Source: an uncultured Bdellovibrionales bacterium (lineage in GTDB: Bacteria; Bdellovibrionota_C; UBA2361; OMII01). Taken from it: a stretch of DNA of 64,000 nucleotides. Position 1 is the stretch's first letter, and every line of letters starts with the position of its first letter. The position numbers were made by a program, and so were the translations under genes. The notes under the pieces were generated by a model, which was not told the origin of the DNA, searched no databases, and saw only the letters and a list, made by a program, of their open reading frames with translations. This document shows, one piece after another, positions 1 to 64,000 of the stretch. The stretch covers positions 28,556 through 92,555 of the forward strand of contig CAYPUA010000008.1 of assembly GCA_964413875.1 (NCBI GenBank), read 5' to 3'.

Positions 1-9
1 TACGACCTC

Positions 10-651
10 CTACAATGCGAGCGAATGAGGGGTTGAGAGTGCCCGCTCCTTGACTTCGGAAGAGGGAACAAAGGCATTCTTTGAGGGGTCATAAATTCGT
101 ACCAACCCATCCTCAAACTGGTAGATCCAGCCGAAAATCTCCAACGTTCCGCGGCGAAGGGCAGCAGAGACTGCAGGATGCGTCTTGAGGTTCTCTGCCT
201 GAACGAGCACGTTCTCCTCGGCTGGAGAGAGGGCAGTATCTCTCGCTGCCTGAACCCTGCGGCGCGTCGCTGCTGCATGGCGAAGCCAGTGCTCAACTGA
301 TGGCAAGCTCGCAACCTTCTCGGGCTCCATCAGGGCGCTCATCGCTCCACACTGCGAGTGGCCGCAAATCACTATATTGGACACTCCGAGCGCTTCGATC
401 GCAAATTCAATCGACGCTTCTTCTCCTCCTCGAGAAGAGCCAAATGGCGGAACGATATTGCCCGCGTTCCGGACAACGAAGATCTCGCCCGGCTCGGTTT
501 GCGTCACGAGGTTCGGGTCGATGCGAGAGTCAGAGCAGGTAATCATGAGCGTGTGCGGTTTCTGCCCTCGGGATAGCTCCTCAAATAACGAGCGCTTGTC
601 GGGATACACGTCGCTCGAGAATTTTCTCAAGCCTTCGAGCAGGGTCTTCAT
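10..651 (-). CDS. beta-class carbonic anhydrase
   Basis: 213-aa ORF with beta-CA zinc-ligand motifs CSDSR (ITCSDSRIDP) and HxxC (CGHSQCGA). Confidence 0.9.
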   Translation of the reverse strand: MKTLLEGLRKFSSDVYPDKRSLFEELSRGQKPHTLMITCSDSRIDPNLVTQTEPGEIFVVRNAGNIVPPFGSSRGGEEASIEFAIEALGVSNIVICGHSQCGAMSALMEPEKVASLPSVEHWLRHAAATRRRVQAARDTALSPAEENVLVQAENLKTHPAVSAALRRGTLEIFGWIYQFEDGLVRIYDPSKNAFVPSSEVKERALSTPHSLAL

Positions 652-786
652 GCGTTCCTCTCAATACAAGGGTATAATTATATGACTATCTGAATATATC
701 GATAGTTGCAGTATTTTTCCATTTTTTTCCAATCCCGTAGCCTTTAGCCGACAGTCGTGGCACGTGGCTTCAAGGAAATCAGGTGG

Positions 787-2190
787 TTAAGCACGCAACT
801 TATTATACCCGTCGAGAGCCGCGACCTTGTAGCACTCCGCCAGAGTCGGATAGTTGAACACTGCGTCCTTCAAGTAGTTGAGCCCGCCTTTGAGCGCCAT
901 CACAGCCTGGCCGATGTGGACGAGCTCAGTCGCGTACTCACCAATAATGTGCACCCCGAGCACCTCTCCTGTCTCACGGTGAAAGAGGACCTTGAGCATG
1001 CCGTTTTCGTCACCCAGGAGCTGCCCCCGCGCGATCTCCCGGTAGCGGGCAATCCCCGACTCGTACGGAATCTCAGCCTTCGTGAGCTCCTCTTCGTTTC
1101 GCCCGACGTACGAGATCTCGGGGATGGCGTAGATGCCAAACGGGAGCGGCACATCCAAGACCTCTTCTTTGATCCCGAAGGCATTGCATGAGGCTAGCCT
1201 TCCCTGCCGAGCCGAGGTGGAGGCGAGCGCTGGGAAGCCTATCACGTCGCCTGCAGCGAAGACGTGCGATACTGCCGTCTGGAACTGCGCATTTACCGCT
1301 AGCTTGCCCCTCTCCCCAGGCGCGAGACCGACTTTTTCCAGGTCAAGGTCGTCAGTGGCACTGACACGGCCCGCTGAATAGAGAACGCAGTCGGAAACGA
1401 TCACCTTGCCGCTCTTGAGCGCCGTCACAACCTGGCCATCTTCACGGGGCGCGCAGCTAGCGACCTCCTCTCCGAGCCGCAGGCGCACGCCCATACTCCG
1501 CATTTGGTAGTGGAAACAGTCAATCAGCTCCTCGTCCACAAAGCCGAGCAGCCGCTTACGCTGGTCGACAATTGTCACGTTTACCCCCAGTGCCGCAAAC
1601 ATCGACGCGTACTCGGTTCCGATGACACCACCGCCCACAACTGTCATTTCGCGCGGCAGTTTTTTGAGCTTAAGCACGTCGTCACTGTCAAAGATCGTCT
1701 CGCCGTTGAAAGCCACGTTCGGTGGCCGGTACGGGTGCGCTCCGACGGCAATCACAAACTGCGCCGCGCTCTTGCGCGAGACGCCCGACGAAGAGGTGAT
1801 CTCAACAGTGTGAGGATCAACGAAGCGCGCGTGCCCGTAGAGCGTCTCAATGTGATTGCGCTGGAGCTGGTTCTTGATCGTCTCGATCTCAAGCTGCATG
1901 ATGTGGTTGCAGCGGAACGTTAAGTCTGACATCTTGATGTCACTTTTGACGCGGAAGCCGGCGCCGTACATCTTTCGCTGGCGGATGCCGGTAAGAAACA
2001 GCACTGCCTCCTTGAAAGACTTGCTCGGAATAGTGCCTGTGTTTACGCACACGCCTCCAACTACCTCGCGCCGATCGATAACCGCCACGCGCTTCCGAAT
2101 CTTGGCAGCTTGGACCGCTGCTCGTTGGCCGGCGGGGCCGCAGCCGATGACAATCATGTCGTATCCGTAATGAGCGCTTTTTTCTGCCAC
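787..2190 (-). CDS. sthA: soluble pyridine nucleotide transhydrogenase (flavoprotein disulfide-reductase family without the CxxxxC disulfide)
   Basis: 467 aa; GxGxxG (VIGCGPAG); GGVCVNTGTIPSK with a single Cys as in SthA; second Rossmann VVGGGVIGTEYAS; C-terminal FNYPTLAECYKVAAL. Confidence 0.8.
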   Translation of the reverse strand: MAEKSAHYGYDMIVIGCGPAGQRAAVQAAKIRKRVAVIDRREVVGGVCVNTGTIPSKSFKEAVLFLTGIRQRKMYGAGFRVKSDIKMSDLTFRCNHIMQLEIETIKNQLQRNHIETLYGHARFVDPHTVEITSSSGVSRKSAAQFVIAVGAHPYRPPNVAFNGETIFDSDDVLKLKKLPREMTVVGGGVIGTEYASMFAALGVNVTIVDQRKRLLGFVDEELIDCFHYQMRSMGVRLRLGEEVASCAPREDGQVVTALKSGKVIVSDCVLYSAGRVSATDDLDLEKVGLAPGERGKLAVNAQFQTAVSHVFAAGDVIGFPALASTSARQGRLASCNAFGIKEEVLDVPLPFGIYAIPEISYVGRNEEELTKAEIPYESGIARYREIARGQLLGDENGMLKVLFHRETGEVLGVHIIGEYATELVHIGQAVMALKGGLNYLKDAVFNYPTLAECYKVAALDGYNKLRA

Positions 2191-2456
2191 TACTCTCTCT
2201 GCTTGAATTCGGTTAAAGGCTCGCTGTCGGCATCAACTCCAGCTTGAGGAGAAGTGTACTCACCTCTCTGCCCAACCCTTGTGATGCTACACATGCGCCT
2301 GTGAAGAGCATGGCAAAAACCCCGAATTTCTGGGGCAGCGCACGCCCGAACGTGAGCACGACACTCCAACCGTGGGGGCTTTAAAGCTTTCGTTTCTGCC
2401 AACCAGGGCGGTCGCACTTCGGGAAATGCGGCGAGCCGAGATTCTCAAGTCCCGCG

Positions 2457-3122
2457 TCAGCCTTGGGCAAAGATGAGCCGCCGCACCTCTGCAAACGATC
2501 GCGCAACGAAGGTTGGGGAAAAATTCCTGAGCGTGTCGGCGGAAAAGTACTCCTGGTTCTCCTCTGGGGAGAATGCAATCGTCCTAACTCCCGCCGCCTT
2601 GCCTGCTTCGATGTCGGGCGGAGAGTCTCCAACCATCCAGGCTCTCGACGGGGGAACATCGAGACTTTCTAGCGCTGCGTGAATAGCTTCAGGATCCGGC
2701 TTCCCTCGCTCAACGTCGTCTATCGTGACGTGGGTGTGGAACAATTCCCGCACCGGCCAGCGCGAGAGCGCTGCTTCGAGGTGCGCGCGCCGAGTGTTTG
2801 TGACGATGCCGAGCTTGAAAGATTCTGGACCTAAACTCTGCAATGTCTCTTCGACATCTGGGTACATCGAGACCTCTGGCATCTTCACCAACACGCGAGA
2901 CCACACGTCCTCGGCGAACGCGGAAAGGTCTGGCACCTGAAACTCGCGCTGCACATCGATGCCACGCTTCGAGAAACAGGCTTCCCTGACCTCGCGCTCG
3001 TCACGGTGAACGCCTATGCGGCGCAGCGCACCTTGGTAGGCTAACGTCCAAGTCCTAAGAGAGCGCCCTAAGGTGCCATCGAAGTCGAAGAGAACTGCTT
3101 GCTGTTGAGCCGGTGAGGGCAT
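2457..3122 (-). CDS. HAD-superfamily hydrolase (phosphoglycolate phosphatase-like)
   Basis: 221 aa; HAD motif I VLFDFDGTLG, motif II IVTNT, motif IV GDSPPDIEAGKAAG. Confidence 0.75.
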   Translation of the reverse strand: MPSPAQQQAVLFDFDGTLGRSLRTWTLAYQGALRRIGVHRDEREVREACFSKRGIDVQREFQVPDLSAFAEDVWSRVLVKMPEVSMYPDVEETLQSLGPESFKLGIVTNTRRAHLEAALSRWPVRELFHTHVTIDDVERGKPDPEAIHAALESLDVPPSRAWMVGDSPPDIEAGKAAGVRTIAFSPEENQEYFSADTLRNFSPTFVARSFAEVRRLIFAQG

Positions 3123-3261
3123 GTTTTCTGCCTAAAAACTGAGTTGCTTGGACTGGGGGCGACTAGAAATCACCGCACACTCCGAGAACGGTGATTATAC
3201 AAAACCTGAATCGTTGGTAAACGTGGCTGAAGCCGATGAAAAAAGAGGCGGAATTATGATT

Positions 3262-3391
3262 CACAAAGAGAGCGGCGAGAACAGCGAGAGAGGCAATCTT
3301 GTTTCTCCTTTCCCCTCTCTCTGCTCTCGCTGGTCTCTTTGTTTATAATCTCCATCGTTTTTTCGGGAACGTTTACGTTCACGTTCACGTT
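3262..3391. repeat. single copy of hairpin-plus-hexamer intergenic repeat (family 1)
   Basis: acaaagagagcggcgagaacagcgag ... ctcgctggtctctttgt imperfect inverted repeat, then gggaacgtttacgttcacgttcacgtt; same layout and near-identical 5' block as units at 20912-21290. Confidence 0.6.
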
Positions 3392-3503
3392 AAGGAGAGA
3401 TAGCAGCGTGAAAGCTAGTTCGAGAATAGAAGTGAGGAGTGTGACACATGAACCATTCGTGAAGAATGGGATGGTCCACACTCTTCACGGAAAACTAGTT
3501 CGA

Positions 3504-3926
3504 TCAGTTCGAGTTTCGCAACTGATCGAGGCGCCGCTCATGCTTGAGGGCTTCCTGCCGGAGCCTCGCTGCTTTACGCAGAAGGACTTTGAGGTTTCCT
3601 TCGAAATTGCTCAAAACTTCGAGCGTTGTTAACCCGGCCGTCCGAATCTCATTAGCGAGACCCAGGTCGCCGTTGTCGATGGCTTCTGCCCACTGGGCAC
3701 CAATGGTGCGCAGCTTCTTCCTCGCCCTTCGAATTCTACCGCTTGAGCGCTCGACCCTTGCGGCGAGTTTCTCTTCCCGAGCGCTAGCTCGCATCACTTC
3801 GTCGCGCTGACGAGCTATGTCAATCGCCCTTTCATGACAGGCGATTGAGCAGAATTGAAACTCAAAATCAGACTGAACGATCGGCTCACCGCAAACTTTG
3901 CAGCAGCCTTCCTTCCTGATGGACAT
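3504..3926 (-). CDS. hypothetical protein with N-terminal zinc-ribbon-like Cys motif and charged helical tail
   Basis: 140-aa ORF; CCKVCGEP...FCSIACHE; no family recognised. Confidence 0.4.
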   Translation of the reverse strand: MSIRKEGCCKVCGEPIVQSDFEFQFCSIACHERAIDIARQRDEVMRASAREEKLAARVERSSGRIRRARKKLRTIGAQWAEAIDNGDLGLANEIRTAGLTTLEVLSNFEGNLKVLLRKAARLRQEALKHERRLDQLRNSN

Positions 3927-4220
3927 TCAACCGACCCTCCTTAGAAAAAACCTTCCTGGGTGTGTCACACTCCCACGGCGTTCCAGCGCACCAGAGCGCC
4001 ATCGGAGCTGAGCCTCTCAGTTTAGCGCCCGCGGAATTCTTAATCCATTTCCTGCCAGATGATTGAAATAACTGCTCTTTATCTAACCCCTCCCAGCTTC
4101 TTGATACCCGTTGGAGGGCTACCCAAGGCCTAATTGATTCCCCACCCCAAAGGTGGTTTATTTCGCGCGGTAACGTGGCGTCATGCCAAGCATTTTACGC
4201 CTTAGGAGTCCTTCATTCGT

Positions 4221-4562
4221 ATGCTTTCAGAAGAAGAGATCCAGAAGCTCGCCACCCTCGCCCGACTCGAGATTGAGCCCTCGTTCAAGCCGGTGGTCAC
4301 GGCCCACGTAAACTCGATCATCGGGTACGTCGCGCGCCTCAATGAGATCGACACCTCGGGCGTCGAGGCATTAAGCCACATCCAGGGTGCCACCAACGTG
4401 CTTCGCGACGACGCGGTGCAGCCAGTAGGTGCTGCGCCGGCGCCAACTCCACTCGGTGACACAGCTATCCCGCCCCAGCCGATGCTCGACTCTGAGGCCC
4501 TCGCGCAGAACGTTCCAGCCAGCTCCGGTCGCTTCATCAAAGTTCCCCTAATCGTTGAGTAA
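4221..4562 (+). CDS. gatC: Asp/Glu-tRNA(Asn/Gln) amidotransferase subunit C
   Basis: 113 aa; [19 protein letters not shown]-terminus typical of GatC; aggag SD upstream; 2-nt gap to gatA. Confidence 0.85.
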
Positions 4563-4564
4563 GT

Positions 4565-6031
4565 ATGTCTGATTTAGCTTCCCTCTCCATCGCTGAGATC
4601 CGCTCTGGACTCGACGAGAAGAAGTTTTCCTGCACCGAGCTGACGAAGGCGTGCCTCGACAAGGCAGAGAAGCTCTCCTCGCTGAACTGCTTCACGCTGC
4701 TCACTCCCGAGCACGCGCTCAAGGACGCGGCTGCAATTGACGCCCTGCTCAAGCAGGGAAAGAGCGCCCCGCTGCTCGGAGTGCCGGTCGGGATCAAGGA
4801 CGTGATCTGCACTAAGGGGGTTCGGACAACGGCCGCAAGCAAGATCCTCAGCAACTTCATTCCACCGTACGACGCGACTGTCGTGCGTCGCCTCAAGACC
4901 GCCGGCGCAGTCTCGATCGGAAAGCTCAATATGGATGAGTTCGCGATGGGCTCCTCCAACGAGAACTCGGCGTTCGGCCCGGTCAAGAATCCGTGGAACC
5001 CAGAGTACGTTCCGGGCGGCTCAAGCGGCGGGTCGGCCGCCGCTGTTGCGGCGCGCATCTGCCCCATCACGCTCGGCACCGACACCGGGGGCTCGATCCG
5101 CCAGCCCGCAGCGTTCTGCGGCATCGTTGGCTTGAAGCCTACCTACGGCCGTGTGAGCCGCTACGGAGTGATCGCGTACGCATCGTCGCTTGACCAGGTC
5201 GGTGGCTTCGCACACAACGTTCACGACTGCGCGCTCGTGACGCAGGCGATCTGCGGCGAGGATCCGAACGACGCTACCTGCTCGAAACGCCCGGTGCCCG
5301 ACTTTGCCAAAGCCCTCGGCCGCGACATCAAGGGGCTCCGCATCGGCATCCCGAAGGAGTACTTCGTCTCAGGACTCGCTCCTGAAGTGAGCGAGGCAAC
5401 CAAGAAGGCAATAGGTGTCCTGGAAAGCCTCGGCGCAACGACCGTTGAAGTTTCACTCCCGCACACGGATGTTGCTGTGTCGGTGTACTACATCCTTGCT
5501 CCGGCTGAGGCATCTTCGAACCTCTCGCGCTACGACGGCATCCGCTACGGTCACCGCGCAGAGGGGCAGCTCGACCTCAAGTCGCTCTACAGCAAGTCGC
5601 GCAGCGAGGGCTTCGGCAAGGAAGTGCAGCGCCGCATCCTGGTCGGCACCTACGTGCTCTCGGCCGGCTACTTCGACGCCTTCTACGTCAAGGCACAGAA
5701 GGTGCGCTCGCTAATCGTCAAGGACTTCACCGACGCCTTCGCCTCGAAGTGTGACCTGATCGTTGCCCCAACGACCCCTACCCCGCCGTTTAAGATCGGC
5801 GAGAAGGTCAGCGACCCGATTCAGATGTACCTAAACGACATCTTCACCATCCCAGTGAACCTTGCAGGTCTCCCCGGCATGGTTGTGCCGTGCGGCGCCT
5901 CGTCGAATGGGCTCCCTATCGGATTGCAGCTCATCGGACGACCGTGGGACGAGGAGACCCTCTTCTCGGTTGCCTCTGCGTACGAAGGGGCAACCGACTG
6001 GCACAAGAAGTCTCCAGCAGTGGCGGCGTAG
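4565..6031 (+). CDS. gatA: Asp/Glu-tRNA(Asn/Gln) amidotransferase subunit A
   Basis: 488 aa; amidase signature [13 protein letters not shown] and [12 protein letters not shown]; gatC-gatA-gatB order. Confidence 0.95.
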
Positions 6032-6058
6032 GCAGCGAACGTTTTTGAGAGGATCGTC

Positions 6059-7498
6059 ATGGAATTTGAAACTGTCATAGGGCTTGAGGTTCACGTCCAG
6101 CTCTCAACGCAGTCAAAGATGTTCTGCAACGCCTCAGCCGCCTACGGCGGCGAGCCGAACGAGTACATCGATCCGGTTACCCTTGGCCTGCCTGGCGCCC
6201 TGCCTGTGGCCAACAAGCGCGCGGTCGAGTTCGCCATCATGCTCGGGCTCGCCACCAACTCCGAGATCCGCCGCTTCAATCGCTTCGCGCGCAAGCACTA
6301 CTTCTACCCAGACCTGCCGAAGGGCTACCAGATCTCGCAGTTCGACGAGCCGATCTGCGAGCGTGGCAGCGTTGAGTTCTACATGGAGGAGACGAAGCGC
6401 ACGATCGGCCTCAAGCGCATCCACATGGAGGAGGACGCCGGCAAGAACATCCACGACTCGCGCACGCAAGCATCGCTGGTCGACCTGAACCGCGCTGGAG
6501 TGCCCCTGCTCGAGGTTGTCTCTGAGCCGGAGCTCCGCTCGCCCGCCGAAGCAGCTGCGTACCTTCGCGCGGTTCGCCAGCTCGTGCGCTATCTGGGCGT
6601 GAGCGACGGCAATATGGAGGAAGGCAGCCTGCGCTGCGACGCCAACATCTCGCTTAGGCCTGTCGGCCAGCTCAAGTTCGGCACCCGCACCGAGATCAAG
6701 AACCTCAACTCCTTCAAGTTTGTAGAGCGGGCCCTTGAGTACGAAGTCGCAAGGCAGATGGCGCTGCTCAAGAATGGGCAGAGCATCGTGCAAGAGACGC
6801 TGCTCTTCGACAGCGCAACTGGCACGACTCGCCCGATGCGCTCCAAGGAAGAGAGCGCCGACTACCGCTACTTCCCCGATCCGGATCTCCCTCCGGTTGT
6901 GGTGGAAGAGAGCTGGGTGCGGGAGGTTGAGTCTACCCTGCCCAAGCTCCCAGCCCGCTGGATCCAGGATCTCGTGAACGAATACGGGCTCTCGCTCTAC
7001 GACGCCACTGTGCTCACGGGCGAAAAGGCAGCGGTGGAGTTCTTCAACGACGTGGTTGCTGCGTGCAGCAACGCCAAGGCGGCCTGCAACTGGGTAACCT
7101 CCGAGCTGTTCGGGTCGCTCAACAAGCAGGGCCTTGAGATAGAGAAGAGCCCTGTGTCTGCCAAGGGGCTCGGCGAGCTCATCTCGATGGTCGACGCGGA
7201 CGAGATCTCCGGAAAGATGGCGAAGGCCGTCTTTGAGGAGATGTTCTCAGCCGGGAAGAGCGCTGCTGAGGTGGTCAAGGAGAAGGGCCTCAAGCAGATA
7301 AGCGACGACGACTCAATCCTTGCCATCATTAAGCGCGAGTTCGACGCCAATCCGAAGCAGCTCGCTGGGTACCTTGGCGGCAACGAGCGGCTGCACGGGT
7401 TCTTCGTCGGGCAGGTCATGAAGGCTACCGAGGGCGCAGCCAACCCGAAGAAGGTCAACGACCTGATTCGTGAGGAAGCCGAGCGTCGGAAGGCCTAG
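6059..7498 (+). CDS. gatB: Asp/Glu-tRNA(Asn/Gln) amidotransferase subunit B
   Basis: 479 aa; MEFETVIGLEVHVQL start and YFYPDLPKGYQISQ block typical of GatB; C-terminal YqeY-like tail. Confidence 0.95.
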   Translation: MEFETVIGLEVHVQLSTQSKMFCNASAAYGGEPNEYIDPVTLGLPGALPVANKRAVEFAIMLGLATNSEIRRFNRFARKHYFYPDLPKGYQISQFDEPICERGSVEFYMEETKRTIGLKRIHMEEDAGKNIHDSRTQASLVDLNRAGVPLLEVVSEPELRSPAEAAAYLRAVRQLVRYLGVSDGNMEEGSLRCDANISLRPVGQLKFGTRTEIKNLNSFKFVERALEYEVARQMALLKNGQSIVQETLLFDSATGTTRPMRSKEESADYRYFPDPDLPPVVVEESWVREVESTLPKLPARWIQDLVNEYGLSLYDATVLTGEKAAVEFFNDVVAACSNAKAACNWVTSELFGSLNKQGLEIEKSPVSAKGLGELISMVDADEISGKMAKAVFEEMFSAGKSAAEVVKEKGLKQISDDDSILAIIKREFDANPKQLAGYLGGNERLHGFFVGQVMKATEGAANPKKVNDLIREEAERRKA

Positions 7499-7501
7499 CC
7501 A

Positions 7502-7786
7502 ATGGAGCTTTGCGCCAAGCCAGAGCCCGTCGAACTCGATTCAGGCCTCCTGGCATTCTATCTTGAGGTCCCACGGCATCAGATAGTACTTTTGCAGGCG
7601 TATTTTGAGCTGTACGATGGGGTCGGCACTGTCCGGACCCTGGAGGGGGACCGCAGCATCGTGAGCGTGCTGACCACGCCCTCTCAGCAGGCAGACTGCG
7701 TCAGCGTTCTCAATGCAATACGCGAACACGTGCAGTGGCAGCCCTGCCGGGAGATCCCGGAAGACAAGCAGCTACGCCCGTCTTAG
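7502..7786 (+). CDS. small conserved hypothetical protein (possibly DUF4911-like)
   Basis: 94-aa ORF starting 3 nt after the gatB stop; family assignment from memory only. Confidence 0.45.
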   Translation: MELCAKPEPVELDSGLLAFYLEVPRHQIVLLQAYFELYDGVGTVRTLEGDRSIVSVLTTPSQQADCVSVLNAIREHVQWQPCREIPEDKQLRPS

Positions 7787-7813
7787 CCAGATCAATTACC
7801 GCAAGGAAACCGT

Positions 7814-9742
7814 ATGATCCGACTCATCCACAAGTACAACCGCTCAATCGCGATCGTCTTCCTCTTCGTCGCAGTCTGCTTCGCCCTAAGCGGCGTCGGA
7901 ATTGACGTCCTGCACGACGGCAATCGGGCCGATCGGCCAGCGATCCTCGTAAACGAGCGGTCGTTCACCGAGGCCGAGGTCGCGCGCGTCGTGAGGAACA
8001 ACGAGAGTCGTTACCGCAAGATGTACGGCGACAACTTCGACCAGTACGCGAAGATGTTCGGGATCAACGTTGTGCAGCAGTCAGTCGACCAGATGATCGA
8101 CACTGAGCTCCTCAACCAAGAGGCCGCGGGGATGGGCTTCGCCTCGGACGACGAGGCGGTGCGGCGCTTCATCCTTGAGGAGGAATTCGCCGGGATGCCG
8201 TACGATGAGACTCGCTTCCGTGGCATGCTCAAGGCCGCTAACCTCACCTATCGCGACTTCTCGCGCGACGTGAAAGAAGGCAAGAGCCGAGAGGCGCTCC
8301 TCGGCGTGCTGAGAGACTCAGCCTACGTAAGCCGCCGCGACGCGGAGAACCACCTCGTGCGGCAGGAAACCTCCTACTCTGTCCTCGCCGCGATCATCAA
8401 CGTCTCTGACCTGCTCGCCTCCGCCCCTGCCCCGACCGAGGAGCAGCTCAAGGCATTCTACGACCAGAACGCCTCGCGCTTCGAAGTGCCGCCACAAGCT
8501 TCGTACACCTTCATCGAGCTTGCGCCGTCTGCGTTTGAGAAGGATGTTCAGGTCTCCGAGGACGACATCGGGATTTACTACACCGACAACGCGCGGGATT
8601 TCACAATTCCGGAGCAAGTTAGGGTTTCTGAGATTAAGGTATCCTACCCCAAGAACGCTGACGACAAGGCGAAAGCAGACGTAAAGGAGAAGGCGAAGCA
8701 GGCGCGCGAGGAAGCGCTCGCTGGCAAGGTCTTCGCGGAGCTGGTTGCCAAGTATTCAAGCGACGCGCAGCTCAAGGCGAAGAGCGGCGACCGCGGCTGG
8801 ATTAGCCGTGGGTCTGAGCACCCATCATTCGACAAAGCGGCGTTCTCGACAGAGGCTGGAGCCGTGTCGGAGGTAATTGAGACCGATGAGTCTGTGAGCG
8901 TGATAAAGGTTGAGGAGAAGAAGCCATCAGCCCAGAAGCCGCTCGCATCGGTTCGTGCCGAGATCGAGGCTACGATCCGCAAGAACGAAGCGCCGTCGTA
9001 CGCTAAGGCCAAGGCCGACGAGGTTCTCAAGACAGCTCGCCGAGACGGGAAGTCCCTCTCGGAGGTTGCCGGACTCTCCGGGCTCTCCATCAACGAGTCA
9101 GGCGGAATGCTCGCTGCAGGCAACGACCCCACGCCGGCACTCACTGGCCTGACCGAGAAGGTGATAGCGCTTCAGGGCGGAGACCGGACCTCTATCTCGC
9201 TGGTTGAAGTCGGCGACACCTCAGCACTTGTGCAGATCAAGGAGTTTAAGGATGCATCTCTCGCGCCATTTGCAGAGGTTCGCGAGAAGATTGTCCAGGT
9301 GGTGAAGGCTCAAGAGGCCCAGAAGCTTGCTGACGCTCGCGCCAAGGAGATCTTGGTTGCAGCACAGGCAGCCCCACAGAACTTCGCTGCAGACGCCAAG
9401 CAACGGGGCGCGAAAGTCGTTGGTCCGGTAAAGGTAAGCCGTGCCAACCCGACCTCGACAGAGCTCCCTGAACTCTCTCAGGGTATTCTTCGGGCGGTGT
9501 TCTCTCTCTCCACTCCGCAGGTAATCAACCAGCAGTTCCCGTCTCAGAACAGCATCGTGTTGGCTTCCGTGACGGCGATTGAGAAGCCGGACCTTTCGAA
9601 AGGCATTAAGGCAGAGGATCTCGAGAAGTACCGCACAGAGGCTCGTGAGCAGGCGTACGGTGACGCCATTCAGTCGGCTCTGGCGTACCTTAAGTCCTCG
9701 GCGAAGGTTGATGTTGATCCAGTCCTGCTGAGCCGCCAGTAA
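7814..9742 (+). CDS. PpiD-like membrane-anchored periplasmic chaperone / parvulin-type peptidyl-prolyl isomerase
   Basis: 642 aa; N-terminal anchor IAIVFLFVAVCFALSGV; SurA-N-like region; parvulin block VSEIKVSY..ELVAKYSSD..GDRGWISRG. Confidence 0.8.
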   Translation: MIRLIHKYNRSIAIVFLFVAVCFALSGVGIDVLHDGNRADRPAILVNERSFTEAEVARVVRNNESRYRKMYGDNFDQYAKMFGINVVQQSVDQMIDTELLNQEAAGMGFASDDEAVRRFILEEEFAGMPYDETRFRGMLKAANLTYRDFSRDVKEGKSREALLGVLRDSAYVSRRDAENHLVRQETSYSVLAAIINVSDLLASAPAPTEEQLKAFYDQNASRFEVPPQASYTFIELAPSAFEKDVQVSEDDIGIYYTDNARDFTIPEQVRVSEIKVSYPKNADDKAKADVKEKAKQAREEALAGKVFAELVAKYSSDAQLKAKSGDRGWISRGSEHPSFDKAAFSTEAGAVSEVIETDESVSVIKVEEKKPSAQKPLASVRAEIEATIRKNEAPSYAKAKADEVLKTARRDGKSLSEVAGLSGLSINESGGMLAAGNDPTPALTGLTEKVIALQGGDRTSISLVEVGDTSALVQIKEFKDASLAPFAEVREKIVQVVKAQEAQKLADARAKEILVAAQAAPQNFAADAKQRGAKVVGPVKVSRANPTSTELPELSQGILRAVFSLSTPQVINQQFPSQNSIVLASVTAIEKPDLSKGIKAEDLEKYRTEAREQAYGDAIQSALAYLKSSAKVDVDPVLLSRQ

Positions 9743-9760
9743 AAAACGCAGCCGTTCCTG

Positions 9761-10504
9761 CTACGACAGCGAGCGATTTATCTCGTCGAAGAGCCGCTTA
9801 AAAGCCTCGACCGAGGACGGGTAGTTTTGCCCAAAACGCTTAATGACGAGTGCGTAGAGATCGTCGGGGCTCGTTGCAACAACGAGCTCCATGCGCCGGA
9901 AGAGCGGATGCTGGTCGAGCAAGGCTCGGCGCCGCTTGAAGTAGTTCTCCTTTAGCCGCATCTCCATCGCATCGTGGAAGAAGCGGCGTGACTCTCCCTT
10001 GAGCGCGTGAATCGCCCGGGTGTAGCTCCGGTACTCATCGCGATCACGGAAGTCCCCAAAGCCCTTCTTGTTCCGGTAGAAGCGAACGGGATGGTACTCA
10101 AGCAGCACGCCATCGACCAGGAAGTCTACCGAGTAGGTGTTTCCCCGCCCATCTGAGCCGATTGCGACCTGGAAGGTAAGCCCCTTACGCAGCTCGAAGG
10201 CAGGCACGAAGCGGCGCAGCAGTTCAGCGCAGATCGCCTCTGACCGAGAGCAGAACTCTGGCTCAGCTCCTGTGGGCGGCGGGGTGAGCTCAAAGCGTGC
10301 TTCCCTCTGAAGGGGCTTATCCCGGTTCGCGCTCGCTAATTTTCTGAATTTTTTTCTGAGGTGCCGGCGTGGCAAACGGGTCGGGCGATCGAGGTGAACG
10401 GGGATTTCCGTCTCACATCGCTCTGCGAAAGGCTCGTCAGCGAATGTCGCTGGGCTCTCTTCTTTCAACCTCTGCTCCTCAATGACTGCGAGGGCACTAA
10501 CCAC
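9761..10504 (-). CDS. hypothetical protein with possible restriction-endonuclease-like (PD-(D/E)xK / DUF559-like) core
   Basis: 247-aa ORF; SRSEAICAELL...YSVDFLVDGVLLEYHP resembles an E...D...ExH nuclease-fold core; weak. Confidence 0.35.
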   Translation of the reverse strand: MVSALAVIEEQRLKEESPATFADEPFAERCETEIPVHLDRPTRLPRRHLRKKFRKLASANRDKPLQREARFELTPPPTGAEPEFCSRSEAICAELLRRFVPAFELRKGLTFQVAIGSDGRGNTYSVDFLVDGVLLEYHPVRFYRNKKGFGDFRDRDEYRSYTRAIHALKGESRRFFHDAMEMRLKENYFKRRRALLDQHPLFRRMELVVATSPDDLYALVIKRFGQNYPSSVEAFKRLFDEINRSLS

Positions 10505-10625
10505 TCGAATGCGGCTTGGGCTTAACCAGCTGCCCTTTTACCGCCTACCTCTTCTGATGAGCCTGGCACCCGGTTGGGTTCGAGAAAGAGCCGGCTATTT
10601 TTGCTTAAATCCCGCTAAGCGGGCT

Positions 10626-10657
10626 AACAAACAGGGGCAATAGCCTCACTGTGCCCC
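10626..10657 (-). terminator. putative intrinsic terminator after pgl
   Basis: Minus strand right after the stop: GGGGCA-12 nt loop-TGCCCC followed by tgtttgtt. Confidence 0.45.
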
Positions 10658-11377
10658 TCACCCAGCTAGGTCAGTTACGATAACGCAGCGCTCAGCCGCA
10701 GTCGCAAGGAGTGCTGGGCACTCTTCTATCAGAGTGCTGTCTGCATTAAACGCGCTCCAGGCAGCGCGCTTCCCCTCTCCGAGGAAGAGCAGAATGCTCA
10801 TGGTAGCGCCTGTAATGAGCGCCTTGCCAGCTGTCATGCGAGCGGGCGGTGGTTTCGGCGAATCCTGGAACGAGAAGAAAGCTCGCTCTTCGTGCCGCAG
10901 CACCGCGTGGCGCGGGAAGAGCCCGGCAACGTGTCCGTCTTCGCCCACGCCGAGCACCACAACTGTGAACCGCCCCCCGAAGCCGGAGAGATCCTCTGCG
11001 TACGAAGCGCAGCCGAAGTCCTGCTTGGTGCTATCAGTGAGGAAGGGATGAAGCTGGCTCGCCTGGACCGCACCCTGCTCCACTAACTTGTCGAAAAGAA
11101 GCTTTTTGAGGCCGCCGAAGTTGCTCTGCTCGTCTGTGAGAGGCACCAGCCGCTCATCGACCATGAAGAACTGGACTCTCTGCAGAAGCTCGCTCGGCTG
11201 TTGATGAGACTCTCGCTCAAGCGCCGTCAGCAGCCCGACAACGCTCCGTCCTCCGCACAGCCCAATGGTGAGAGGAGCGTTTTTCGGCTGCGCTGCGAGC
11301 GCCGCAAAGATTCTTCTCGCTGCCTCAAGCAGCGCACTCTCAAGCGAAGCCCCCGCTTGCACTATCTCCACCGCCAT
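10658..11377 (-). CDS. pgl: 6-phosphogluconolactonase
   Basis: 239 aa; LCGGRS, FFMVDERLVPLTDEQSNFG and VLGVGEDGHVAGLFP match the Pgl/NagB-fold lactonase motifs. Confidence 0.8.
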   Translation of the reverse strand: MAVEIVQAGASLESALLEAARRIFAALAAQPKNAPLTIGLCGGRSVVGLLTALERESHQQPSELLQRVQFFMVDERLVPLTDEQSNFGGLKKLLFDKLVEQGAVQASQLHPFLTDSTKQDFGCASYAEDLSGFGGRFTVVVLGVGEDGHVAGLFPRHAVLRHEERAFFSFQDSPKPPPARMTAGKALITGATMSILLFLGEGKRAAWSAFNADSTLIEECPALLATAAERCVIVTDLAG

Positions 11378-11378
11378 C

Positions 11379-13475
11379 TCACTTCTCCGTCAAATTCCAC
11401 ACTGGAGAGAACGCCTTTCCGCTCTCCACCTCATCGCTGATTCGCTGGCAATATGCCTGACTGACTGGGTCGTCGGCAAACTTCGAGAAAATCGCCTGCG
11501 CCTCTGATAGCCGGCCGCTCTCGAAGAGGGTGCGGGCCTGATCGAACTCCCCTAAACGCGTGGTCACGGCTCCATCGAGCTCCGAGTCAAGGGGCTGGAA
11601 GAGGGCTACTGGCTCAGACCTGCCCACAACCCGAACTCGGCCGATTTCCCTCCACGGCTGCCCCTCTCCTGCCCTGCGCCTCGTGTCTCCGGAGACGAGC
11701 AGTGAAGTTCCGAACACCTTATTCGTGCCTTCGAGCCGGGAGGCGAGGTTCGCAGCATCCCCGATAACAGTGTAGTTGAAGCGAGTCGATGAGCCGAAGT
11801 TTCCGACCGTGACGATGCCGGTGTGAATGCCGATGCGCATCTGCAAGTCCACATCAAACTCTCTCTTGAAGAAGCCTCGCAGCTCCTTGAGCCTATGCTG
11901 GCATGCAAGCGCTGCCTGCACTGCGCGCTTCTCGTGGTCTGCAACAGCCAGGGGAGCGTTCCAGAAGGCGATGATTGCATCCCCCTCGTACTTGTCGATT
12001 GTGCCCCCTGAGGCCAAGAGAATGTCGGTCATCTCTGAGAGGAAGCGGTTTAAAAATGCGACGAGCCTGTCCGGCTGCATTCGTTCCGAGATAGTCGTGA
12101 AGCCCGCAATGTCCGAGAAGAAGATGGTGAGTTCACGCCGCTCTCCGCCGAGCGAGAGCGCTGATGGGTCGCGGACAATCTGCTCAATCACTGCCGGAGT
12201 TACGTAGTGCTGAAAAGCGCCCTTTATAAATCGGTGCTCCCGGCCTTCGACTTGGTATTGCAGGAGGAATACGAGTGGCAGCACGCACATCGCGCCCGTG
12301 AGAGGAACGACGACCGGTATCCACCAACCAAACAACGCACCACAATATGCAATCCCACTCCATGAGACGATCGTCGCGACAATCAGTCCAACCTGGTAAC
12401 TCGTGGCCCGCATGCTCACAAGACTCACGAGCCCTAGGAAGCCTACCGTCAGGAGCGTCGCGACCCAGTCCGGGACGTGCCGCATAAAGCTGGAGTGAAT
12501 GATATTGTCGAGTACAGTCGCATTGAGCTCAACTCCAGGGAAATTTCCTGCCACCGGCACCGGCCGCAGGTCTAGTAGGCCCGGTGCGTTCGTTCCGATC
12601 AGAACGTACGAGTCTTTAAATTCCTCAAGTGGAATATCCGGCTGCTGCCCCGCCTCAAGCTTCAAGTAGCTATTGATGACTGCTGCTATTGAGAATGATT
12701 GGTATGTCGCCTCTGGTCCGAAAAAGCGCACCAGCAGCTTTCCGGAAGGCCCAGCAAGATCCCTCAGTTCAGCCGCCTTCTCCGCCCCGGGGTTCGCAAG
12801 GTTGAAGAGAGCGAGTGGGAGGTTGAGCACTGGTGTTCCTCGGACGAAGGCTCCCGCCTGAGCATGCCGAAAAATTTTATCCGCATCTGCTTCGGCACTC
12901 ACATTGCCCAGAGCTGGGCTCGATTCAATCAAGAGATCAATCGGCAACGTAGCGGACGGGTATTCAGGAGAGATACCAGTCTGTACATACGGCTCAATCT
13001 CGGCACGTCGTCGAGCCTGCGTGGCTCTAAAAAGGTCCTCAAGCGCCGGGTCGCCATCAACTGCTTCTCTGCGAAGAGAAACTGCGTTCACTACTGGCAA
13101 CGAGTGAGCTACAACCTCCGCAAACTCACGGTCGTCTCCTACGTGACTTGAGCTCTCCGTGAAGAGCATATCGAACGCGACCCCTCGAGCTCCTGCCCGC
13201 TGCAGGTAAAAAAGCACTGGGGCATACAGTGAGCGCGGCCAGGGCCAGTATATCTGCTCTTGGCGAGCAAAGTGGTCGAGGGAGGACTGGTCGACCATTA
13301 TTATCTTTATTTTGGGATCGTGCTGAGATGCGTCTGCTACGAGTCGTTGACGCATGTCCCAGGTTGCGCTCTCGATACTGAAGAACGCTTTGGTACTGAG
13401 AGCGACCCAGGAAAGCAGTGATGCGACCGCCCATATGATGAGCACTCCCCTTCGGATCTTTTGCGCAGCTCTCAT
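11379..13475 (-). CDS. CHASE2-domain membrane adenylate/guanylate cyclase (class III)
   Basis: 698 aa; N-terminal TM + extracytoplasmic region + 3 TM helices; catalytic FFSDIAGFT, KYEGDAIIAFWNAP, IGIHTGIVTVGNFGS, YTVIGDAANLASRLE. Confidence 0.9.
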   Translation of the reverse strand: MRAAQKIRRGVLIIWAVASLLSWVALSTKAFFSIESATWDMRQRLVADASQHDPKIKIIMVDQSSLDHFARQEQIYWPWPRSLYAPVLFYLQRAGARGVAFDMLFTESSSHVGDDREFAEVVAHSLPVVNAVSLRREAVDGDPALEDLFRATQARRRAEIEPYVQTGISPEYPSATLPIDLLIESSPALGNVSAEADADKIFRHAQAGAFVRGTPVLNLPLALFNLANPGAEKAAELRDLAGPSGKLLVRFFGPEATYQSFSIAAVINSYLKLEAGQQPDIPLEEFKDSYVLIGTNAPGLLDLRPVPVAGNFPGVELNATVLDNIIHSSFMRHVPDWVATLLTVGFLGLVSLVSMRATSYQVGLIVATIVSWSGIAYCGALFGWWIPVVVPLTGAMCVLPLVFLLQYQVEGREHRFIKGAFQHYVTPAVIEQIVRDPSALSLGGERRELTIFFSDIAGFTTISERMQPDRLVAFLNRFLSEMTDILLASGGTIDKYEGDAIIAFWNAPLAVADHEKRAVQAALACQHRLKELRGFFKREFDVDLQMRIGIHTGIVTVGNFGSSTRFNYTVIGDAANLASRLEGTNKVFGTSLLVSGDTRRRAGEGQPWREIGRVRVVGRSEPVALFQPLDSELDGAVTTRLGEFDQARTLFESGRLSEAQAIFSKFADDPVSQAYCQRISDEVESGKAFSPVWNLTEK

Positions 13476-13620
13476 ACTCCCTGCTCCTGGCGCCCCCGGC
13501 AGCGCTGCCTGAAGGGCGAGCCCAATGCTACCGCATGAACTACGGCAGGTGTATAGCCTATCAACAGAGACAGCGAGGAGTCGGACAGCTGCCCAACCGG
13601 AAGAAACCTAGCTCTTGCGG

Positions 13621-14778
13621 CTAGGCTGGTGTGGTATCACTCTTCTTCTCGATTAGACTCGCTAAGAGGCTCGGTCCGAGTCCGGTGCGCCAGTCGTTGG
13701 AGGTGATGTTACTCACTTCGACCTCGTGAGCTTCTAGCACTCGCCGTTTTAGGATATCGATACCACGCCGCACTCCACCGTCAGGCCCCCACGTGAAGTG
13801 AAACTGCATGCCATCCACTTCCAGCGCTATCGTCCTATTGTAGTCAGGAAGACGGAGCATTAAGTCCACGAAGAGGCCTGCAACATTCTCCTGTCGACAA
13901 ATCGAAAAAGTTTCACCCCGACTTTTTAATGAGTTCTCTAACCAGCTTCCGACCTGTCTTTCGAAAGAGCTCGACATATGCTCCCGGGCGGTGAGAGCCC
14001 AGAGCGCCTCTCTCTTTGACTCCCGATGCTTATCAAAATCTTCAAAGGGGAGTATCTGTTTGTCGAGGATGAGGGCACGGTACATCTCTCCCCACCGCTT
14101 CAGAGAGCAGTGGTGACCATCAAGGAAGTGTGAGCCAAGAACGGCCCGCGCGCTGCCTTCTTTGAGAAACGCAAGCGATAGTCCAATACGGGCCCTGGTC
14201 TCCGGATCGAGACTGTCGACCCGAGCCGAAGAACGAGCGGCTTTAATGAGCGCTTCTGTGAGTCGCGGAATCTCGGTCACATTGAGCTGGACCATCGCCC
14301 AGAGGAATCTGCAAAGCTGCTTCCCAGAGATCTCTCTGCGGGCCTCCTGTGCTCGCTCTGACAGCAACTCAAAAAGCCCAAGGTCTCGGTACCCGATGAT
14401 CGCCAAGGCTTCTGCGAACCGCGCTGCTAAGGCATTCGAAAAAGCTGGCCGAACGTCTTTGATGATGTCGCACGCAGCCTGGATGGATGCTCGAAGCCCG
14501 GAATCTGGTTTGTGCAGCTCAGTGGAAAACCTCCCATCCTTTCGAACAACCCGGGCCAGGCTCCAGAGCTCATGTACCACCTCTCGCAGAGCCGGTTCCG
14601 ATGCAGGAGCGCGCAGTAATGCTTGTCTGGCACGCTCAATCTCGCGGGCCTGCATCTCAACGGTCGCTTTGCTGAAGTGAGATAGGCCGGCCAGGCCGCC
14701 TTGTTGCCGGTCAGCGTCGTGGTTTTTTACGAACGGAGCAGGATCGAAGCTACAGGATTGACTTGGGAACGCCGCCAT
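13621..14778 (-). CDS. RAP-domain protein with FASTK/heptatricopeptide-like helical repeats
   Basis: 385 aa; C-terminus SSFERQVGSWLE..GLFVDLML..TIALEVDGMQFHF..ILKRRVLEAHEVEVSNITSNDW follows the RAP pattern (S.FE..V..L...D....iA.EvDGp.Hf...K.r.L...G..V..i...eW); upstream LCRFLWAMVQLNV-type helices. Confidence 0.6.
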   Translation of the reverse strand: MAAFPSQSCSFDPAPFVKNHDADRQQGGLAGLSHFSKATVEMQAREIERARQALLRAPASEPALREVVHELWSLARVVRKDGRFSTELHKPDSGLRASIQAACDIIKDVRPAFSNALAARFAEALAIIGYRDLGLFELLSERAQEARREISGKQLCRFLWAMVQLNVTEIPRLTEALIKAARSSARVDSLDPETRARIGLSLAFLKEGSARAVLGSHFLDGHHCSLKRWGEMYRALILDKQILPFEDFDKHRESKREALWALTAREHMSSSFERQVGSWLENSLKSRGETFSICRQENVAGLFVDLMLRLPDYNRTIALEVDGMQFHFTWGPDGGVRRGIDILKRRVLEAHEVEVSNITSNDWRTGLGPSLLASLIEKKSDTTPA

Positions 14779-14860
14779 AGACGGCGCACTGTAGCAACGG
14801 CTTCATAGCACTCGCAATCTCGAAGATTAGGTACCAAGACTACAGAAAAAGAATCGCGCC

Positions 14861-15763
14861 CTACCTAAGTCCTGAGAACCGCGCCTTTCTTGAGCTCGGT
14901 GGATCCTGAGGTGCGGGGAACGAGAATTCAGAGCTGATCTCCGATATGCGATCGGACGGAGCTGGGTGCGTTGCGTACCACCCCCCCTGCTCTCCTGTTT
15001 GGTGACTTTCAAGAATTCCGAGGACACGCACCAGCGCATTCGGATCGTAGCCAGCTCGCTGCAGAAGCTCTGCCGCATACAGATCGGCCTCGTACTCTTG
15101 GCGCCGGTCAAAGCCCTTCGTGAGTAGCTTGTCCACTACATCGGAAACACTCTCTGAGAAGATTCCCGTAATCTCCCCAAGATCGACTGGACTGGATACC
15201 TGACTCGCTGCAACCGAAGCACTCGCTTGCCCGAAGTCAGTCAGCGCAGAGAAGAGCTTCGCGTTTGAGATGGCGTTGACGCCGTGACGTTTTGCGATAT
15301 GAGCAATCTCATGTGCGAGCACAGCGGCAACGGCATCTTCATCCGGAAGCTCTCTGAGGAATCCTGACGAAACGTAGACGAATCCTCCTGGCGCGGAGAA
15401 TGCGTTAATCTCTTTCGACTGCACCGCCATAAAGTGGTACCCCCCGAACGTCTCCGGCATGTCGGACACGCCGACGAGTGTCATGCCGATCTTGTTGAGG
15501 TATGCCGTCGAGGCCGCATTTTGTTGAGGAGGATACTTCGCGAGCACGTTGGCTGATACTGCTCGGCCGAGGTAGTACTCCTGCTTCGGGATCAGCTCTT
15601 CCTGAGATTTGACCAGGCTGTCGCCTGCCGAAATGAGGCTAGAGGCCTGAGCTTGAGAAACGTACCCCGTCGAGGAGAGCACCTGCGCTCCAACCTGTTG
15701 AAACGCTGGATGTGAGCATCCAGCAAGCATCAGCAGCGAGATGAACAGTGTGGGCTTCTTCAT
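14861..15763 (-). CDS. M48-family zinc metallopeptidase lipoprotein
   Basis: 300 aa; lipoprotein signal LLMLAGCS; HExxH in LAHEIAHIAKRH. Confidence 0.8.
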   Translation of the reverse strand: MKKPTLFISLLMLAGCSHPAFQQVGAQVLSSTGYVSQAQASSLISAGDSLVKSQEELIPKQEYYLGRAVSANVLAKYPPQQNAASTAYLNKIGMTLVGVSDMPETFGGYHFMAVQSKEINAFSAPGGFVYVSSGFLRELPDEDAVAAVLAHEIAHIAKRHGVNAISNAKLFSALTDFGQASASVAASQVSSPVDLGEITGIFSESVSDVVDKLLTKGFDRRQEYEADLYAAELLQRAGYDPNALVRVLGILESHQTGEQGGWYATHPAPSDRISEISSEFSFPAPQDPPSSRKARFSGLR

Positions 15764-15766
15764 ACG

Positions 15767-16219
15767 CTACTTAAGCCCCCCTTGCTTGATAAACTGCTCT
15801 ACCTCACCCGGCGAGACTCGCGCAGTACGTTCGACGTAATCCACTAGGTCGAATCGTGCTCCCGCGTCTTGCTTGATGTACTGCTGCTCTACCTCCTTGC
15901 TAAAGCCCTTCCCAGCCATGACAACTTCTGATGAGTCGGCTTGAACTTTCTTCAGGTCTGCCGCGGAAAGCACGATCTGGTCTGCCGAAATGGCGGAGAG
16001 CGGAAGGTATCCCTGGTGACCACCCGCAGCGACCTTCGCCCAGCCACCGTCTACCGACAGCTTGTCTATCTTTTCCCCGTACCGAACAGCTCCGACAGAT
16101 GGCGCATAAAATTTGGGCTGCGTTCGTAGCTGCGATTGCCGCACCTGAACCCAAGCGGGCTCGGCAAATGCGGGGCTGCTCGCTACCAGGCTGAGCGCCA
16201 ACAAGGCTAGTTTCTTCAT
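15767..16219 (-). CDS. secreted bacterial SH3-domain protein
   Basis: 150 aa; signal peptide ending SPAFAEP; SH3b-like WVQVRQSQLRTQPKFYAPSVGAVRYGEKIDKL..GWAKV; 3-nt gap to the M48 gene. Confidence 0.55.
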   Translation of the reverse strand: MKKLALLALSLVASSPAFAEPAWVQVRQSQLRTQPKFYAPSVGAVRYGEKIDKLSVDGGWAKVAAGGHQGYLPLSAISADQIVLSAADLKKVQADSSEVVMAGKGFSKEVEQQYIKQDAGARFDLVDYVERTARVSPGEVEQFIKQGGLK

Positions 16220-16454
16220 GGCGACCTCCGAAGATGGAATCCCTTTGAAACCGATGACTGAGGGCTGGAAACCCCGCCGTCGGGGATTCCCGCTGACTCC
16301 TGCTTCAGCCGGGCGCTACGTGTACCCCTAGGCTGATGCTCCAAAGTATAGCTATTTTGCTCAGACCCGAAAGGAGTAGATGCAGACCAGGAGGCCCCTT
16401 AACGGAGACTCTCCAACACACTCCCGTAAACACATGCACCTGAGGCGCTGGACC

Positions 16455-17807
<1,353 letters not shown>

Positions 17808-17937
17808 TTATACCCGACGAGCCGCTTATTTGAAATAAATCCCCCGCCGATCTAAGGTTCCGGGCGGCGCGCTCGAACAATCCGGGCGTGCGGGGAAACG
17901 TGAGCAAAAAAACTGAGCTTTTTACTGCCCTTGCCTG

Positions 17938-19281
17938 ATGTCTACTCCTGCAGAACTCCTCCACCAACCAGCAGGCCAGCTCGGCGTTTTTGACGCAATC
18001 GAGAGCCTACCTGAGATTGTTCGCCTGGGCCTGCTGCGCCTCCACAACGCTTGCTACCAAAAGGGCGCTCCGTCATGCGCCTGGGACTCGAGCGAGATTC
18101 ACCTCCCTGACCCGAAACGAGCCGAGCGTTTCCGCCCGGCAGTCCTGATTGACATCGGCGGCACCCAAACCAAGGTGGGCTACCAAAACGAGCTTGGCGA
18201 AGTGCGTTGCCTCTTCGACCACCCAAACACGTGGTTCCAGTCCGCCGATCCCGGGGATGACTCGCGTGCGCTTGAGCCCTTCCTTGATGCGTTGGTCGGT
18301 GAGATTAAAAAGAGCGTCCCTAGTCTCGCCCCCGACTGCTGCCTCGGGCTGATTTGGTCGAACCAGGTTCAGTGTGTGCCAATAGCTACGCCTACTACCC
18401 GCGGCGTGTCGGGGATTGTTCGTGGCTCGAAATCCGGCGGCTACCGCAAAGGCGAGTGGTTCTTGCGAGGAATCCGGGACGGAGACGATATCGGAGCGTT
18501 GTTCCTTCTCGCTCTCAGCCGTGTTGGATGGAAGCCGGCTGTCTTTCTTCTCGGAAACGACACGGTCTTCACGCTGTTCGCAACCCCGCGCTCGCGCGCT
18601 GGCGTCGTCATGTCATCTGGGGGCAACTGCACGGTGATTGGCGATGAGGGCCGAGAAAAGGGCCACATCATAAATACGGAACTCGGGGGAAATCTCGCTA
18701 TTCCAGAGGACTTGCTCTCCGCTGGCGACCGATTCTGCGCTGAGATGCGCGGCGTATCGTCGCTCTCGCTTGAAGAGCTGTCCGCGGGCCTGTGGTTTCC
18801 GACGCTCGTGTATGCGCACGTGTGCGCGGCGGCGGATCTTCCTGAAGGCAGCACGCTTTCCACGCTACGGGACGCTCTCGTATCGGGCGAAGTTACGCTC
18901 AACAACCGCATGCTCGTTGCGTCCCTTAAAAATCCTTCGTCGGAGCTTGTTCCCCAAGTTATTCGGGATGCGGGCTCAAGCTTCACTGCGCTCCTTGAAG
19001 CCCTTGTGATGCGGGGCGGCGCTCTCGCTGGGGCATTGTGCTACCTTTCAGTAGCCAGCCAGCTTGATCACCCCGAGGGGCCCATCGTTGTTTCGCTCGA
19101 TAGCTCGATGTCGCGCCACTTCCCTGGATACTTCACCTCTCTTTCGAAAACGTTCAAAGATCTCTGCGGCGACAAGGTTGCGGACCTAATTCTTTCGCAC
19201 CCGATGCCGGTGGATGACGGTGGAGAGATATCTGTCCCGATGCAAGGCATCGCTCGGGCCCTGAACACCTACGAGGCGTAG
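17938..19281 (+). CDS. hexokinase-family sugar kinase
   Basis: 447 aa; LIDIGGTQTKVG (hexokinase LDLGGTNFRV), LLGNDTVFTLFA (NDTVGTL), SSGGNCTVI + INTELGGN (GTGTNACY + NTEWGAF), VSLDSSMSRHFPGY (DGSVY..P.F). Confidence 0.55.
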   Translation: MSTPAELLHQPAGQLGVFDAIESLPEIVRLGLLRLHNACYQKGAPSCAWDSSEIHLPDPKRAERFRPAVLIDIGGTQTKVGYQNELGEVRCLFDHPNTWFQSADPGDDSRALEPFLDALVGEIKKSVPSLAPDCCLGLIWSNQVQCVPIATPTTRGVSGIVRGSKSGGYRKGEWFLRGIRDGDDIGALFLLALSRVGWKPAVFLLGNDTVFTLFATPRSRAGVVMSSGGNCTVIGDEGREKGHIINTELGGNLAIPEDLLSAGDRFCAEMRGVSSLSLEELSAGLWFPTLVYAHVCAAADLPEGSTLSTLRDALVSGEVTLNNRMLVASLKNPSSELVPQVIRDAGSSFTALLEALVMRGGALAGALCYLSVASQLDHPEGPIVVSLDSSMSRHFPGYFTSLSKTFKDLCGDKVADLILSHPMPVDDGGEISVPMQGIARALNTYEA

Positions 19282-19282
19282 C

Positions 19283-20083
19283 GTGGAAGTCATCATCTGC
19301 CCAACAGCCGAAAAAGCCGCAGCTCTCACGGCGCAGCTCGTAGCGGATCTTCTCAAAAGCAAGCCAGCCTCTGTGCTCGGCCTCGCCACCGGGCGAACGA
19401 TGGACGCGGTGTACGCGACGCTGCGTCTCAAGCACCAAGCAGAGGGCCTCGACTTCTCGCAAGCAAAAACGTTCAACCTCGACGAGTACATCGGCATCCC
19501 GGCTTCGCACCCGCAATCGTACCGAAGCACGATGGACAACTCCCTGTTCAAGCACGTCAACATCAACCCGAAGAACACGCACCTGCCAGACGGCCAGGCG
19601 AAGGACCTCGACGCTGAGTGTCTCCGTTACGAGCAGGCGATCGAGCGCACCGGTGGAATCGACCTGCAGCTCCTCGGAATCGGCTCGAACGGCCACCTCG
19701 CATTCAACGAACCGCTCTCATCCCTCTCCTCTCGCACCCGGACCAAGTCGCTCACCCCTGAAACCCGCGAGCAAAACAGCGGTTTCTTCGGAGGGGCCAG
19801 CAACGTTCCATCCCGAGCGATTACTATGGGGGTCGGCACCATCCTCGATAGCCGCTGGTGCTTGATGCTCGCTACCGGCAGCTCAAAAGCAGAGATCCTC
19901 CAGAAGGCGATTGAGGGTCCCGTGTGCTCGGTTGTCACCGCCAGCGCGCTGCAGATGCACCGCCGCTGCACCGTGATCGTCGACGAACCGGCGGCTTCCA
20001 AACTGCAGTTTACTGATTACTACCGCTGGATATTCTCAAACGAGCCCGAATGGTCAGCATATCGGGCATTTGCAGCGCCGTAG
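19283..20083 (+). CDS. nagB: glucosamine-6-phosphate deaminase
   Basis: 266 aa, GTG start 1 nt after the upstream stop; LGLATGRT, FNLDEYIG, LLGIGSNGHLAFNEP. Confidence 0.9.
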   Translation: MEVIICPTAEKAAALTAQLVADLLKSKPASVLGLATGRTMDAVYATLRLKHQAEGLDFSQAKTFNLDEYIGIPASHPQSYRSTMDNSLFKHVNINPKNTHLPDGQAKDLDAECLRYEQAIERTGGIDLQLLGIGSNGHLAFNEPLSSLSSRTRTKSLTPETREQNSGFFGGASNVPSRAITMGVGTILDSRWCLMLATGSSKAEILQKAIEGPVCSVVTASALQMHRRCTVIVDEPAASKLQFTDYYRWIFSNEPEWSAYRAFAAP

Positions 20084-20202
20084 ACTAAAACACCGTTACG
20101 CCAACAGGCGTTAAGACCACTTTACGTATTGTTTTGGGGAAAGAGGGTGAAGTAGCCTCTCCGACGGGAATTGAATCCCGTTATTCGAAAAGGAAAGTAA
20201 AA

Positions 20203-20820
20203 ATGAAGAAGATACTGTCTCTCGTTGCGGCCGCCATGGCGTTCGGCGCTACGGCAGCTTCGGCTGATCCGCTCATGAAGTATAACTACTTCGACGTTGC
20301 CTACCAGTGGAACGACACCAAGGGTATCCAGGGTATCCTCCCGACCAACGGTGTAGACACCAAGCTCTCTATCTCGCCCTTCGAGAACTTCGCGTTCGAA
20401 GGCGGTTACAACTATGCTAACGGCGACTTCTCCAAGTCGATCCGTGACTTGGTTGACACCAGCAGCATCAACTACAACACATGGTCATACGGTATCTTGG
20501 GCTACTACCACTGGTGCCCAGGCCTCGACTTCCTCGCTCGTGTGGGTGGCAATCACTTCAACGCGAATGCTGACATCGAGGGTGACCACGTAACTGACTC
20601 CGCTGACCGCGTATACGCTGGTGTTGGCTCCCGTTACCTCCTCACCGACACGCTCGAAGTTGACGCTAACGTCCTCTACCAGAACGTAAACGGTGCTCTC
20701 TGGACATACTCCGGAACAGCGCTCTACACGCTTCTTGAGAACGTAGCTCTCAAGGCCGATGCTGGCATCGACAACGAGTCGAGCGTAACGCTCGGCGCCG
20801 GTGTCCGTTTGGCGATGTAA
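20203..20820 (+). CDS. small outer-membrane beta-barrel protein (OmpA-barrel/OmpW-like)
   Basis: Start moved to MKKILSLVAAAMAFGATAASA (aggaaag SD upstream); alternating-hydrophobic strands; ends GAGVRLAM. Confidence 0.6.
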   Translation: MKKILSLVAAAMAFGATAASADPLMKYNYFDVAYQWNDTKGIQGILPTNGVDTKLSISPFENFAFEGGYNYANGDFSKSIRDLVDTSSINYNTWSYGILGYYHWCPGLDFLARVGGNHFNANADIEGDHVTDSADRVYAGVGSRYLLTDTLEVDANVLYQNVNGALWTYSGTALYTLLENVALKADAGIDNESSVTLGAGVRLAM

Positions 20821-20847
20821 TCGGAACGATTACGCGCTAATCGCGAA

Positions 20848-20877
20848 GGCGTCTCCCGAAAGGGAGGCGCCTTTTTT
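20848..20877 (+). terminator. intrinsic terminator
   Basis: GGCGTCTCCC-GAAA-GGGAGGCGCC (10 bp stem, one G.U) followed by TTTTTT, 28 nt after the OMP stop. Confidence 0.8.
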
Positions 20878-20911
20878 ATTTCTGGTTGCGAAATCGATGC
20901 ATGGGGAGGGT

Positions 20912-21290
20912 GAACAAAGAGGGCAGCGATGGGTTGAGGAATGCCCCCCTCTCTCCGTCCTCGCCGCTCTCTTTGTATAATTTCCCCCTTCTGCTCCGCC
21001 CACACACACCCATGCTCGTGCCCAGGAGCGGGAGCGTACGCGACCAGTTATTTGAACAAAGAGAGCAGCGAGAACAGCGAGGGGTCAGGGAATAAACTCC
21101 CCCTCTCTCCGGCCTCGCCGCTCTCTTTGTATAAATTCCCCCTTCTGCTCCGCCCACACACACCCATGCTCGTGCGCGGGAACGGGAACATGCCCGAACA
21201 GTTATTTGAACAAAGAGAGCAGCGAGGGGGTGAGAAACGAATCCCCCCTCTCTCCGGCCTAACCGCCCTCTTTGTGCAACTCCCCCCTCT
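20912..21290. repeat. about 2.5 tandem units (142 and 154 bp) of hairpin-plus-hexamer repeat family 1
   Basis: Units start at 20912, 21054, 21208 with gaacaaagag(a/g)gcagcga; each holds a ~75-nt imperfect hairpin (acaaagagagcagcgag ... ctcgccgctctctttgt) then ...cacacacacccatgctcgtgc + cgggaacgggaac. Confidence 0.75.
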
Positions 21291-21333
21291 CCACCTCCCG
21301 ACGAGCTACTCATCATGCTACGGTAGCTGTCGC

Positions 21334-23232
21334 ATGACAGACCCCCTGCAACCCGCAGCAAAACGGCTTCACATCGTCCTGATCGCGGGCACGCTCCTCT
21401 TAGCAGCAATCCTCTCCTTCCGCTCGATTGACGACCTGGATTACGGCATACACATCGCAACCGGCCGCTGGATTCTCCAGAACGGCACCGTTCCCACGAC
21501 CGATCCTTTCTCTTGGTCCTTCTCCTCTCACGCCTACATCGCCTACCACTGGGGCTTCCAGGTCATCTTGGCATGGCTAGAGAGCTTGCTGGGGCTCTGG
21601 GGGCCTGTCGGCCTGCGCTGCCTCCTTGTAACTCTGACAGCCATTGCCGTCGCCTGCGCCTGCAGAGTTCGGCGAGTCGACCCTCTCATCGCGGTTCTTT
21701 GCGGCGTTCTGGCTACCGTTGCTGCGGAGTGGCGCTTTGCGATGCGGCCAGAGCTCTTCTCCGACCTGTTCCTGGTGCTGACAGTGCTCGCTCTCGACAT
21801 GTATCGCGACGGCTCCAGGCGCGCTGCGTTCGCACTACCGCTCATATTTTGGGGCTGGGTCAACACGCACGTCTACGTGCTTGGGTTCGCAGTGTTGCTC
21901 CCGTGCATCGCCGAAGACCTGATGCGAGGCAAGCTGCGAAGCTCATTGCTTCTCGGCACCGCCCTTAGTGTTGGTGCCCTCTTCCTTAATCCGTACGGCT
22001 GGGAGGCTGTCGTAGAGCCGCTGCGCCTCATGACCCGCATGGAGAGCTCGAACGTCTTCGCGCAGCACATCTCAGAGCTCGAGTCGCCATTCAAGGCTTC
22101 CAACGATCCGAACTCGCTCTTTCAGATGCACAGCCAGTATGGCGCTTGGCTAGCGCTCCTTGTGCTCTCCGTTCCCGCTGCTATTGGCCTTGTTCGGTTA
22201 CGCCGATTCGCTGACGTTGTTTTCCTGTGTGCCCTTGCGGTGCTGTCAACGCTTGCCGTCCGAAACATGTCGATCTTCGTTATCGCAACGGTGCCAGCCC
22301 TTGCGACCGGGCTCTCAGAGTTTGTGTCGGCATCCCTTCCAATCGTGGGACGAAACCGTCATCGCATCGCGGTCGCTCTTGGAGCAGCGATCGCTATCCT
22401 GTGTGTGCGTGTTTCAAGCGGCGCCTGGTACGCCTCCCAGCGGCGCGATCTTCATTTTGCAGCAAAGCTTGAATCGTCAGCACTCGCGATTCAGGCTGCG
22501 GATTTCGTGCGTGACCACTCACTCGCAGGCAAAGGCTTCAATAACCTCGACGTTGGCGGGGCGCTGCTGCTGCGCGCTCCAGGCCACAAGATCTTCATCG
22601 ACGGCCGAAACGAGGTAACTGGAGAGGATTTCTTTAAGCGCTACCTGTGGCTTCTTGAGCCAGCGAACTTCATGCAGTTCGTCGAGCTGGAGAAGATTGA
22701 GTACATCGTCGTTTCGCATCGACAGACGATGCGGCTGCTGCGTGAACTGCTGCGAAGCGCACAGTGGACCGTTGCCCACTACGACGGCGTTGCGGTAGTG
22801 CTCGTGCGCAAAGCAGGGCCAAACGGAAGCCTGCCGGAGCAGCCGCTGCCAAATCCGATCACCGATGAGGAAGAGCGCTGGATGCTGCTCTCAAAGATCT
22901 TCGTTCAGCCCACGTTTATCGAGAGCCTCTCGCGCTGGCTCCTCGGAGGCGAGGAGATGCCCGAAGAGCTGAGCAAAATCGGCACATTCCTTCTGATGCT
23001 TGACCGCTGGGCGAACGCTGAGAGACCGCTGCTGGAGGCTGCTATCAAGGCGCCTGATTTCTGGGAAACGTCGAACAACCTTGGCGCCCTCTACTGGCGG
23101 CTGCAGAACTGGGAAGCCGCGGCGGCTAGCTACCGCACCGTCCTGATGCTGAAGCCCCGAAACCCTCTGGCACGCCGTCGTGCCGAAGAGGCCTGGGCGC
23201 TCTTCCAAGGGGCATGGAGAAACAAGAAATGA
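21334..23232 (+). CDS. GT-C-fold membrane glycosyltransferase-like protein with C-terminal TPR (TMTC/PMT-like layout)
   Basis: Start moved to MTDPLQ (upstream part of the ORF is the tandem repeat); ~12 TM helices; acidic loop-1 motif SIDDLDYGIH..DPFSW; C-terminal TPR NLGALYWRLQNWEAAAASYRTVLMLKPRNP. Confidence 0.55.
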   Translation: MTDPLQPAAKRLHIVLIAGTLLLAAILSFRSIDDLDYGIHIATGRWILQNGTVPTTDPFSWSFSSHAYIAYHWGFQVILAWLESLLGLWGPVGLRCLLVTLTAIAVACACRVRRVDPLIAVLCGVLATVAAEWRFAMRPELFSDLFLVLTVLALDMYRDGSRRAAFALPLIFWGWVNTHVYVLGFAVLLPCIAEDLMRGKLRSSLLLGTALSVGALFLNPYGWEAVVEPLRLMTRMESSNVFAQHISELESPFKASNDPNSLFQMHSQYGAWLALLVLSVPAAIGLVRLRRFADVVFLCALAVLSTLAVRNMSIFVIATVPALATGLSEFVSASLPIVGRNRHRIAVALGAAIAILCVRVSSGAWYASQRRDLHFAAKLESSALAIQAADFVRDHSLAGKGFNNLDVGGALLLRAPGHKIFIDGRNEVTGEDFFKRYLWLLEPANFMQFVELEKIEYIVVSHRQTMRLLRELLRSAQWTVAHYDGVAVVLVRKAGPNGSLPEQPLPNPITDEEERWMLLSKIFVQPTFIESLSRWLLGGEEMPEELSKIGTFLLMLDRWANAERPLLEAAIKAPDFWETSNNLGALYWRLQNWEAAAASYRTVLMLKPRNPLARRRAEEAWALFQGAWRNKK

Positions 23233-24983
23233 AGCGCCGCAAAGCCAAGAGCGAGAAGAGCAGCTCGGCGAAAGTCGTCGCTATGCCACAGCAGGCGAAA
23301 GCAGCTCCTTGGCACCGCTCACTGCTGGTGCTTCTCCCCGCTGCGGCGTTCCTGCTCTGCGGGCTCGATCATCTCTGGGTGACTGAGGATGCCTACATCA
23401 CCTTCAGGAGCGTCGACAACCTCTGGAATGGGTACGGGCCTAACTTCAATCGTGGCCTGCGAGTAGAGAGCTTTTCGCATCCACTCTGGTTCGTGATCCT
23501 TGCTGCGTTTCGTGCATTCGGGTACCCGGCCCTGCCTCCACTAGCTGCTATGGCGGGGGTAATCTTGTCAGTGCTCGGGCTGCTCACGGCTACCCAGGCA
23601 GCGCGTCTTCGGCTTGATAAGCTCCCCAGGCTCGCCCCAATCGGAGCCATCGCCGTGGCTGCGCTCCCTCCGTTCTGGGACTTCGCCTCCTCGGGACTTG
23701 AGACGGGGCTGACCTTCTTCTGGATAGGCCTGACGTCGTTGCTGCTCACCCTTGCGGCACGCGAACACCAGCGCCAAATTATTGCGGCTCTCTTCTGGAC
23801 GCTCGGACTGGCTCCCCTAATCCGGCCGGACTTAGCGCTCCCCTCAGCGCCGCTCGTCGTGCTGGCTCTGCTACTGAGCCGTTCCGCCGGCGAGGGCCTG
23901 CTACCCACCGTGCTCCGGCTGCTGCGAGTGGCTCTTCCTGGACTCACCTGGCAGGTGTTCCGTATGGGCTACTACGGCCTGACTGTTCCGAACACTTTTC
24001 TTGCAAAGGAAGGCTTTCTCTCGCGCTGGGACCAAGGATTCGTCTACCTGAACGACACGTACGGCCTCTACTGGCTCTACCCGGTGATTGCGCTGCTTCT
24101 TGCCGGCTCGGCCTACTCCTCCATTGCGTCGGCGCAACGGTGCCAAGACCGCACGGCGGCGTTCTCCTCATGGGCTATCCCGCTCGCGCTCCTGACCGGG
24201 GGTGTGCTGCATACTCTAGTTGTCGTGCGTACGGGTGGTGACTTCATGCATGCTCGACTTCTTCTGCCGGGCCTCTTCTTCGTTTTGAGTGCTGCTGCTG
24301 TCGTGTCACTTCCAGGCTCTAGGGCTATTCGCTTCAGCTCGCTCGTGGCTGCGAGCGTCTGGGTTTTTGCAGCTTCTCTCTGTCTACGCTCTCCACACCG
24401 AGAGGGCATCAGTGCCCACGGCATAGCAGACGAGCGTGCGTGGTACTCGCACAGCTCTAATTCCGTGCGCCCCTTTACCCTCGATGACTACCGCTTCCAC
24501 CGCTACTACCGCATCGGCGAGGAGGCAGCGCTCATGGTGCTCAAAGACAAGCTCAAGGCGGTCTACTGGGCCCACATCGGCATCGCTGTTACCGCCCTCG
24601 ACAAGGACACCATCGTCATCGACCCACTGGCTCTCAATGACCACATCGGCTCTCACATCGAGCTTGAGAGCCGCGGGCGCCCGGGTCACGAGAAGGTTGT
24701 TCGAGCTGCCTGGTTCTTCGCGCGCTACCCGGCGGGTGTAGGGATGGTGGTGAGAAACCAGCTTTCGGGCGCTTTCGCCAAGCCAGAGACGCCAGAGGCG
24801 ATCGCAGCCGCCCGAGTGGTGCTCGCTTCGCCATCGGTCGCCGAGCTAACCGAAGCGGTTTCGGCGCCGCTCACCTGGGAGCTGTTTTGGAAGAATGTGG
24901 GCCGCGCTCCCCGGCTAACTGCCCTGCGTATACCTGCGGACCCGATTAGGGCTCGGATTGCCCACGCAGCTCCACAGAATTAA
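23214..24983 (+). CDS. GT-C-fold membrane glycosyltransferase-like protein (arabinofuranosyl/mannosyltransferase-like)
   Basis: 589 aa polytopic; loop-1 motif VTEDAYITFRSVDNLWNGYGPNFNRGLRVESFSHPLW; alternative ATG at 23229 gives an ATGA overlap with the upstream stop. Confidence 0.5.
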   Translation: MEKQEMKRRKAKSEKSSSAKVVAMPQQAKAAPWHRSLLVLLPAAAFLLCGLDHLWVTEDAYITFRSVDNLWNGYGPNFNRGLRVESFSHPLWFVILAAFRAFGYPALPPLAAMAGVILSVLGLLTATQAARLRLDKLPRLAPIGAIAVAALPPFWDFASSGLETGLTFFWIGLTSLLLTLAAREHQRQIIAALFWTLGLAPLIRPDLALPSAPLVVLALLLSRSAGEGLLPTVLRLLRVALPGLTWQVFRMGYYGLTVPNTFLAKEGFLSRWDQGFVYLNDTYGLYWLYPVIALLLAGSAYSSIASAQRCQDRTAAFSSWAIPLALLTGGVLHTLVVVRTGGDFMHARLLLPGLFFVLSAAAVVSLPGSRAIRFSSLVAASVWVFAASLCLRSPHREGISAHGIADERAWYSHSSNSVRPFTLDDYRFHRYYRIGEEAALMVLKDKLKAVYWAHIGIAVTALDKDTIVIDPLALNDHIGSHIELESRGRPGHEKVVRAAWFFARYPAGVGMVVRNQLSGAFAKPETPEAIAAARVVLASPSVAELTEAVSAPLTWELFWKNVGRAPRLTALRIPADPIRARIAHAAPQN

Positions 24984-25192
24984 GCCCCTGCTGCTGAGTA
25001 GTGGTTTATTGCCGGTCTGGCACCAGGGTTGGCCACTTTTGCGGCGCTGGATTCTCTACTCAACTGACCAAAGCATCGAGATCGACATCGGGCTGGCTCA
25101 ACTTCACCTTAATCAGGAAGAACCCGAAGGTGGTCCCGTATCAACCGGCGCAGACCAAAAAATGGCGTGCCTTAAGAAGCCGTGCTCCCGAG

Positions 25193-26629
25193 TTATGCAT
25201 CGCCTCGTGCGCGACTCAGCCACGAAGGTCTCGAAGTTCCCATTGAAATACGCACTATCCCCGCCAGTCCCATGGCAAGCAGCTTCAGCCCCTCCCGGAA
25301 CCGGTGGATGTTCGTTACACCATAGGTCCGTCTCCTGTAGCGCACAGGCACATTCAGGATACCCAAACCCAGATCAGCGGCTGCGAATAGCAGGTCGAAA
25401 TCGCCGAATGGATCAAGCTTGCCGAACGTCTCCTGCCACTTCCGCATTCTCAGGTAGTCTCGCCGACTAAACAGCTTGGAGCCACAAAGACTGTCACTGA
25501 GCCTTGCTCCCAGGATGATGCTAAGGCTCTTCGAGAAAAACAGATTGCCGATCGTGTTTAGGAACCTCATAGCACCCGGGTCTGGCGGGTAAACCAAGCG
25601 GCTTCCGTTGATAAAGTCGGCCGTTCCCGAGACGTACACGCTGTATAGCCGCTCAATACTCGCTATAGCTACAGAGAGGTCAGCATCGAAAATCGTTAGC
25701 AACTCCCCCTGAGACAGCGCTAGGCCTACCTGAACTGCGTCGGCTTTACCTTTCCCAGGCTGCCTCTCAAGGACAATACGAAATTGGCCCTCATACTTTG
25801 CTTTCTCCGCCGCGAGCGCATCAAACGAGCCATCACTGGAGTTGCCTTCCACGCAAATAGCCTCAAGCGACATGCCTGACTTCACAAGTTCAGACAGCCC
25901 GCCGAAGAGTTCCGGTATCGTCCCTTTCTCGTTTCGAACCGGGATAATGACGCTGAGGAGTGGTTTGGCGTCAGCTGCGAGAATCGGCCGAAGTGTGCAC
26001 ACGCTGGCATATGCGGACCACCTCAGCACCGGAATTGCTGGAAGCAGCGCATTGATCAGATCCCCAAGCCCAAACAGGCGCCACGGAACGTAGCCGCTCG
26101 GCCTGACCCGAACTACTTCAAAACCAGCTGCTCGGGCTAGATCCTGTAGGTCTGTAAACGTCAGGAAGGTGCGAGGCATCTCAGCTTTCCGCAGTCCCAG
26201 AATGCGTTGCAGCGAGTACAACGGCTTCAAGTAGCTGTTGAAAACAACACAGACCAGCCTCGATCCCCGCGGGAGCTTGGGATGTAGCTCCCTAAGCAGG
26301 CTATGGACGTCCTCACAGGCATTGAGCGTTCCGTCGAGCACTACAGCACACTCACCTGGCTCACTCACCAGGGTATCCGGCAGATCCGATACGTCGTCTA
26401 CTTCAACACAATTCGGGGCAACGCTACTCTCGTAGCGAGCAATGCCAGATTTGTCCCGGACTACCCAAATGCGCTCAACGAACCTGCACGTTCGATGTGC
26501 CTCTATGCCCACGAGACAATTTACATACCGCATCCATCCCTCACTCGGCCGGGGGCGGCTTTTTTCCAGCAATTCATCCTTGCGAGCGGGTATCTCCTTG
26601 ACCGGAGCAGATTGGGGCATAAGTATCAC
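25193..26629 (-). CDS. family-2 glycosyltransferase (polyprenyl-phosphate sugar synthase-like) with N-terminal methyltransferase-like domain
   Basis: 478 aa; GT2 core LLSVIIPVRNEKGTI, VEGNSSDGS, DxD in IFDADLSV; N-terminal ~200 aa resemble a class I SAM-MTase fold (weak). Confidence 0.7.
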   Translation of the reverse strand: MILMPQSAPVKEIPARKDELLEKSRPRPSEGWMRYVNCLVGIEAHRTCRFVERIWVVRDKSGIARYESSVAPNCVEVDDVSDLPDTLVSEPGECAVVLDGTLNACEDVHSLLRELHPKLPRGSRLVCVVFNSYLKPLYSLQRILGLRKAEMPRTFLTFTDLQDLARAAGFEVVRVRPSGYVPWRLFGLGDLINALLPAIPVLRWSAYASVCTLRPILAADAKPLLSVIIPVRNEKGTIPELFGGLSELVKSGMSLEAICVEGNSSDGSFDALAAEKAKYEGQFRIVLERQPGKGKADAVQVGLALSQGELLTIFDADLSVAIASIERLYSVYVSGTADFINGSRLVYPPDPGAMRFLNTIGNLFFSKSLSIILGARLSDSLCGSKLFSRRDYLRMRKWQETFGKLDPFGDFDLLFAAADLGLGILNVPVRYRRRTYGVTNIHRFREGLKLLAMGLAGIVRISMGTSRPSWLSRARGDA

Positions 26630-26717
26630 CGGTAGAAGCCTGAGCGCTGAAGCCCAACTGGGCCCTCAAAGGCCGAGTCAGCTTGCCAACTCGAACGCAG
26701 CGAGATGTTAGCGGCAT

Positions 26718-27587
26718 ATGAGTCTTATGTCATCTACGAACCGATTCTCCACTTGGCAGTCACGCGCAGCCCTTGGCACTTACCGCACCGCTCGCTTCTT
26801 TCTCTCTCAAGACGCGTTGGTGCGCTCGGCGACTTTCAGGGCCTTATACTTCGCGTACAAGCGCCGATTTGCTGACCCGTTTGCTCGTCTTCCAGCATTT
26901 CTGCCTGGAGTCTACTCGGGGGGCAGTATCATCGATATTGGCGCAAATATCGGATACACGACCTCAGTGTTTCATCAGTTTATGGACACAACGAGCCGCT
27001 TGTTTGCGTTTGAGCCAGAGCGGCAAAATTTCGAAGCCCTTTCGCGCCTCTCCAAGTCATGGGAGAACGTTGAGTGCATCCAGACAGCAGTAGGCAGTGA
27101 CTGCGGGGATATGTTGTTGCGCACGAATCCTTTCCACCCTGGAGACCACAGAGTTGTGGCGAAGAGTACAAGCAACTGTTCTCGAGAGACTCTCGACTTG
27201 ACCCCTTGTGCCTGCACGACCCTAGACTCTTTCTTGGCCAGCAGGTCCATCAGCCCGAAGGACATCACGTTCTTGAAAATCGACGTCCAGGGCTTCGAGC
27301 CTGCGGTTATTGCAGGAGCACACAGGCTTCTTTCCGAGGGAACTAACATTCGCATGGCACTTGAGTTCGACTGGCCTGCAATTTGCGCGATGGGATTCAG
27401 TCCACGGAGCCTGCTTCGCGATATTCAAGAACTGGGCTTCACAATACATCGCCTCCATACCTCGGGGCGTTTCGAGCCTCTCGGGGCTGTTACGGAGGTG
27501 ACAGTCTGCGACATCCTATGTCTGCGGGGAGCAGAGACTCCGACATCTGATAGCACTTGCAACCCGGTCTCGACAGTTGTCCCATGA
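26718..27587 (+). CDS. FkbM-family SAM-dependent methyltransferase
   Basis: 289 aa; IIDIGANIGYTTSVF, FAFEPERQNFEAL, FLKIDVQGFEPAVIAGA. Confidence 0.8.
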   Translation: MSLMSSTNRFSTWQSRAALGTYRTARFFLSQDALVRSATFRALYFAYKRRFADPFARLPAFLPGVYSGGSIIDIGANIGYTTSVFHQFMDTTSRLFAFEPERQNFEALSRLSKSWENVECIQTAVGSDCGDMLLRTNPFHPGDHRVVAKSTSNCSRETLDLTPCACTTLDSFLASRSISPKDITFLKIDVQGFEPAVIAGAHRLLSEGTNIRMALEFDWPAICAMGFSPRSLLRDIQELGFTIHRLHTSGRFEPLGAVTEVTVCDILCLRGAETPTSDSTCNPVSTVVP

Positions 27588-29218
27588 ACCATCCGGCCCG
27601 CAAAATAAGTAGCTGGATTGCCCTGACACTTCTTCTAGCGATCGGCTTCCACCTTCGCTTTCAGGGCGCCCATCTTCGAGCAATCGACTATGATGAAATT
27701 TACCTCATGCGGCGGTCCGTCCTAGGTCTTCCGCTGACAGACGCGCCGTTAGCGCCGCTGCTTCTCCGCTACTTTCTGCTTTTGACGGACTTTTCTGGGG
27801 AGATGGTCTTCCTCTGGTCGGCGCTTCTGGGTACCGCAGCGATCCTTCTGTTTTATGCTCTAGCACGGATGTTCTCTGGATCCTCGACCGTTGCGCTCGG
27901 CTGTGCCAGCTTTCTTGCATTCTCTCCCCTCTCTATTTTCTACGCGCAGAAGGGCCGGCCCTACTCTCTTCTCCTGTGCGTTTCGGCTGTCCTCTACCTA
28001 TGCTTCTTCCGGGCTTGGCGAGAGCCCACGCCAAAGCGCTGGGGCATGTTCGCTCTCTCCGCCACTGCTGCCACATGCACGCACCTAGTCGCGCTTCAGG
28101 TCCTGGCAGCTCTCGCAGGGGGAGCGGTGGCCGCCCGAGTCCTGTGGAGGCATCTTGGCCTGACGGAGCAGCCATCGGCCCAAAAAGTCCGGCTCGTGGT
28201 CCTCATCAGCATTCTAGCCTCGGCACTCGGCTTGGCTGACCTGCATTCCGAGGAGACGAACTGGCACCTCGTAAACTTCTTCGCTGAGTACCGCGCTGGC
28301 TTGTTGCCGTTCCTGCGATCCCTGGCAGTAGGTCTCTCTTCGGCTTTCGAAGTTGTCTCCGGTGGGCCCTCGCTCAAAGATGGCATCATGGTCTGCTTCC
28401 TCTCTCTAGCTCTCTACGGACTGCTTAGGCTCGTTCGGGCACGGCGCGGAGACGAGGCTTTAATTCTTGCCAGCTGTATTTTGGTTCCTACCTTCGTGAT
28501 GTTTCTCACTTTAGGGTGCTTAAATGAGCAGTGGTCTTGGCTCCGATACGTTTCTCATCTCGCGCTGCCGTTTGGGCTTCTTCTGGTGCATGGGTGCAAC
28601 GAGGCGGCCAAACAAGCTTTGCCAAAGTTCATGCAAAAAGCCGCCACGCGAGCACTTCTGCTTTTCGCATTTCCCCTGGCTTTCCTTGAAGTCCAGCCTG
28701 GCTTGGCCCTTCATGGGCGTGATGGCGACGGAATGGTCTTCAAAATTGCCGCCGGCCTGCCCTTGGTGACTGGCGGGCTTCCATTCCAAGGTTATGTAAC
28801 TTTTACAGACCGTCCGGCGGATCTCCTTTGGCTATTTGGCAGGTCGGAACTAGGGGCACCCCGAATTTTCTGGGCAAGCAATACTCCTGGGGCTGCCGAA
28901 ATCGTCAGGCAACAAGAGGTCACTTTGCCGCCTCGAGCAGTTCGTGTGCCAAGATATTTTCGCCTTCCTAAGAGGCCGCTTCTGCCAGGCGCCTACGCCG
29001 TCGTGGGAAACTATGATTTTCCCGCCCTTTGGGTGCTCGCTGATTGCAGTGCGCTCGAGATGCACGCTGTATCCACGCTGAAGGCTCGAGAGCTGCCGCT
29101 TTCCGAAAGGAGAGCCAAAGCTTTGCAGTTCGAGGGCAAGCAGCTTATTCGCCCATGCGAGCTATATGCTGATACGCGAGAACCCAAGGAATCCCCCGAG
29201 CAGGAGGGGCCTAATTAA
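27584..29218 (+). CDS. ArnT/PMT-family (GT39/GT83-like) GT-C membrane glycosyltransferase
   Basis: Start placed at the ATG forming an ATGA overlap with the FkbM stop; polytopic; loop-1 IDYDEIYLMRR; YAQKGRPYSLL. Confidence 0.65.
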   Translation: MNHPARKISSWIALTLLLAIGFHLRFQGAHLRAIDYDEIYLMRRSVLGLPLTDAPLAPLLLRYFLLLTDFSGEMVFLWSALLGTAAILLFYALARMFSGSSTVALGCASFLAFSPLSIFYAQKGRPYSLLLCVSAVLYLCFFRAWREPTPKRWGMFALSATAATCTHLVALQVLAALAGGAVAARVLWRHLGLTEQPSAQKVRLVVLISILASALGLADLHSEETNWHLVNFFAEYRAGLLPFLRSLAVGLSSAFEVVSGGPSLKDGIMVCFLSLALYGLLRLVRARRGDEALILASCILVPTFVMFLTLGCLNEQWSWLRYVSHLALPFGLLLVHGCNEAAKQALPKFMQKAATRALLLFAFPLAFLEVQPGLALHGRDGDGMVFKIAAGLPLVTGGLPFQGYVTFTDRPADLLWLFGRSELGAPRIFWASNTPGAAEIVRQQEVTLPPRAVRVPRYFRLPKRPLLPGAYAVVGNYDFPALWVLADCSALEMHAVSTLKARELPLSERRAKALQFEGKQLIRPCELYADTREPKESPEQEGPN

Positions 29219-29358
29219 ACGCCACTCGGGTGACTGCGTGCTGCTGACAGCCCATAAGCAAGGAAGTTGCACCTTGAGAGGAGCGCATCTGTTGCGCTGG
29301 CCCGAGCTCATAGTCCTATAGGATTTCGGAGGCATGGCGCAAACTATTTGGCGCTGTC

Positions 29359-29448
29359 ACGAGCGTAGGTGGATCGGTCAGCGCAGCGATCGTCGAGACT
29401 GCCGGTGCGGATGCAACTGCTCGGGCTGCTGCCTATCAGTATTGGCAC
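29359..29448 (+). pseudogene. decayed duplicate of the anmK 5' end
   Basis: Translates TSVGGSVSAAIVETAGADATARAAAYQYWH versus AnmK GTSVDGSVSAAIIETDGADASTRVANLEYRY (30376-30463); nearby ATG (29334) is out of frame, stop soon after. Confidence 0.5.
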
Positions 29449-29489
29449 GTGGATTTCTGCTCCGATGTCCGAGCAGCTCTTAGGTTTTG

Positions 29490-29876
29490 TTAGTCCTCAA
29501 AGGACTCCTGGGCTTCTCGCATGACGTCTGTGAGCTCGCCGAGAGCAGACTTTGATGGCTTTAGCGCGGCGATGATGGCGTTCCACTCCTCCTCCGAGAG
29601 CATGCCCGGAATCTCCTTGAAGCGTGTCGTCTTTTCGCCAGCCTGCACGCTGATCTCTCTACGGTCATAGTTATCAACCGCGAAAGTTGCCTCGACAGAG
29701 TCGAGCGGAGCCTCGAAGCGGTCGCCGTTTTTCCTGACGATAACCAGATTTCCATCCCTGAGGGAGAACTCGTCCAAAAGCCAGCTAGCCGGATTGACCC
29801 AGTACATCTGCAGAAGCTTCTGCAGGAAATTAAGCTCTTGTGTCTTGAGGGCTATGTTGACTGGTGCTGGTTCCAT
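29490..29876 (-). CDS. hypothetical protein
   Basis: Start moved to MEPAPVN, which has aggagg 9 nt upstream; 128 aa; no family recognised. Confidence 0.45.
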   Translation of the reverse strand: MEPAPVNIALKTQELNFLQKLLQMYWVNPASWLLDEFSLRDGNLVIVRKNGDRFEAPLDSVEATFAVDNYDRREISVQAGEKTTRFKEIPGMLSEEEWNAIIAALKPSKSALGELTDVMREAQESFED

Positions 29877-30345
29877 GAGAATAGAGCCTCCTGAATACAT
29901 TAGTTTGCGATGGGCGCAACGACTAGCGCTGACCGATGAGTGCCGCCGTCGAATACGACTGGCGACGCCACATGGTAGCCGTGTCAATTTTCGCTCCAAG
30001 TTTCGGGATTTAATCTTTCCGCTCCGAGCCCCCTAGGGATCGGCCTGAGTGCCCAGGAACTTTAGGGCTTGCTTCCAGCGCGCTGGAGCAAGTTAAAGTT
30101 GCTCTGACCTTCAGGTTCGCCTGCCCGGAAAACGAGTCCCAAACGGCTAAAAAGTCGCTCGCACGGGCTACCGGCTGGGTCGGCCTCCTGTCCTTATCCC
30201 TGCACCTGGAGGGATCTCTCGGACGGCACTACCAGCCTCAACCCGAGACGCAAATCCCTGCCGTGGCTGGTACCAGGACCTGCAATCAATTAAGATCCGC
30301 TGGGACAATTCTTAAACGTCCCTTCTTCAAGTAGGCTTCGAGAAG

Positions 30346-31644
30346 ATGAAAGCACTAGGCTTAATGAGCGGAACGAGCGTCGATGGCTCCGTGAGCGCAG
30401 CGATCATCGAGACTGACGGTGCTGATGCCTCTACTCGTGTCGCTAACCTTGAGTATCGCTACGAAGATGAGTCAGGGCTGCGGCCGATTCACCACCTGAC
30501 GAAAGCAGCCGAGGTCGCTTACCGAAAAGCAGCCGGCGATCACTCGAAAGCTGCCGCGTGCTTCCAAGAGGCGTTGCGGGAATACTTAGCGGAAGCTCCG
30601 GGAAGTAGCGCAGCATCTCTTGATTCCCGATTGCGCGAGCTCCTCTCTGCCTTCTCTCCCCCCGCTGCAACCGCAGCCCTAAAGGATGTAGTGCAGCGCT
30701 CCACAGACGTCCACATCGCTGCCGCAAAAGCTGTCCTTGCCAAAGCCAGCATCCCATCAGAAGAGATTAGCTACATCGGCTACCACGGCCAAACGCTCTA
30801 CCACGATCCGCTCTTCAAGCGCATAACAGTGCAGGTCGGAGAGCCGCAGCGCCTCGCTGACGAGCTTGGAATCCCGGTCGTGTTCGATTTCCGGAGCAAT
30901 GACATCGCGCTCGGCGGCCAGGGAGCTCCGTTGGCACCGATCTACCACCGGGCTCTCGTGCGCGCCGCAGGGATACAATCGGCAGCTATCCTAAACCTTG
31001 GCGGCACAGCCAACGCAACCGTGGTGAGCGCAAGCTCCGGGCAGATGCTTGGCTTCGACACCGGCCCAGCGAATGGCTTAATCGACCGCTACGTCAAAGA
31101 GAAGCGTGGCATCGCGCTAGACCGCGATAGTCAGCTTGCTGAACGCGGGAGTGTGTCGGCAGAAGCTCTCAATGCCCTGCTCAGCCGCTCAATCATCTTG
31201 CAGGACGGGCGAAACTACCTAGATATCCAGCCGCCTAAATCGCTCGATATCCGCGACTACACCTACAAGCTCCCCGAGTTTGAGTCGCTAACGGTTGAGG
31301 ATGGCTGCGCAACGCTTAACGCCTTTACTGCGGAGTGCGTAGCCCGAGGCACCGAATGGATACGGCGCGCAGGGCTTGAGGTGCCGACTCAGTGGGTGCT
31401 GTGCGGCGGAGGAGCCTACAGCCCTCATCTGCGGACCCAACTCTCCGCGCGGCTCAACGCGCGCATCCCACAAGGGGTCACACTTAATTCTGCCGATGCA
31501 CTCGGCTGGTCAGCGCAAGGGATGGAGGCTGAGCTCTTTGCGTACCTCGCGGTTCGCAGCGCGAAGGGGCTGCCGATAACGTTCCCCGGAACGACAGGGG
31601 TCGCACAGCCGGCTGCCGGGGGCCGAATCTTTAAGCCGATGTAG
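30346..31644 (+). CDS. anmK: anhydro-N-acetylmuramic acid kinase
   Basis: 432 aa; MKALGLMSGTSVDG N-terminus; LNLGGTANAT; GFDTGPAN. Confidence 0.9.
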   Translation: MKALGLMSGTSVDGSVSAAIIETDGADASTRVANLEYRYEDESGLRPIHHLTKAAEVAYRKAAGDHSKAAACFQEALREYLAEAPGSSAASLDSRLRELLSAFSPPAATAALKDVVQRSTDVHIAAAKAVLAKASIPSEEISYIGYHGQTLYHDPLFKRITVQVGEPQRLADELGIPVVFDFRSNDIALGGQGAPLAPIYHRALVRAAGIQSAAILNLGGTANATVVSASSGQMLGFDTGPANGLIDRYVKEKRGIALDRDSQLAERGSVSAEALNALLSRSIILQDGRNYLDIQPPKSLDIRDYTYKLPEFESLTVEDGCATLNAFTAECVARGTEWIRRAGLEVPTQWVLCGGGAYSPHLRTQLSARLNARIPQGVTLNSADALGWSAQGMEAELFAYLAVRSAKGLPITFPGTTGVAQPAAGGRIFKPM

Positions 31645-31662
31645 GAGGCGGGCGACAACACT

Positions 31663-32244
31663 GTGCACACACCAACGTTGAACATCCTCAAGCCCCCTAC
31701 CTTCAACACCCCTCGGCTGGTCCTAAAAGAATTGGCCGAGGCTGATGCCCCGTCGTATGCCAAGCACTTCGTCGACTACGAGATAATCAGGCACCTCACG
31801 CATCACGTCCCTTGGCCGTATCCGCCAAATGGGGTGCTTGAGTACATCCGGACCTCAGTTATTCCCGAGCAGGGGCATGACCGCTGGGTTTGGGGCATTA
31901 GGCTCAAAGAGAATCCTGAAGAGGTCATTGGCGCTGTTGACCTGTGGAGAAAGGGGCGTCCTGAAAACCGTGGCTTCTGGCTTGGAAGGAAGTTTTGGGG
32001 GAAGGGCTACATGACCGAGGCAGTTTGGCCGGTGATGGACTTCGCCTTCAACACCGCCGGATTTGGGAAACTGGTCTTCTCAAATGCCGTCGGCAACGAT
32101 CGCTCTGCCCGCATAAAGGAGAAAACAGGAGCGCGGCGCATCAGCCAAATTGCCTTCAAACACGTCGACCCGGCGCTCACAGAGAGCGAGGTTTGGGAGC
32201 TGACCAAGGAAGAGTGGCTATCTCGGAATACCCCAGCCAGGTGA
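31663..32244 (+). CDS. GNAT-family N-acetyltransferase (RimJ/RimL-like)
   Basis: 193 aa, GTG start; acetyl-CoA motif WLGRKFWGKGYMTEA; NDRSARIKEKTG. Confidence 0.8.
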   Translation: MHTPTLNILKPPTFNTPRLVLKELAEADAPSYAKHFVDYEIIRHLTHHVPWPYPPNGVLEYIRTSVIPEQGHDRWVWGIRLKENPEEVIGAVDLWRKGRPENRGFWLGRKFWGKGYMTEAVWPVMDFAFNTAGFGKLVFSNAVGNDRSARIKEKTGARRISQIAFKHVDPALTESEVWELTKEEWLSRNTPAR

Positions 32245-32277
32245 GCAGATACACGCCCTTCCGTGGAGTCACCCGTC

Positions 32278-32790
32278 CTACTGCGAAGATGACAGGTCCC
32301 TCCTGCCCAGCCCCGTTGAAATAGCCCTCTCTAGCTCATCAACATCCTGAAGATCCGTCGCCCGCGCTATCCATCTCTTGTACCGAACCAAAAGGTCTAG
32401 CCGCTGGACCTTTACTGTGAGCCCGTAGGCCTCTCGCATCTCGACGGCTTCAAAGTCTGTCGGGTCATCCCTCCACACCTCTGCATTGGTATCGTAGACT
32501 CGGATCGACTCTGCGGCAGTAATGTCGATGAGCTGCCCTTGGTAATCGAGAGTCAGCAGGAACACGTCGAAGAGCTCGTCCTTGAAGCGTCTCGGGCCGC
32601 TGACCACGTACGGCTGCACTGCCGGCAGCAGCTCCCTGAATCGCTCTTCCGGAATATCGAGGTCGATGTCGTACACGGGACGGGTCCCGCCGAAAAGCCG
32701 CACCGCGAAACCGCCACCCACGACAAACGGGATCTGTCGTTCAGCGAGCAGCTTGCCAATCCACCGAAATGCCGCTTCAGTTTTATCCAT
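32278..32790 (-). CDS. minimal nucleotidyltransferase-fold protein
   Basis: 170 aa; FVVGGGFAVRLFGG...YDIDLDI matches the GG...DxD NTase signature. Confidence 0.5.
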   Translation of the reverse strand: MDKTEAAFRWIGKLLAERQIPFVVGGGFAVRLFGGTRPVYDIDLDIPEERFRELLPAVQPYVVSGPRRFKDELFDVFLLTLDYQGQLIDITAAESIRVYDTNAEVWRDDPTDFEAVEMREAYGLTVKVQRLDLLVRYKRWIARATDLQDVDELERAISTGLGRRDLSSSQ

Positions 32791-32818
32791 GTGCAGACCT
32801 GTTTACGTCATCGTGCTT

Positions 32819-33017
32819 CTGCACGTGAACGTTCCCAAAAGTGAAGTTTAAACTAGAACAACCACTCGGGCATGCTTTTTCGGAACCGTTCCCGTTGCCG
32901 TTGCCGTTCCCGCAATCTGGCCTGAAGGCTAAACGTGCACGTTACCGAAAGTGAACCCTCAACCGGCATGGCTACTTGAGCATGCCTTTTCGGAACCGGA
33001 ACCGTTGCCGTTGCCGT
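32819..33017. repeat. two tandem ~114-bp units ending in hexamer-phased tracts
   Basis: gcacgt(g/t)aac..gaaagtgaa...gcatgc(t/c)ttttcggaacc + (gttccc/gttgcc/ggaacc)n occurs twice: 32819-32912 and 32933-33017. Confidence 0.6.
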
Positions 33018-33064
33018 CAAAGAGATTATGCGGCTCCGGCTAAACCACTGCGTTACTCAGCGCT

Positions 33065-36000
33065 CTACTCAACGGTCCAAACCTTCCCTTCGCTATTGAG
33101 GTACATCTTCCTCATCTCCTCAAGGGTGAACGGGCGTGAGCCGATGCGGCCGAGAACGCTGACCTGATGGCCTGTCTCGTCAACCGCCCGGTCTCGGTCG
33201 AGCGGCTTCGAGAGCGCGAGTGCTGGCCCCGCTGTATGCTTTCTGGCGATAACCTTCGGCTTCACTGGTGGCGAGAACCCATAGAAGCCAGGCACACGGT
33301 CTGGGTCGGTGAGCTGCACCACCACGAGTCCATTCTTGCCGTCTGCCACGTAGCCGATCAGGCTGGCATTAGTCGTGGCAACCTTTACGTCGTGTGTGTC
33401 GTTAATCTCCCCATCTGCATTGAATCTGTCGTAGATGGAGGGCTTCTCCGGACGCTCCACGTCGATGATGACTACCCCCTCTTTTCCGCCTGCTACGTAG
33501 GCGTAGGTGCGGGCAACGTAGACGTTTCGTGCGTCTGGCAGCGAGATCGTTGCTCCCGGAACCTTGCGTGGCGTCTCTGGATGCGTGATGTCGAAGACGT
33601 GGAAGCCGTCAGCATCAGTCATGAAAGCGTAGCGGAACTGGACGGCGATGCCAGTTGGGTTCCGCGCTGGCAGCATTGCCTCAACTCTCGGATCGAGCGG
33701 ATCGTCTAGGTCGAGCACGACAACTTTATCGGGTGTGCCGATGAAAGCGCGGGCGCCGGTTAGGTATATGAACTGGGCTCCCGTCAGGATCCCATCCTCG
33801 TTCCACGTCAGCTCACGGTCGAGGAAGTTGTTGCGCGGCTCGCCATCCTGCAGCGTGTCGACGTTGACTACGATCAGGCCCTCAACGCCGTCTGAGATGA
33901 AGGCGTAGTGGTAGATCGGGTGCATCGGTGTCTCTAGGTTCTCCGGAAGCTGCTCCTTAAATGGCGCCACCGGCATGTTCGTCGGAAGCGCGAGTCCTGT
34001 CGCGTTCTCGCTTGAGACGTGGGTGTCTTGCCCGAGCGGCGAGACTGGGCTCGTGACGATTCGCTCTGAGAAGCCCTTGTTGGCGATGTTTGCGATGTCG
34101 TACACACGGAAGCCGTCTGGTCCGGCAGCCGTGTAGAGGTACTCCCCGCGCATCTGTATCGCGCGCGTGTTGCCACCCACACCGTGGTGCCGGTGGCTCT
34201 CCTGAAGCTCAAGGCCGTTCTCTTGGTGCGCCCGGAAGTAATCCGGGTAGGCGTACCTGTGCAGGTAGCTTCCGATCACTGCTTGCGGTTCGTCCCACTC
34301 CGTGACCTGAACTGCCTCAAGCCCCTCTTCGCCGGCCGCAATCCAGGTGTAGTGTCCCATGAAGTTGACGAAGTTCGTTCCGAGCAGGAGGAGCTGCGCC
34401 ATAATGGCGTTGTTGTCGTTCTCCTTCGAGACATGGCAGTCCTTACAACCCTTGGTCTCCGTGGTGCGAACGGTGTGCGGGAAGTGCGGAGCAAAGGCTT
34501 GAGAGCTGTAGCCACCAGCGGAAGTGGGCGGCTGCTGGATGTAGATCTTCTGGCGGTTGACATCCGTTGAGCTGAGAACCAAGGCGCTCGACGAACGGAT
34601 CGGGACGATCTTGCCGTTCTTTGCCGGTCCGTGACGGCCGAGCTGATACATGTCATCGCGCGCTACCTGTGGGTTGTACGACGCCCAGTTGCGCGTGGTC
34701 TTGAGCTCGTAGTGGTTCGATGGGCTCTTCCAGTTCGCTTGAATCGGCAGGTGGCAGCCGCCGCACGCGGTTGTCCACGAGCTGTGGCACGCGAAACACG
34801 ACATATCGCTGTTGGGGTGCGCCAGCTTCTCTTCGAATCCCGGCTCTGCTCCCTGGCTGCTTGAAGCAACCTTGTAGGTCTCTGCCCCCTCATCGAGCTT
34901 CATCACAAGCTTCGCCTTTGCAGCGCGCTTATTGTAGTCAGGGCTCGATGGATCGACTGAGTTTTTGACCTGCTTCACACGCCACTGCAGCCCCTTGGTC
35001 ACGAGGGACCGCTGAACAAGCTGGTCTCCCTCCCAGCTAAACTGCCGCTCACCCCACGGAGTGCGCTTGAGCGAGAGGTCGTGTCCTCCCTTAGGGGCTG
35101 CAGGGCCAGAGGTCTTGAGCGAAGCACGCTTCGTCAGGTCACCGTGGCAATCCTCACATCCGATCTCAACCGCTTGGGCAACTTCGCCGTAGATGTTCCC
35201 GTCTCCGTGCGTATCCTGCGCAAAATGGCAGTCGACGCACTGCATCCCGAAGTCGACGTGGATGTCCTGCAGGTGCACAGCTTTCTTGAACTTCTCTGGG
35301 TCGCTGAACGAAACCTGCTTGCCGTTCTTGTCGAGCAGGTTCCCCTTTCTGTCACGCTTGAAGACCGCGCGGAAGTTCCAGCCGTGGCCGTGGTAGTCGG
35401 CAAACTGGGTGGTTTTGAGTTTCGGGTTCAGGTCAGCAACGCGCCTCAGGAAGTCGATGTCGGTCCACTTCCCGCGCATCGCTGCCTCCTCTGGGTTGTG
35501 GGTCAACGAAGCATGCTTCTCTTCATCAGTCGGGTAGCGCTGCTTCTCCGGCCACATGCTAGGTGCGTCAGACTCGTAGTCCCACATCGTGTACCCGATG
35601 TAGGTGTTCACGAACATGTTGGGCTGGTGCATGTGACACACCATGCACTGGCTGGTCGGGATGGCGCGGGTGAAGACGTGCTTGAGCGGGTGCCCCTCCT
35701 CGTTCTTCGGGATGGTGGGATCGACGGTCACTGACTTTCCGTCGTGGCCGAACTTGGCGTATGGGCCAGAGTGTCGTGGGTCACGATCGTTGGCGTACAC
35801 CGCGTGGCACGAAGTACAGCCGCTGCTGCGGTAGTCACCAGGGTGATCGTTGGTGCCGAGGAAGCTCAGGTGCGGGTCATTGAGCCTGGTTTTATGGATA
35901 TTGAGGATCGGCACCGCGATGCGCGCTCCGGTGCCCGGCCCTCGATTGGACGCTTTGACGTCAGGCTTCCCTGGCTCCTCGAGCGTATTCGGCACGCCAA

Positions 36001-36781
36001 CCTCGGCGAACTGGGAGCGGTTAAAGATGCCGCCGCGCTCAAAGACGCGGAAGATATCTGCTGGCGCGAGCACCTCCCAGGCCGGGAGCGGCAGAAGCTT
36101 CTCCAGCGCACCGCGCGCCTTCATCTCATCCGTCAGAGGACGCGATTCGTCGTGCAGCACCGATGCTGGCTCACCCTGCTGGGTGTACGCCTCCCCGAGC
36201 ATGTAGCGCTTGAACGGCAAGATGCCGTTGTTGTAGGCCGCACCGCCCCACAGCATAGCCGAGGTCGTCATGAGGCTCTTCTTTACGGCGCTCGTTATCT
36301 CAGAGTGGCAGCCGCCGCACGCCTGGGGCGCGGCGCGCAGGTCGCCTGGATTGATGAAGCGCGCAAACTCCAGGGACTCCTCTGTGAGCTGGTTGTAGGT
36401 GTGCTTAGGGTTCGCTGATGTTGGCCACCACTCGGGGTGCAGCGGCTGAACGTGCGCCAGCTTCTTGGCTGCTTCGTACGCCGCATCACTTTCACGGAGC
36501 CCCTTGGCACGCACCGTGGCGTTGCCGCCGTGGCACTCCGCACAACCGATGTGAATAGCCGGATTCTCGTGCATCGTGGGTGCGTCTGTCTTAGTGTGGC
36601 AGTCGAGGCACCCGACGCTCGTCTCTGCCATCCGTACCGGACTGCCGTAGGGCTCGATAACATCCGTGTAGCGATCCTCTGCGAACAGCCCGGTGGAGAG
36701 GGCAACAGCGATCGCTCCGGCGGCCGCCATCTTCCACAAACTCCCCGCTGCTGCTGCCCTGGCTGTCATTGCCCTACTCAT
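33065..36781 (-). CDS. decahaem c-type cytochrome fused to C-terminal LVIVD-repeat beta-propeller
   Basis: 1238 aa; signal/anchor AAAGAIAVALSTGLFA; 10 CxxCH (CLDCH, CAECH, CGGCH, CTSCH, CMVCH, CVDCH, CEDCH, CFACH, CGGCH, CKDCH); LVIVD-like GLIVVNVD, VVVLDLDDP, GVVIIDVERP, GLVVVQLTDP. Confidence 0.85.
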   Translation of the reverse strand: MSRAMTARAAAAGSLWKMAAAGAIAVALSTGLFAEDRYTDVIEPYGSPVRMAETSVGCLDCHTKTDAPTMHENPAIHIGCAECHGGNATVRAKGLRESDAAYEAAKKLAHVQPLHPEWWPTSANPKHTYNQLTEESLEFARFINPGDLRAAPQACGGCHSEITSAVKKSLMTTSAMLWGGAAYNNGILPFKRYMLGEAYTQQGEPASVLHDESRPLTDEMKARGALEKLLPLPAWEVLAPADIFRVFERGGIFNRSQFAEVGVPNTLEEPGKPDVKASNRGPGTGARIAVPILNIHKTRLNDPHLSFLGTNDHPGDYRSSGCTSCHAVYANDRDPRHSGPYAKFGHDGKSVTVDPTIPKNEEGHPLKHVFTRAIPTSQCMVCHMHQPNMFVNTYIGYTMWDYESDAPSMWPEKQRYPTDEEKHASLTHNPEEAAMRGKWTDIDFLRRVADLNPKLKTTQFADYHGHGWNFRAVFKRDRKGNLLDKNGKQVSFSDPEKFKKAVHLQDIHVDFGMQCVDCHFAQDTHGDGNIYGEVAQAVEIGCEDCHGDLTKRASLKTSGPAAPKGGHDLSLKRTPWGERQFSWEGDQLVQRSLVTKGLQWRVKQVKNSVDPSSPDYNKRAAKAKLVMKLDEGAETYKVASSSQGAEPGFEEKLAHPNSDMSCFACHSSWTTACGGCHLPIQANWKSPSNHYELKTTRNWASYNPQVARDDMYQLGRHGPAKNGKIVPIRSSSALVLSSTDVNRQKIYIQQPPTSAGGYSSQAFAPHFPHTVRTTETKGCKDCHVSKENDNNAIMAQLLLLGTNFVNFMGHYTWIAAGEEGLEAVQVTEWDEPQAVIGSYLHRYAYPDYFRAHQENGLELQESHRHHGVGGNTRAIQMRGEYLYTAAGPDGFRVYDIANIANKGFSERIVTSPVSPLGQDTHVSSENATGLALPTNMPVAPFKEQLPENLETPMHPIYHYAFISDGVEGLIVVNVDTLQDGEPRNNFLDRELTWNEDGILTGAQFIYLTGARAFIGTPDKVVVLDLDDPLDPRVEAMLPARNPTGIAVQFRYAFMTDADGFHVFDITHPETPRKVPGATISLPDARNVYVARTYAYVAGGKEGVVIIDVERPEKPSIYDRFNADGEINDTHDVKVATTNASLIGYVADGKNGLVVVQLTDPDRVPGFYGFSPPVKPKVIARKHTAGPALALSKPLDRDRAVDETGHQVSVLGRIGSRPFTLEEMRKMYLNSEGKVWTVE

Positions 36782-38595
36782 TAGTACTGGAAGATTACGT
36801 TTGTAAATGCGTCGTAGAGCACCTGGCTGCCGAAGAGGTTCTTCTGGCCGCTGCCCGGAAAGAGCACTCCTGAGCCCACTCGGATCACGACGTTGTTGTT
36901 AAGGAATGGCCGGTAGAAAAACCCTGCCGAGAGGTCTACACCGATATCGCGCGTAATGGAGCCGTCCTGCCGAAGGTCCTGGAGCACCGCCACCTCGTCG
37001 AACTGCAGGAAGCTCGTGTTCGTTACGAGCTTCAGCTCTGGCAGGAGCTCGAAGTCAACTCCGACGTTGTAGACGCGAATACCTGGGTTTACGAAGTTCG
37101 CTTGCCCGAGCTCTTTGCCGGCCTTGAGGTCCGGCAGCAAGCTGTTGCGGTTCGTGAGGTTGACGCCACCGCCGCCAACGAAGGGGATCGCCTCACGCTG
37201 GAAGAAGGAGAGATCGCCGCCGGCGAAGTTTGGGTTGTCGAAGATAGAGTCAAAGCCCTCTGCCTGCCCGTCGTACGGGTCATCGTCTCCCGATGCCCAG
37301 AAGAAGGAGGCCCGGATTCGCACGAAGTCGATATCGTACGAAAATTCCTGGGCAAACATTGCGGCGTTGATGTCAACTTGTCGGTTGGCAATCTGGTTGT
37401 GACTCTCAGATCCCATGACGTAGTAGAACTGCGTGGTGGTGTTGACGCGCCCGACGTGGCCGTCGCCGCCGATACCGAAGTACGTTGAGTTTAGGTTCTT
37501 GAAGCGCTCATCCCCTATCGGGGCCGGACGCACGAGAAAGTTGTTGCGGTCGTACTTGTAGCCGGCGTCGCCGGCGTTGTCCTGTCGGTTCACGACGCTA
37601 AAGAGCATCGTGTGGCCCATGAACAACATGTCCTGCCGGTACATGTTCGCTGCAAACACGTTCTGGTGGCGGTAGTCGAAGGTAGTGTTGATGCCGGTGT
37701 TTGTGTCCTTGTCGAGGAGAAAGAACGCCGCCGCGTTAAACTGGGTCTTGTTGTTGTCGTAGTTGCCGAAGAAGCGCACGCCCGGCTCGTTGTCGTTGAA
37801 GAGAAATCCACGGAAGTCGGCGTTGAACTGCTGGATACCGATGCGTGTCGAGAGGAAGTCGTAGCGATCAGAGAGATTTGCTAAATGAATGTCCGCGAAG
37901 AGTTCCTGGAAGCCGGTTGCGTTGGCTGTGCGCGTGTCGCCAAAAGCTGGGTCAGCCTTGAGCAGGCCATTCTCGTTGGCGTAGAGGCGGTTGACCTGAA
38001 ATATCGGCGTGATGCGCAGCTCGAAGTCTGGCGGCTTGAAGGCTGTGTCTCCGCGAATGAGGCTGAACGAGGCGATTACGTTCTCTACCCAAAAATTCTG
38101 GTCGCCATCGCCGAAGACGTTGTTGCTGCTGGGGCGGCGCGTCGTGGCGTTTCCAACCGGAACTGGTATGCGCCTGGTCTCAAACATTGAGTCTGAGATG
38201 AGAGACGTTTCAACAAACCACTCCTCGCCGGGCTTGCCGAACGCGGGGATATCCGCCTTGATGATGTTCTGGTTGTACGGGTCGTAGTATTTCCCAGCGT
38301 AAAACATCCTCCAGCGGTCTGGGACTGCGATGAACTCGGAGGCTGAGTCCTGTATCGGGGGCATGGACTCGTAGATGTAATCCGGGAATGGCGGCGTCTG
38401 CTTGTCGGGGAACTGCCGCTCAAGGGCTTCACGGGGAACGTGCTCCTCAGTTTGCGGCTGCGACTGGGCTGAGGCGGGATGAGCAGTAAAACAGAGAACC
38501 AGCAGGAGAAGCGCGCCGAGGCAGCATCTCCCCGGGCAACGCCCGGCCTCCACAGCGCCCCACGTCCGGGGATGTGAAGCACATGGCTCTCTCAT
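36781..38595 (-). CDS. outer-membrane beta-barrel protein (porin-like)
   Basis: 604 aa; signal peptide ending HPASAQS; long alternating-strand region; C-terminal ..NVIFQY aromatic terminus; stop overlaps the downstream start (TAATG). Confidence 0.6.
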   Translation of the reverse strand: MREPCASHPRTWGAVEAGRCPGRCCLGALLLLVLCFTAHPASAQSQPQTEEHVPREALERQFPDKQTPPFPDYIYESMPPIQDSASEFIAVPDRWRMFYAGKYYDPYNQNIIKADIPAFGKPGEEWFVETSLISDSMFETRRIPVPVGNATTRRPSSNNVFGDGDQNFWVENVIASFSLIRGDTAFKPPDFELRITPIFQVNRLYANENGLLKADPAFGDTRTANATGFQELFADIHLANLSDRYDFLSTRIGIQQFNADFRGFLFNDNEPGVRFFGNYDNNKTQFNAAAFFLLDKDTNTGINTTFDYRHQNVFAANMYRQDMLFMGHTMLFSVVNRQDNAGDAGYKYDRNNFLVRPAPIGDERFKNLNSTYFGIGGDGHVGRVNTTTQFYYVMGSESHNQIANRQVDINAAMFAQEFSYDIDFVRIRASFFWASGDDDPYDGQAEGFDSIFDNPNFAGGDLSFFQREAIPFVGGGGVNLTNRNSLLPDLKAGKELGQANFVNPGIRVYNVGVDFELLPELKLVTNTSFLQFDEVAVLQDLRQDGSITRDIGVDLSAGFFYRPFLNNNVVIRVGSGVLFPGSGQKNLFGSQVLYDAFTNVIFQY

Positions 38596-38599
38596 CAGC

Positions 38600-40486
38600 C
38601 TATCCTTCTCCTTCGGTGCACACGCCCTGCTCGTTGCTGCCGTTGAACGGCGCTTCCGGGCAGTTTACGTAGCGCAGCCGCGTGTTGGGCTGCGGCACGA
38701 TCTGGTCGGAGCGAATCGCGTTCGGTGCATTGAAGCCAAGCAGAGCGTCTCCAACTGTTGTGTAGCCAGCGTAGTCGAGCCCGCGGCGGCTTGCGCCGTA
38801 GTACCCAACCATGTCGTCCTGGTCGACGCCGTCGCCACTCACGCCGATAGCTCCGATCAGGACGCCGTTGCGGTACAGCGGCGTGCCTCCCGGAAAGATC
38901 TGCAGGCCGTTCTTGAGGCGACTGCCGAAGGCGCCGCTCGTGCAGCCGTTCGGCACCGAGCCTGGACTCACGATCGGCCCTGCGAACCCGCCGAGCACCA
39001 GATCAAGCTGCAGGCCAGTGTTAAACACTGACCAGCTCTGCCCGGGCGCTGTTCCTGGGAACGGGAGCGAAAACGGCCCGTTGGCGGTGCCTTCGATTCC
39101 GTCCGGGAAGTACGGCCGCGACAGGTTCCCGATCGCACGCGAGGTAATCGCGTGGCTGCCGTCGAGCGAAGCTCCAGTGAAGGCGGCAAACGCTGACGAG
39201 AAACCTCCCAGGCCCCCCGCCGACAGCGTTGAGCCTGCATCCGCTGAACTCATGAAGGCTGCTCCTCGGGCTTTCTGCAGGGCAACGTCCACGCCAAACA
39301 CCGGCGCATCCTGCGAACGGATGAAGCCCAGCGGGCTTCCTAGATTGTCGACCACGAAGATCGAAACACGCGCGGCTGTGTCACGCGGGGTGCGAATCGC
39401 TGCCCGCGCGCGGCTGGCAGTAATGAGCGCTGAATCGAGAAGCGCATTCACCTCGCTCGCCGAGAGCTGCTCGCCGCCAGCCAGTGGCCGGCCGCCGATC
39501 GTTGGAAAACGCCCGACGACAATCGCTGCCGGAAGCCCCGCCTTGACCGTATCGGCGATTCCCGACGGGAAGGTTCCAAAGGTCGTTCCGGCCTTGATGG
39601 AACCGTTGGTGTACGAGGGCTGAGACTTGAGGCACGAGGGGTCGAGATCAGCCAGATCAGTTGGGATAACGATCTCCGAGTAGCTCGTGTCTGAGTAACG
39701 GACCGAGCGCCCAGCCAGCGAGATGTTGTCGCCCACGCGCTGCGCTGGAGCCTCGAACCCAACGCTTGCCGAGAGCGCAACGGACTCCTCTGGGTCGCTG
39801 TCGTAGTCCTGAAGGTCGGGGTCAATAGTGTAGAGACCATCGAACTCGACTCCAACACCGCCGACCAGGTCTCCCTGCTTGTAGAGCGGGAAGCCGCCTG
39901 GATCCGCAGAGAGGCCGAGCGGAAGCGGCCGCGGTCCGGTAGCGGCGTTCGCCCGAGTGACGTCACTGCAGATCAGCTGAGAAAACTGCACGCCGAAGAG
40001 CGGCCCGCCTGGCTGCTGCCGCTGTCCGGGCAGGTAGTTCTGCTGAATAATCTGCCCCGCCGTGCGGGTCGAGAACGCATTCCCTTGAGAGCTAAGGTAG
40101 GCGCCAGTGCCAGCCTTCGATATGGCGGCTAGCGTCGAAGGCACCGCAAGCCCCTCAAGCGGGCCCGATGCGCCGGTCTGCCCGTTGATGGTAGTTGTGA
40201 GCGGCGCGCCATTCATCTGGTACAGCGCAAGAACGTTGCCGGTGCGGTCAACAACCGAGAATGTGCCGGCTGTCCCCATCGCATTCGCCGCCGTCACAGC
40301 CTGGCGCAGGATGGTCGTGACGTCATCAACCGAGAGCGACTGGTTCGGGCAGCTTCCGTCACAGTTAAAGTTTGCGTTTGGATCTCCGCCGCTGCTCGCA
40401 CCGCCGGAACCACCCCCGCCCCCACAACCCGGCAAGGCCGAGAAGATGATTGCTGCAGAGAGAAGCAGGCAGATGTGCTTTTTCAT
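38600..40486 (-). CDS. lipoprotein with two GlcG/HbpS-like (DUF336) putative haem-binding domains
   Basis: 628 aa; MKKHICLLLSAAIIFSALPGC lipobox + Gly/Ser linker; LSVDDVTTILRQAV..FSVVDRTGNVLAL and LSASEVNALL..IFVVDNLGSPLGF; C-terminal GGTPLYRNGVLIGAIGVSGDGVDQDD matches the GlcG signature. Confidence 0.6.
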   Translation of the reverse strand: MKKHICLLLSAAIIFSALPGCGGGGGSGGASSGGDPNANFNCDGSCPNQSLSVDDVTTILRQAVTAANAMGTAGTFSVVDRTGNVLALYQMNGAPLTTTINGQTGASGPLEGLAVPSTLAAISKAGTGAYLSSQGNAFSTRTAGQIIQQNYLPGQRQQPGGPLFGVQFSQLICSDVTRANAATGPRPLPLGLSADPGGFPLYKQGDLVGGVGVEFDGLYTIDPDLQDYDSDPEESVALSASVGFEAPAQRVGDNISLAGRSVRYSDTSYSEIVIPTDLADLDPSCLKSQPSYTNGSIKAGTTFGTFPSGIADTVKAGLPAAIVVGRFPTIGGRPLAGGEQLSASEVNALLDSALITASRARAAIRTPRDTAARVSIFVVDNLGSPLGFIRSQDAPVFGVDVALQKARGAAFMSSADAGSTLSAGGLGGFSSAFAAFTGASLDGSHAITSRAIGNLSRPYFPDGIEGTANGPFSLPFPGTAPGQSWSVFNTGLQLDLVLGGFAGPIVSPGSVPNGCTSGAFGSRLKNGLQIFPGGTPLYRNGVLIGAIGVSGDGVDQDDMVGYYGASRRGLDYAGYTTVGDALLGFNAPNAIRSDQIVPQPNTRLRYVNCPEAPFNGSNEQGVCTEGEG

Positions 40487-40498
40487 AGTCGACAGATC

Positions 40499-42178
40499 CT
40501 ACCGAGTTAGGCCTTTAAGGTAATTCGCGATATCTTGCTTCTTTTCAGCCGGGAAACCAAGCGCGTCGTGGTAGGAGTGGCACTCAACGCAGTCGGAACG
40601 CACGTAGCCCCCTTTGCCTGAAGATGCGTGGCACTCCTGGCAGAGCTGCTTGCGGGGCAGGAGCAGATCCGCGGTGTCTTTTGAATTTCGAGCCTGCTCG
40701 TGACACGACTCGCAGCTAAACTCTTCGTGCGCGCCGTGGCTGAATCGTGCCGCCGGGAACCAGACGTTGGGTATTTTCGGCGAGACGATCTCGTAGTGAG
40801 AATTAACTGACGTCTGAAACTCCTCTGGCTTCTCCCGATACGAGTGACAGAGGAAGCATCCTGTCTTCGTGAAGAGCTGCCGCTCCGCAGCACGGGCGCT
40901 CTCAACCACTCCTGGAATGCCTGTCGCTTCGATCATCGGAGTCGTCCGCGGCTCGTCTGCCCCTGGCATCTCTCGCTGCATATCCTTGGCTGGATTCGGA
41001 AGCTCGTGATCCTCTCCTAACAGGACAACCCTGGAGTAAGCCGCGAAGAGCGCAGGGAAGACAGCGTCTGCGTCTCCGTGCGGAACCTGCGAGTTCGGCA
41101 GCCGCTCGTCGAAGCCAAGCGAGTGGCAGTCCTGGCAGTGTTGCTCGAAGTCAATCGGCTTGAGCGTCTTGAAATCCTTGTCGAGCGCATGGCAGTCAGC
41201 GCACTGCAATGTGACAGGCCCGTCCTTCCCCTCCAGCCCTTCCTTGAGGTGCACCTTGTGGCCAAACTTAATCGGCGTCGGATCCTTCGCCTTGGGATCG
41301 TCCAGGCTTGCTCGCGTCACCACGTCATTGGCGTCAAGCAGCGAGACCCTAAACTGTGGGTGAGTGTCGAACGATGCGACGTTCTCGACCGTCGCCCCGC
41401 TCTTGAGCGCCGTCAGGTTGCCGTGGCATGAAACACAGAATCGCGAGTCTTCTGATATGATGCCGTGATCTCCGTTGTGCTCCATGTGGCACTCAGCGCA
41501 GCGCAGCCCCAGCTCTTTGTGCTGCTGCAAGAAGTCGCCCATGCCGTGAGCGTGCTCGGTCATGGAGTGACACGCGAGACACTCCTGGTCGCGCACCGGC
41601 TTGAAGGGCTCTGCGTGGCACTTGACGCAGTCATGCTCGATGAGCTTGTGGGAGTTCGAGATCGGGCCCGAGCTCCACTGCTTCTTGCTGCTCGTGGAGA
41701 GCGGGTAGGCGAGCCACGCAACCACCCCGATCGCGGCCAAGACAACGGAGATGGCCTTGATAGAGGGCAGGTACGACTCAAGCCGAAGCTGCCGCATCCG
41801 GCGCGCCACGCGCTCGCCATCCGGCAGCGCGAGCGGCATCAGCTCAAGCCATGTCACCTCCGCTGTGTCTCCCTCGAACGATACGCGAAGGTCGATATCG
41901 CCTAACGACACAACATCGCCGCTGTGAAGCTCAGCGCGGCTTACGGTACGGCCGTTAACCCGGATGCCAGTCGGGGATTCAAGGTCGGTCACGACCAGCG
42001 CCCCGCCCTCACGCGTGAGCTTTGCGTGCTGGGTCCCTACTTTGTAGCTCGGCAGGATGACATGAGAGCTTCCGCCTCGGCCGAAGATAATCGCTGGATC
42101 AGAAAACTCAACGACGCGCCGCTCAGCGCCCCCCGCGTCAGCTTTCTTCTCATGAATGAAGCGAAATACCGAAGCCAT
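40499..42178 (-). CDS. FHA-domain / single TM / decahaem c-type cytochrome fusion
   Basis: 559 aa; FHA FGRGGSSHVILP..VGTQHAKL..VTDLESPTGIRVNGRTV; TM ISVVLAAIGVVAWLAYPL; 10 CxxCH (CVKCH, CLACH, CAECH, CVSCH, CADCH, CQDCH, CFLCH, CESCH, CQECH, CVECH). Confidence 0.85.
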   Translation of the reverse strand: MASVFRFIHEKKADAGGAERRVVEFSDPAIIFGRGGSSHVILPSYKVGTQHAKLTREGGALVVTDLESPTGIRVNGRTVSRAELHSGDVVSLGDIDLRVSFEGDTAEVTWLELMPLALPDGERVARRMRQLRLESYLPSIKAISVVLAAIGVVAWLAYPLSTSSKKQWSSGPISNSHKLIEHDCVKCHAEPFKPVRDQECLACHSMTEHAHGMGDFLQQHKELGLRCAECHMEHNGDHGIISEDSRFCVSCHGNLTALKSGATVENVASFDTHPQFRVSLLDANDVVTRASLDDPKAKDPTPIKFGHKVHLKEGLEGKDGPVTLQCADCHALDKDFKTLKPIDFEQHCQDCHSLGFDERLPNSQVPHGDADAVFPALFAAYSRVVLLGEDHELPNPAKDMQREMPGADEPRTTPMIEATGIPGVVESARAAERQLFTKTGCFLCHSYREKPEEFQTSVNSHYEIVSPKIPNVWFPAARFSHGAHEEFSCESCHEQARNSKDTADLLLPRKQLCQECHASSGKGGYVRSDCVECHSYHDALGFPAEKKQDIANYLKGLTR

Positions 42179-42181
42179 GCC

Positions 42182-43000
42182 CTACCGGAGATACAAGACA
42201 GACACTATGTGTGCGACGAGCGCCGCGCACAGCGCGCACGAGACCGGCACGTGCACGTAGAGCCACAACTTGAGCAGCGCCTTGATGCGCGCCTGCTCCG
42301 CCAGCTCGCGCAATATGTCGAGGCGCTGGTCGAGGAGGCCGATCATCGCCACAGCCTCGGTGTGCTCGGCTCCCTCAAGGCGCGAGAGCATCTCACGCGC
42401 CGCGTTCTTGTCTACCGCAGGCTGACGGCTCCTGAGGAGCATCCAAGCGAGAGAGGGCTTGAACGGCGCGCAGAAATCATTGTAAAGGCGAACAAAAGCG
42501 TCGCTCTTTCCGGCACAGAGCTGGCCAGCCTGCTGCTCAAGCTCGTCCACGCGCTCAACGAGCAGCTCATCCTTTGCTCCTCCGCGGTGTGAGGTGATGC
42601 GCCCTGACAACGTCGAGTAGTTAACGGCCCCCCAGATGCCGGTCAGAATCGTGAGCACCATGAGAACGTACGCCAGCGTGTGCACGTTGCAGCCGAAGCT
42701 GAAAGCAGCGTGCAGCGGAACCACAAGCAGCAGCCCGATACCAATCCAGACGTGCGCAGCGAGCCAACCCTCAAGCGTGCCAAGAGACGAATGGTACGCG
42801 CGCTTGCGGAGCCCAAAAGCCATCAGCCATGCGATTCCCACCGCAGCGAGGATCCCGTACGTGTAGCCGAGCAGTGAGCCGCCGCTCCTGCCGCCGATCG
42901 GCCTGTCGATCAGGTACAGCGCAAAGAGGGCCACGAGAGCGGCTATCGTGATCCAGAGCCACTTGAAGCGCCGGTAGTTGAGGAAGGTCTGTTGGTACAT
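42182..43000 (-). CDS. polytopic inner-membrane protein with His-bearing helices (possible b-haem or quinone-linked subunit)
   Basis: 272 aa; 4 N-terminal TM + ~120-aa helical soluble segment + C-terminal TM; His in helices (AAHVWIG, VPLHAAF, NVHTLAY, YVHVPVS, VAHIVSV); no family recognised. Confidence 0.45.
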   Translation of the reverse strand: MYQQTFLNYRRFKWLWITIAALVALFALYLIDRPIGGRSGGSLLGYTYGILAAVGIAWLMAFGLRKRAYHSSLGTLEGWLAAHVWIGIGLLLVVPLHAAFSFGCNVHTLAYVLMVLTILTGIWGAVNYSTLSGRITSHRGGAKDELLVERVDELEQQAGQLCAGKSDAFVRLYNDFCAPFKPSLAWMLLRSRQPAVDKNAAREMLSRLEGAEHTEAVAMIGLLDQRLDILRELAEQARIKALLKLWLYVHVPVSCALCAALVAHIVSVLYLR

Positions 43001-43003
43001 TCC

Positions 43004-45349
43004 CTACTCCCTCCTCGCCGACGCAATCTGGACAAGCCGAGCTGAATTCACGCGCATCGCAGCCCCGGTCGGGCAAGAGCGCACGCAGGCCGGTCCGCCC
43101 GCGAGATCGTGGCACATGTCGCATTTCGCAGCCTTGGCGGGCCCCTTCTCCTTCTTCTTGGCAAGACCGAGCATCGAGAGCAGGAAGCCGCCCGACGACG
43201 GACGATCGTAGACGAGCTTGATGACTCCGTAGGGGCAGTTGCTGACGCAGTTTCCGCAGCCGATGCACGACTCCTTGATAATCACTTCGCCGTCGACTTG
43301 CCGAACGAGCGCGTCTGGCGGGCAGTCGAGCATGCACAGCGGGTTCTCACAGTGCCGGCACGAGATCGGAAGCTGGATAGACGCGAAGCTCTTCCCGCCC
43401 TTTCGGTCGAGGCGCGAATACCCACCATGCGTCGCGGCGCAAGCGGCTTCACAGTTGTCACACGCGACGCAAAGGTCAGAGTCGATGAGCAGCACGTTCT
43501 CGGCATCCGTGAGCCCTTCTCGCATCATGAAGTCGAGCAGCTTGCCGGAGTCCTCTGTCCAGTCTGACATGGCGTTGTCGACACGGCGCTCGTCGGCGAC
43601 TTGCAGCAATCGCCTGCGAACGTCCGGATCCTGGGAGATCAGCGCAAGGGTATCCTCTTTCTTAATCACGATGGTGTCGCACGCTACCGCCGCCGAGCAC
43701 GTTGCGGAGCGCAGCACCGGCTCCTCTTTTAGGATCGCCATCTCTCCGACGTAGTTGCCTGCCGGGACGTAGGTCTGAGCCACATCGACGCCAGCACGGT
43801 TGAGGCGCGACACCTTCACTGAGCCTTTGCGAATCACGTACAACGCATCCCCGGGCTCGCCCTCGCGAAAGATCACATCCCCCTTCTTGAAGCTCTTCAT
43901 CTGCGCTTTCTGAACGAGCGCCCGGAGCAGCGCCTCGGGCGCATCAGGGAAGATCGATGTCTGCATGGCTCGCAGCATGAAGAGCTCGTCGAGGGCGCGC
44001 TTCACCGACGGCACCGATGCGATCAGCTTCAGCACCTGCTTGCGCGGAGTCTCAAGCAGGATTGTGCCGTCTTCCGCCGTCACCACCGTTGCCACGCGCC
44101 GCCGTCCGGACAGCAGCCCCATCTCGCCGAAGAACTGCCCCTGAGAGAGCAATACGCGGCGATGGCTGTCGATGACGATCTCTACCGAGCCTGACACAAT
44201 GCTGAAGAAGGTGTCGGTGTAGTCGTCTTTTTCGAAAACCGTGTCGCCCGCGCTTTTGAGGTGCAGCGTGGAGTCGATCAGCATCTCGCGCAGCTGCGGC
44301 GCGCTCAGGTCCCTGAAGAGAGGTATGCTCTGCGCGACTTTTTCGAAGTTAGCCTCGAAGCCGCCGGGCAGCTGTTCGAACCGCTCCTCAAGCAGCGGCT
44401 GGTCGGCTGGCTCCACTGCCTCGCCGCGGATGTGCGCTATCACCTCGTAGCCCTGGTTCATCGCCTGCTTAATCAGCGGGTAGCCGATCAGCGCACCGAG
44501 GATGAAGAGCCCTGGGACGTTTGACTCGTAGCGGTGCGAAACTGATGGAACCGCATTCGCGTCGGCGTTCGGGAAAGCGATTCCGATCCCTTCGAGAAAC
44601 TTCCTCGGCAGGATGCAGCCCAGCCGGGCGATCGCGTGGTCGCAGGGCACGACAACCTCGCCCTCTGGCGTATTGATAGCTGCCTTGCTGCCTTCGATGC
44701 GGGCGACCGTTGCGTTGTAGAAGCAGCGGATCTTGCCGCTGCCTATCGCGGCCAGGATAAGCTTGCTATTAGCGTCTTTTGCGCGCGCAAACTCCGAGCC
44801 GCGATTGATGAGCGTCACTGTATTGTGCGCAGAAAGCGCCAGCGCGTTCTCGATCGCCGCATCGCCGGCACCGACTACGAGGATCTGCTTTCCGTTGAAC
44901 GCATCTGGATCTGCCAGCGTGTACGCAACGCTGCCTGCGTCCTCGCCTGGAACGCCAAGCTTGCGCGGAGAGCCCTGCACGCCTATCGCCAAGATCACAT
45001 GCTTCGCGGTGCAGACGGAGCCGCCGTGCGTGATCTCAAAGAGGCCGTCACGCTTGGCGATCGCCGTCACCTCGGCCTTGACCATGTTCACTGCATGCTT
45101 AGCGAGATCCTCGCTGTACTCCTGAAGGATCTTCTCGCGGCTTCCAGCTTCAAAGCGACAGTGGGCGCGCAACGGCAGCCGGCTCGGCTCTGCCATGACG
45201 TGCTTGCGCAGTTGGTAGTCGTAGATGGTGTTGGCGACCTGCCCCTTCTCGAAAAGGATGTGGGTGATCTTATGGTGCGCGGCGCTGGTGGCTGCCGCGA
45301 TTCCTGCTGGTCCAGCACCAATAATTGCGATTTCAAAGTGCTGCGACAT
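43004..45349 (-). CDS. FAD/NAD(P)-dependent oxidoreductase fused to two cyclic-nucleotide-binding domains and a multi-[4Fe-4S] ferredoxin domain
   Basis: 781 aa; IIGAGPAGIAAA and VVGAGDAAIENA Rossmann motifs; cNMP motifs FFGEMGLLSGRRRVATV and YVGEMAILKEEPVLRSATC; CVACDNCEAAC, CRHCENPLCMLDCP, CIGCGNCVSNCP, CDMC..ACVRSCP. Confidence 0.85.
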   Translation of the reverse strand: MSQHFEIAIIGAGPAGIAAATSAAHHKITHILFEKGQVANTIYDYQLRKHVMAEPSRLPLRAHCRFEAGSREKILQEYSEDLAKHAVNMVKAEVTAIAKRDGLFEITHGGSVCTAKHVILAIGVQGSPRKLGVPGEDAGSVAYTLADPDAFNGKQILVVGAGDAAIENALALSAHNTVTLINRGSEFARAKDANSKLILAAIGSGKIRCFYNATVARIEGSKAAINTPEGEVVVPCDHAIARLGCILPRKFLEGIGIAFPNADANAVPSVSHRYESNVPGLFILGALIGYPLIKQAMNQGYEVIAHIRGEAVEPADQPLLEERFEQLPGGFEANFEKVAQSIPLFRDLSAPQLREMLIDSTLHLKSAGDTVFEKDDYTDTFFSIVSGSVEIVIDSHRRVLLSQGQFFGEMGLLSGRRRVATVVTAEDGTILLETPRKQVLKLIASVPSVKRALDELFMLRAMQTSIFPDAPEALLRALVQKAQMKSFKKGDVIFREGEPGDALYVIRKGSVKVSRLNRAGVDVAQTYVPAGNYVGEMAILKEEPVLRSATCSAAVACDTIVIKKEDTLALISQDPDVRRRLLQVADERRVDNAMSDWTEDSGKLLDFMMREGLTDAENVLLIDSDLCVACDNCEAACAATHGGYSRLDRKGGKSFASIQLPISCRHCENPLCMLDCPPDALVRQVDGEVIIKESCIGCGNCVSNCPYGVIKLVYDRPSSGGFLLSMLGLAKKKEKGPAKAAKCDMCHDLAGGPACVRSCPTGAAMRVNSARLVQIASARRE

Positions 45350-45371
45350 CTGGGGCGCTTAACCACGAAGA

Positions 45372-45387
45372 AGAGCTGATCAGCTCT
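45372..45387. promoter_or_regulatory. perfect 16-bp palindrome in the divergent control region
   Basis: agagctgatcagctct, 22 nt upstream of the oxidoreductase start codon (minus strand); operator or 5'-UTR hairpin. Confidence 0.3.
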
Positions 45388-45576
45388 GCATGAGACTATG
45401 CGACAGAGCGCTTCGAATATAGGTTTCTGAGGCTGTCGAGGCAAATCAAAAGACGGTGTACTGAGGCAAACTTGAACAGCCGATTCAACTTCACGCGCTT
45501 TCGATGGCGCGCCTCTCTTTGCTCCTTGAAAACCGCCCCCATTTCAGGGATACAGCTCTTGGCGATTGGGGGGGCG

Positions 45577-46854
45577 ATGTTTCCAAGGCAAATAAAACGG
45601 CTTTTTATAGCGGCGCTCCTGTTGCCCGCCCTCGCATCAGCCACCCCCGATACATACGTCGGCACCGGCTCGTGCTCCTCCTCGAACTGCCACGGAAGCG
45701 TCAGCCCCCGCAAGGCTTCCAACGTCCTGCAGAACGAGTACTACACCTGGCTCAAGCACGATAAACATTCGCAAGCGTACTCGGTGCTGCTCAAGGCAGA
45801 CGCCAGGCGTATGGCTTCCCTGATGGGGCTCGGCGAGCCCTCAAAGGAGCCGCTGTGCCTCAAGTGCCACGCCACGTACGCCTCAAGCGCCGAGCAGCGC
45901 GGCGAAAAATACTCGGTTGAGGATGGCGTGTCGTGCGAGTCGTGCCACGGCGCGGCGGAGCGCTGGCTTGAGACACACGCAGTTGCCGGCGCCACTCACC
46001 AGCAGAACCTGGCAAATGGGCTCGCTGACACCGCCCCGCTCGACAAGCGCGCAAAGCTCTGTGTGTCGTGCCACTACGGCGACAGCGACAAGCGCGTCAT
46101 GCACAACCTCTACGGAGCTGGGCACCCACGGCTCAGCTTCGAGCTCGACACGTACGGCGTGCTGGAGCCCAAGCACTGGGTTGTCGACGAGGACTACATA
46201 AAGCGCAAAGGCCCCTACGTGCCGCTCTCCGCCTGGTTTATCGGGCAGGAAACGCTCGCTGAGAGCACCGTCACGACACTTCTCTCGCCGGAGCTCTCGA
46301 GGAATGGCACGTTCCCAGAGCTAAGCATTTTTGACTGCTACTCGTGCCACCACAGCCTCGCCGACGCGCAGTGGAAGCACCGTGACTACGGCGGAAAAAC
46401 GGGCCGGCTGAGCGTAAACATCGCGTCACTCGTGATGCTGCAGCACGCGCTAGCTGCGCTCGATCGCCCGCTTGCGGAAGAGCTCGCGAGCCTGACCCTA
46501 ACCATTCAAGACCAGTTCCAAGCAAACGGCTCGACTGAAGCGCTGCAGAAAACCCAAGAGCTGCTCCAAGGCACCATTCGCCCGATGCTGATGAAGATGG
46601 CTGCCGACGAGAAGAGCACCCGTGCTGTCATGAAGGAGCTGTGCCTCTTCGGGACAGCAGCAGTATCACCGAAGTATGAGGTCGCCGAGCAGATCGGGAT
46701 GGGGATACAGGCTGCGATGGCGACCTCGCCCGTTCTAGCGAAGCGCCACAAAGCCTCGCTCGACAAGCTCTTTGCAACGCTCGCAAAGCCTGATGCTTTC
46801 AATCCGGATGCTTTCGCAAGAGCGGCGAAGAGGCTCGCTGGCGAGCTCCCGTAA
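45577..46854 (+). CDS. secreted multihaem c-type cytochrome (c554-like family)
   Basis: Start moved to MFPRQIKRLFIAALLLPALASA (signal peptide); 4 CxxCH (CLKCH, CESCH, CVSCH, CYSCH) plus CSSSNCH (CX4CH). Confidence 0.8.
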   Translation: MFPRQIKRLFIAALLLPALASATPDTYVGTGSCSSSNCHGSVSPRKASNVLQNEYYTWLKHDKHSQAYSVLLKADARRMASLMGLGEPSKEPLCLKCHATYASSAEQRGEKYSVEDGVSCESCHGAAERWLETHAVAGATHQQNLANGLADTAPLDKRAKLCVSCHYGDSDKRVMHNLYGAGHPRLSFELDTYGVLEPKHWVVDEDYIKRKGPYVPLSAWFIGQETLAESTVTTLLSPELSRNGTFPELSIFDCYSCHHSLADAQWKHRDYGGKTGRLSVNIASLVMLQHALAALDRPLAEELASLTLTIQDQFQANGSTEALQKTQELLQGTIRPMLMKMAADEKSTRAVMKELCLFGTAAVSPKYEVAEQIGMGIQAAMATSPVLAKRHKASLDKLFATLAKPDAFNPDAFARAAKRLAGELP

Positions 46855-47056
46855 GCCTAGCAGCGCACTCTAAGAATTTCTCTGAATCCCCTGTATCGTG
46901 TTCTCTTCGAGATACTTTTACCTGGAAATTCGCTCGTTTCGGTACGAGCGGCACCACCCCTAAGCCAGAGACGAAGAAACAGCTACCCCGATAAGACACA
47001 CATACCACGCCTCCTCTCATATCACATAGAAGCGCCACTTTTGGTGAGGTTACGTC

Positions 47057-47515
47057 ATGAACAATTTTTCCGGGCTCAGCGCTGACACGATCGTTCAGCA
47101 CATGGAAGCTCTCAAGCAGCGCAAAGCTATCAAGCAGAATAAAGCTGAACTGTCGCTCGCGACGGCGATCGTTCTGATGGAGATTGCTTCGTCGGACCAG
47201 CAGGTCGACAAGTTCGAACGCTCAGTCATTCAGCATGGCCTAAAAGCGCTCTTTGATATTTCAGACGAGACGGCAGTCGGTGTAATCACACGCGCAAAAG
47301 CGCACCTCGGGAACATGGGGAGCAGCTCGTCTTATGCATCCTTGCTCAAAGACATCCTAGACCCCGGAACCAAGCGCCAAATGGCAAGTATCATGGATAA
47401 CCTGATCCGGTGTAACGGAGTAGTTGACGGCATGGAGATCTACCTGCGACGCCGTTTTCGCGACTTGCTCGGATTGCCAGATGAAGCGCTCTCTCCGCTC
47501 TCGTCCGAGGAGTAA
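47057..47515 (+). CDS. TerB-like (tellurite-resistance/DjlA N-domain fold) protein
   Basis: 152 aa; LATAIVLMEIASSDQQVDKFERSVIQ and MASIMDNLIRCNGVVDGMEIYLRRRF resemble the paired-helix TerB repeat. Confidence 0.55.
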   Translation: MNNFSGLSADTIVQHMEALKQRKAIKQNKAELSLATAIVLMEIASSDQQVDKFERSVIQHGLKALFDISDETAVGVITRAKAHLGNMGSSSSYASLLKDILDPGTKRQMASIMDNLIRCNGVVDGMEIYLRRRFRDLLGLPDEALSPLSSEE

Positions 47516-47658
47516 AGCGCCCCTAACAAAGTAAACCAACACGGATACCGAAGCGGTCCAGATGCAATCTGGCACAGCCAAATACCGAACGAATCCGGGA
47601 GGATCTCCGGTCTCTTAGCACTACCAAGTAGGCCCGAGAGAAAATCAGCGCCAGAAGC

Positions 47659-47685
47659 TAACAATATCCCCTGGCCTGCCGAACT
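47659..47685 (+). promoter_or_regulatory. sigma-28 (FliA)-like promoter
   Basis: TAAC-N15-GCCGAACT versus consensus TAAA-N15-GCCGATAA, ~215 nt upstream of the flagellin ATG. Confidence 0.3.
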
Positions 47686-47795
47686 TCCCCTCTAGGAGGT
47701 AATGACCGTACGTGCTCGCACGCACGCTATGGGGAGGAAGCTTCCGACTCGGTGCACCCGTATGGGCTGATTCCGGGCAGGGAGGCATTACCGTT

Positions 47796-47885
47796 GGGTG
47801 AGGTGCCCTCCGGTCGGCTGGATCTACGTGTTGGTATTGGGTGTTTGGGGATCCCGCCCACTTGAGCGCACCTCGCCCCTTTTTT
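47796..47885 (+). terminator. terminator-like long-range stem plus T-run inside the flagellin leader (possible attenuator)
   Basis: GGGTGAGGTGC (47796-47806) pairs with GCACCTCGCCC (47868-47878), 11 bp with one G.U, then CTTTTTT ending 15 nt before the ATG. Confidence 0.35.
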
Positions 47886-47899
47886 AAAGTGAGTGGCAC

Positions 47900-48721
47900 A
47901 TGGCTAAGCTCAGCCCTATCGGCGGCGGCCTGTCAGGCGTTAACAATCTAAACAAAGTGCTCTCGGAGCTCTCCGGCTCCTTTGCCAAGCTCTCCTCTGG
48001 GCGCAGGATTACGAAGGCTTCGGATGATGCAGCGGCACTTGCGATTGCCTCACAGCTTGAGGCTTCTCTCGGCACGCTCGACCAGGCCTCGCGCAACGTG
48101 CGAGACGCAGGCTCGGCACTCGCCATCGCCGACGGCTCGCTGGGGCAGATCCAAGACCTCTCCGGCAGGCTTCAGGAGCTGGCTGTGCAGTCCGCGAACG
48201 GCACCTACTCAGACGAGCAGCGCGCTGCGATTAAGGGCGAGTACGACTCGATCACCCAAGAGATTAGCCGCATCGCTGGCTCAACCGAATTCAATGGGGT
48301 GAAGCTTCTCGATGGCTCCCAGATCACTGCACAAGTCGGAACAGGCAGCGGAGCATCTTCTCAGCTAACCATTGGAGGCGCTGACATTTCAGCACTCGTG
48401 TCGCAGGTATCGTCACAGAACGTCGGAACGCAGGCTGGAGCGCAGCAGGCTATCGGCGCGATACAGCAATTCTCTCAGAGCCTAGGAAACGTGCGCAGCT
48501 CATTCATTGGGGCGTCACAGTCTCGCCTCGACACAATCGAACAGAACATCAGCTCCCAAAGGATTGGCTCGGCTGAGGCGCTCTCCCGGATCGTCGATCT
48601 CGACTATGCATCAGAGAGCTCGCGAAACATCGGCTTCTCAATCCGCGCGCAGTCATCGGTCGCCCTCCTTGCGCAGGGGCAGCGCCTAAACGCTGGTATC
48701 GTCAGTCGCCTCCTAGGCTAG
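47900..48721 (+). CDS. flagellin (minimal, D0/D1-only length)
   Basis: 273 aa; N-domain KLSSGRRITKASDDAAALAIASQL, LQELAVQSANGT; C-domain IGASQSRLD..ALSRIVDLDYASESS..SVALLAQGQ. Confidence 0.85.
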   Translation: MAKLSPIGGGLSGVNNLNKVLSELSGSFAKLSSGRRITKASDDAAALAIASQLEASLGTLDQASRNVRDAGSALAIADGSLGQIQDLSGRLQELAVQSANGTYSDEQRAAIKGEYDSITQEISRIAGSTEFNGVKLLDGSQITAQVGTGSGASSQLTIGGADISALVSQVSSQNVGTQAGAQQAIGAIQQFSQSLGNVRSSFIGASQSRLDTIEQNISSQRIGSAEALSRIVDLDYASESSRNIGFSIRAQSSVALLAQGQRLNAGIVSRLLG

Positions 48722-48744
48722 CCCGTTTGCTGCACCCACAATCC

Positions 48745-48875
<131 letters not shown>

Positions 48876-48949
48876 CTGCTTCAACCGGTTTTCCCCAGGA
48901 GTCCCACTCGAAACTTTCAACAGCCAGACCCCGAACGAGCTTCCCTTGT

Positions 48950-49372
48950 ATGCCCGACATCAACGGATTCACCCTAACCGAACTGACCGCAGCCCTGGCT
49001 GTCACGGCGCTCGTGCTCACAATTTCGGTCACGAAACTGCCCGATGTGTCGCGCCAGCAGAGGCTCTGCCGTGAGACCCGACGCCTTCAGCTTCTGCTCG
49101 ACCGCGCGAGGGCTCGGAGCCTTGCCTTCGGCACCGCGCACTCCGTTGCTCTCCGGGCGGGAGCGCTAGAGCTGCGCAACGCTGCTGGAGTCTCTCTCGA
49201 AAAGCTCTCGCTCCATCCGGAGATATCCGTGACGACAACCAGCAATATTCAGGGAGAGGTCTCCTTCTACCCCACGCACACTGCCACGCCGGGCACCTTC
49301 ACCATCTCCCTCGACTCACTAGCTGCGACGTTAGTTGTCTCGCTGCGTGGAAGGACGCGAGTGCAGTGCTAA
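48950..49372 (+). CDS. prepilin-type pseudopilin / minor pilin (GspH/FimT-like)
   Basis: 140 aa; N-terminal cleavage/methylation motif NGFTLTELTAALAVTALVL. Confidence 0.7.
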   Translation: MPDINGFTLTELTAALAVTALVLTISVTKLPDVSRQQRLCRETRRLQLLLDRARARSLAFGTAHSVALRAGALELRNAAGVSLEKLSLHPEISVTTTSNIQGEVSFYPTHTATPGTFTISLDSLAATLVVSLRGRTRVQC

Positions 49373-49650
49373 GGGAATCCAAAAGTGACTTTGGCGCTCC
49401 GATTCGGCCCGTTGCCAGGAGCCGCGCTATCGGACCTGAGCATGGATTCGCGCTCATCGAAAGCATCGTCACTCTCGGAATAATCGCCACACTAACCATG
49501 GGCCTCGCACTTTTTATGGCGCGAACGACGAAGGCTCTGCAGCAGGCGAGGCGAGCGGCTCATGCAGTCTGCTCTCAGACAGCCTGCTTTCCATCCGGCG
49601 CAACACTTCGATGCAAGTGCGGCGAGCGATCGTGGAGCGTTGTGCCATGA
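49366..49650 (+). CDS. small prepilin-type minor pilin (PilV/GspI-like)
   Basis: GTG start overlapping the upstream stop; HGFALIESIVTLGIIATL methylation motif. Confidence 0.5.
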   Translation: MLRESKSDFGAPIRPVARSRAIGPEHGFALIESIVTLGIIATLTMGLALFMARTTKALQQARRAAHAVCSQTACFPSGATLRCKCGERSWSVVP

Positions 49651-50501
49651 ACAGCAACTCACGCCAGGAGGGATTCAGCCTGCTTGAGACCGTGGTGTCG
49701 CTCGGCACCGCATCCCTCGTGGCAGCGGCGCTGATCGCCATGCTCGGGGCCTCTGGCCTTGTTTTCCGCGAAGCTGCAGGACCGGTCGCAGACCTCTCAG
49801 TTGCAGCCGCAGCGGAGAACGCGCTCCGGGCTGGCTCGCGCGCCGTTGGACGCTCTCGCCTGCCATTCGCGCTGACCGTAGCGCCAAGCGCCGCTGTGCC
49901 GCTCTCAAACGGTGCTCCGCACCCTCTGGCTTCTCTCAGCGGCGCCTCTGCTCCCGTGCCTGGTTCGCAAGTCGTGTCGTTCGTCGAGCTCTCGCCACTC
50001 TACGCCGGAACGATTGAGCGAACGACATACAACGGCTCCCTGATGCAGCTTGTCGCTTGCGGATTCCAGGTGCGCCCCGCTGCCAGCCAATTCAAGAGCT
50101 ACGTGGCGCTCGGGGTATCGGGTGCCGTCCAGATCGTTGGGACTCTGAGAGCTATTTCTCTCTCATGCGCCGAGTTGATCGGCACCCCAATCGCGGGCCT
50201 CGTCAGCAGCCCCGCAACAGTTCTTCCGTGCTCGCTCCACAGCCTCGTTCCGGTGAACCGGGAACACTCCCTCTTTGTGGACCGGTCAGGCCAGCTCCGG
50301 ATATCGTCCCATACCGGAACTCAGGTCACCGAGAACCAGCCACTGGGGAGCGGGGCACGGGAGATCCATATCTCGGAGGTGCCGAACTCAGAGGCGCGTG
50401 TTGCGCTCTCCGTCTCGGTGACTGGAGTCAACGGCCACACCTCAAGCTTTATCCTCCCCCTCCCGCTCCTCCCCACAAACCACTATGACTGTATCTTTTA
50501 G
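49647..50501 (+). CDS. prepilin-type minor pilin (PilW-like size)
   Basis: Start at MNSNSRQEGFSLLETVVSLGTASLVAAAL (ATGA overlap with upstream stop); ~285 aa. Confidence 0.5.
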   Translation: MNSNSRQEGFSLLETVVSLGTASLVAAALIAMLGASGLVFREAAGPVADLSVAAAAENALRAGSRAVGRSRLPFALTVAPSAAVPLSNGAPHPLASLSGASAPVPGSQVVSFVELSPLYAGTIERTTYNGSLMQLVACGFQVRPAASQFKSYVALGVSGAVQIVGTLRAISLSCAELIGTPIAGLVSSPATVLPCSLHSLVPVNREHSLFVDRSGQLRISSHTGTQVTENQPLGSGAREIHISEVPNSEARVALSVSVTGVNGHTSSFILPLPLLPTNHYDCIF

Positions 50502-51387
50502 CGCCCAGCCTCGTGTTTTATCCCAAACCCTCAGCTCGGCACCGGCGCCGTCCCCGGCTCCGCCCCCCACCCCACCACGCCCCAACCACTCCGCCTCCGG
50601 TTACACCCTGCCCCTAGCCCTACTATCCATGCTCATAACCCTCGCCATGCTGCGCGGCTTCCACGACCGCGCGTTAAGCCTGGTGCAGCAGTGGCGCATC
50701 GGAAGGGACGCTGACGCAGTGGAGGAGGCTGCTACTCTTGCCGCCATTTCGGCACCACCAACGCCAGGCAGATGCTCGTCTCTCGTGGTGCGGAGCCCTC
50801 GAGGCGCAGCTGAGCGGCTCCTCTGCCACGAGCCTCTCTCTTCGCTTCTCTCTTTTCCTGCCACGCAGCTTCCGAGCGGCAAGACAGACTACGGCTCAAT
50901 TTTTGCCGCAGCTCTTCCGTGTCCCGGTGAGCTTCGTTCCGTAGCGCGCACGATTTTTGACTCGCCCACGGCGCGACGAAGCTGCGTGGTGGGCTCAAGT
51001 GCTGCCGCTCCACTGGTAGTTCTGGAAAATATCTCCGGCGGCGATATCCGGATCGAGCCTACGAATCAGGCGCCGTTCTCTCTCGTGGCGACACCTGGCT
51101 CACTTGAGCTGCGCGGCGCTCTTATAGTTAGCGGGGACACCCTAGTGGTTGCGGGGGGAAGCATCGCCTTCAGTGCACTCGTAGCGCAGAATCCATCCTC
51201 CGTTACCCTGCTCTCGGCACGCGGATCGATCACTGTGGAGCAAGTTTCTGGGGGAGCTTCACTCCTCCTGCTCGGCACCAAAGAGCTTCGCGCGCCTGCC
51301 ACCGCGCTGCCCACCACGCTGCTTCTTCCGCCGCTGCGCCCCTTGGCGCTCACCGCTGCCTACGCTCTTGATGGGAGCGGGAAGTAG
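50485..51387 (+). CDS. hypothetical protein, possibly PilX/GspK-like pilin lacking Glu5
   Basis: 300 aa; Pro/Ala-rich N-terminus then SGYTLPLALLSMLITLAML; 17-nt overlap with upstream gene; 3' end overlaps the convergent rsmB/F-like ORF. Confidence 0.35.
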   Translation: MTVSFSAQPRVLSQTLSSAPAPSPAPPPTPPRPNHSASGYTLPLALLSMLITLAMLRGFHDRALSLVQQWRIGRDADAVEEAATLAAISAPPTPGRCSSLVVRSPRGAAERLLCHEPLSSLLSFPATQLPSGKTDYGSIFAAALPCPGELRSVARTIFDSPTARRSCVVGSSAAAPLVVLENISGGDIRIEPTNQAPFSLVATPGSLELRGALIVSGDTLVVAGGSIAFSALVAQNPSSVTLLSARGSITVEQVSGGASLLLLGTKELRAPATALPTTLLLPPLRPLALTAAYALDGSGK

Positions 51388-52368
51388 CTTGAACACTGTT
51401 GCCGAGCGCCAGATCGGCTTAATCGAGTCGGTTGCCTCCTCGATGCTTGGGGCGGAGATCTGCCCAAGCTCTCCTTCGCGCTTCAGGAGCGCGCAGAAGG
51501 AGCCTGCGCCGAAGCCGGTGTGGGGAAAGAGCCGGTAGGTCGGATGGCTTGAATGTGCAGAGCGGAAGCTCTCAAGAAGCGGCACTGGCACAACAGTGAA
51601 GTCCGGTCGCTGGCGCAAGAACCACTCGATATTCTCCTCGTTCTCTTCTCGTGAAAACGTGCAGGTTGAGTAGAGGATGTATCCGCCTGGCTGGAGCATC
51701 GGGGCTGCGCACGCCAAGATGCGTCGTTGTCGCCGAGCATTCATCGAGATGGTTGCTGGATGAAAAGCCCCGGGCGCTGCCTGGCCCTTTACAACGAGCG
51801 ATTGCCCTGAGCACGGCACATCGGCGACGAGCAGCCGCGCCGCATGTGGCAGGAGCTTGGCTAGCGCTGAAGGATCGCGCGAGGTCACGATAGCTGGATC
51901 GATGGAGCAGCGCTTGTAGTTTGAGATAAGCTGCGCTGTTCGCTTCCGGATAACTTCATTTGCGACGATAAAACTGGGCGAAAGGTAGCGTGATGCCAAG
52001 ACGCTCTTTCCGCCGGGGGCAGCGCACAGGTCGACCAAGAGGTCGATCGGCTCCTCAATCGTAGAGTAAGCGGCGCAGGCAAAGGTCGACGAGAGGTCGA
52101 GACAGTACAGCTCGCCCTGCTCGTGTCGTTCGCTCTTTCCTGGTCTCTCATCGTCTCCAGCGACAGAGATCCACGCCGGCAGCCACGGAGGCTTGCTGTC
52201 GATAGCGCCGTGGTATGCCCCACCGCGCAGCGCCGCTACTGCCGTAATGCTGCTGCCTCCCGCCGAGAGAGCGTGCAGAAACTTCTCTCGCTCGGCACTG
52301 TCGCCGAAGAGCGCCCGCGCGACTCGCTCGACGTTGCGGGAGACTTCGTTGCTACTTTCCTCTCTCAT
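51259..52368 (-). CDS. RsmB/RsmF-family rRNA (cytosine-C5) methyltransferase
   Basis: 369 aa; SAM motif DLCAAPGGKS, catalytic ADVPCSGQS and LYSTCTFSREENE; basic low-complexity C-terminal tail is doubtful. Confidence 0.75.
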   Translation of the reverse strand: MREESSNEVSRNVERVARALFGDSAEREKFLHALSAGGSSITAVAALRGGAYHGAIDSKPPWLPAWISVAGDDERPGKSERHEQGELYCLDLSSTFACAAYSTIEEPIDLLVDLCAAPGGKSVLASRYLSPSFIVANEVIRKRTAQLISNYKRCSIDPAIVTSRDPSALAKLLPHAARLLVADVPCSGQSLVVKGQAAPGAFHPATISMNARRQRRILACAAPMLQPGGYILYSTCTFSREENEENIEWFLRQRPDFTVVPVPLLESFRSAHSSHPTYRLFPHTGFGAGSFCALLKREGELGQISAPSIEEATDSIKPIWRSATVFKLLPAPIKSVGSGERQGAQRRKKQRGGQRGGRRAKLFGAEQEE

Positions 52369-52466
52369 CGTTTCTGTTAGGGCCTACAGCCTCTTCGGCA
52401 CTTCAATTTTCAGCGGCATGGTAGCTGCGCCTCGATGGGCAAACAACTGAGTTATTCCCGTAATTG

Positions 52467-52880
52467 CTCGCCAGCCCAAGTTGCCAGGCAGGCCAGCACC
52501 CTCTAATCCGGAACGTTCTGGTTATCTAACGCGGAGGTCGCCGAATAGCCACCTTCCCCACGCCGCGCACTCCGCATCCTCCGTGCCTCCGCGTTATTAA
52601 ACTAAAATGCCGCTGTCTCGACCATCGCTCGCCAGTCCCGGCTGGCAGTCAGGCTAGCATCCTCCAATCCGGAACGTTCTGGTTATCTAACGCGGATGCG
52701 CGGAAAGCGCGGAGATCGCTGAATAGCCACCTTCCCCACGCCGCGCACTCCGCATCCTCCGTGCCTCCGCGTTATTAAACTAAAATGCCGCTGTCTCGAC
52801 CATCGCTCGCCAGCCCCCGTTGCCAGGCAGGCTAGCACCCTCCAATCCGGAACGTTCTGGTTATCTAACGCGGAGGCGCA
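52467..52880. repeat. about 2.5 tandem units (160 and 179 bp) of a structured intergenic repeat
   Basis: Units start at 52467, 52627, 52806 (ctcgccag..); each holds aatccggaacgttctggttatctaacgcgga and the inverted partner cctccgcgttattaaactaaaatgccgctgtctcgaccatcg. Confidence 0.8.
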
Positions 52881-52898
52881 GAGAACGGGACTGAGCTT

Positions 52899-53525
52899 TC
52901 ACCTCTTATTGTAAAAGCGCTCAAGCTGCGTGCGCAGGTCGTGAAGCGCCTTAACCCGCATGCTGAAGGATGCCTTCTCTTCCTTGGTCATCTCTCCCAT
53001 AGTCCTGATGCTTCCCTCTGGCTGGAAGATCGAATCCCATCCGAAGCCAGTGCCTCGCGGCGCGACAACCTCTCCCTGCACCACTCCCTCGCCGTAAATG
53101 AAGCTCTGTGGGCCGAGAGCAAGACCGAAGATTGTACGGACCTCGGCGCGGCAATCCTGACGAGACGCTGCGAGCTGGTGAACGCCTTCGCCGCCGAGAG
53201 CTTTAAGGAACCATTTAATGAGTGGTCCGGGGAGACCGTTGAGCGAGTGTATCGAGAGCGAAGTGTCTTCGATCAGAACCGGCGTATACCCCTGCTCGAT
53301 AGCCGCCTGTGCTTTGGCTATCACCACCTTGCGCGGCTCAAGCTCCTGAACTTCGGGCAGGTCTAGGTGCACGTGCCGCATCTTCCCCAGCACGGCTTCA
53401 GTCTCTTCAAGCTTGAAGCGGTTGCCGGTGACGAAGAATACGTCCTTGAGCACCTTGTCGATCTTGTCCCAACGTCCCGGCATAGTTAAGAGGAGAAGGC
53501 GGCGTATCTGCCACCCGAGCAGCAA
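52899..53525 (-). CDS. non-canonical purine NTP pyrophosphatase (ITPase, HAM1/RdgB family)
   Basis: FFVTGNRFKLEE, GLPGPLIKWF, FGWDSIFQPEG, EEKASFSMR; TTG start at 53525 or ATG at 53483 (MPGRW). Confidence 0.85.
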   Translation of the reverse strand: MLLGWQIRRLLLLTMPGRWDKIDKVLKDVFFVTGNRFKLEETEAVLGKMRHVHLDLPEVQELEPRKVVIAKAQAAIEQGYTPVLIEDTSLSIHSLNGLPGPLIKWFLKALGGEGVHQLAASRQDCRAEVRTIFGLALGPQSFIYGEGVVQGEVVAPRGTGFGWDSIFQPEGSIRTMGEMTKEEKASFSMRVKALHDLRTQLERFYNKR

Positions 53526-53724
53526 AACTCAGGATACTCCTTAGATATAAGATGAGGATACCCGCGAAACTGGCGCCACGACCCTGCCACGGTTCAAGTA
53601 TGCGAGGGGAATCAGGAAAGCTGGCTACGCCGCGGCTTTGCACGCGTCTCCATCGAACACCGCGTAGAGGAGCTCATCAACTACCCCGGTCGGGCGGCGA
53701 CCACATCGGGGCCAGAATCGCCCG

Positions 53725-54129
53725 TCATCCGCAGTGCACGACAACCTGCCGAACATGCCCGTTGCGCCGGTGCTCCCAAACGTAGATGCCCTGCCAGGTG
53801 CCGAGCACGAGGTCTCCATTGACCACTGGGATCGAGAGCGAGACATCGGTCAGGATCGACTTAATGTGCGATGGCATGTCGTCGGGTCCCTCTGCGGTAT
53901 GGGTGAAGAGCTGGTCGCGCTCGGGCACGAGCCGGTTGAGCCACGCCTCGAGGTCTCGACGCGCTGAAGGATCTGCGTTCTCCTGAATGGTGAGGCTCGC
54001 CGAGGTGTGGCGAATGAAAACTGTGCAGAGCCCCTCCGTAACACCGGACTCACGCACAATGGCTGACACCTCTTCGGTGACTTCGTAGAGCCCCTGCCCT
54101 TTGGTGCGAACCGCGAAGCCTTTCACCAT
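53725..54129 (-). CDS. yjbQ: YjbQ-family protein (UPF0047, secondary thiamine-phosphate synthase)
   Basis: 134 aa; GLCTVFIRHTSASLTIQENADP and DDMPSHIKS motifs. Confidence 0.85.
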   Translation of the reverse strand: MVKGFAVRTKGQGLYEVTEEVSAIVRESGVTEGLCTVFIRHTSASLTIQENADPSARRDLEAWLNRLVPERDQLFTHTAEGPDDMPSHIKSILTDVSLSIPVVNGDLVLGTWQGIYVWEHRRNGHVRQVVVHCG

Positions 54130-54133
54130 GCGA

Positions 54134-55447
54134 CTACTGCGCTACCGACTTGGCCCAAGAAGTGAGGTCGGAGACCTTCGCCTGCTCTTTGGTAACGAGA
54201 TCCTTCGCCTGCACTTCCCCCGTCGCGCTATCAACGAAGAGTACGTACCGGGCGCCCTTCGACTCTGCGTACTCGATCTGCTTTCCGAGCTTAGGCGACT
54301 TGTAGAATACCTCTGTCGGGAGCCCTGCTTGGCGCAGCGTGTGCGCTACATCGTTGCATCGCTTCCGGGTGTCTTCTGAGTAGACAGCCACGACAGCCTG
54401 CGTCGGGCTCTTCCTGGTGGTTGGCACAAGCCCCTCAGAGAGCGCCAGGTCCATGATGCGGGAGAGTCCGATCGACACGCCAACTCCCGGGAGCTTCTGT
54501 GTTGTGAACTCAGATGCGAGGTCGTCGTAACGGCCGCCGGAGAAGACGGACCCAAACTCTGGGTACTTCGTGAGCGTGGTCTCGGCGATAAGCCCCGTGT
54601 AGTAGTCGAGCCCGCGTGCCAGGCTCACATCGATCAACACGTGCGGCTGCACATCCTCTGGCATGAGTCCGAAGATCTCGACCAGCTCAGATACTCCCTG
54701 TGTGATGAGCTCGCTTGATACGCCAAGCGCCGCAATCTTGCCCGGCAGCTCCGCTGCGCCGCACTGAATTTCGGTGCTCTTGAGGATCACCTCGATCGCT
54801 TTCGGCGAGACTCCTGGAATCTTTTCAAGCTCTCCTTTCACGCCGTCCGCGCCGATCTTGAGCAGCTTGTCGACAGCGACTATTGCAGCTTTGCGCGCTG
54901 CTTCATCGAGGCCAAGCTCAGCGTACAGGCCTCCGAGGAGCTTTCGGCTGTTTATCCGAACCTGGAATGGCCCGAAGTTGAGCTCTTTCATCACGAGCCC
55001 GATCACCGAAACGACTTCAGCATCGCAGCTCAGCGGCAGCTCATCACGCCCGATGATATCGATGTCGAACTGGTAGAACTCGCGGAAGCGCCCGCGCTGC
55101 GGCCGCTCGCCTCGCCATACCTTCTGGCACTGGTAGCGCTTGAAGGGAAAGGTGAGCGCCGCCTGGTGCTGTGCAACGTAGCGCGCCAGCGGCACGGTCA
55201 GGTCAAAGTGCAGGCCGAGCTCAGACTCTTGCCCCTCCTCAGCCCTGAGACGACGAACCACAAAGATCTCCTTCTCGATAATTCCCTTAGAGCCAAGGGT
55301 CGAGAGCAGCTCAACGGCAGGGGTCTCAATCGGGGCGAACCCGTAGCTTTCAAAGATACGCTTGATGGTTGCGATGACCTTATCTTCAGCGATCTTCTGC
55401 TCTGGGAGCCACTCGGGAAATCCTGAAATCTTGCCTACTTTAGCCAT
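54134..55447 (-). CDS. hisS: histidine--tRNA ligase
   Basis: 437 aa; GFPEWLPEQ, FKRYQCQKVWRGERPQRGRFREFYQFDIDIIG (class II motif 2), GGRYDDL. Confidence 0.95.
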   Translation of the reverse strand: MAKVGKISGFPEWLPEQKIAEDKVIATIKRIFESYGFAPIETPAVELLSTLGSKGIIEKEIFVVRRLRAEEGQESELGLHFDLTVPLARYVAQHQAALTFPFKRYQCQKVWRGERPQRGRFREFYQFDIDIIGRDELPLSCDAEVVSVIGLVMKELNFGPFQVRINSRKLLGGLYAELGLDEAARKAAIVAVDKLLKIGADGVKGELEKIPGVSPKAIEVILKSTEIQCGAAELPGKIAALGVSSELITQGVSELVEIFGLMPEDVQPHVLIDVSLARGLDYYTGLIAETTLTKYPEFGSVFSGGRYDDLASEFTTQKLPGVGVSIGLSRIMDLALSEGLVPTTRKSPTQAVVAVYSEDTRKRCNDVAHTLRQAGLPTEVFYKSPKLGKQIEYAESKGARYVLFVDSATGEVQAKDLVTKEQAKVSDLTSWAKSVAQ

Positions 55448-55562
55448 GATGCGGTCGATGCCCTCAGTCGTTACGGTGCGGCGAACTGTACACTAGGTTG
55501 GCGAAAAAGGGGACGGACACCTTTTTCGCCCCGAGGGAGTTAATAGCGGGCCCCGGCCCATG

Positions 55563-55712
55563 CTTCTCCTCGTCATCCTTCTTCTCATTCTCCTGCACTT
55601 GCACTGGATTCATCGTCCTCACCCGAGTCTTCCGGCACGAGTATCATAGGCAATACCCCGAAATGTCTCGATTATGGGCAGGAGGAAGAAAAGGATTAGG
55701 ATGAAGATGGGA
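55563..55712 (+). repeat. MITE-like inverted-repeat element, copy A (family 3)
   Basis: cttctcctcgtcatccttcttctcattctcctgcacttgcactgg ... ggcaataccccgaaatgtctcgattatgggcaggaggaagaaaaggattaggatgaagatgg; purine/pyrimidine-rich arms are mutually complementary. Confidence 0.6.
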
Positions 55713-55857
55713 TTGCCAACCCCCTTTACTACCCTCTTTGAGACTCCACAGGTTTTCTACAGGGCAGGACTGACTCATTCTCAGCCCCCCGTCTCCGTCC
55801 TTCCATAAGCCACTCAATCAGGGTACTATCCGGGAGCACTTTTTTGGGGGCAACGAT

Positions 55858-56112
55858 ATGGCAAAAATGCCGTGGAGCCGGATACGAGAGGCCTTTGAGG
55901 GCCACTGGGTCGAGATCACCGAGTACGCCTGGAAGCCGGAGTCGATCCACCCGCAAGCTGCCAAGGTGCGCCATCACAGCCCGTGCCGCAAAGAGCTCCT
56001 AGAGCAGATCGCCAAGTCCGGACGCCTCGACGGGTCGGTCGTTCTCTTCGTTGGCCCAGCGTTACCTGGCATTTACACCTCCTCAGCTGCAGCTCACGCC
56101 AGCAACTTCTAA
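55858..56112 (+). CDS. hypothetical small protein
   Basis: 84-aa ORF in an otherwise empty gap upstream of the GH3 gene; no motif recognised. Confidence 0.3.
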   Translation: MAKMPWSRIREAFEGHWVEITEYAWKPESIHPQAAKVRHHSPCRKELLEQIAKSGRLDGSVVLFVGPALPGIYTSSAAAHASNF

Positions 56113-56143
56113 AACCGGGCGACTTCCCGTATCGTAGCGCCTC

Positions 56144-57688
56144 ATGTTCGACGCTACTCCCCTCCTCCGCCTCTACGCCCGCTGGCGCAACGAACGGTTG
56201 CGCACGGCCTCTGCCCGAGAGTTGCAGCAGCAGCAGCTTCGCTGGCTCGTTGAGCGCGCACGCCACACGACCTTCGGAAAGATGTACGACTTCTCGTCAA
56301 TCTCAACGATCGAGGAGTACCAGAAGCGCGTCCCGCTCCGGAAGTACGAGGCTTTCTGGGAGGAGTTCTGGAAAGGCCCCTTCCCCGTCCTCACTGACTG
56401 CACCTGGCCAGGCACGATTCGCTTCTTCCCGGTCAGCTCAGGAACGAGCTCTGGAACGACCAAGTACATCCCGTGCTCAGACGACATGATGCGGTCCAAC
56501 ACCAAGGCCGGGATCGACCTCCTGGTGCACCACGTCACAAACCGGCCGAAGTCAGAGATCCTTGGCGGCAAGAGCTTCATGCTCGGCGGGAGCACTGACC
56601 TCACCGAGCCCTCTCCGGGCATCTTCTTCGGTGACTTGAGCGGCATCGCGGTGAAGACCCTGCCGTGGTGGCTCAAGTCCCGCTACTTCCCGCCAGCGGA
56701 GCTGGCGCTGATTAAGAACTGGGAAGAGAAAGTTGATACCCTCGCTACGCTATCTCTCTCAGAGGACATCCGGATGATCTCAGGTGTTCCAGCGTGGCTC
56801 CTGATCTTTTTCGACAAGCTCGCTTCGCTGAAGCCCGAGAGCGCGGGGAAGCTCGCTCGCATCTACGAGAACATGGAGCTAGTCGTGCACGGGGGCGTGA
56901 ACTTTGCTCCGTACGTGCAGCGCTTCAAGGATGTGCTCGAAGGAAGCCGCGCTGAGCTGCGCGAGGTGTATCCCGCCAGCGAGGGCTTCATCGCCATCGC
57001 TGACCGTGGCTACGGTGACGGCCTCCGCATGAATCTCGACCACGGCATCTTCTACGAGTTCGTGCCGCTTGAGGAGCTTGAAAGCTCTTCGCCAACACGC
57101 CACTGGATCGGAAACGTCGAGCGCGACGTCAACTACGCCGTGGTCATGACTACCTGCGCGGGGCTATGGTCGTACGTGATTGGCGACACAGTTCGCTTCG
57201 TCGACACCGACACGCCTCGGGTGCTCGTCACCGGCCGCACGTCGTACTACCTCTCTGCGTTCGGCGAGCACCTAATCGCCGAGGAGGTCGAAGACGGTGT
57301 TGTCACAGCAGCACATGAAATCGCCGCCGAGATAGCCGACTTCACCGTAGGACCTGTCTTTCCTGAGCGCTCAGGAGAGCTCGGCGGGCACATCTACCTG
57401 GTTGAGTTCGTAGGCGAGAAGCCGGGCACAGAGCAGCTCACACGCTTCGTCGAGGCCCTCGACAAGAAACTCTGCCAACGCAACGAAGACTACGAGTCAC
57501 ACCGCTCAGGCGGCTTTGGTCTCAAGGCCCCGCAGGTCGTGCCGGTGGCGTCTGGCACCTTCGCGGCGTGGATGAAGAAGCGCGGCAAGCTCGGAGGGCA
57601 GAACAAGGTTCCTCGAATTATCACAAATCGGGAGATGCTGGCTGAGCTGATTGAGTTTGCCGGGAGCGAGGGCGGGATCGCGGCTTAG
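56144..57688 (+). CDS. GH3-family acyl-acid amido synthetase-like protein
   Basis: 514 aa; FFPVSSGTSSGTTKYIP adenylation motif and overall bacterial GH3 layout. Confidence 0.8.
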   Translation: MFDATPLLRLYARWRNERLRTASARELQQQQLRWLVERARHTTFGKMYDFSSISTIEEYQKRVPLRKYEAFWEEFWKGPFPVLTDCTWPGTIRFFPVSSGTSSGTTKYIPCSDDMMRSNTKAGIDLLVHHVTNRPKSEILGGKSFMLGGSTDLTEPSPGIFFGDLSGIAVKTLPWWLKSRYFPPAELALIKNWEEKVDTLATLSLSEDIRMISGVPAWLLIFFDKLASLKPESAGKLARIYENMELVVHGGVNFAPYVQRFKDVLEGSRAELREVYPASEGFIAIADRGYGDGLRMNLDHGIFYEFVPLEELESSSPTRHWIGNVERDVNYAVVMTTCAGLWSYVIGDTVRFVDTDTPRVLVTGRTSYYLSAFGEHLIAEEVEDGVVTAAHEIAAEIADFTVGPVFPERSGELGGHIYLVEFVGEKPGTEQLTRFVEALDKKLCQRNEDYESHRSGGFGLKAPQVVPVASGTFAAWMKKRGKLGGQNKVPRIITNREMLAELIEFAGSEGGIAA

Positions 57689-57732
57689 GGGCGCAGAAAG
57701 CCCCTTTAGGCTTTACCGATATCGTGGAGGAG

Positions 57733-57905
57733 TTTCCTCCTCCTCCTCTTTGTCCTGCACCTGCACTGCCTCCTGATCATAATCCAGAAATTCGCGGGGG
57801 TTGCCAGCGATTTTCGTATCGAAATGCCCGGATGATGACGAGGAATCCAGTGCAAGTGCAGGAGAACGAGGAAGAGGAAGGCTAGGAGAAGGATGGAGAA
57901 AAGAA
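57733..57905 (-). repeat. MITE-like inverted-repeat element, copy B (family 3, opposite orientation)
   Basis: Reverse complement reads ...ttctcctgcacttgcactggattcctcgtcatcatccggg...ggcaacccccgcgaatttctggattatgatcaggaggcagtgcaggtgcaggac..., collinear with copy A. Confidence 0.6.
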
Positions 57906-58098
57906 CGGCCTGTTATTTCCCCGTCCAGCAAAGAAGCCGTTTTCCGCAGAGCATGGCGGATTAATTTCGGGGCCGATACCGGAGCCGTTCCCGGCCCCGG
58001 CGCCGATTCGCCGAGCCCGAGAGGAGCTTTGCGCCACCTTTCCGCGTTAGGCACCCACCATTTGCTAGTGACCCCATCCCCCGTCTACAATCCCCCGC

Positions 58099-58836
58099 AT
58101 GTCTTTCGGCGCAGCTGCCTCCATTATCGTGCTTTACCCGTTGCTCCTCTTGGGAGACGGCTGCCTGCTGATTGCGATCGCTGTTGCCAGCACAACGCGC
58201 GGACACGCGCTCCTGTGGGGTGCGTCGTTTGCGCTTTTCCACGCCCTGTACGGCATCCTGGGCGTTGCAATCGTTTCTGAGGCTTCACACTACTCTGAGA
58301 TTCTTGGCGAGATCTTTATGCTCGTCGGCGCGGCGTTTCTGCTCTGGCACTTCGTTCACCACCGCATCCACCACCGCGTTCATGACGACTGCAGCTGCGA
58401 GAACCACCCTGCGACCGTCGTTAGCCCCCTCGCTGTTGTTTCATCCGCTGCAGCTCTCTCGCTACACTCCCTCGCTGGCGGCGCGATTATTCAGAGCTGG
58501 ATACCTGAAGCATCCAGCTCGCAGACGATGTGGCTCCTTGTGGGGGCATCGTGTGTGGTCGGCGCTGCGACATCTGCCATCGTAATGGTTGGCGAGAGGC
58601 AACAGCAATCTATTCTTCGCCTGCTCGACCGGCTGCCGGGAATCGTCGGATTCCTGCTTTCCGCCTTGTGCTTCGCGGTCGTTTTCCACCTCGTTCGCGA
58701 CTTGATCGTATCATCCTCGCTGCTGATGGGAGCTTTTGTGGTCTCCGCAGTGGCTGTGAGCGCCTATGTTGGCTATATCGTGCATGGCAGAGGGCAGCCA
58801 AAAAAACTTGTTACGATCGGTTCTCGCAGGGAGTAG
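58099..58836 (+). CDS. polytopic membrane protein with His-rich loop (putative metal-ion transporter, MntP/DUF204-like)
   Basis: 245 aa, ~6 TM; loop HFVHHRIHHRVHDDCSCENH; family call weak. Confidence 0.35.
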   Translation: MSFGAAASIIVLYPLLLLGDGCLLIAIAVASTTRGHALLWGASFALFHALYGILGVAIVSEASHYSEILGEIFMLVGAAFLLWHFVHHRIHHRVHDDCSCENHPATVVSPLAVVSSAAALSLHSLAGGAIIQSWIPEASSSQTMWLLVGASCVVGAATSAIVMVGERQQQSILRLLDRLPGIVGFLLSALCFAVVFHLVRDLIVSSSLLMGAFVVSAVAVSAYVGYIVHGRGQPKKLVTIGSRRE

Positions 58837-58952
58837 GTAGCCCTTTCTCTCTTTATCTCGGTAGCTTGCGAGGAATGGCGGGGGAGGGTTCCCTCCCGGG
58901 CGGTATTCCTCTACTATCTCGCGACGCCACCAACCATCGGAGCAAGACGCCT

Positions 58953-59885
58953 ATGTCGCCTACTGGCCGCCCTTTCCACCCTTCCAACCTCCTCAAGCAG
59001 GGAGCGTTTTGGGCGGTGCACCTAGGCTGCCTCGGTGTCTTGTGGGTGGGCTTCAGCTGGACGGCTTTCTGGACCTGCCTCGCGCTCTACGCGATCCGCA
59101 TGTTCGGCATCACCGGCGCATACCACCGCTACTTCTCGCACCGCTCGTACGACACCAGCCGGCCGTTTCAGTTCATGCTAGGGTTGCTCGGCACCACTGC
59201 GGCCCAGAAGGGCCCGATCTGGTGGGCTGCGCACCACCGCCACCACCACAAGCACTCCGACACCGAAGAGGATATCCATCCGCCAGGAATTTACGGGCTT
59301 TGGTGGGCGCACGTAGGCTGGGTGCTTAGCTCGCAGTTCGTTGATACCCGTATCGACGGGGCAAAGGACCTCTCGCGTTTCCCGGAACTGCGCTGGCTCG
59401 ACCGATACCACATCCTTCCTCCGGTTGCTCTGCTCACGGCCCTAGCAGCATTCGGCGCAGTTCTTCAGGCGAAGTTCCCTGAGCTAGGCACATCTGCAAT
59501 GCAGATGGTGGTTTGGGGCTTCTGCATCAGCACAACTCTCCTCTACCACGGCACGTTCTGTATCAACTCGCTCGCGCACGTCATAGGGCGCCCGCGCTTC
59601 AAGACCGGCGACGACAGCAAGAACAGCTTCCTGCTCGCGATCATTACGCTCGGCGAAGGTTGGCACAACAACCACCACCGCTACCCAGGTTCAGAACGAC
59701 AAGGGTTCTACTGGTGGGAGCTCGATGTCACTCACTACGTCCTAAAAGCTCTCTCAGCCGTCGGCCTCGTGTGGAACCTGCGCGAGCCCCCGGCTCGAAT
59801 TTACGAGGAGGCTCGAAACGGCTTATCAACGCCGACGCCTGCCAACGACTCAGACCCTCGCGAAGAGCTTCGTAAAGCAGCCTAG
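58953..59885 (+). CDS. acyl-CoA (delta-9-type) fatty-acid desaturase
   Basis: Start moved to MSPTGRPF (ggag 10 nt upstream); His boxes HRYFSH, HHRHHHKHSD, HNNHHRYP. Confidence 0.9.
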   Translation: MSPTGRPFHPSNLLKQGAFWAVHLGCLGVLWVGFSWTAFWTCLALYAIRMFGITGAYHRYFSHRSYDTSRPFQFMLGLLGTTAAQKGPIWWAAHHRHHHKHSDTEEDIHPPGIYGLWWAHVGWVLSSQFVDTRIDGAKDLSRFPELRWLDRYHILPPVALLTALAAFGAVLQAKFPELGTSAMQMVVWGFCISTTLLYHGTFCINSLAHVIGRPRFKTGDDSKNSFLLAIITLGEGWHNNHHRYPGSERQGFYWWELDVTHYVLKALSAVGLVWNLREPPARIYEEARNGLSTPTPANDSDPREELRKAA

Positions 59886-60261
59886 CCCCAATTCGACTAC
59901 TCCCGGAGCCGGAACCGGCTCCGAAAAACTCTCGCGTATCTGGGCAACTAACCGTGCGCAGCATGGAGAAGCCCCAGCTGCCATCGACCTACTGGCGATC
60001 GAGCCATTTCGCTCTGTCGATTAACGGCTATACGAACCGAAGCCGGTGCCGTTCCCGGTGCCGGGAGAGGCAAGTCGAGCGGGCTGTGGGCTGCCGCCCT
60101 ACAACGAGGCTCCCCAGGGCGCCCCAGACCCGGTGTTGCTACCCGCCGAACGTCAATAAACGAGGCTACTTAAGCGTCCCTCAAAATCAAAAAAGATCGC
60201 TCCCAGACCCCCACTCAAATCATCAAAAGTGAGGCGGCTTAAACCACCCCTTACCTGCTCC

Positions 60262-61533
60262 ATGAACATCCTGCTCCTAAATCAAGATTGGTTCGCTACA
60301 GAGCTCCGCTCCTTCGGACACGCCGTGCTCACCTGCGGCGTCACTCCGCAGCTCGATCACCGCTTGAGCTCTTCGGTTGTTGATCTCAAGACGACGCTGG
60401 CGTCACTGCCGAATGGCTTCAAGCCGGACGTAATCGTATGGCACGATGATAGTGCCCCTGTTACCTACATCGGGATCGAGGACGCAGAGGTCCCCACCGT
60501 GTTCTACTCTGTCGACACCCACCACCACTGGGATCTTCACGCACGCCTCGCTCACTGCTTCGACCACGTGCTCGTTGCACAGAAGGACTACCTGCACCAC
60601 TTCGCTCCGTCGGGCACTCCGACCTCATGGTTCCCGCTCTGGGCCCCGCGGTATGTGGAGCCGTCAAAGACAAAGACTATGCCGATGGCGTTTGTAGGCA
60701 CGATGGATGCGCGGCTTAACAGCAAGCGCGTTGAGTTCTTCACAAAGTTGCAGCAAGTCGCGCCGATAACCATCAAGCAGGGGAACTACTGGGAGATCTT
60801 TCCACACGCTGAGATCATTGTGAACCAAACTGTGAAGGGTGACCTAAACTTCCGGGTGTTTGAGTCGATGATGTGCGGCGGCCTGCTCCTGACCGAGCGC
60901 TCCTCGAACGGGCTGCTTGAGATCTTCCATGAGGGGGAGCACCTAGTGACCTACACCGCGGGCGACGTCAGCGATGTAGCCGAGAAGGCCGCCGAGCTTC
61001 TCGCCACTCCTCACCGCATGCACGCCATCGCGGATGCAGGACGGGCAGAGGTGGCAGCGAAGCACACAGCTCTGCACCGCGCGTCAGCACTCAACGAAAT
61101 TCTTTCTGCTGTAACCAAGCGCCAAAAATCGCCGGCGCGGCACATCGCAATGATGATCAACCACGGTCTTGCGTCTGCCATAATGCGAGGCCGAAACGAA
61201 CGCCTCTCGGCCCTAAGCTTACAAGGCTCTGTTGAAAGCGCAGTCAAATCGCTGCGCGAGGGACACATGCCCGATGCAGTCGAATCTGCGCACCTTATTA
61301 GAAGCTACCTGCGTTGGGACGCCGTCACAGGCAGCGGCGAAGGCTCGCGTCTGCTGTTAAGCCACGCCGAGGCGATTCCCTCAAATTACCTCCTCGCTCT
61401 CGCACGGATCCGGAGCTTGCTGAACCGCGGACTACGCGTCGAAGCCGAGACACTGGCCTCATCTATCTCGCCGGATCCCTGCTCGCATGTTTTCAATACG
61501 GCCGAGGAGGCTGTTAGCTTGTTGCTGCGGTGA
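60262..61533 (+). CDS. CgeB-like glycosyltransferase (DUF3880 + GT1-like C-terminal domain)
   Basis: Start at MNILLLNQDW; FVGTMDARLNSKRVEFF; FRVFESMMCGGLLLTERS..LVTY. Confidence 0.55.
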   Translation: MNILLLNQDWFATELRSFGHAVLTCGVTPQLDHRLSSSVVDLKTTLASLPNGFKPDVIVWHDDSAPVTYIGIEDAEVPTVFYSVDTHHHWDLHARLAHCFDHVLVAQKDYLHHFAPSGTPTSWFPLWAPRYVEPSKTKTMPMAFVGTMDARLNSKRVEFFTKLQQVAPITIKQGNYWEIFPHAEIIVNQTVKGDLNFRVFESMMCGGLLLTERSSNGLLEIFHEGEHLVTYTAGDVSDVAEKAAELLATPHRMHAIADAGRAEVAAKHTALHRASALNEILSAVTKRQKSPARHIAMMINHGLASAIMRGRNERLSALSLQGSVESAVKSLREGHMPDAVESAHLIRSYLRWDAVTGSGEGSRLLLSHAEAIPSNYLLALARIRSLLNRGLRVEAETLASSISPDPCSHVFNTAEEAVSLLLR

Positions 61534-61590
61534 TGGCTTAGCCGGCCTCGTAATCCCCTCTTGAGACCGTCGTCTTCCCGCTTTTTTGAG

Positions 61591-61755
61591 CCCTCATCTT
61601 CGTCTGTATCTTTCTCCTGCACCTGCACCTATCTCCTAAATGCTTGTCCGAGCATGTCCACACGACTATCGTCGGCAATCCGAGAAATTTCCTGATTAGG
61701 AACAGGAGCCGGTGCAAGTGCAGGAGGAGGAGAAGGATTAGTATGAAGACAAGGG
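61591..61755 (+). repeat. MITE-like inverted-repeat element, copy C (family 3)
   Basis: cctcatcttcgtctgtatctttctcctgcacctgcacct ... ggcaatccgagaaatttcctgattaggaacaggagccggtgcaagtgcaggaggaggagaaggattagtatgaagacaagg. Confidence 0.6.
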
Positions 61756-61842
61756 GTGCTATCTCCCGCTAGGGCCTGTATTGAGACGACACCTGTTCCC
61801 TATAGGGAGCATGCCCCTCCCTTCTGTGGCGCACAACAAGCG

Positions 61843-62400
61843 CTACCACCCGCTCCGCATAGGTCCCTCGATATCCTCGAAGGTCTTGTTGATAAGCAGG
61901 TTCCCGATGACGTAGTTGCCGCGCTGATTGATTACGTAGATGACGAAAGGCTTCTCTTGCCCCGATGTAGTTTCAAAAGTGCGAAAGATTGCAAGCCCGG
62001 GATTGTTCCCTGCGTCGTGCGTCGGCAGCGTCGATACGGTGTCTGTGAGCCGCGTGAAATCGCTAAAAAACGGGATGAAGCGCGACTTGATAATCGTGTC
62101 GATTACTCCCGTCCCTCGATTCTCGCTCTCAATCGTTGCAGGACTGAGCATGGCACGAAATCTCTCGCCATCGCCGCGCACAAGGAAGCCCACTGCTGTG
62201 TCGACAACCTTGCTGTACTCATCAGCTCTGCCATCCAGCAGCTCATCATCCTCAATCGTGCCCGTCGGCTTCGGTGCTGGGTTGCCGGCTGCTGCGCGGC
62301 ACGGAAATGAAAGGAGCGCCGCCACCATGAGAGTGACTGGAAGCACGGATAATACTAGGCGCGACATCCCTCTAGTGCTGCTTGCAAAAAGTTTCTTCAC
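61843..62400 (-). CDS. hypothetical secreted protein
   Basis: 185 aa; N-terminal signal-like LVLSVLPVTLMVAALLSFPCRAAAG; no family recognised. Confidence 0.4.
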   Translation of the reverse strand: MKKLFASSTRGMSRLVLSVLPVTLMVAALLSFPCRAAAGNPAPKPTGTIEDDELLDGRADEYSKVVDTAVGFLVRGDGERFRAMLSPATIESENRGTGVIDTIIKSRFIPFFSDFTRLTDTVSTLPTHDAGNNPGLAIFRTFETTSGQEKPFVIYVINQRGNYVIGNLLINKTFEDIEGPMRSGW

Positions 62401-62569
62401 CTTGATTCCGTTTAAGGCAGCGCTAGGGCTGCTCGTTTCCTGCGCTTTTTGCGCCTAAAACACTATAGATATGACTAGTGCCTCGTTCAAGGCTGCAACG
62501 TCGTTAGGCGAAAAAACTTTCTAAAAGAGGCGCTAGCGTGGCACACGAAACTACGCCGCAAGATGAGCC

Positions 62570-63976
62570 TCACTCACGCATAACCGCTTGCTCTAGCTTC
62601 CGGCTTTCCTGGTGCTCAACGGTGAAAGCCCCCTGCCCGAACAGCGAGGCGAGCCGAAGCGGCACGGTGAGAGACGCCCGTACCGAGGCGCTCCCTTCGC
62701 TTGAAACCTCCCTGGCAGAGATATCCAGGCAGTGTGCTCCGCCTCCACCGCACGACTCCTGCCGCTGAGCCTGAGGATAGGCTGCTTGCACAGTGCTTGC
62801 TGCGCGCTGGACAGCGCCTGAAAGCTCAACGCCAGAGCCTCCAGAGCGCCACGAAGACTTGGGCAGCAGAACACTACGGACGATGCAACGGCCACCGCTC
62901 CCCGCACAACACTGCGCCGCGCCGTCGCTCGAGAGCATTGCGCCACACGGCCGCTCGGGCGAACGACGGATCCCTGTCTCGAACGCTACACATGGGTCAT
63001 CCGGCTCATTGGTGAGGACTGCATCCGGGCCTGCCGCCTTCGTGAGCACGACTTCAACGCCAGCAGGGACACTGTACTGCGTGCGGTACTGTTCCGCGAG
63101 CTGCCGAGTAGTGCTGCACCGAGACACAGCAGTTGGCTCACTCTCAAGCGCGGGCGGAGAGTGGCGCTGTGCATACTCGCACTGGGGGCTGCCCTGTAGC
63201 AGCGAGTAACTTCCCTGTCTCGCGTGCGGCTTAGCACATGCGGGTAGCGCAGCATCGCTGCAACCCATTCGCCTCTCAACTTGCTCAAGAGACGCTGTCC
63301 TGCAGGATACGTCCGTCACGCTATCGCGCGCTGGATCAAAGCTCACCTCCTCGCACCCCTCCGGAAGCCTCCTCTCATCGACCTGCTGGCACTCCCCGCA
63401 ACCTTTCAGGTGCTCGTGCGCCGCTCCGCTGCACGGAATTTTCCTGCTGATTGGCGCGCATGTTGAAGCTGCATCGGGGTCGAGGGCCCAAAAGGTTGTA
63501 GAGCGCGCGGGTTCCCCGGACTGGAGGCGCTTACGGAGAGCCGCAAGAAATTGAACCGGATCTCGCTCGTACCCATCTGGAGCCTCACGCGAACAGTCGG
63601 TCGCAAACGACTCACGGCTCGCAAGTGTTCGCTCAAGCTCAAGCGACGTGTAGAGGGGCTTCACCGGCACAACACCTGCGCAAATAGCCGGATTAGAGGA
63701 GAGTTCGCAGGAGTATTGCTCTGGAAAGTAAGAGAATGAGGGATAAAAGAGCTCCAAGGAGCCACCCTGCCACGACACCGGCTGCCCGTTTAGGCTTACC
63801 AAGAACACATCAACGAAGACCTGAGCCGCAGCGGGCACGAGCATAACCATCCCGTTGTCACGAAGCTCTTCGTAGTAAGCGCCCCCCTTCTCGTACGGCG
63901 CTCGCGCATTCACCGCGACATCATCCAGGACTGCGCCTCGCACCACGAAGTTCCCGCTCGCTCCCGCTGAAAGCAA
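62570..63976 (-). CDS. hypothetical Cys-rich protein, probably 5'-truncated by the window edge
   Basis: 468-aa ORF from a TTG; reading frame stays open to position 64000; more than 20 Cys in the C-terminal two-thirds. Confidence 0.4.
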   Translation of the reverse strand: MLSAGASGNFVVRGAVLDDVAVNARAPYEKGGAYYEELRDNGMVMLVPAAAQVFVDVFLVSLNGQPVSWQGGSLELFYPSFSYFPEQYSCELSSNPAICAGVVPVKPLYTSLELERTLASRESFATDCSREAPDGYERDPVQFLAALRKRLQSGEPARSTTFWALDPDAASTCAPISRKIPCSGAAHEHLKGCGECQQVDERRLPEGCEEVSFDPARDSVTDVSCRTASLEQVERRMGCSDAALPACAKPHARQGSYSLLQGSPQCEYAQRHSPPALESEPTAVSRCSTTRQLAEQYRTQYSVPAGVEVVLTKAAGPDAVLTNEPDDPCVAFETGIRRSPERPCGAMLSSDGAAQCCAGSGGRCIVRSVLLPKSSWRSGGSGVELSGAVQRAASTVQAAYPQAQRQESCGGGGAHCLDISAREVSSEGSASVRASLTVPLRLASLFGQGAFTVEHQESRKLEQAVMRE

Positions 63977-64000
63977 TCTGCCGCCGAGCCGCTGTTCAGC

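Follow-up and report, generated by a model that had tools for sequence, protein, structure and literature searches.

A widespread seven-gene cluster from an uncultured Bdellovibrionales bacterium encodes a candidate NAD(P)H-fed electron exporter spanning the cell envelope

The stretch of DNA analysed here (the window, 64,000 nucleotides) carries a unit of seven genes, A–G, whose products look built to form a chain of cofactors, comprising flavin, iron–sulfur clusters and approximately 27 haems, running through both membranes and the periplasm. We read the proteins as a two-module chain carrying electrons outward from cytoplasmic NAD(P)H while bypassing the quinone pool, a reading whose chances we consider evenly balanced. 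The cluster is widespread yet uncharacterised: a search for experiments on any homologue found none, and the nearest accounts are those of the ptd cluster and of an FHA–nonahaem cytochrome of Ferrigenium.

Six of the genes, A (43004-45349), B (42182-43000), C (40499-42178), D (38600-40486), E (36781-38595) and F (33065-36781), lie on the minus strand and encode proteins of 781, 272, 559, 628, 604 and 1238 aa. Both these coordinates and the junction gaps agreed to the base with a preliminary description of the locus: gaps of 3, 3, 12 and 4 nt are followed by a 1-nt overlap of E and F, the junctions reading, in order, TAGGGAATG, TAGGGCATG, TAG-12nt-ATG, TAGGCTGATG and TAATG. G (45577-46854, plus strand) diverges from A, with 227 nt between them. 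All domains predicted in that description were recovered by Pfam and NCBIfam searches, and its placement of the proteins across the whole envelope was upheld by transmembrane (TM), signal peptide and lipobox predictions and a barrel model.

All seven genes occurred together in each of the 35 related loci long enough to hold seven, in four arrangements, each of them a cyclic permutation of G-A-B-C-D-E-F, and the order D-E-F was kept in 74 of 75 loci. The gene order is thus conserved in relatives, as the synteny check proposed earlier had asked, and such recurrence of gene set and order is not chance. The same loci correct the notion of a six-gene operon, which stands for the minus-strand genes but not for the size of the unit, as G is co-located in every complete locus. 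The cluster was present in Bdellovibrionota, Alpha-, Beta- and Gammaproteobacteria, Myxococcota, Acidobacteriota and Verrucomicrobiota, and Thermoanaerobaculia carry the same gene set. The division into two modules is supported by a Sphingobium conjugative megaplasmid, on which the set is split as A-B-C and G-D-E-F, and by an Oligoflexia MAG with A-B-C apart from D-E-F. Often the cluster adjoins its own ccm genes, and the fact that these dedicated genes travel with it suggests that the cytochromes matter to the host. The hosts include cultured aerobes, and most are heterotrophic aerobes (e.g. Sphingobium, Duganella, Undibacterium and Lysobacterales) for which extracellular respiration would serve no known need, an observation that speaks against export.

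The first module begins in the cytoplasm with A, a flavo-iron–sulfur protein for which neither a TM helix nor a signal peptide was predicted. Its domains (Pfam, NCBIfam) are Pyr_redox_3/2 (E 1e-35), two tandem cNMP_binding (CNB) domains (E 5e-37) and Fer4 dicluster domains; the flavin part is a TrxR/YpdA-type FAD and NAD(P)H domain without the redox-active CxxC, the ferredoxin part is of the HycB/HydN type, and the two CNB domains are placed between them. Sequence matches in the PDB were Bdr/YpdA, TrxR-type FNR, PKA-R/PKG CNB domains and HycB. Across 39 homologues, the motifs GxGxxG, GxGxxA and N-R, among them the Rossmann motifs for FAD and NAD(P), were invariant, as were the phosphate-binding motif GE…R[ST]AT in both cNMP cassettes and 16 Cys, which would be enough for four [4Fe-4S] clusters and give a sharper form to the earlier view of A as an NAD(P)/FAD protein with multiple 4Fe-4S clusters.

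B was predicted from hydropathy and the positive-inside rule to be an inner-membrane protein with five TM helices and a 124-aa cytoplasmic loop. It had been described as polytopic with His-bearing helices, and this was borne out by five His that are invariant in 54 homologues: H83 and H97 in TM3, H250 and H264 in TM5, and H107. From the two pairs, both Hx13H and situated on parallel in-to-out helices, we infer a di-haem b transmembrane electron carrier. Profile searches gave no significant match of B to any haem-b family, and no relatives were found in the PDB. The family signals were weak: Ni_hydr_CYTB at E=0.08 and, for acidobacterial homologues, faint Ferric_reduct / cyt b561 matches, one of these homologues being annotated by JGI as a 'predicted ferric reductase'. 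C has an FHA-like domain in the cytoplasm (FHA, E 6e-12), followed by a single TM helix at about residues 142-160 and, in the periplasm, a decahaem c domain with cytochrome c3/c7 matches in Pfam. Its ten CxxCH motifs and ten further invariant His were present in all 56 homologues, which provides each haem with an invariant candidate distal His and points to a wire rather than a catalytic haem. The FHA-like N-terminus was found in approximately 44 of the 56 and was missing in a Undibacterium/Duganella/Limnobacter/Methylophilaceae subgroup; the canonical phosphate-binding Ser is often substituted. Both observations weaken the case for phosphothreonine binding by this domain.

In the second module, G is predicted to be a Sec-exported cytochrome with a C-terminal helical domain, matching Cytochrome_C554 (E 1e-12) and MtrC/MtrF domain II/IV (E 4e-7) in Pfam; its motifs, four CxxCH and a CxxxxCH, all invariant in 38 homologues, mark it as pentahaem. 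D is a lipoprotein with an LPGC lipobox, a Gly/Ser linker and two GlcG/HbpS-like (DUF336) domains (Pfam HbpS-like/GlcG match, E 6e-20), visible as an internal repeat with two copies of a GGxPL…GxxGAxGVSG motif, and its sequence matches in the PDB were EfgA/GlcG-type proteins. The lipobox is present in 53 of 67 homologues, some Rhodospirillaceae carrying an ordinary signal peptide instead. The homologue alignment contains four conserved Cys and no invariant His, so that the GlcG/HbpS-like lipoprotein of the preliminary description stands while the label 'haem-binding-like' is weak.

E is predicted to be an outer-membrane beta-barrel of approximately 20 strands with a conserved 70-residue insertion bearing a GGGG motif. 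Its identification as a barrel was sustained by a moderately confident AF2 model (pLDDT 64, 19 strands detected) and by an aromatic beta-signal at the C-terminus (...IFQY). E has more than 4800 homologues and fits no described family, with no Pfam or NCBIfam match even at E<=10. The best Foldseek match of the model was AlgE (E 2e-11, TM 0.36/0.48), followed by OccD/OmpF-type porins. An MtrB-like identity was considered and rejected, MtrB not being in the top 50 Foldseek matches; the greater nearness of E to AlgE and substrate porins is an observation against export.

F is a Sec-exported decahaem c-type cytochrome fused to a C-terminal 7-8-bladed LVIVD beta-propeller (E 1e-12), in line with the decahaem–propeller fusion originally described. 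Ten CxxCH motifs were found in 57 of 58 homologues, and the haems are spread across ~780 aa. The propeller was modelled with pLDDT 85-92 and gave generic fold matches only, the haem part of the model is unreliable, and a search for sequence relatives in the PDB returned none. F is better conserved than any other protein of the cluster, with a median identity across phyla of 59% compared to 30% for C. Such slow evolution is unlike that of surface-exposed cytochromes such as MtrC/OmcA, which counts against export, and would suit an enzyme of the periplasm or a core embedded in the barrel. At ~78 residues per haem, F has too much bulk to pass as a whole through a barrel of 20 strands, a further point against export.

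From the domain content, invariant ligands, predicted topology, gene coupling and cross-phylum gene set established above, we infer the cofactors of B, the contacts, the direction of flow, its gating, the location of F and the acceptor as follows. A would oxidise NAD(P)H at its TrxR/FNR-like flavin domain and pass the electrons to four [4Fe-4S] clusters, from where they would cross the inner membrane on two stacked b-haems of B, ligated by H83/H250 towards the cytoplasm and by H97/H264 towards the periplasm. C, held in the membrane by its single helix, would take them onto a ten-haem bis-His wire, and G and F would carry the chain on to the outer membrane, where F, together with the barrel E and the lipoprotein D, would serve an acceptor at or beyond the membrane. 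A quinol-oxidising subunit was looked for among the seven proteins, and no NapC/NirT, NrfD or cyt bc-type match was obtained (Pfam, NCBIfam). Outward flow from NAD(P)H would conserve no energy and would dissipate membrane potential, and the system would therefore be expected to be kept shut unless signalled. The gate may be cAMP or cGMP on the two CNB domains of A, with a second input at the FHA-like domain of C and at extra FHA proteins in some lineages. Such cNMP control is plausible, given the two invariant cassettes and the signalling neighbours: cyclase or phosphodiesterase genes adjoin the cluster in several lineages (an FHA-cyclase, a class-II-PDE-like gene, and a SpdA/CpdA-like phosphodiesterase in the same operon as A-B-C). 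The earlier claim that the machine is regulated is strengthened by these findings. The cluster may thus represent an unrecognised route by which many ordinary aerobes reduce something at or beyond the cell surface.

A barrel gene beside multihaem genes is shared with MtrCAB / PioAB / MtoAB, Geobacter Pcc and ExtABCD / EFG / HIJKL, and in ExtHIJKL the porin is paired with the non-haem lipoprotein ExtH, resembling the pairing of E and D. In NCBIfam, none of the seven proteins scored above the threshold of an Mtr, Dms, OmcA or Ext family. MtrB has 26 strands against the ~20 of the AlgE-like E, and the known conduits are quinol-fed via CymA, ImcH or CbcL, whereas a dedicated NAD(P)H dehydrogenase would be used here. 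A and B follow the logic of the NOX/FRE enzymes with a ferric-reductase domain (including bacterial NOX and MsrQ-type proteins), in which electrons pass from cytoplasmic NAD(P)H via flavin and two bis-His b-haems, stacked across the membrane, to an outside acceptor. These proteins, however, have six TM helices and not five, B lacks a significant Ferric_reduct match, the present system inserts a ferredoxin with four clusters and two CNB domains, and its electrons would go to a cytochrome c wire instead of straight to O2 or Fe(III). The Tmc/Hmc complexes of sulfate reducers likewise link both sides of the inner membrane, with a multihaem c in the periplasm, a cytochrome b in the membrane and an FeS protein in the cytoplasm, and weak HmcA/HmcB/DsrO matches were obtained here (NCBIfam); they belong to other protein families, lack a flavin/NAD(P)H domain and an outer-membrane module, and usually run inward. 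A dedicated NADH dehydrogenase feeding an extracellular route apart from aerobic respiration is known from Listeria Ndh2-EetAB-PplA, but that flavin-based system is Gram-positive, depends on quinone (DMK), uses flavinylated lipoproteins in place of haems and has no homology to the present one.

The implication of the preliminary description that nothing similar was known is right in that no characterised system matches, but two similar clusters have been described. The ptdABCDEFG cluster, carried by marine Alphaproteobacteria UBA11136 among others and reported in 2023-24 from bioinformatics and metatranscriptomics only, combines a porin with an FAD/NAD(P) oxidoreductase, a cNMP-binding protein bearing 4Fe-4S clusters, a TM protein resembling ferric reductases, and cytochromes of the tetra-, penta- and decahaem kinds (bioRxiv 10.1101/2023.11.21.568154). 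By description, PtdD-E-F-G (tetrahaem, cNMP/FeS, TM, decahaem) mirrors G-A-B-C, and in one genome the FAD gene adjoins the cNMP/FeS gene and looks like a split A. In ptd, however, flavin and FeS parts are encoded separately rather than fused, the porin adjoins a pentahaem cytochrome with a beta-sandwich (NrfA COG) instead of a decahaem-LVIVD-propeller protein and a GlcG-type lipoprotein, an FHA domain is unreported, and the habitats are saline. The 'NHC' trio of Ferrigenium straubiae, which groups a membrane-anchored multihaem cytochrome carrying an FHA domain on its cytoplasmic side with a [4Fe-4S] protein and a 5-TM protein that has no known domains, and for which inward flow to quinone was proposed (bioRxiv 10.64898/2026.01.22.701106), fits the A-B-C pattern by description, but has nine haems against the ten of C, adjoins nirK and has no D-E-F-G reported nearby.

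A possible, more tentative reading is that the route NAD(P)H→A→B→C(→G) feeds a periplasmic terminal reductase, F, acting on a soluble substrate (for instance an oxyanion, N-oxide, peroxide or chelated metal), with E as specific channel for substrate or product and D as accessory or sensor. This would agree with F being by far the most conserved component, with its enzyme-like haem density and with propeller matches that include, among many generic ones, the cd1 nitrite reductase fold. F is also weakly and locally similar to ExtM/ExtN from the selenite/tellurite cluster of Geobacter, in which the porin, ExtI, does not act as a conduit for Fe(III); E is nearest to AlgE and the substrate-specific OccD/OprD porins, its internal insertion being highly conserved; and the unlipidated D of some Alphaproteobacteria implies a periplasmic location, GlcG/EfgA-type domains being binders of small ligands. 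Against this, no catalytic-haem signature (CxxCK or an absent distal ligand) was identified in F, whose invariant His are enough for ten bis-His haems, a stoichiometric complex, and not a free porin, is suggested by the single nucleotide that E and F share and by the unvarying order of D-E-F, and a chain of 25 haems is long as feed for a periplasmic enzyme.

Inward uptake, in which a donor outside the cell or in the periplasm (Fe(II), reduced humics or a cathode) would supply electrons for the reduction of NAD(P)+, or of some other substrate in the cytoplasm, at A, we regard as unlikely. Haem wires run either way, uptake has been proposed for the homologous-looking trio of the Fe(II) oxidiser Ferrigenium (bioRxiv 10.64898/2026.01.22.701106), and ptd relatives occur in chemolithotroph-rich oxygen-deficient waters (bioRxiv 10.1101/2023.11.21.568154). 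On bioenergetic grounds, however, such flow would be doubly uphill, against the negative-inside potential and onto NAD(P)+ (about -320 mV), Pfam and NCBIfam searches revealed no energy-coupling subunit among the seven proteins, and the hosts are mostly heterotrophic aerobes. Least probable, and in our view very improbable, is a redox sensor in which the haem chain reports the redox state of the periplasm or cell exterior to the cytoplasm, for signalling through FHA and CNB domains: the two CNB and one to two FHA domains, the extra PatA_N-FHA genes, the cyclase/PDE neighbours and the HbpS-like match of D, HbpS-type proteins being redox sensors in Streptomyces, would suit it, but CNB and FHA domains bind ligands and act as inputs, none of the seven proteins showed a kinase, cyclase or DNA-binding domain that could serve as output (Pfam, NCBIfam), and a full NAD(P)H-FAD-4xFeS dehydrogenase with 27 haems would be excessive.

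The region between A and G contains two candidate control elements. A likely promoter of the A–F operon (45416-45444, minus strand; -35 TTGCCT, 17 nt spacer, -10 TATATT) lies ~67 nt upstream of where A starts; its consensus scan score alone is not significant, and its hexamers and spacing are kept in the G-A intergenic regions of the related loci L003, L004, L006 and L007. The conserved element CCTTGAAAA-N9-TTTCAGGGATAC (45524-45553, plus strand), situated 24 nt upstream of the G start codon and common to L003 and L004, would be either the promoter of G or a regulator site.

Re-reading the open reading frames placed the six minus-strand genes of the cluster at exactly the coordinates claimed in the preliminary description: A (43004-45349, 781 aa), B (42182-43000, 272 aa), C (40499-42178, 559 aa), D (38600-40486, 628 aa), E (36781-38595, 604 aa) and F (33065-36781, 1238 aa). 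A further gene, G (45577-46854, plus strand, 425 aa), diverges from A across 227 nt. The A–F junctions read, in order, TAG-GGA-ATG, TAG-GGC-ATG, TAG-12 nt-ATG, TAG-GCTG-ATG and TAATG, the last being a 1-nt overlap between E and F, and a terminator scan found no site better than chance within the run. The proposal of six coupled genes thus held, but as a unit six proved too small, since G co-occurs with the others: all seven genes were present in every locus long enough to hold them (35/35).

Upstream of A lies a pair of hexamers (45416-45444; -35 TTGCCT, -10 TATATT) that four related loci share at the same distance from each other, and which is probably the A–F promoter. On the other side, a conserved element 24 nt before G (45524-45553, CCTTGAAAA-N9-TTTCAGGGATAC) is also present in the related loci L003 and L004, and could be the promoter of G or an operator. 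The leader that follows the conserved -10 box and precedes the start codon of A contains a perfect 16-bp palindrome, AGAGCTGATCAGCTCT (45372-45387), which is missing from the related loci L003, L004, L006 and L007. No Fur-box-like or CRP/FNR-like sites were seen by eye in the G–A intergenic region, and an Rfam scan of 32000-48000 returned no RNA family. The base composition across the cluster displayed no GC anomaly that would point to its recent arrival in this genome.

The cluster is no curiosity of a single MAG: species-representative genomes with relatives number at least 599, at least six phyla are represented, a streamlined methylotroph is among the carriers, and one copy lies on a conjugative megaplasmid. 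In total, 82 loci were compared, 80 of them taken from the scan of species-representative genomes and two from encoding contigs. The order D-E-F was kept in 74 of 75 loci, and all arrangements are cyclic permutations of one order. G divergent from ABCDEF is found in Bdellovibrionota, including the window, and a few other lineages, BCDEFGA in Beta- and Gammaproteobacteria, and the third order, ABCDEFG, occurs with G on either strand. The window is closest to Bdellovibrionota MAGs (about 80% identity). Compared with the window, the proteins of the loci had median identities of 59% for F, 47% for A, 45% for D, 44% for E, 38% for G, 34% for B and 30% for C. Deliberate pursuit of the most divergent B subfamily led to Thermoanaerobaculia, where the same seven-gene set was found, and an alternative genomic context for this subfamily could therefore be rejected. 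The homologous clusters of E and F number at least 4800 and at least 7900, respectively, all named 'hypothetical'.

In Sphingobium herbicidovorans MH, the cluster resides on the 959-kb conjugative megaplasmid pMSHV (L086, 801035-817324; genes B6S01_RS18410-18455) as two convergent units, G-D-E-F and A-B-C, the latter accompanied by an SpdA/CpdA-like cyclic-nucleotide phosphodiesterase, and its proteins bear generic RefSeq names ('heme-binding protein', 'multiheme c-type cytochrome'). F is also encoded on twelve further Sphingobium and Sphingopyxis plasmids. In an Oligoflexia MAG, A-B-C likewise lies apart from D-E-F, and from the two splits we read the cluster as made up of two modules. The streamlined methylotroph, Methylophilaceae MMSCM63 (L044, 1.64-Mb chromosome), retains B-C-D-E-F-G; no A gene was found within the 21.7 kb examined, and A may lie elsewhere or have been replaced. 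The seven-gene unit is both ancient and mobile. Duganella rivi FT55W is, like S. herbicidovorans MH, a cultured host, and Undibacterium sp. SXout7W, whose genome is not labelled as a MAG, also carries the cluster; the cultured hosts make the question of function directly testable by genetics.

The domains found in the seven proteins bore out the anatomy proposed in the preliminary description. A, for which neither a TM helix nor a signal peptide was predicted, joins a flavin domain of the TrxR/YpdA type, with two Rossmann motifs, to a tandem pair of cNMP-binding (CNB) domains and a polyferredoxin of the HycB/HydN type. Invariant in the 39 homologues compared were the GxGxxG motif for FAD, the GxGxxA and N-R motifs for NAD(P), the cassette G-E…R-[ST]-A-T in each CNB domain and 16 Cys arranged in four CxxCxxCxxxC-type groups; the same homologues displayed neither a conserved CxxC disulfide nor any conserved Cys outside the FeS domain. 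Two Rossmann motifs without a redox-active CxxC are the hallmark of TrxR-type FNR/YpdA enzymes, and the best PDB sequence matches of the flavin domain were Bdr/YpdA and FNR. The NCBIfam scores fell far under the equivalog cut-offs, which makes the domain a relative and no orthologue. From this domain content and the invariant motifs, A looks like a dehydrogenase of the NAD(P)H:ferredoxin type that includes its own wire of four clusters, the putative cNMP switch being placed between both parts.

B is predicted to have five helices and a 124-residue cytoplasmic loop. Five His (H83, H97, H107, H250 and H264) were invariant in 54 sequences, four of them forming pairs 13 residues apart on TM3 (H83/H97) and TM5 (H250/H264), both predicted to run in-to-out. 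Two such Hx13H pairs on two TM helices characterise the NOX/FRE/MsrQ proteins, and the arrangement is, as a prediction, the classic pattern of two haems b. The B protein of the window matched no Pfam or NCBIfam family; the similarity to cytochrome b561 was weak (E 0.08), and Pfam Ferric_reduct (PF01794), which has a six-helix core as opposed to the five helices of B, gave no match at E<=10. Precomputed 'faint' matches to PF01794 or PF01292 were listed for acidobacterial members of the family. A PDB sequence search with the B profile found no relative. Fusions of B to partner domains were also sought (Rosetta-stone test) and rejected, as essentially all proteins among the best 150 of 1492 representatives from an exhaustive HMMER search stand alone, with lengths of 260-310 aa.

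In C, an FHA-like domain is followed by a single TM helix and by ten CxxCH motifs, which together with ten further invariant His point to a bis-His wire. FHA domains that bind phosphothreonine contact the phosphate through a conserved Gly-Arg, Ser-x-x-His and Asn. The FHA domain of C is missing in about 11 of 56 homologues; wherever present, its Gly-Arg is kept (R in 44/45) and His-Ala is frequent, while the Ser position is mostly occupied by Ala, Gly or Ser. G contains four CxxCH and an invariant CxxxxCH. Neither C nor F matched the MtrA/DmsE or OmcA/MtrC families of NCBIfam, and among the seven proteins only G gave weak scores (TIGR03508, 21.9 bits vs a cut-off of 192; TIGR03507, 19.9 bits vs 209). 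A common origin of C, F and G was considered and rejected, since pairwise BLAST aligned the haem motifs only.

F carries ten invariant CxxCH over about 780 residues, followed by an LVIVD beta-propeller, and has no lipobox. The propeller is the confident and sole usable part of its AF2 model (the haem half is unreliable, pLDDT <50), and Foldseek with the propeller retrieved generic propellers only; PDB sequence searches gave no relative of either F or G. Full-length membership in the ExtM/ExtN families was rejected, as the scores lie under the NCBIfam cut-offs (66.7 bits vs 800 for ExtM, a local match of residues 504-554; 30 bits vs 200 for ExtN). A gene for a TerB (tellurite-resistance) domain protein lies directly downstream of G in the window (47057-47515, plus strand), a curious neighbour beside this weak similarity to Geobacter selenite/tellurite-cluster cytochromes; it is not a conserved neighbour in the other loci. 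E, without Pfam or NCBIfam match, was modelled as a barrel with some 20 strands (pLDDT 64), with AlgE and then the OccD/OmpF porins as the nearest folds; MtrB was absent from the Foldseek top 50, which comprised AlgE, OccD and OmpF types. The lipoprotein D, in which a Gly-rich tether accompanies two domains of the GlcG/HbpS type (DUF336), has no invariant His.

In MtrCAB, PioAB and MtoAB, the barrel is a 26-strand sheath of the MtrB/PioB family, whereas E has about 20 strands and no family match, and none of the cluster proteins qualifies as the periplasmic MtrA/DmsE decahaem or the surface OmcA/MtrC lipoprotein decahaem. The likeness lies in the barrel gene adjoining a multihaem gene. Membership in the Mtr/Pio/Mto, Pcc or Ext families was rejected, every threshold being missed by wide margins and the barrel being of another type. 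Two published descriptions require a caveat to the novelty claimed in the preliminary description. The nearest published system is ptdABCDEFG of marine bacteria, presented there as new and without an assigned function (bioRxiv 10.1101/2023.11.21.568154). Compared by its published description, its porin, FAD/NAD(P) oxidoreductase, cNMP + 4Fe-4S protein, ferric-reductase-like TM protein, decahaem and tetrahaem are matched here by E, A (as a flavin and cNMP/FeS fusion), B, C and G, and the run PtdD-E-F-G mirrors G-A-B-C. The outer modules differ: here the cytochrome adjoining the barrel is F, a decahaem of 1238 aa that carries an LVIVD propeller, and the barrel is preceded by a GlcG-type lipoprotein, which is absent from ptd. 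By description, the FHA-nonahaem/TM/FeS trio of Ferrigenium straubiae (bioRxiv 10.64898/2026.01.22.701106) looks like a stand-alone A-B-C module. The Tenderiales LVIVD protein and uet cluster were dismissed as a different system, in which the LVIVD protein is not a cytochrome, and the freshwater Verrucomicrobia porin-MHC and peat EET1-4 clusters differ in gene content (8-13-haem proteins, no flavin/cNMP/FHA parts) and could not be linked to the cluster. The MHCscan survey does not describe the cluster, and no experimental work on any of its homologues was found in the literature. The cluster is a real, strongly conserved and uncharacterised porin–cytochrome-type system with an unusual inner-membrane feed; in its logic, the inner module of this porin–cytochrome system resembles NOX/FRE or Tmc. 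Marker-based surveys of extracellular electron transfer would miss it.

The proposed path would begin in the cytoplasm, where electrons would pass from NAD(P)H to FAD and the four [4Fe-4S] clusters of A. They would then cross the inner membrane through the two haems b of B to the ten haems c of C, anchored in this membrane, and continue through the five haems c of G and the ten of F to barrel E with lipoprotein D. Pfam and NCBIfam identified none of the seven proteins as a subunit that oxidises quinol. From bioenergetics we infer outward flow: electrons taken up inwards would have to reduce a couple at -320 mV while moving against the membrane potential, and the cluster has no device for coupling this to energy. 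In the outward direction the transfer would be downhill, but it would be wasteful, which would explain why the cNMP switch is invariant. The earlier proposal of a regulated trans-envelope electron machine is reasonable yet unproven; that the whole system is a trans-envelope electron exporter we consider an evenly balanced call. For the last step, the tight E–F coupling and the invariant D-E-F order speak for a complex at the outer membrane. The extreme conservation and bulk of F, the porin-like fold of E and the occurrence of D in a periplasmic form in some lineages speak for a periplasmic reductase supplied through a specific channel, a reading that we regard as fairly unlikely. Electron uptake, which faces the same uphill step, and a pure sensor are both very improbable.

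If the exporter chain works as inferred, it would represent a third way to feed a porin–cytochrome conduit, straight from pyridine nucleotides via a flavin/FeS/haem-b exporter that bypasses quinones and is switched by a second messenger. It would also allow a function to be assigned to three families that are now without one, since B, E and the architecture of F all lack annotation. To our knowledge, the enzymatic source of bacterial extracellular superoxide is still largely unidentified. A more speculative, tentatively held reading is that the cluster is a multi-subunit bacterial counterpart of eukaryotic NOX/FRE enzymes that reaches across the envelope of Gram-negative cells. As an NAD(P)H:extracellular-acceptor oxidoreductase gated by cNMP and independent of quinones, it would have spread by HGT through thousands of aerobes in fresh water, soil and the sea. 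It would serve regulated surface chemistry rather than respiration, for instance by mobilising Fe(III)/Mn oxides reductively as nutrients or by forming extracellular superoxide on purpose. The production of extracellular superoxide is described as widespread and tightly regulated in bacteria (PMC6414704).

Genes for cNMP turnover or FHA proteins repeatedly adjoin the cluster (several loci). Immediately beside G on a related 253-kb contig, a gene encodes an adenylate/guanylate cyclase with a fused FHA domain (L002 1-1012, minus strand), a neighbour that thereby unites FHA and cNMP, the two kinds of signalling seen in the cluster; a class-II-PDE-like gene adjoins the cluster in another related locus. 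In Thermoanaerobaculia, a PatA_N+FHA gene is found upstream of A, and C has a second FHA domain or is accompanied by a small FHA protein of its own (FHA additions at L083 5954-7321, L084 6485-7390, and L085 5247-6347 and 11560-12087). In the window itself, a CHASE2 sensor domain is fused to an adenylate/guanylate cyclase (11379-13475, minus strand) 20 kb from the cluster, indicating that the organism makes cyclic nucleotides; this cyclase is a possible source of the signal sensed by A. Two long ORFs of 763 and 589 aa with overlapping ends (20941-23232 and 23214-24983, plus strand) had no Pfam match at E<=1e-5. A complete System I ccm operon (ccmA/B, C, E, F, H) adjoins the cluster in Burkholderiales and Thermoanaerobaculia (L014 1-4994, L022 1-4837 and L083 1-5841), as if transferred together with it. 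Finally, in the thermoanaerobaculial locus L085, a gene for glucose-6-phosphate dehydrogenase, a source of NADPH, adjoins the cluster.

Follow-up and report, generated by a model that had tools for sequence, protein, structure and literature searches.

Most of what is understood about extracellular electron transfer comes from Shewanella and Geobacter. In these bacteria a cytochrome that oxidises quinol carries out the inner-membrane step. The Hmc and Tmc complexes of sulfate reducers and the NADPH-oxidase/ferric-reductase (NOX) enzymes combine a cytoplasmic iron-sulfur or flavin module with a membrane dihaem cytochrome b and an extracytoplasmic acceptor, which in Hmc and Tmc is a multihaem cytochrome c. 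In NOX, the two His pairs are each 13-14 residues apart and lie on two helices. Geobacter CbcL, a dihaem cytochrome b fused to a nine-haem cytochrome c, and CbcBA stand at the inner-membrane end of a chain for extracellular electron transfer (bioRxiv 10.1101/2021.04.15.440034). A different group of membrane proteins, the SctD family (YscD, MxiG, PrgH, PscD), has a common layout of an N-terminal cytoplasmic forkhead-associated (FHA) domain, one transmembrane (TM) helix and a periplasmic domain; the SctD FHA has a degenerate phosphothreonine (pThr) site and is a phospho-independent dock for the cytoplasmic protein SctK (PMC3162421; bioRxiv 10.1101/2020.09.22.308627). An FHA domain joined by a TM helix to a multihaem cytochrome is already known from two sources: cluster 403 of the Gallionellaceae, 'Forkhead-associated protein, 10 CXXCH', catalogued in 2023 (PMC10734462), and the 'NHC' cluster of Ferrigenium straubiae, noted in a 2026 preprint (bioRxiv 10.64898/2026.01.22.701106).

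Here we describe a gene of this architecture, gene C, and the genes around it in the window, by which we mean the whole 64-kb stretch of DNA that was analysed. The operon context, missed by a preliminary description of this DNA, explains much more of the role of gene C than the gene does by itself. The operon is widespread, and it probably links NAD(P)H in the cytoplasm, as electron source, with the cell surface.

Domain architecture of gene C

Gene C (40499..42178, minus strand) starts with ATG and encodes a protein of 559 amino acids in which the open reading frame, Pfam matches and homologues define an FHA domain, one TM helix and a decahaem cytochrome c. The preliminary description had given this span exactly, with no strand, and every peptide string that it quoted is found in the protein. 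It had also counted ten CxxCH motifs, and exactly ten are present (residues 184, 200, 227, 248, 326, 348, 441, 489, 513 and 530), against a chance expectation that we estimate at about 0.04 motifs from composition alone. All 20 Cys of the protein sit inside these motifs, and exactly 10 motifs occur in 75/75 locus orthologues. An alignment of 91 sequences contains ten further invariant His (177, 209, 234, 273, 307, 310, 367, 481, 484 and 537), suggesting that all ten haems are bis-His. The decahaem domain, delimited by motif count, alignment and orthologues, spans residues 177-559 (40502..41650, minus strand). Pfam places Cytochrom_c3_2 and Cytochrome_C7 above their cut-offs (PF14537, 42.7 against 25; PF14522, 34.7 against 24.8), and by profile, motifs and distal His the protein is a multihaem cytochrome c of the c3/c7 type.

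The one hydrophobic helix expected from the earlier reading is indeed the single such segment, with its best 19-residue window at residues 142-160 (Kyte-Doolittle 2.17) and a helix at residues 140-161 in the AlphaFold2 (AF2) model. By hydropathy, model and positive-inside bias we annotate residues 140-161 as a TM signal anchor (41696..41761, minus strand); no N-terminal signal peptide was found in the protein. A basic linker helix (residues 120-131) precedes it, and the N-terminal flank (residues 121-141) holds 6 Arg/Lys, compared with 2 in the C-terminal flank. Covalent haem attachment requires that the haem domain be outside the cytoplasm. Together with the single helix and the flank charge, this requirement supports the previously claimed topology, N-terminus in and C-terminus out, and on these grounds we infer that the haem domain is periplasmic. 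Gene C begins 3 nt after the upstream stop codon (TAG GGC ATG) and the FHA-coding part is kept in more than 200 homologues, indicating that the N-terminal domain is translated. Identity as a quinol dehydrogenase of the NapC/NirT/CymA type was considered and rejected: there was no match to these families in Pfam or NCBIfam at E<=0.01, and, unlike in the NapC/NirT/CymA layout, a cytoplasmic domain of 135 residues precedes the TM helix.

This cytoplasmic part contains an FHA-fold domain at residues 5-113 (41840..42166, minus strand), identified by Pfam, AF2, Foldseek and phmmer. The FHA signature that had been proposed at about residues 20-100 corresponds to PF00498 at residues 31-93 (E 5.6e-12, 46.4 bits against a cut-off of 20.7). 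The AF2 model has a confident beta-sandwich with the eleven-strand FHA fold over residues 5-113 (pLDDT 95-98), and the best 50 Foldseek matches in the PDB are FHA domains in 50/50 cases, with probability 1.00, led by GarA, EmbR, Rv1747, FhaA and DgcB. A phmmer comparison with Rv1747 FHA-2 gives E 6.9e-9.

In the pThr site of FHA domains, the Ser of an SxxH motif contacts the phosphate and the Asn of an NG motif before strand 7 binds the peptide backbone. Together with a GR motif, these have been described as crucial for pThr binding (PMC3162421). Gene C keeps GR as G33-R34; both residues are invariant among the 64 locus orthologues, the Arg is kept in 199/221 FHA-bearing relatives, and the Arg70-equivalent is 90-100% conserved overall. 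The SxxH motif reads G48-T-Q-H51, with the His kept and the Ser lost. While the His88-equivalent is 96-100% conserved in the family, the Ser is present in 118/221 FHA-bearing relatives (53%), with Ala or Gly at this position in about 37% of the family; by group, the Ser85-equivalent is kept in 31/44 Bdellovibrionota (70%) compared with 1/20 Gammaproteobacteria. In place of NG, gene C has T70-G71, and the Asn occurs in only 8/221 relatives (3.6%). The equivalents of Asn86 and Thr106 are mostly hydrophobic, Leu being the commonest residue at both (155/221 and 105/221). G33, R34, H51, G71 and N75 are invariant or nearly so, conserved positions cluster in the apical loops (GRGG, VSLxHA and DLxSLxG), and the mean pairwise identity of the FHA domain is 38.5%, compared with 27% for the linker and TM region. 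Judged from these sequences, the gene C FHA is non-canonical, with most of the residues that bind pThr gone: the scaffold and a conserved apical face are kept, the NG Asn is lost family-wide and the SxxH Ser is lost in this protein.

The conserved gene cluster

Genes A to F are read from the minus strand and are closely spaced: 3 nt between A and B, 3 between B and C, 12 between C and D, 4 between D and E, and a 1-nt overlap between E and F. We compared 78 loci from Bdellovibrionota and Gammaproteobacteria, and the order A-B-C-D-E-F, with G in addition, is collinear in essentially every locus that is long enough. Gene A is present in 70/78 loci, and the loci without it are mostly short or incomplete contigs. 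The exception, L069, is an orphan copy without A or B and counts against the conduit reading given below; a paralogous locus, L036, has A-B-C only. The distribution of the FHA and multihaem architecture, surveyed over more than 250 homologues, spans phyla that share about 30% identity, and at least 1909 representative proteins match the family profile at E<=1e-30. The carriers are uncultured Bdellovibrionota and Gammaproteobacteria, among them abundant, uncultured lake and sediment lineages. No protein of the A-G cluster reaches an NCBIfam curated cut-off, and the cluster therefore has no curated name. Promoter and terminator scans at the operon gave nothing above chance.

Gene A (43004..45349, minus strand) encodes a flavo-iron-sulfur protein of 781 amino acids, as judged from Pfam, sub-threshold NCBIfam matches and Cys motifs. 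It has a TrxR/YpdA-like FAD/NAD(P)H region, two cyclic-nucleotide (cNMP)-binding domains and, in a C-terminus like that of HydN/AegA, 16 Cys that make up four [4Fe-4S] motifs. In 63 sequences none of the 16 Cys is lost, and both phosphate-binding cassettes are conserved too. Neither a signal peptide nor a TM helix was found in the protein, which is annotated as cytoplasmic. The conserved regulatory domains of the operon are cNMP sensors and not kinase-linked domains. As a separate observation, A contains invariant Thr/Ser residues, including T41, T378, T421, T640 and T761, and the cytoplasmic loop of B contains T75; several of the invariant Thr/Ser in A and B belong to known cofactor motifs, and none is tied to FHA binding.

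Gene B (42182..43000, minus strand) encodes a protein of 272 amino acids with five TM helices, which alignments, the AF2 model and weak similarity to PF01292 mark as a probable dihaem cytochrome b with two b-haems. Two pairs of invariant His, spaced i/i+14, lie on TM3 (H83/H97) and TM5 (H250/H264), and H107 is invariant as well (alignments of 70 and 54 sequences); in the AF2 model, which has five long helices, TM3 and TM5 run parallel. B thus carries the four conserved TM His of a dihaem cytochrome b, from which haem binding is predicted. All four are confined to two helices, an arrangement shared with bc1 and NOX that sets B apart from the Geobacter bc-cytochromes CbcL and CbcBA. A helical insert of 110 residues (about 130-240) is cytoplasmic. 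Sub-threshold matches to PF01292, prokaryotic cytochrome b561, occur in 50/54 B members (best E 3.9e-6), and the gene B of the window scores 13.1 bits against a cut-off of 30.1, which suggests a remote relationship to this family and not membership. Ferric_reduct is matched weakly by 1/54 members. The gene B model had no significant Foldseek match in the PDB (best E 0.056, BAR-domain noise), and the gene B profile against PDB sequences matched only the helical insert, at chance level.

Downstream of C, gene D (38600..40486, minus strand) encodes a predicted lipoprotein of 628 amino acids, recognised by Pfam and by its N-terminus, with the lipobox LPGC and three stretches resembling the haem-binding/degrading protein HbpS (PF03928, 71.9 bits); it is syntenic in 61 loci. 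Gene E (36781..38595, minus strand) encodes a secreted protein of 604 amino acids that, from its signal peptide and composition, we infer to be a porin or other outer-membrane beta-barrel. It has no TM helix, 13.9% aromatic residues and a conserved C-terminal Tyr, and is syntenic in 51 loci. It had no match in Pfam, NCBIfam or the PDB, including a profile search of the PDB, and a crude score of beta-amphipathicity did not distinguish it from controls. Gene F (33065..36781, minus strand) encodes, by motifs and Pfam, a secreted decahaem cytochrome of 1238 amino acids with 10 CxxCH and a C-terminal LVIVD (beta-propeller) region (47.5 bits), in addition to matches to cytochrome families; among the proteins of the cluster it is the best conserved, with 56-84% identity across phyla. 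Gene G (45472..46854, plus strand) is cytochrome c554-like (Cytochrome_C554, 48 bits), with 4 CxxCH and one CSSSNCH. In the window it is divergently transcribed and its start codon is uncertain. In 51 loci it adjoins the cluster; the Bdellovibrionota have it upstream and in divergent orientation, and in Gammaproteobacteria it lies downstream of F.

A candidate trans-envelope electron conduit

In the best reading of this locus, to which we give a probability of about 0.55, the inner-membrane module of a trans-envelope electron conduit is of a Cbc-like kind and docks through a non-canonical FHA domain. A, B and C would form a conserved three-subunit redox module of the inner membrane, with gene C as its periplasmic decahaem arm. 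A would be the FAD/NAD(P)H enzyme on the cytoplasmic side, in which four [4Fe-4S] clusters form a chain and two domains sense cyclic nucleotides; in B, the His pairs on TM3 and TM5 would ligate two b-haems stacked across the membrane; and C, held in the membrane by its one helix, would extend ten bis-His c-haems into the periplasm. In the window the module appears to be co-transcribed with the lipoprotein D, the putative barrel E and the secreted decahaem/beta-propeller protein F. Together, A-F may constitute a conduit to an extracellular acceptor, with NAD(P)H and/or quinol as the electron source and export as the most plausible direction.

Under this conduit reading, the FHA fold is most likely a phosphorylation-independent docking or assembly domain for A or for the cytoplasmic insert of B, by analogy with the SctD/MxiG FHA at the type III sorting platform, and it would tune the module while being inessential to it. 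FHA presence in distant representatives was scored by an HMM built from the family alignment. The domain is retained in 87% of 254 ten-haem family members and was lost at least four times independently, with the FHA-less orthologues remaining in the same operon. Three loci scored as FHA-less (L004, L012 and L045) were rejected as artefacts of a frameshift, a contig edge or a start call in the ORF calls; tblastn recovers the FHA region in L004 and L045. A partner segment lost together with the FHA domain was sought in A and B, and their lengths are the same in FHA-bearing and FHA-less operons. This normal length, with no signal of co-loss, counts against FHA docking on A or B.

Another reading, possible though not probable, makes B and C a Cbc-type quinol:cytochrome c oxidoreductase, with A as a separate cNMP-regulated oxidoreductase or regulator and the FHA domain serving homo-oligomerisation or autoinhibition of C. 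The unchanged A and B of FHA-less operons fit this arrangement, as does the similarity, although weak, of B to PF01292, a family of quinone-reactive cytochromes b. There is also precedent, since in CbcL and CbcBA a dihaem cytochrome b and a TM-anchored multihaem cytochrome c suffice for quinol-linked extracellular electron transfer (bioRxiv 10.1101/2021.04.15.440034), and a quinone link has been proposed for the FHA-nonahaem protein of Ferrigenium (bioRxiv 10.64898/2026.01.22.701106). However, A is linked to B-C as tightly as any gene of the cluster, by 3-nt gaps and by its presence in 70 of the 78 loci, and it is retained in the paralogue that has A-B-C only. With its chain of four iron-sulfur clusters, A looks like the electron-wire subunits whose normal docking site is a membrane cytochrome b, and the 110-residue insert of B suggests a cytoplasmic docking surface.

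The preliminary description had proposed that the cytoplasmic tail of the cytochrome docks onto partners phosphorylated by Ser/Thr kinases and so connects phospho-signalling to an electron chain. The fold, the one TM helix and the topology on which it was built all stand, but docking of the tail on kinase substrates is not supported: Ser is replaced by Gly48 and Asn by Thr70, the domain has been lost repeatedly, and no kinase signature was found. The kinase test was a regular expression, a crude one, with a reach of 64 kb of this genome and about 10 kb on each side at the other loci; no Hanks-type signature appeared anywhere in the window or, across the 78 loci, at a distance of up to 10 kb from the gene, and Pfam scans of the window ORFs found no kinase (Pkinase) or PP2C phosphatase. 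We consider it doubtful that the FHA domain is a working pThr reader and that a Hanks-type kinase elsewhere in the genome phosphorylates a partner that docks on C. Such a model draws on the true FHA fold, on the conserved Gly-Arg and His, on the Ser retained in most Bdellovibrionota, and on closest solved relatives (Rv1747 FHA-2, FhaA, GarA and EmbR, 26-34% identity) that are pThr readers; FHA/pThr signalling also exists in the phylum, and the FHA-phosphopeptide structure of Bdellovibrio DgcB (6hc1) is among the fold matches. Against it stand the near-absence of the NG Asn, the Ala/Gly at the Ser position and the scarcity of this Ser in Gammaproteobacteria, all in motifs described as crucial for pThr binding (PMC3162421), the mostly hydrophobic Asn86 and Thr106 equivalents, and an operon whose conserved regulatory domains are cNMP sensors. 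The same conserved Arg (90-100%), the Ser in 70% of Bdellovibrionota and the pThr-reading relatives also weigh against a pThr-independent FHA, and phospho-dependent binding in part of the gene C family is possible.

We would call unlikely, and put forward as speculation, a bolder version in which A-B-C is an unrecognised, signal-gated electron valve of a 'bacterial NOX-like' kind. The electrons of NAD(P)H would skip the quinone pool and travel through FAD, the four FeS clusters, the two b-haems and the ten c-haems, to leave by a porin-cytochrome exit. The FHA domain would reversibly capture A, or a phosphorylated or otherwise modified A, while the cNMP sensors set the flux, so that second-messenger and possibly phospho-signalling directly switch a trans-envelope conduit on and off. 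Its hosts would be uncultured Bdellovibrionota, Woeseiaceae, Steroidobacteraceae and iron-oxidising Gallionellaceae. That the FHA domain is a vestigial remnant without current function, as its independent losses and degraded canonical ligand-binding residues might suggest, is very improbable given its retention across phyla sharing only about 30% identity, its higher identity than the linker and TM region, and (near-)invariant residues and conserved loops that are the apical binding loops.

Returning to the conduit reading, A-B-C differs from the inner-membrane step of Shewanella and Geobacter in joining a flavin/FeS/cNMP protein, a probable dihaem cytochrome b and an FHA-tagged decahaem cytochrome c, and it is conserved with putative outer-membrane partners across two phyla. 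If B carries b-haems fed by A, cytoplasmic reducing power could reach the surface without the quinone pool and under cyclic-nucleotide control, and, if this is true, views of the carriers' redox balance, their metal cycling or their production of extracellular oxidants would change.

Comparison with known systems

The cluster resembles porin-cytochrome conduits (MtrCAB and Geobacter Pcc/Ext) in gene order: one component that is periplasmic or a lipoprotein, a large secreted protein resembling a barrel, and a cytochrome with many haems suggest an outer-membrane conduit. Membership of the Mtr or Pcc type was rejected, leaving a functional analogy only; E matches no known porin family, and F and G are far below the Mtr/DmsE/ExtM cut-offs (G, 21.8 against a DmsE cut-off of 192). 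Hmc, Tmc and NOX share the logic proposed for A-B-C, although no component reaches their family thresholds, and HmcA, HmcB and DsrO appear as weak sub-threshold NCBIfam matches from the cluster.

For the FHA domain, the mycobacterial pThr readers (Rv1747 FHA-2, FhaA/Rv0020c, GarA and EmbR) are the best matches, over residues 21-99 with E 6.9e-9 to 5e-5. They share with gene C the GR, the His and a second NG, with a Foldseek probability of 1.0, but have S-R-x-H and S-x-N-G-T where gene C has G-T-Q-H and S-P-T-G-I. Identity as the SctD/YscD inner-ring protein of a type III secretion system was rejected: Yop-YscD_cpl (PF16697) is marginal (34.1 against a cut-off of 33.2), the periplasmic part is a cytochrome, and there are no such secretion genes in the window. 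Gene C has a decahaem cytochrome in place of the ring-building periplasmic domain of SctD, and its FHA keeps GR and the His and is nearer, by sequence and fold, to the mycobacterial pThr readers than to 4d9v. If docking holds, it would be the second bacterial case, after SctD, of an FHA fold re-used for membrane-proximal docking.

The Gallionellaceae cluster 403 and Ferrigenium 'NHC' proteins, likely homologous to the gene C protein, share with it the FHA domain in the cytosol, the single TM helix and the multihaem part in the periplasm, and have 5-TM and [4Fe-4S] proteins as neighbours. The Ferrigenium cluster, as described in the preprint, differs in its nine haems, its flanking nirK and SHP genes and the absence of porin or large multihaem neighbours. 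That preprint found no redox motif in the TM protein (bioRxiv 10.64898/2026.01.22.701106), and the prediction of a dihaem cytochrome b for B would fill this gap in the only paper that discusses the architecture. CbcL and CbcBA have no detectable sequence homology to A-B-C, and the Geobacter proteins are without an FHA domain and without a flavin/FeS/cNMP partner, but they share, if the haems predicted for B are present, the pairing of a dihaem cytochrome b with a membrane-anchored, periplasmic multihaem cytochrome c.

The FHA-decahaem protein and its relatives

The gene under study (40499-42178, minus strand) is a single ORF with an ATG start, and its 559-aa product (protein C) combines an FHA domain with a multihaem cytochrome. 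Pfam scores an FHA domain over residues 31-93 at 46.4 bits (cut-off 20.7, E = 5.6e-12), and cytochrome c3/c7 families also score above their own cut-offs. The CxxCH motifs number exactly ten (residues 184, 200, 227, 248, 326, 348, 441, 489, 513 and 530) and contain all 20 of the protein's cysteines. One segment is strongly hydrophobic (Kyte-Doolittle 2.17 in the top stretch, 142-160), and the N-terminus lacks a signal peptide. The AlphaFold2 model, based on a 91-sequence alignment (mean pLDDT 84), shows a beta-sandwich at residues 5-113 (pLDDT 95-98); residues 120-131 form a basic linker helix and residues 140-161 a transmembrane (TM) helix. In a Foldseek comparison of this model with the PDB the top 50 of 50 matches were FHA domains, and none matched the whole protein. 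The FHA signature, the one TM helix and the ten haem motifs read in the preliminary description are thus all confirmed well past chance by Pfam, AlphaFold2, Foldseek and the motif count, and the feature is real rather than an artefact.

Haem is attached covalently outside the cytoplasm by the Ccm/Ccs systems. Because there is a sole TM helix, we strongly infer that the FHA domain lies inside the cytoplasm and the ten haems in the periplasm, as had been proposed; the Arg/Lys bias around the helix (six residues on the N-terminal side, 121-141, versus two on the C-terminal side) supports this topology. Ten histidines outside the CxxCH motifs are invariant in the 91 sequences (H177, H209, H234, H273, H307, H310, H367, H481, H484 and H537), giving one candidate distal ligand per haem. 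As far as sequence can indicate, this is the pattern of a bis-His electron-transfer wire and not that of a catalytic cytochrome.

A word-indexed search returned 226 relatives, more than 100 of them full-length FHA plus multihaem clusters (38-98% identity), mostly unnamed or annotated as "FHA domain-containing protein". When 1.84 billion representatives were searched exhaustively with a profile, 1909 proteins reached E <= 1e-30; E is <= 1e-99 throughout the best 150, whose alignments mostly run from the FHA domain to the C-terminus. The FHA domain is present in 221 of the 254 ten-haem members retrieved, and the other 33 begin straight at the TM helix. This survey places the architecture in uncultured Bdellovibrionota, where the window is 96% identical to a Bdellovibrionales MAG (L001), and in a gammaproteobacterial branch (~30% identity) comprising Steroidobacteraceae, Woeseiaceae, Ahniellaceae, Rhodanobacteraceae and others. 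All 75 locus orthologues carry exactly ten CxxCH motifs. Three FHA-decahaem proteins (P0304, P0317 and P0319; 898-996 aa) have ~350-450 additional C-terminal residues and may be fusions to a downstream gene. A Thiotrichales MAG (L069, 4735-6516) carries an orphan FHA-decahaem gene among housekeeping genes (TruD, ExbB, ribosomal protein S1), with no homologue of the neighbouring genes A or B nearby.

A conserved cluster and its predicted electron path

The gene for protein C is the third of six closely packed minus-strand genes (A to F), separated by gaps of 3, 3, 12 and 4 nt and then a 1-nt overlap; the B-C junction reads TAG GGC ATG. A seventh cytochrome gene (G) lies upstream of this run and is divergent. 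When the six neighbours of C were compared by tblastn with 78 related loci, the order A-B-C-D-E-F was the same in essentially every sufficiently long locus of both phyla, while G is divergent and upstream in the Bdellovibrionota loci and follows F in the gammaproteobacterial ones. Two loci (L021, 11656-15491; L047, 11236-15956) have ~4 kb of additional sequence between C and D. The product of G (45472-46854, plus strand) is cytochrome c554-like, with four CxxCH motifs and one CSSSNCH (C-x4-CH); its listed TTG start probably lies upstream of the true one, as a signal-peptide-like segment starts only at residue 36.

Protein A (43004-45349, minus strand; 781 aa) is a cytoplasmic flavo-iron-sulfur protein with neither signal peptide nor TM helix. 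It has a TrxR/YpdA-like FAD/NAD(P)H domain, two cNMP-binding domains and a C-terminus with sub-threshold similarity to HydN and AegA. Its 16 cysteines form four [4Fe-4S] motifs, and 63 sequences retain all of these cysteines as well as both phosphate-binding cassettes. The window also carries a gene for a CHASE2 plus adenylate/guanylate cyclase protein (11379-13475, minus strand), and at L036, a paralogous locus with only A-B-C, CHASE2-nucleotide cyclases occur on both sides (785-2791 and 16725-18755), along with FecR/TPR proteins. These cyclases and the two cNMP domains suggest that cyclic nucleotides control protein A; cyclic nucleotide is the regulatory input that the operon conserves.

Protein B (42182-43000, minus strand; 272 aa) has five predicted TM helices and a 110-residue cytoplasmic insert. 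Five of its histidines are invariant: H83 and H97 in TM3, H250 and H264 in TM5, and H107. By the positive-inside rule TM3 and TM5 both run from inside to outside, so that the i/i+14 pairs come into register, 83/250 near the cytoplasm and 97/264 near the periplasm. In bc1 cytochrome b and in NOX-type ferric reductases, this arrangement binds two stacked b-haems. Pfam found nothing above threshold in B, and profile and Foldseek searches found no PDB relatives; PF01292 (prokaryotic cytochrome b561) gives weak matches in 50 of 54 members, all sub-cut-off (best E = 3.9e-6), that of the window protein falling on TM5. Given the histidine pattern and these matches, B is predicted to be a dihaem cytochrome b, likely of an undescribed family with a cytoplasmic insert.

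Protein F (33065-36781, minus strand; 1238 aa) is secreted and carries ten CxxCH motifs and C-terminal LVIVD repeats. Conservation within the cluster is highest for F (56-84% identity across the two phyla) and lowest for C (29-67%). Protein E (604 aa) is secreted and has no TM helix or recognised domain; aromatic residues make up 14% of it, its C-terminal Tyr is conserved, and it is a plausible candidate for an outer-membrane barrel. Protein D (38600-40486, minus strand) is a 628-aa lipoprotein with three HbpS-like stretches (haem-binding/degrading, GlcG-type); its gene keeps its place in the operon, between those for the inner-membrane module and for the putative barrel.

Cofactor-binding motifs, topology signals and conserved gene order are observed directly. 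On the reading we infer, A, B and C form an inner-membrane complex, in which electrons would pass from NAD(P)H to FAD and the four FeS clusters of A, on to the two b-haems of B and the ten c-haems of C, and then through D, E and F to the cell surface. We favour outward flow on energetic grounds, since inward transfer to NAD(P)+ would be uphill in redox and against the membrane potential. B may additionally or alternatively exchange electrons with quinone, as do the Geobacter bc-cytochromes CbcL and CbcBA (bioRxiv 10.1101/2021.04.15.440034). That B and C are purely quinone-linked, with A separate, fits much of the data and is compatible with docking by the FHA domain; we regard it as possible, though somewhat unlikely.

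The binding face of the FHA domain

The preliminary description held that the FHA domain can dock onto kinase-phosphorylated partners. Its nearest solved relatives are indeed true phosphothreonine (pThr) readers, both by sequence (Rv1747 FHA-2, E = 6.9e-9; FhaA; GarA) and by fold (GarA, EmbR, Rv1747, FhaA and Bdellovibrio DgcB). Binding of pThr and stabilisation of its site are described as depending crucially on the GR, SxxH and NG motifs (PMC3162421). Readers carry G-R, S-R-x-H and S-x-N-G-T; at these positions the window protein carries G33-R34, G48-T-Q-H51 and S68-P-T70-G-I. Counted over the 221 FHA-bearing members, the Rad53-equivalent positions Gly69 (Gly in 214), Arg70 (Arg in 199, 90%) and His88 (His in 213) are kept. 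Ser85 is Ser in only 118 (53%; Ala in 66, Gly in 15), Asn86 is Leu in 155, Thr106 is hydrophobic for the most part (Leu in 105), and Asn107, the Asn of the NG motif, is Asn in just 8 (3.6%). By lineage, the Ser is retained in 70% of Bdellovibrionota and in 1/20 of the gammaproteobacterial branch.

A search for kinase partners found no Hanks-kinase signature in the six-frame 64-kb window or in the ORFs of the 78 loci (<=10 kb flank each side), and Pfam scans of 37 of the larger ORFs of the window found no Pkinase or PP2C domain. A working pThr reader would agree with the Arg (90-100% conserved), the His, the Ser kept in most Bdellovibrionota and the relatives, but the NG Asn is lost family-wide, the Ser is lost in the window protein, the replacements are mostly hydrophobic and no linked kinase was found in the window or the 78 loci, so that we consider this reading unlikely. 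The direct link between phospho-signalling and respiration claimed earlier is possible, yet docking that does not depend on phosphorylation is better supported.

A vestigial domain is highly improbable given its conservation, and the domain is not decaying: mean pairwise identity is 38.5% in the FHA domain, 27% in the linker and TM helix and 48% in the cytochrome part. Conserved positions concentrate in the apical loops, the binding surface of FHA domains (GRGG, VSLxHA and DLxSLxG; also G16/E19). Kept motifs, substituted contacts and conserved loops together indicate a retained binding face with changed chemistry, moved from phosphate and backbone contacts towards hydrophobic residues. A neighbour-joining tree built on the cytochrome domain has genuine FHA-less forms at four or more distinct positions, which implies that the FHA domain is dispensable for core function. 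It is the sole cytoplasmic part of C, and the only other cytoplasm-exposed operon proteins are A and, through its insert, B. The most economical role would be docking to A or to the insert of B without phosphorylation, tuning assembly or flux without being essential.

Comparison with known systems

The FHA-multihaem architecture has already been noticed, without explanation. In a 2023 pangenome table of the Gallionellaceae, one c-type cytochrome cluster is named "Forkhead-associated protein" (10 CXXCH, 27 genomes), and the row above has a "4Fe-4S ferredoxin" protein with 1 CXXCH; no discussion is given (PMC10734462). The lone CxxCH of A (residue 743) sits within an FeS motif and would account for the latter entry; haem-motif counters would mislabel A as a monohaem cytochrome, as that table seems to have done. 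In Ferrigenium straubiae, according to a 2026 preprint (bioRxiv 10.64898/2026.01.22.701106), a nonahaem protein named "NHC" has an FHA domain on its cytosolic side, and its neighbours are a [4Fe-4S] protein and a 5-TM protein. The authors call the combination of FHA and multihaem parts unreported before; they see no redox motif in the TM protein and do not settle on a function. The window protein is likely a homologue of NHC. Our literature search for the combination found no other paper besides these two. New here are the degeneracy of the pThr site, the finding that the FHA domain was lost repeatedly, the prediction of a dihaem cytochrome b for B, the FAD/four-FeS/cNMP assignment of A, and the placing of the A-B-C trio within a trans-envelope cluster conserved in Bdellovibrionota and Gammaproteobacteria.

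The proposed docking resembles that of type III secretion SctD proteins, whose FHA domains dock SctK (PMC3162421; bioRxiv 10.1101/2020.09.22.308627). Protein C is best classed with the inner-membrane bc-type modules that serve extracellular electron transfer, as part of a Cbc-like module to which a non-canonical FHA domain and a flavo-FeS partner have been added.
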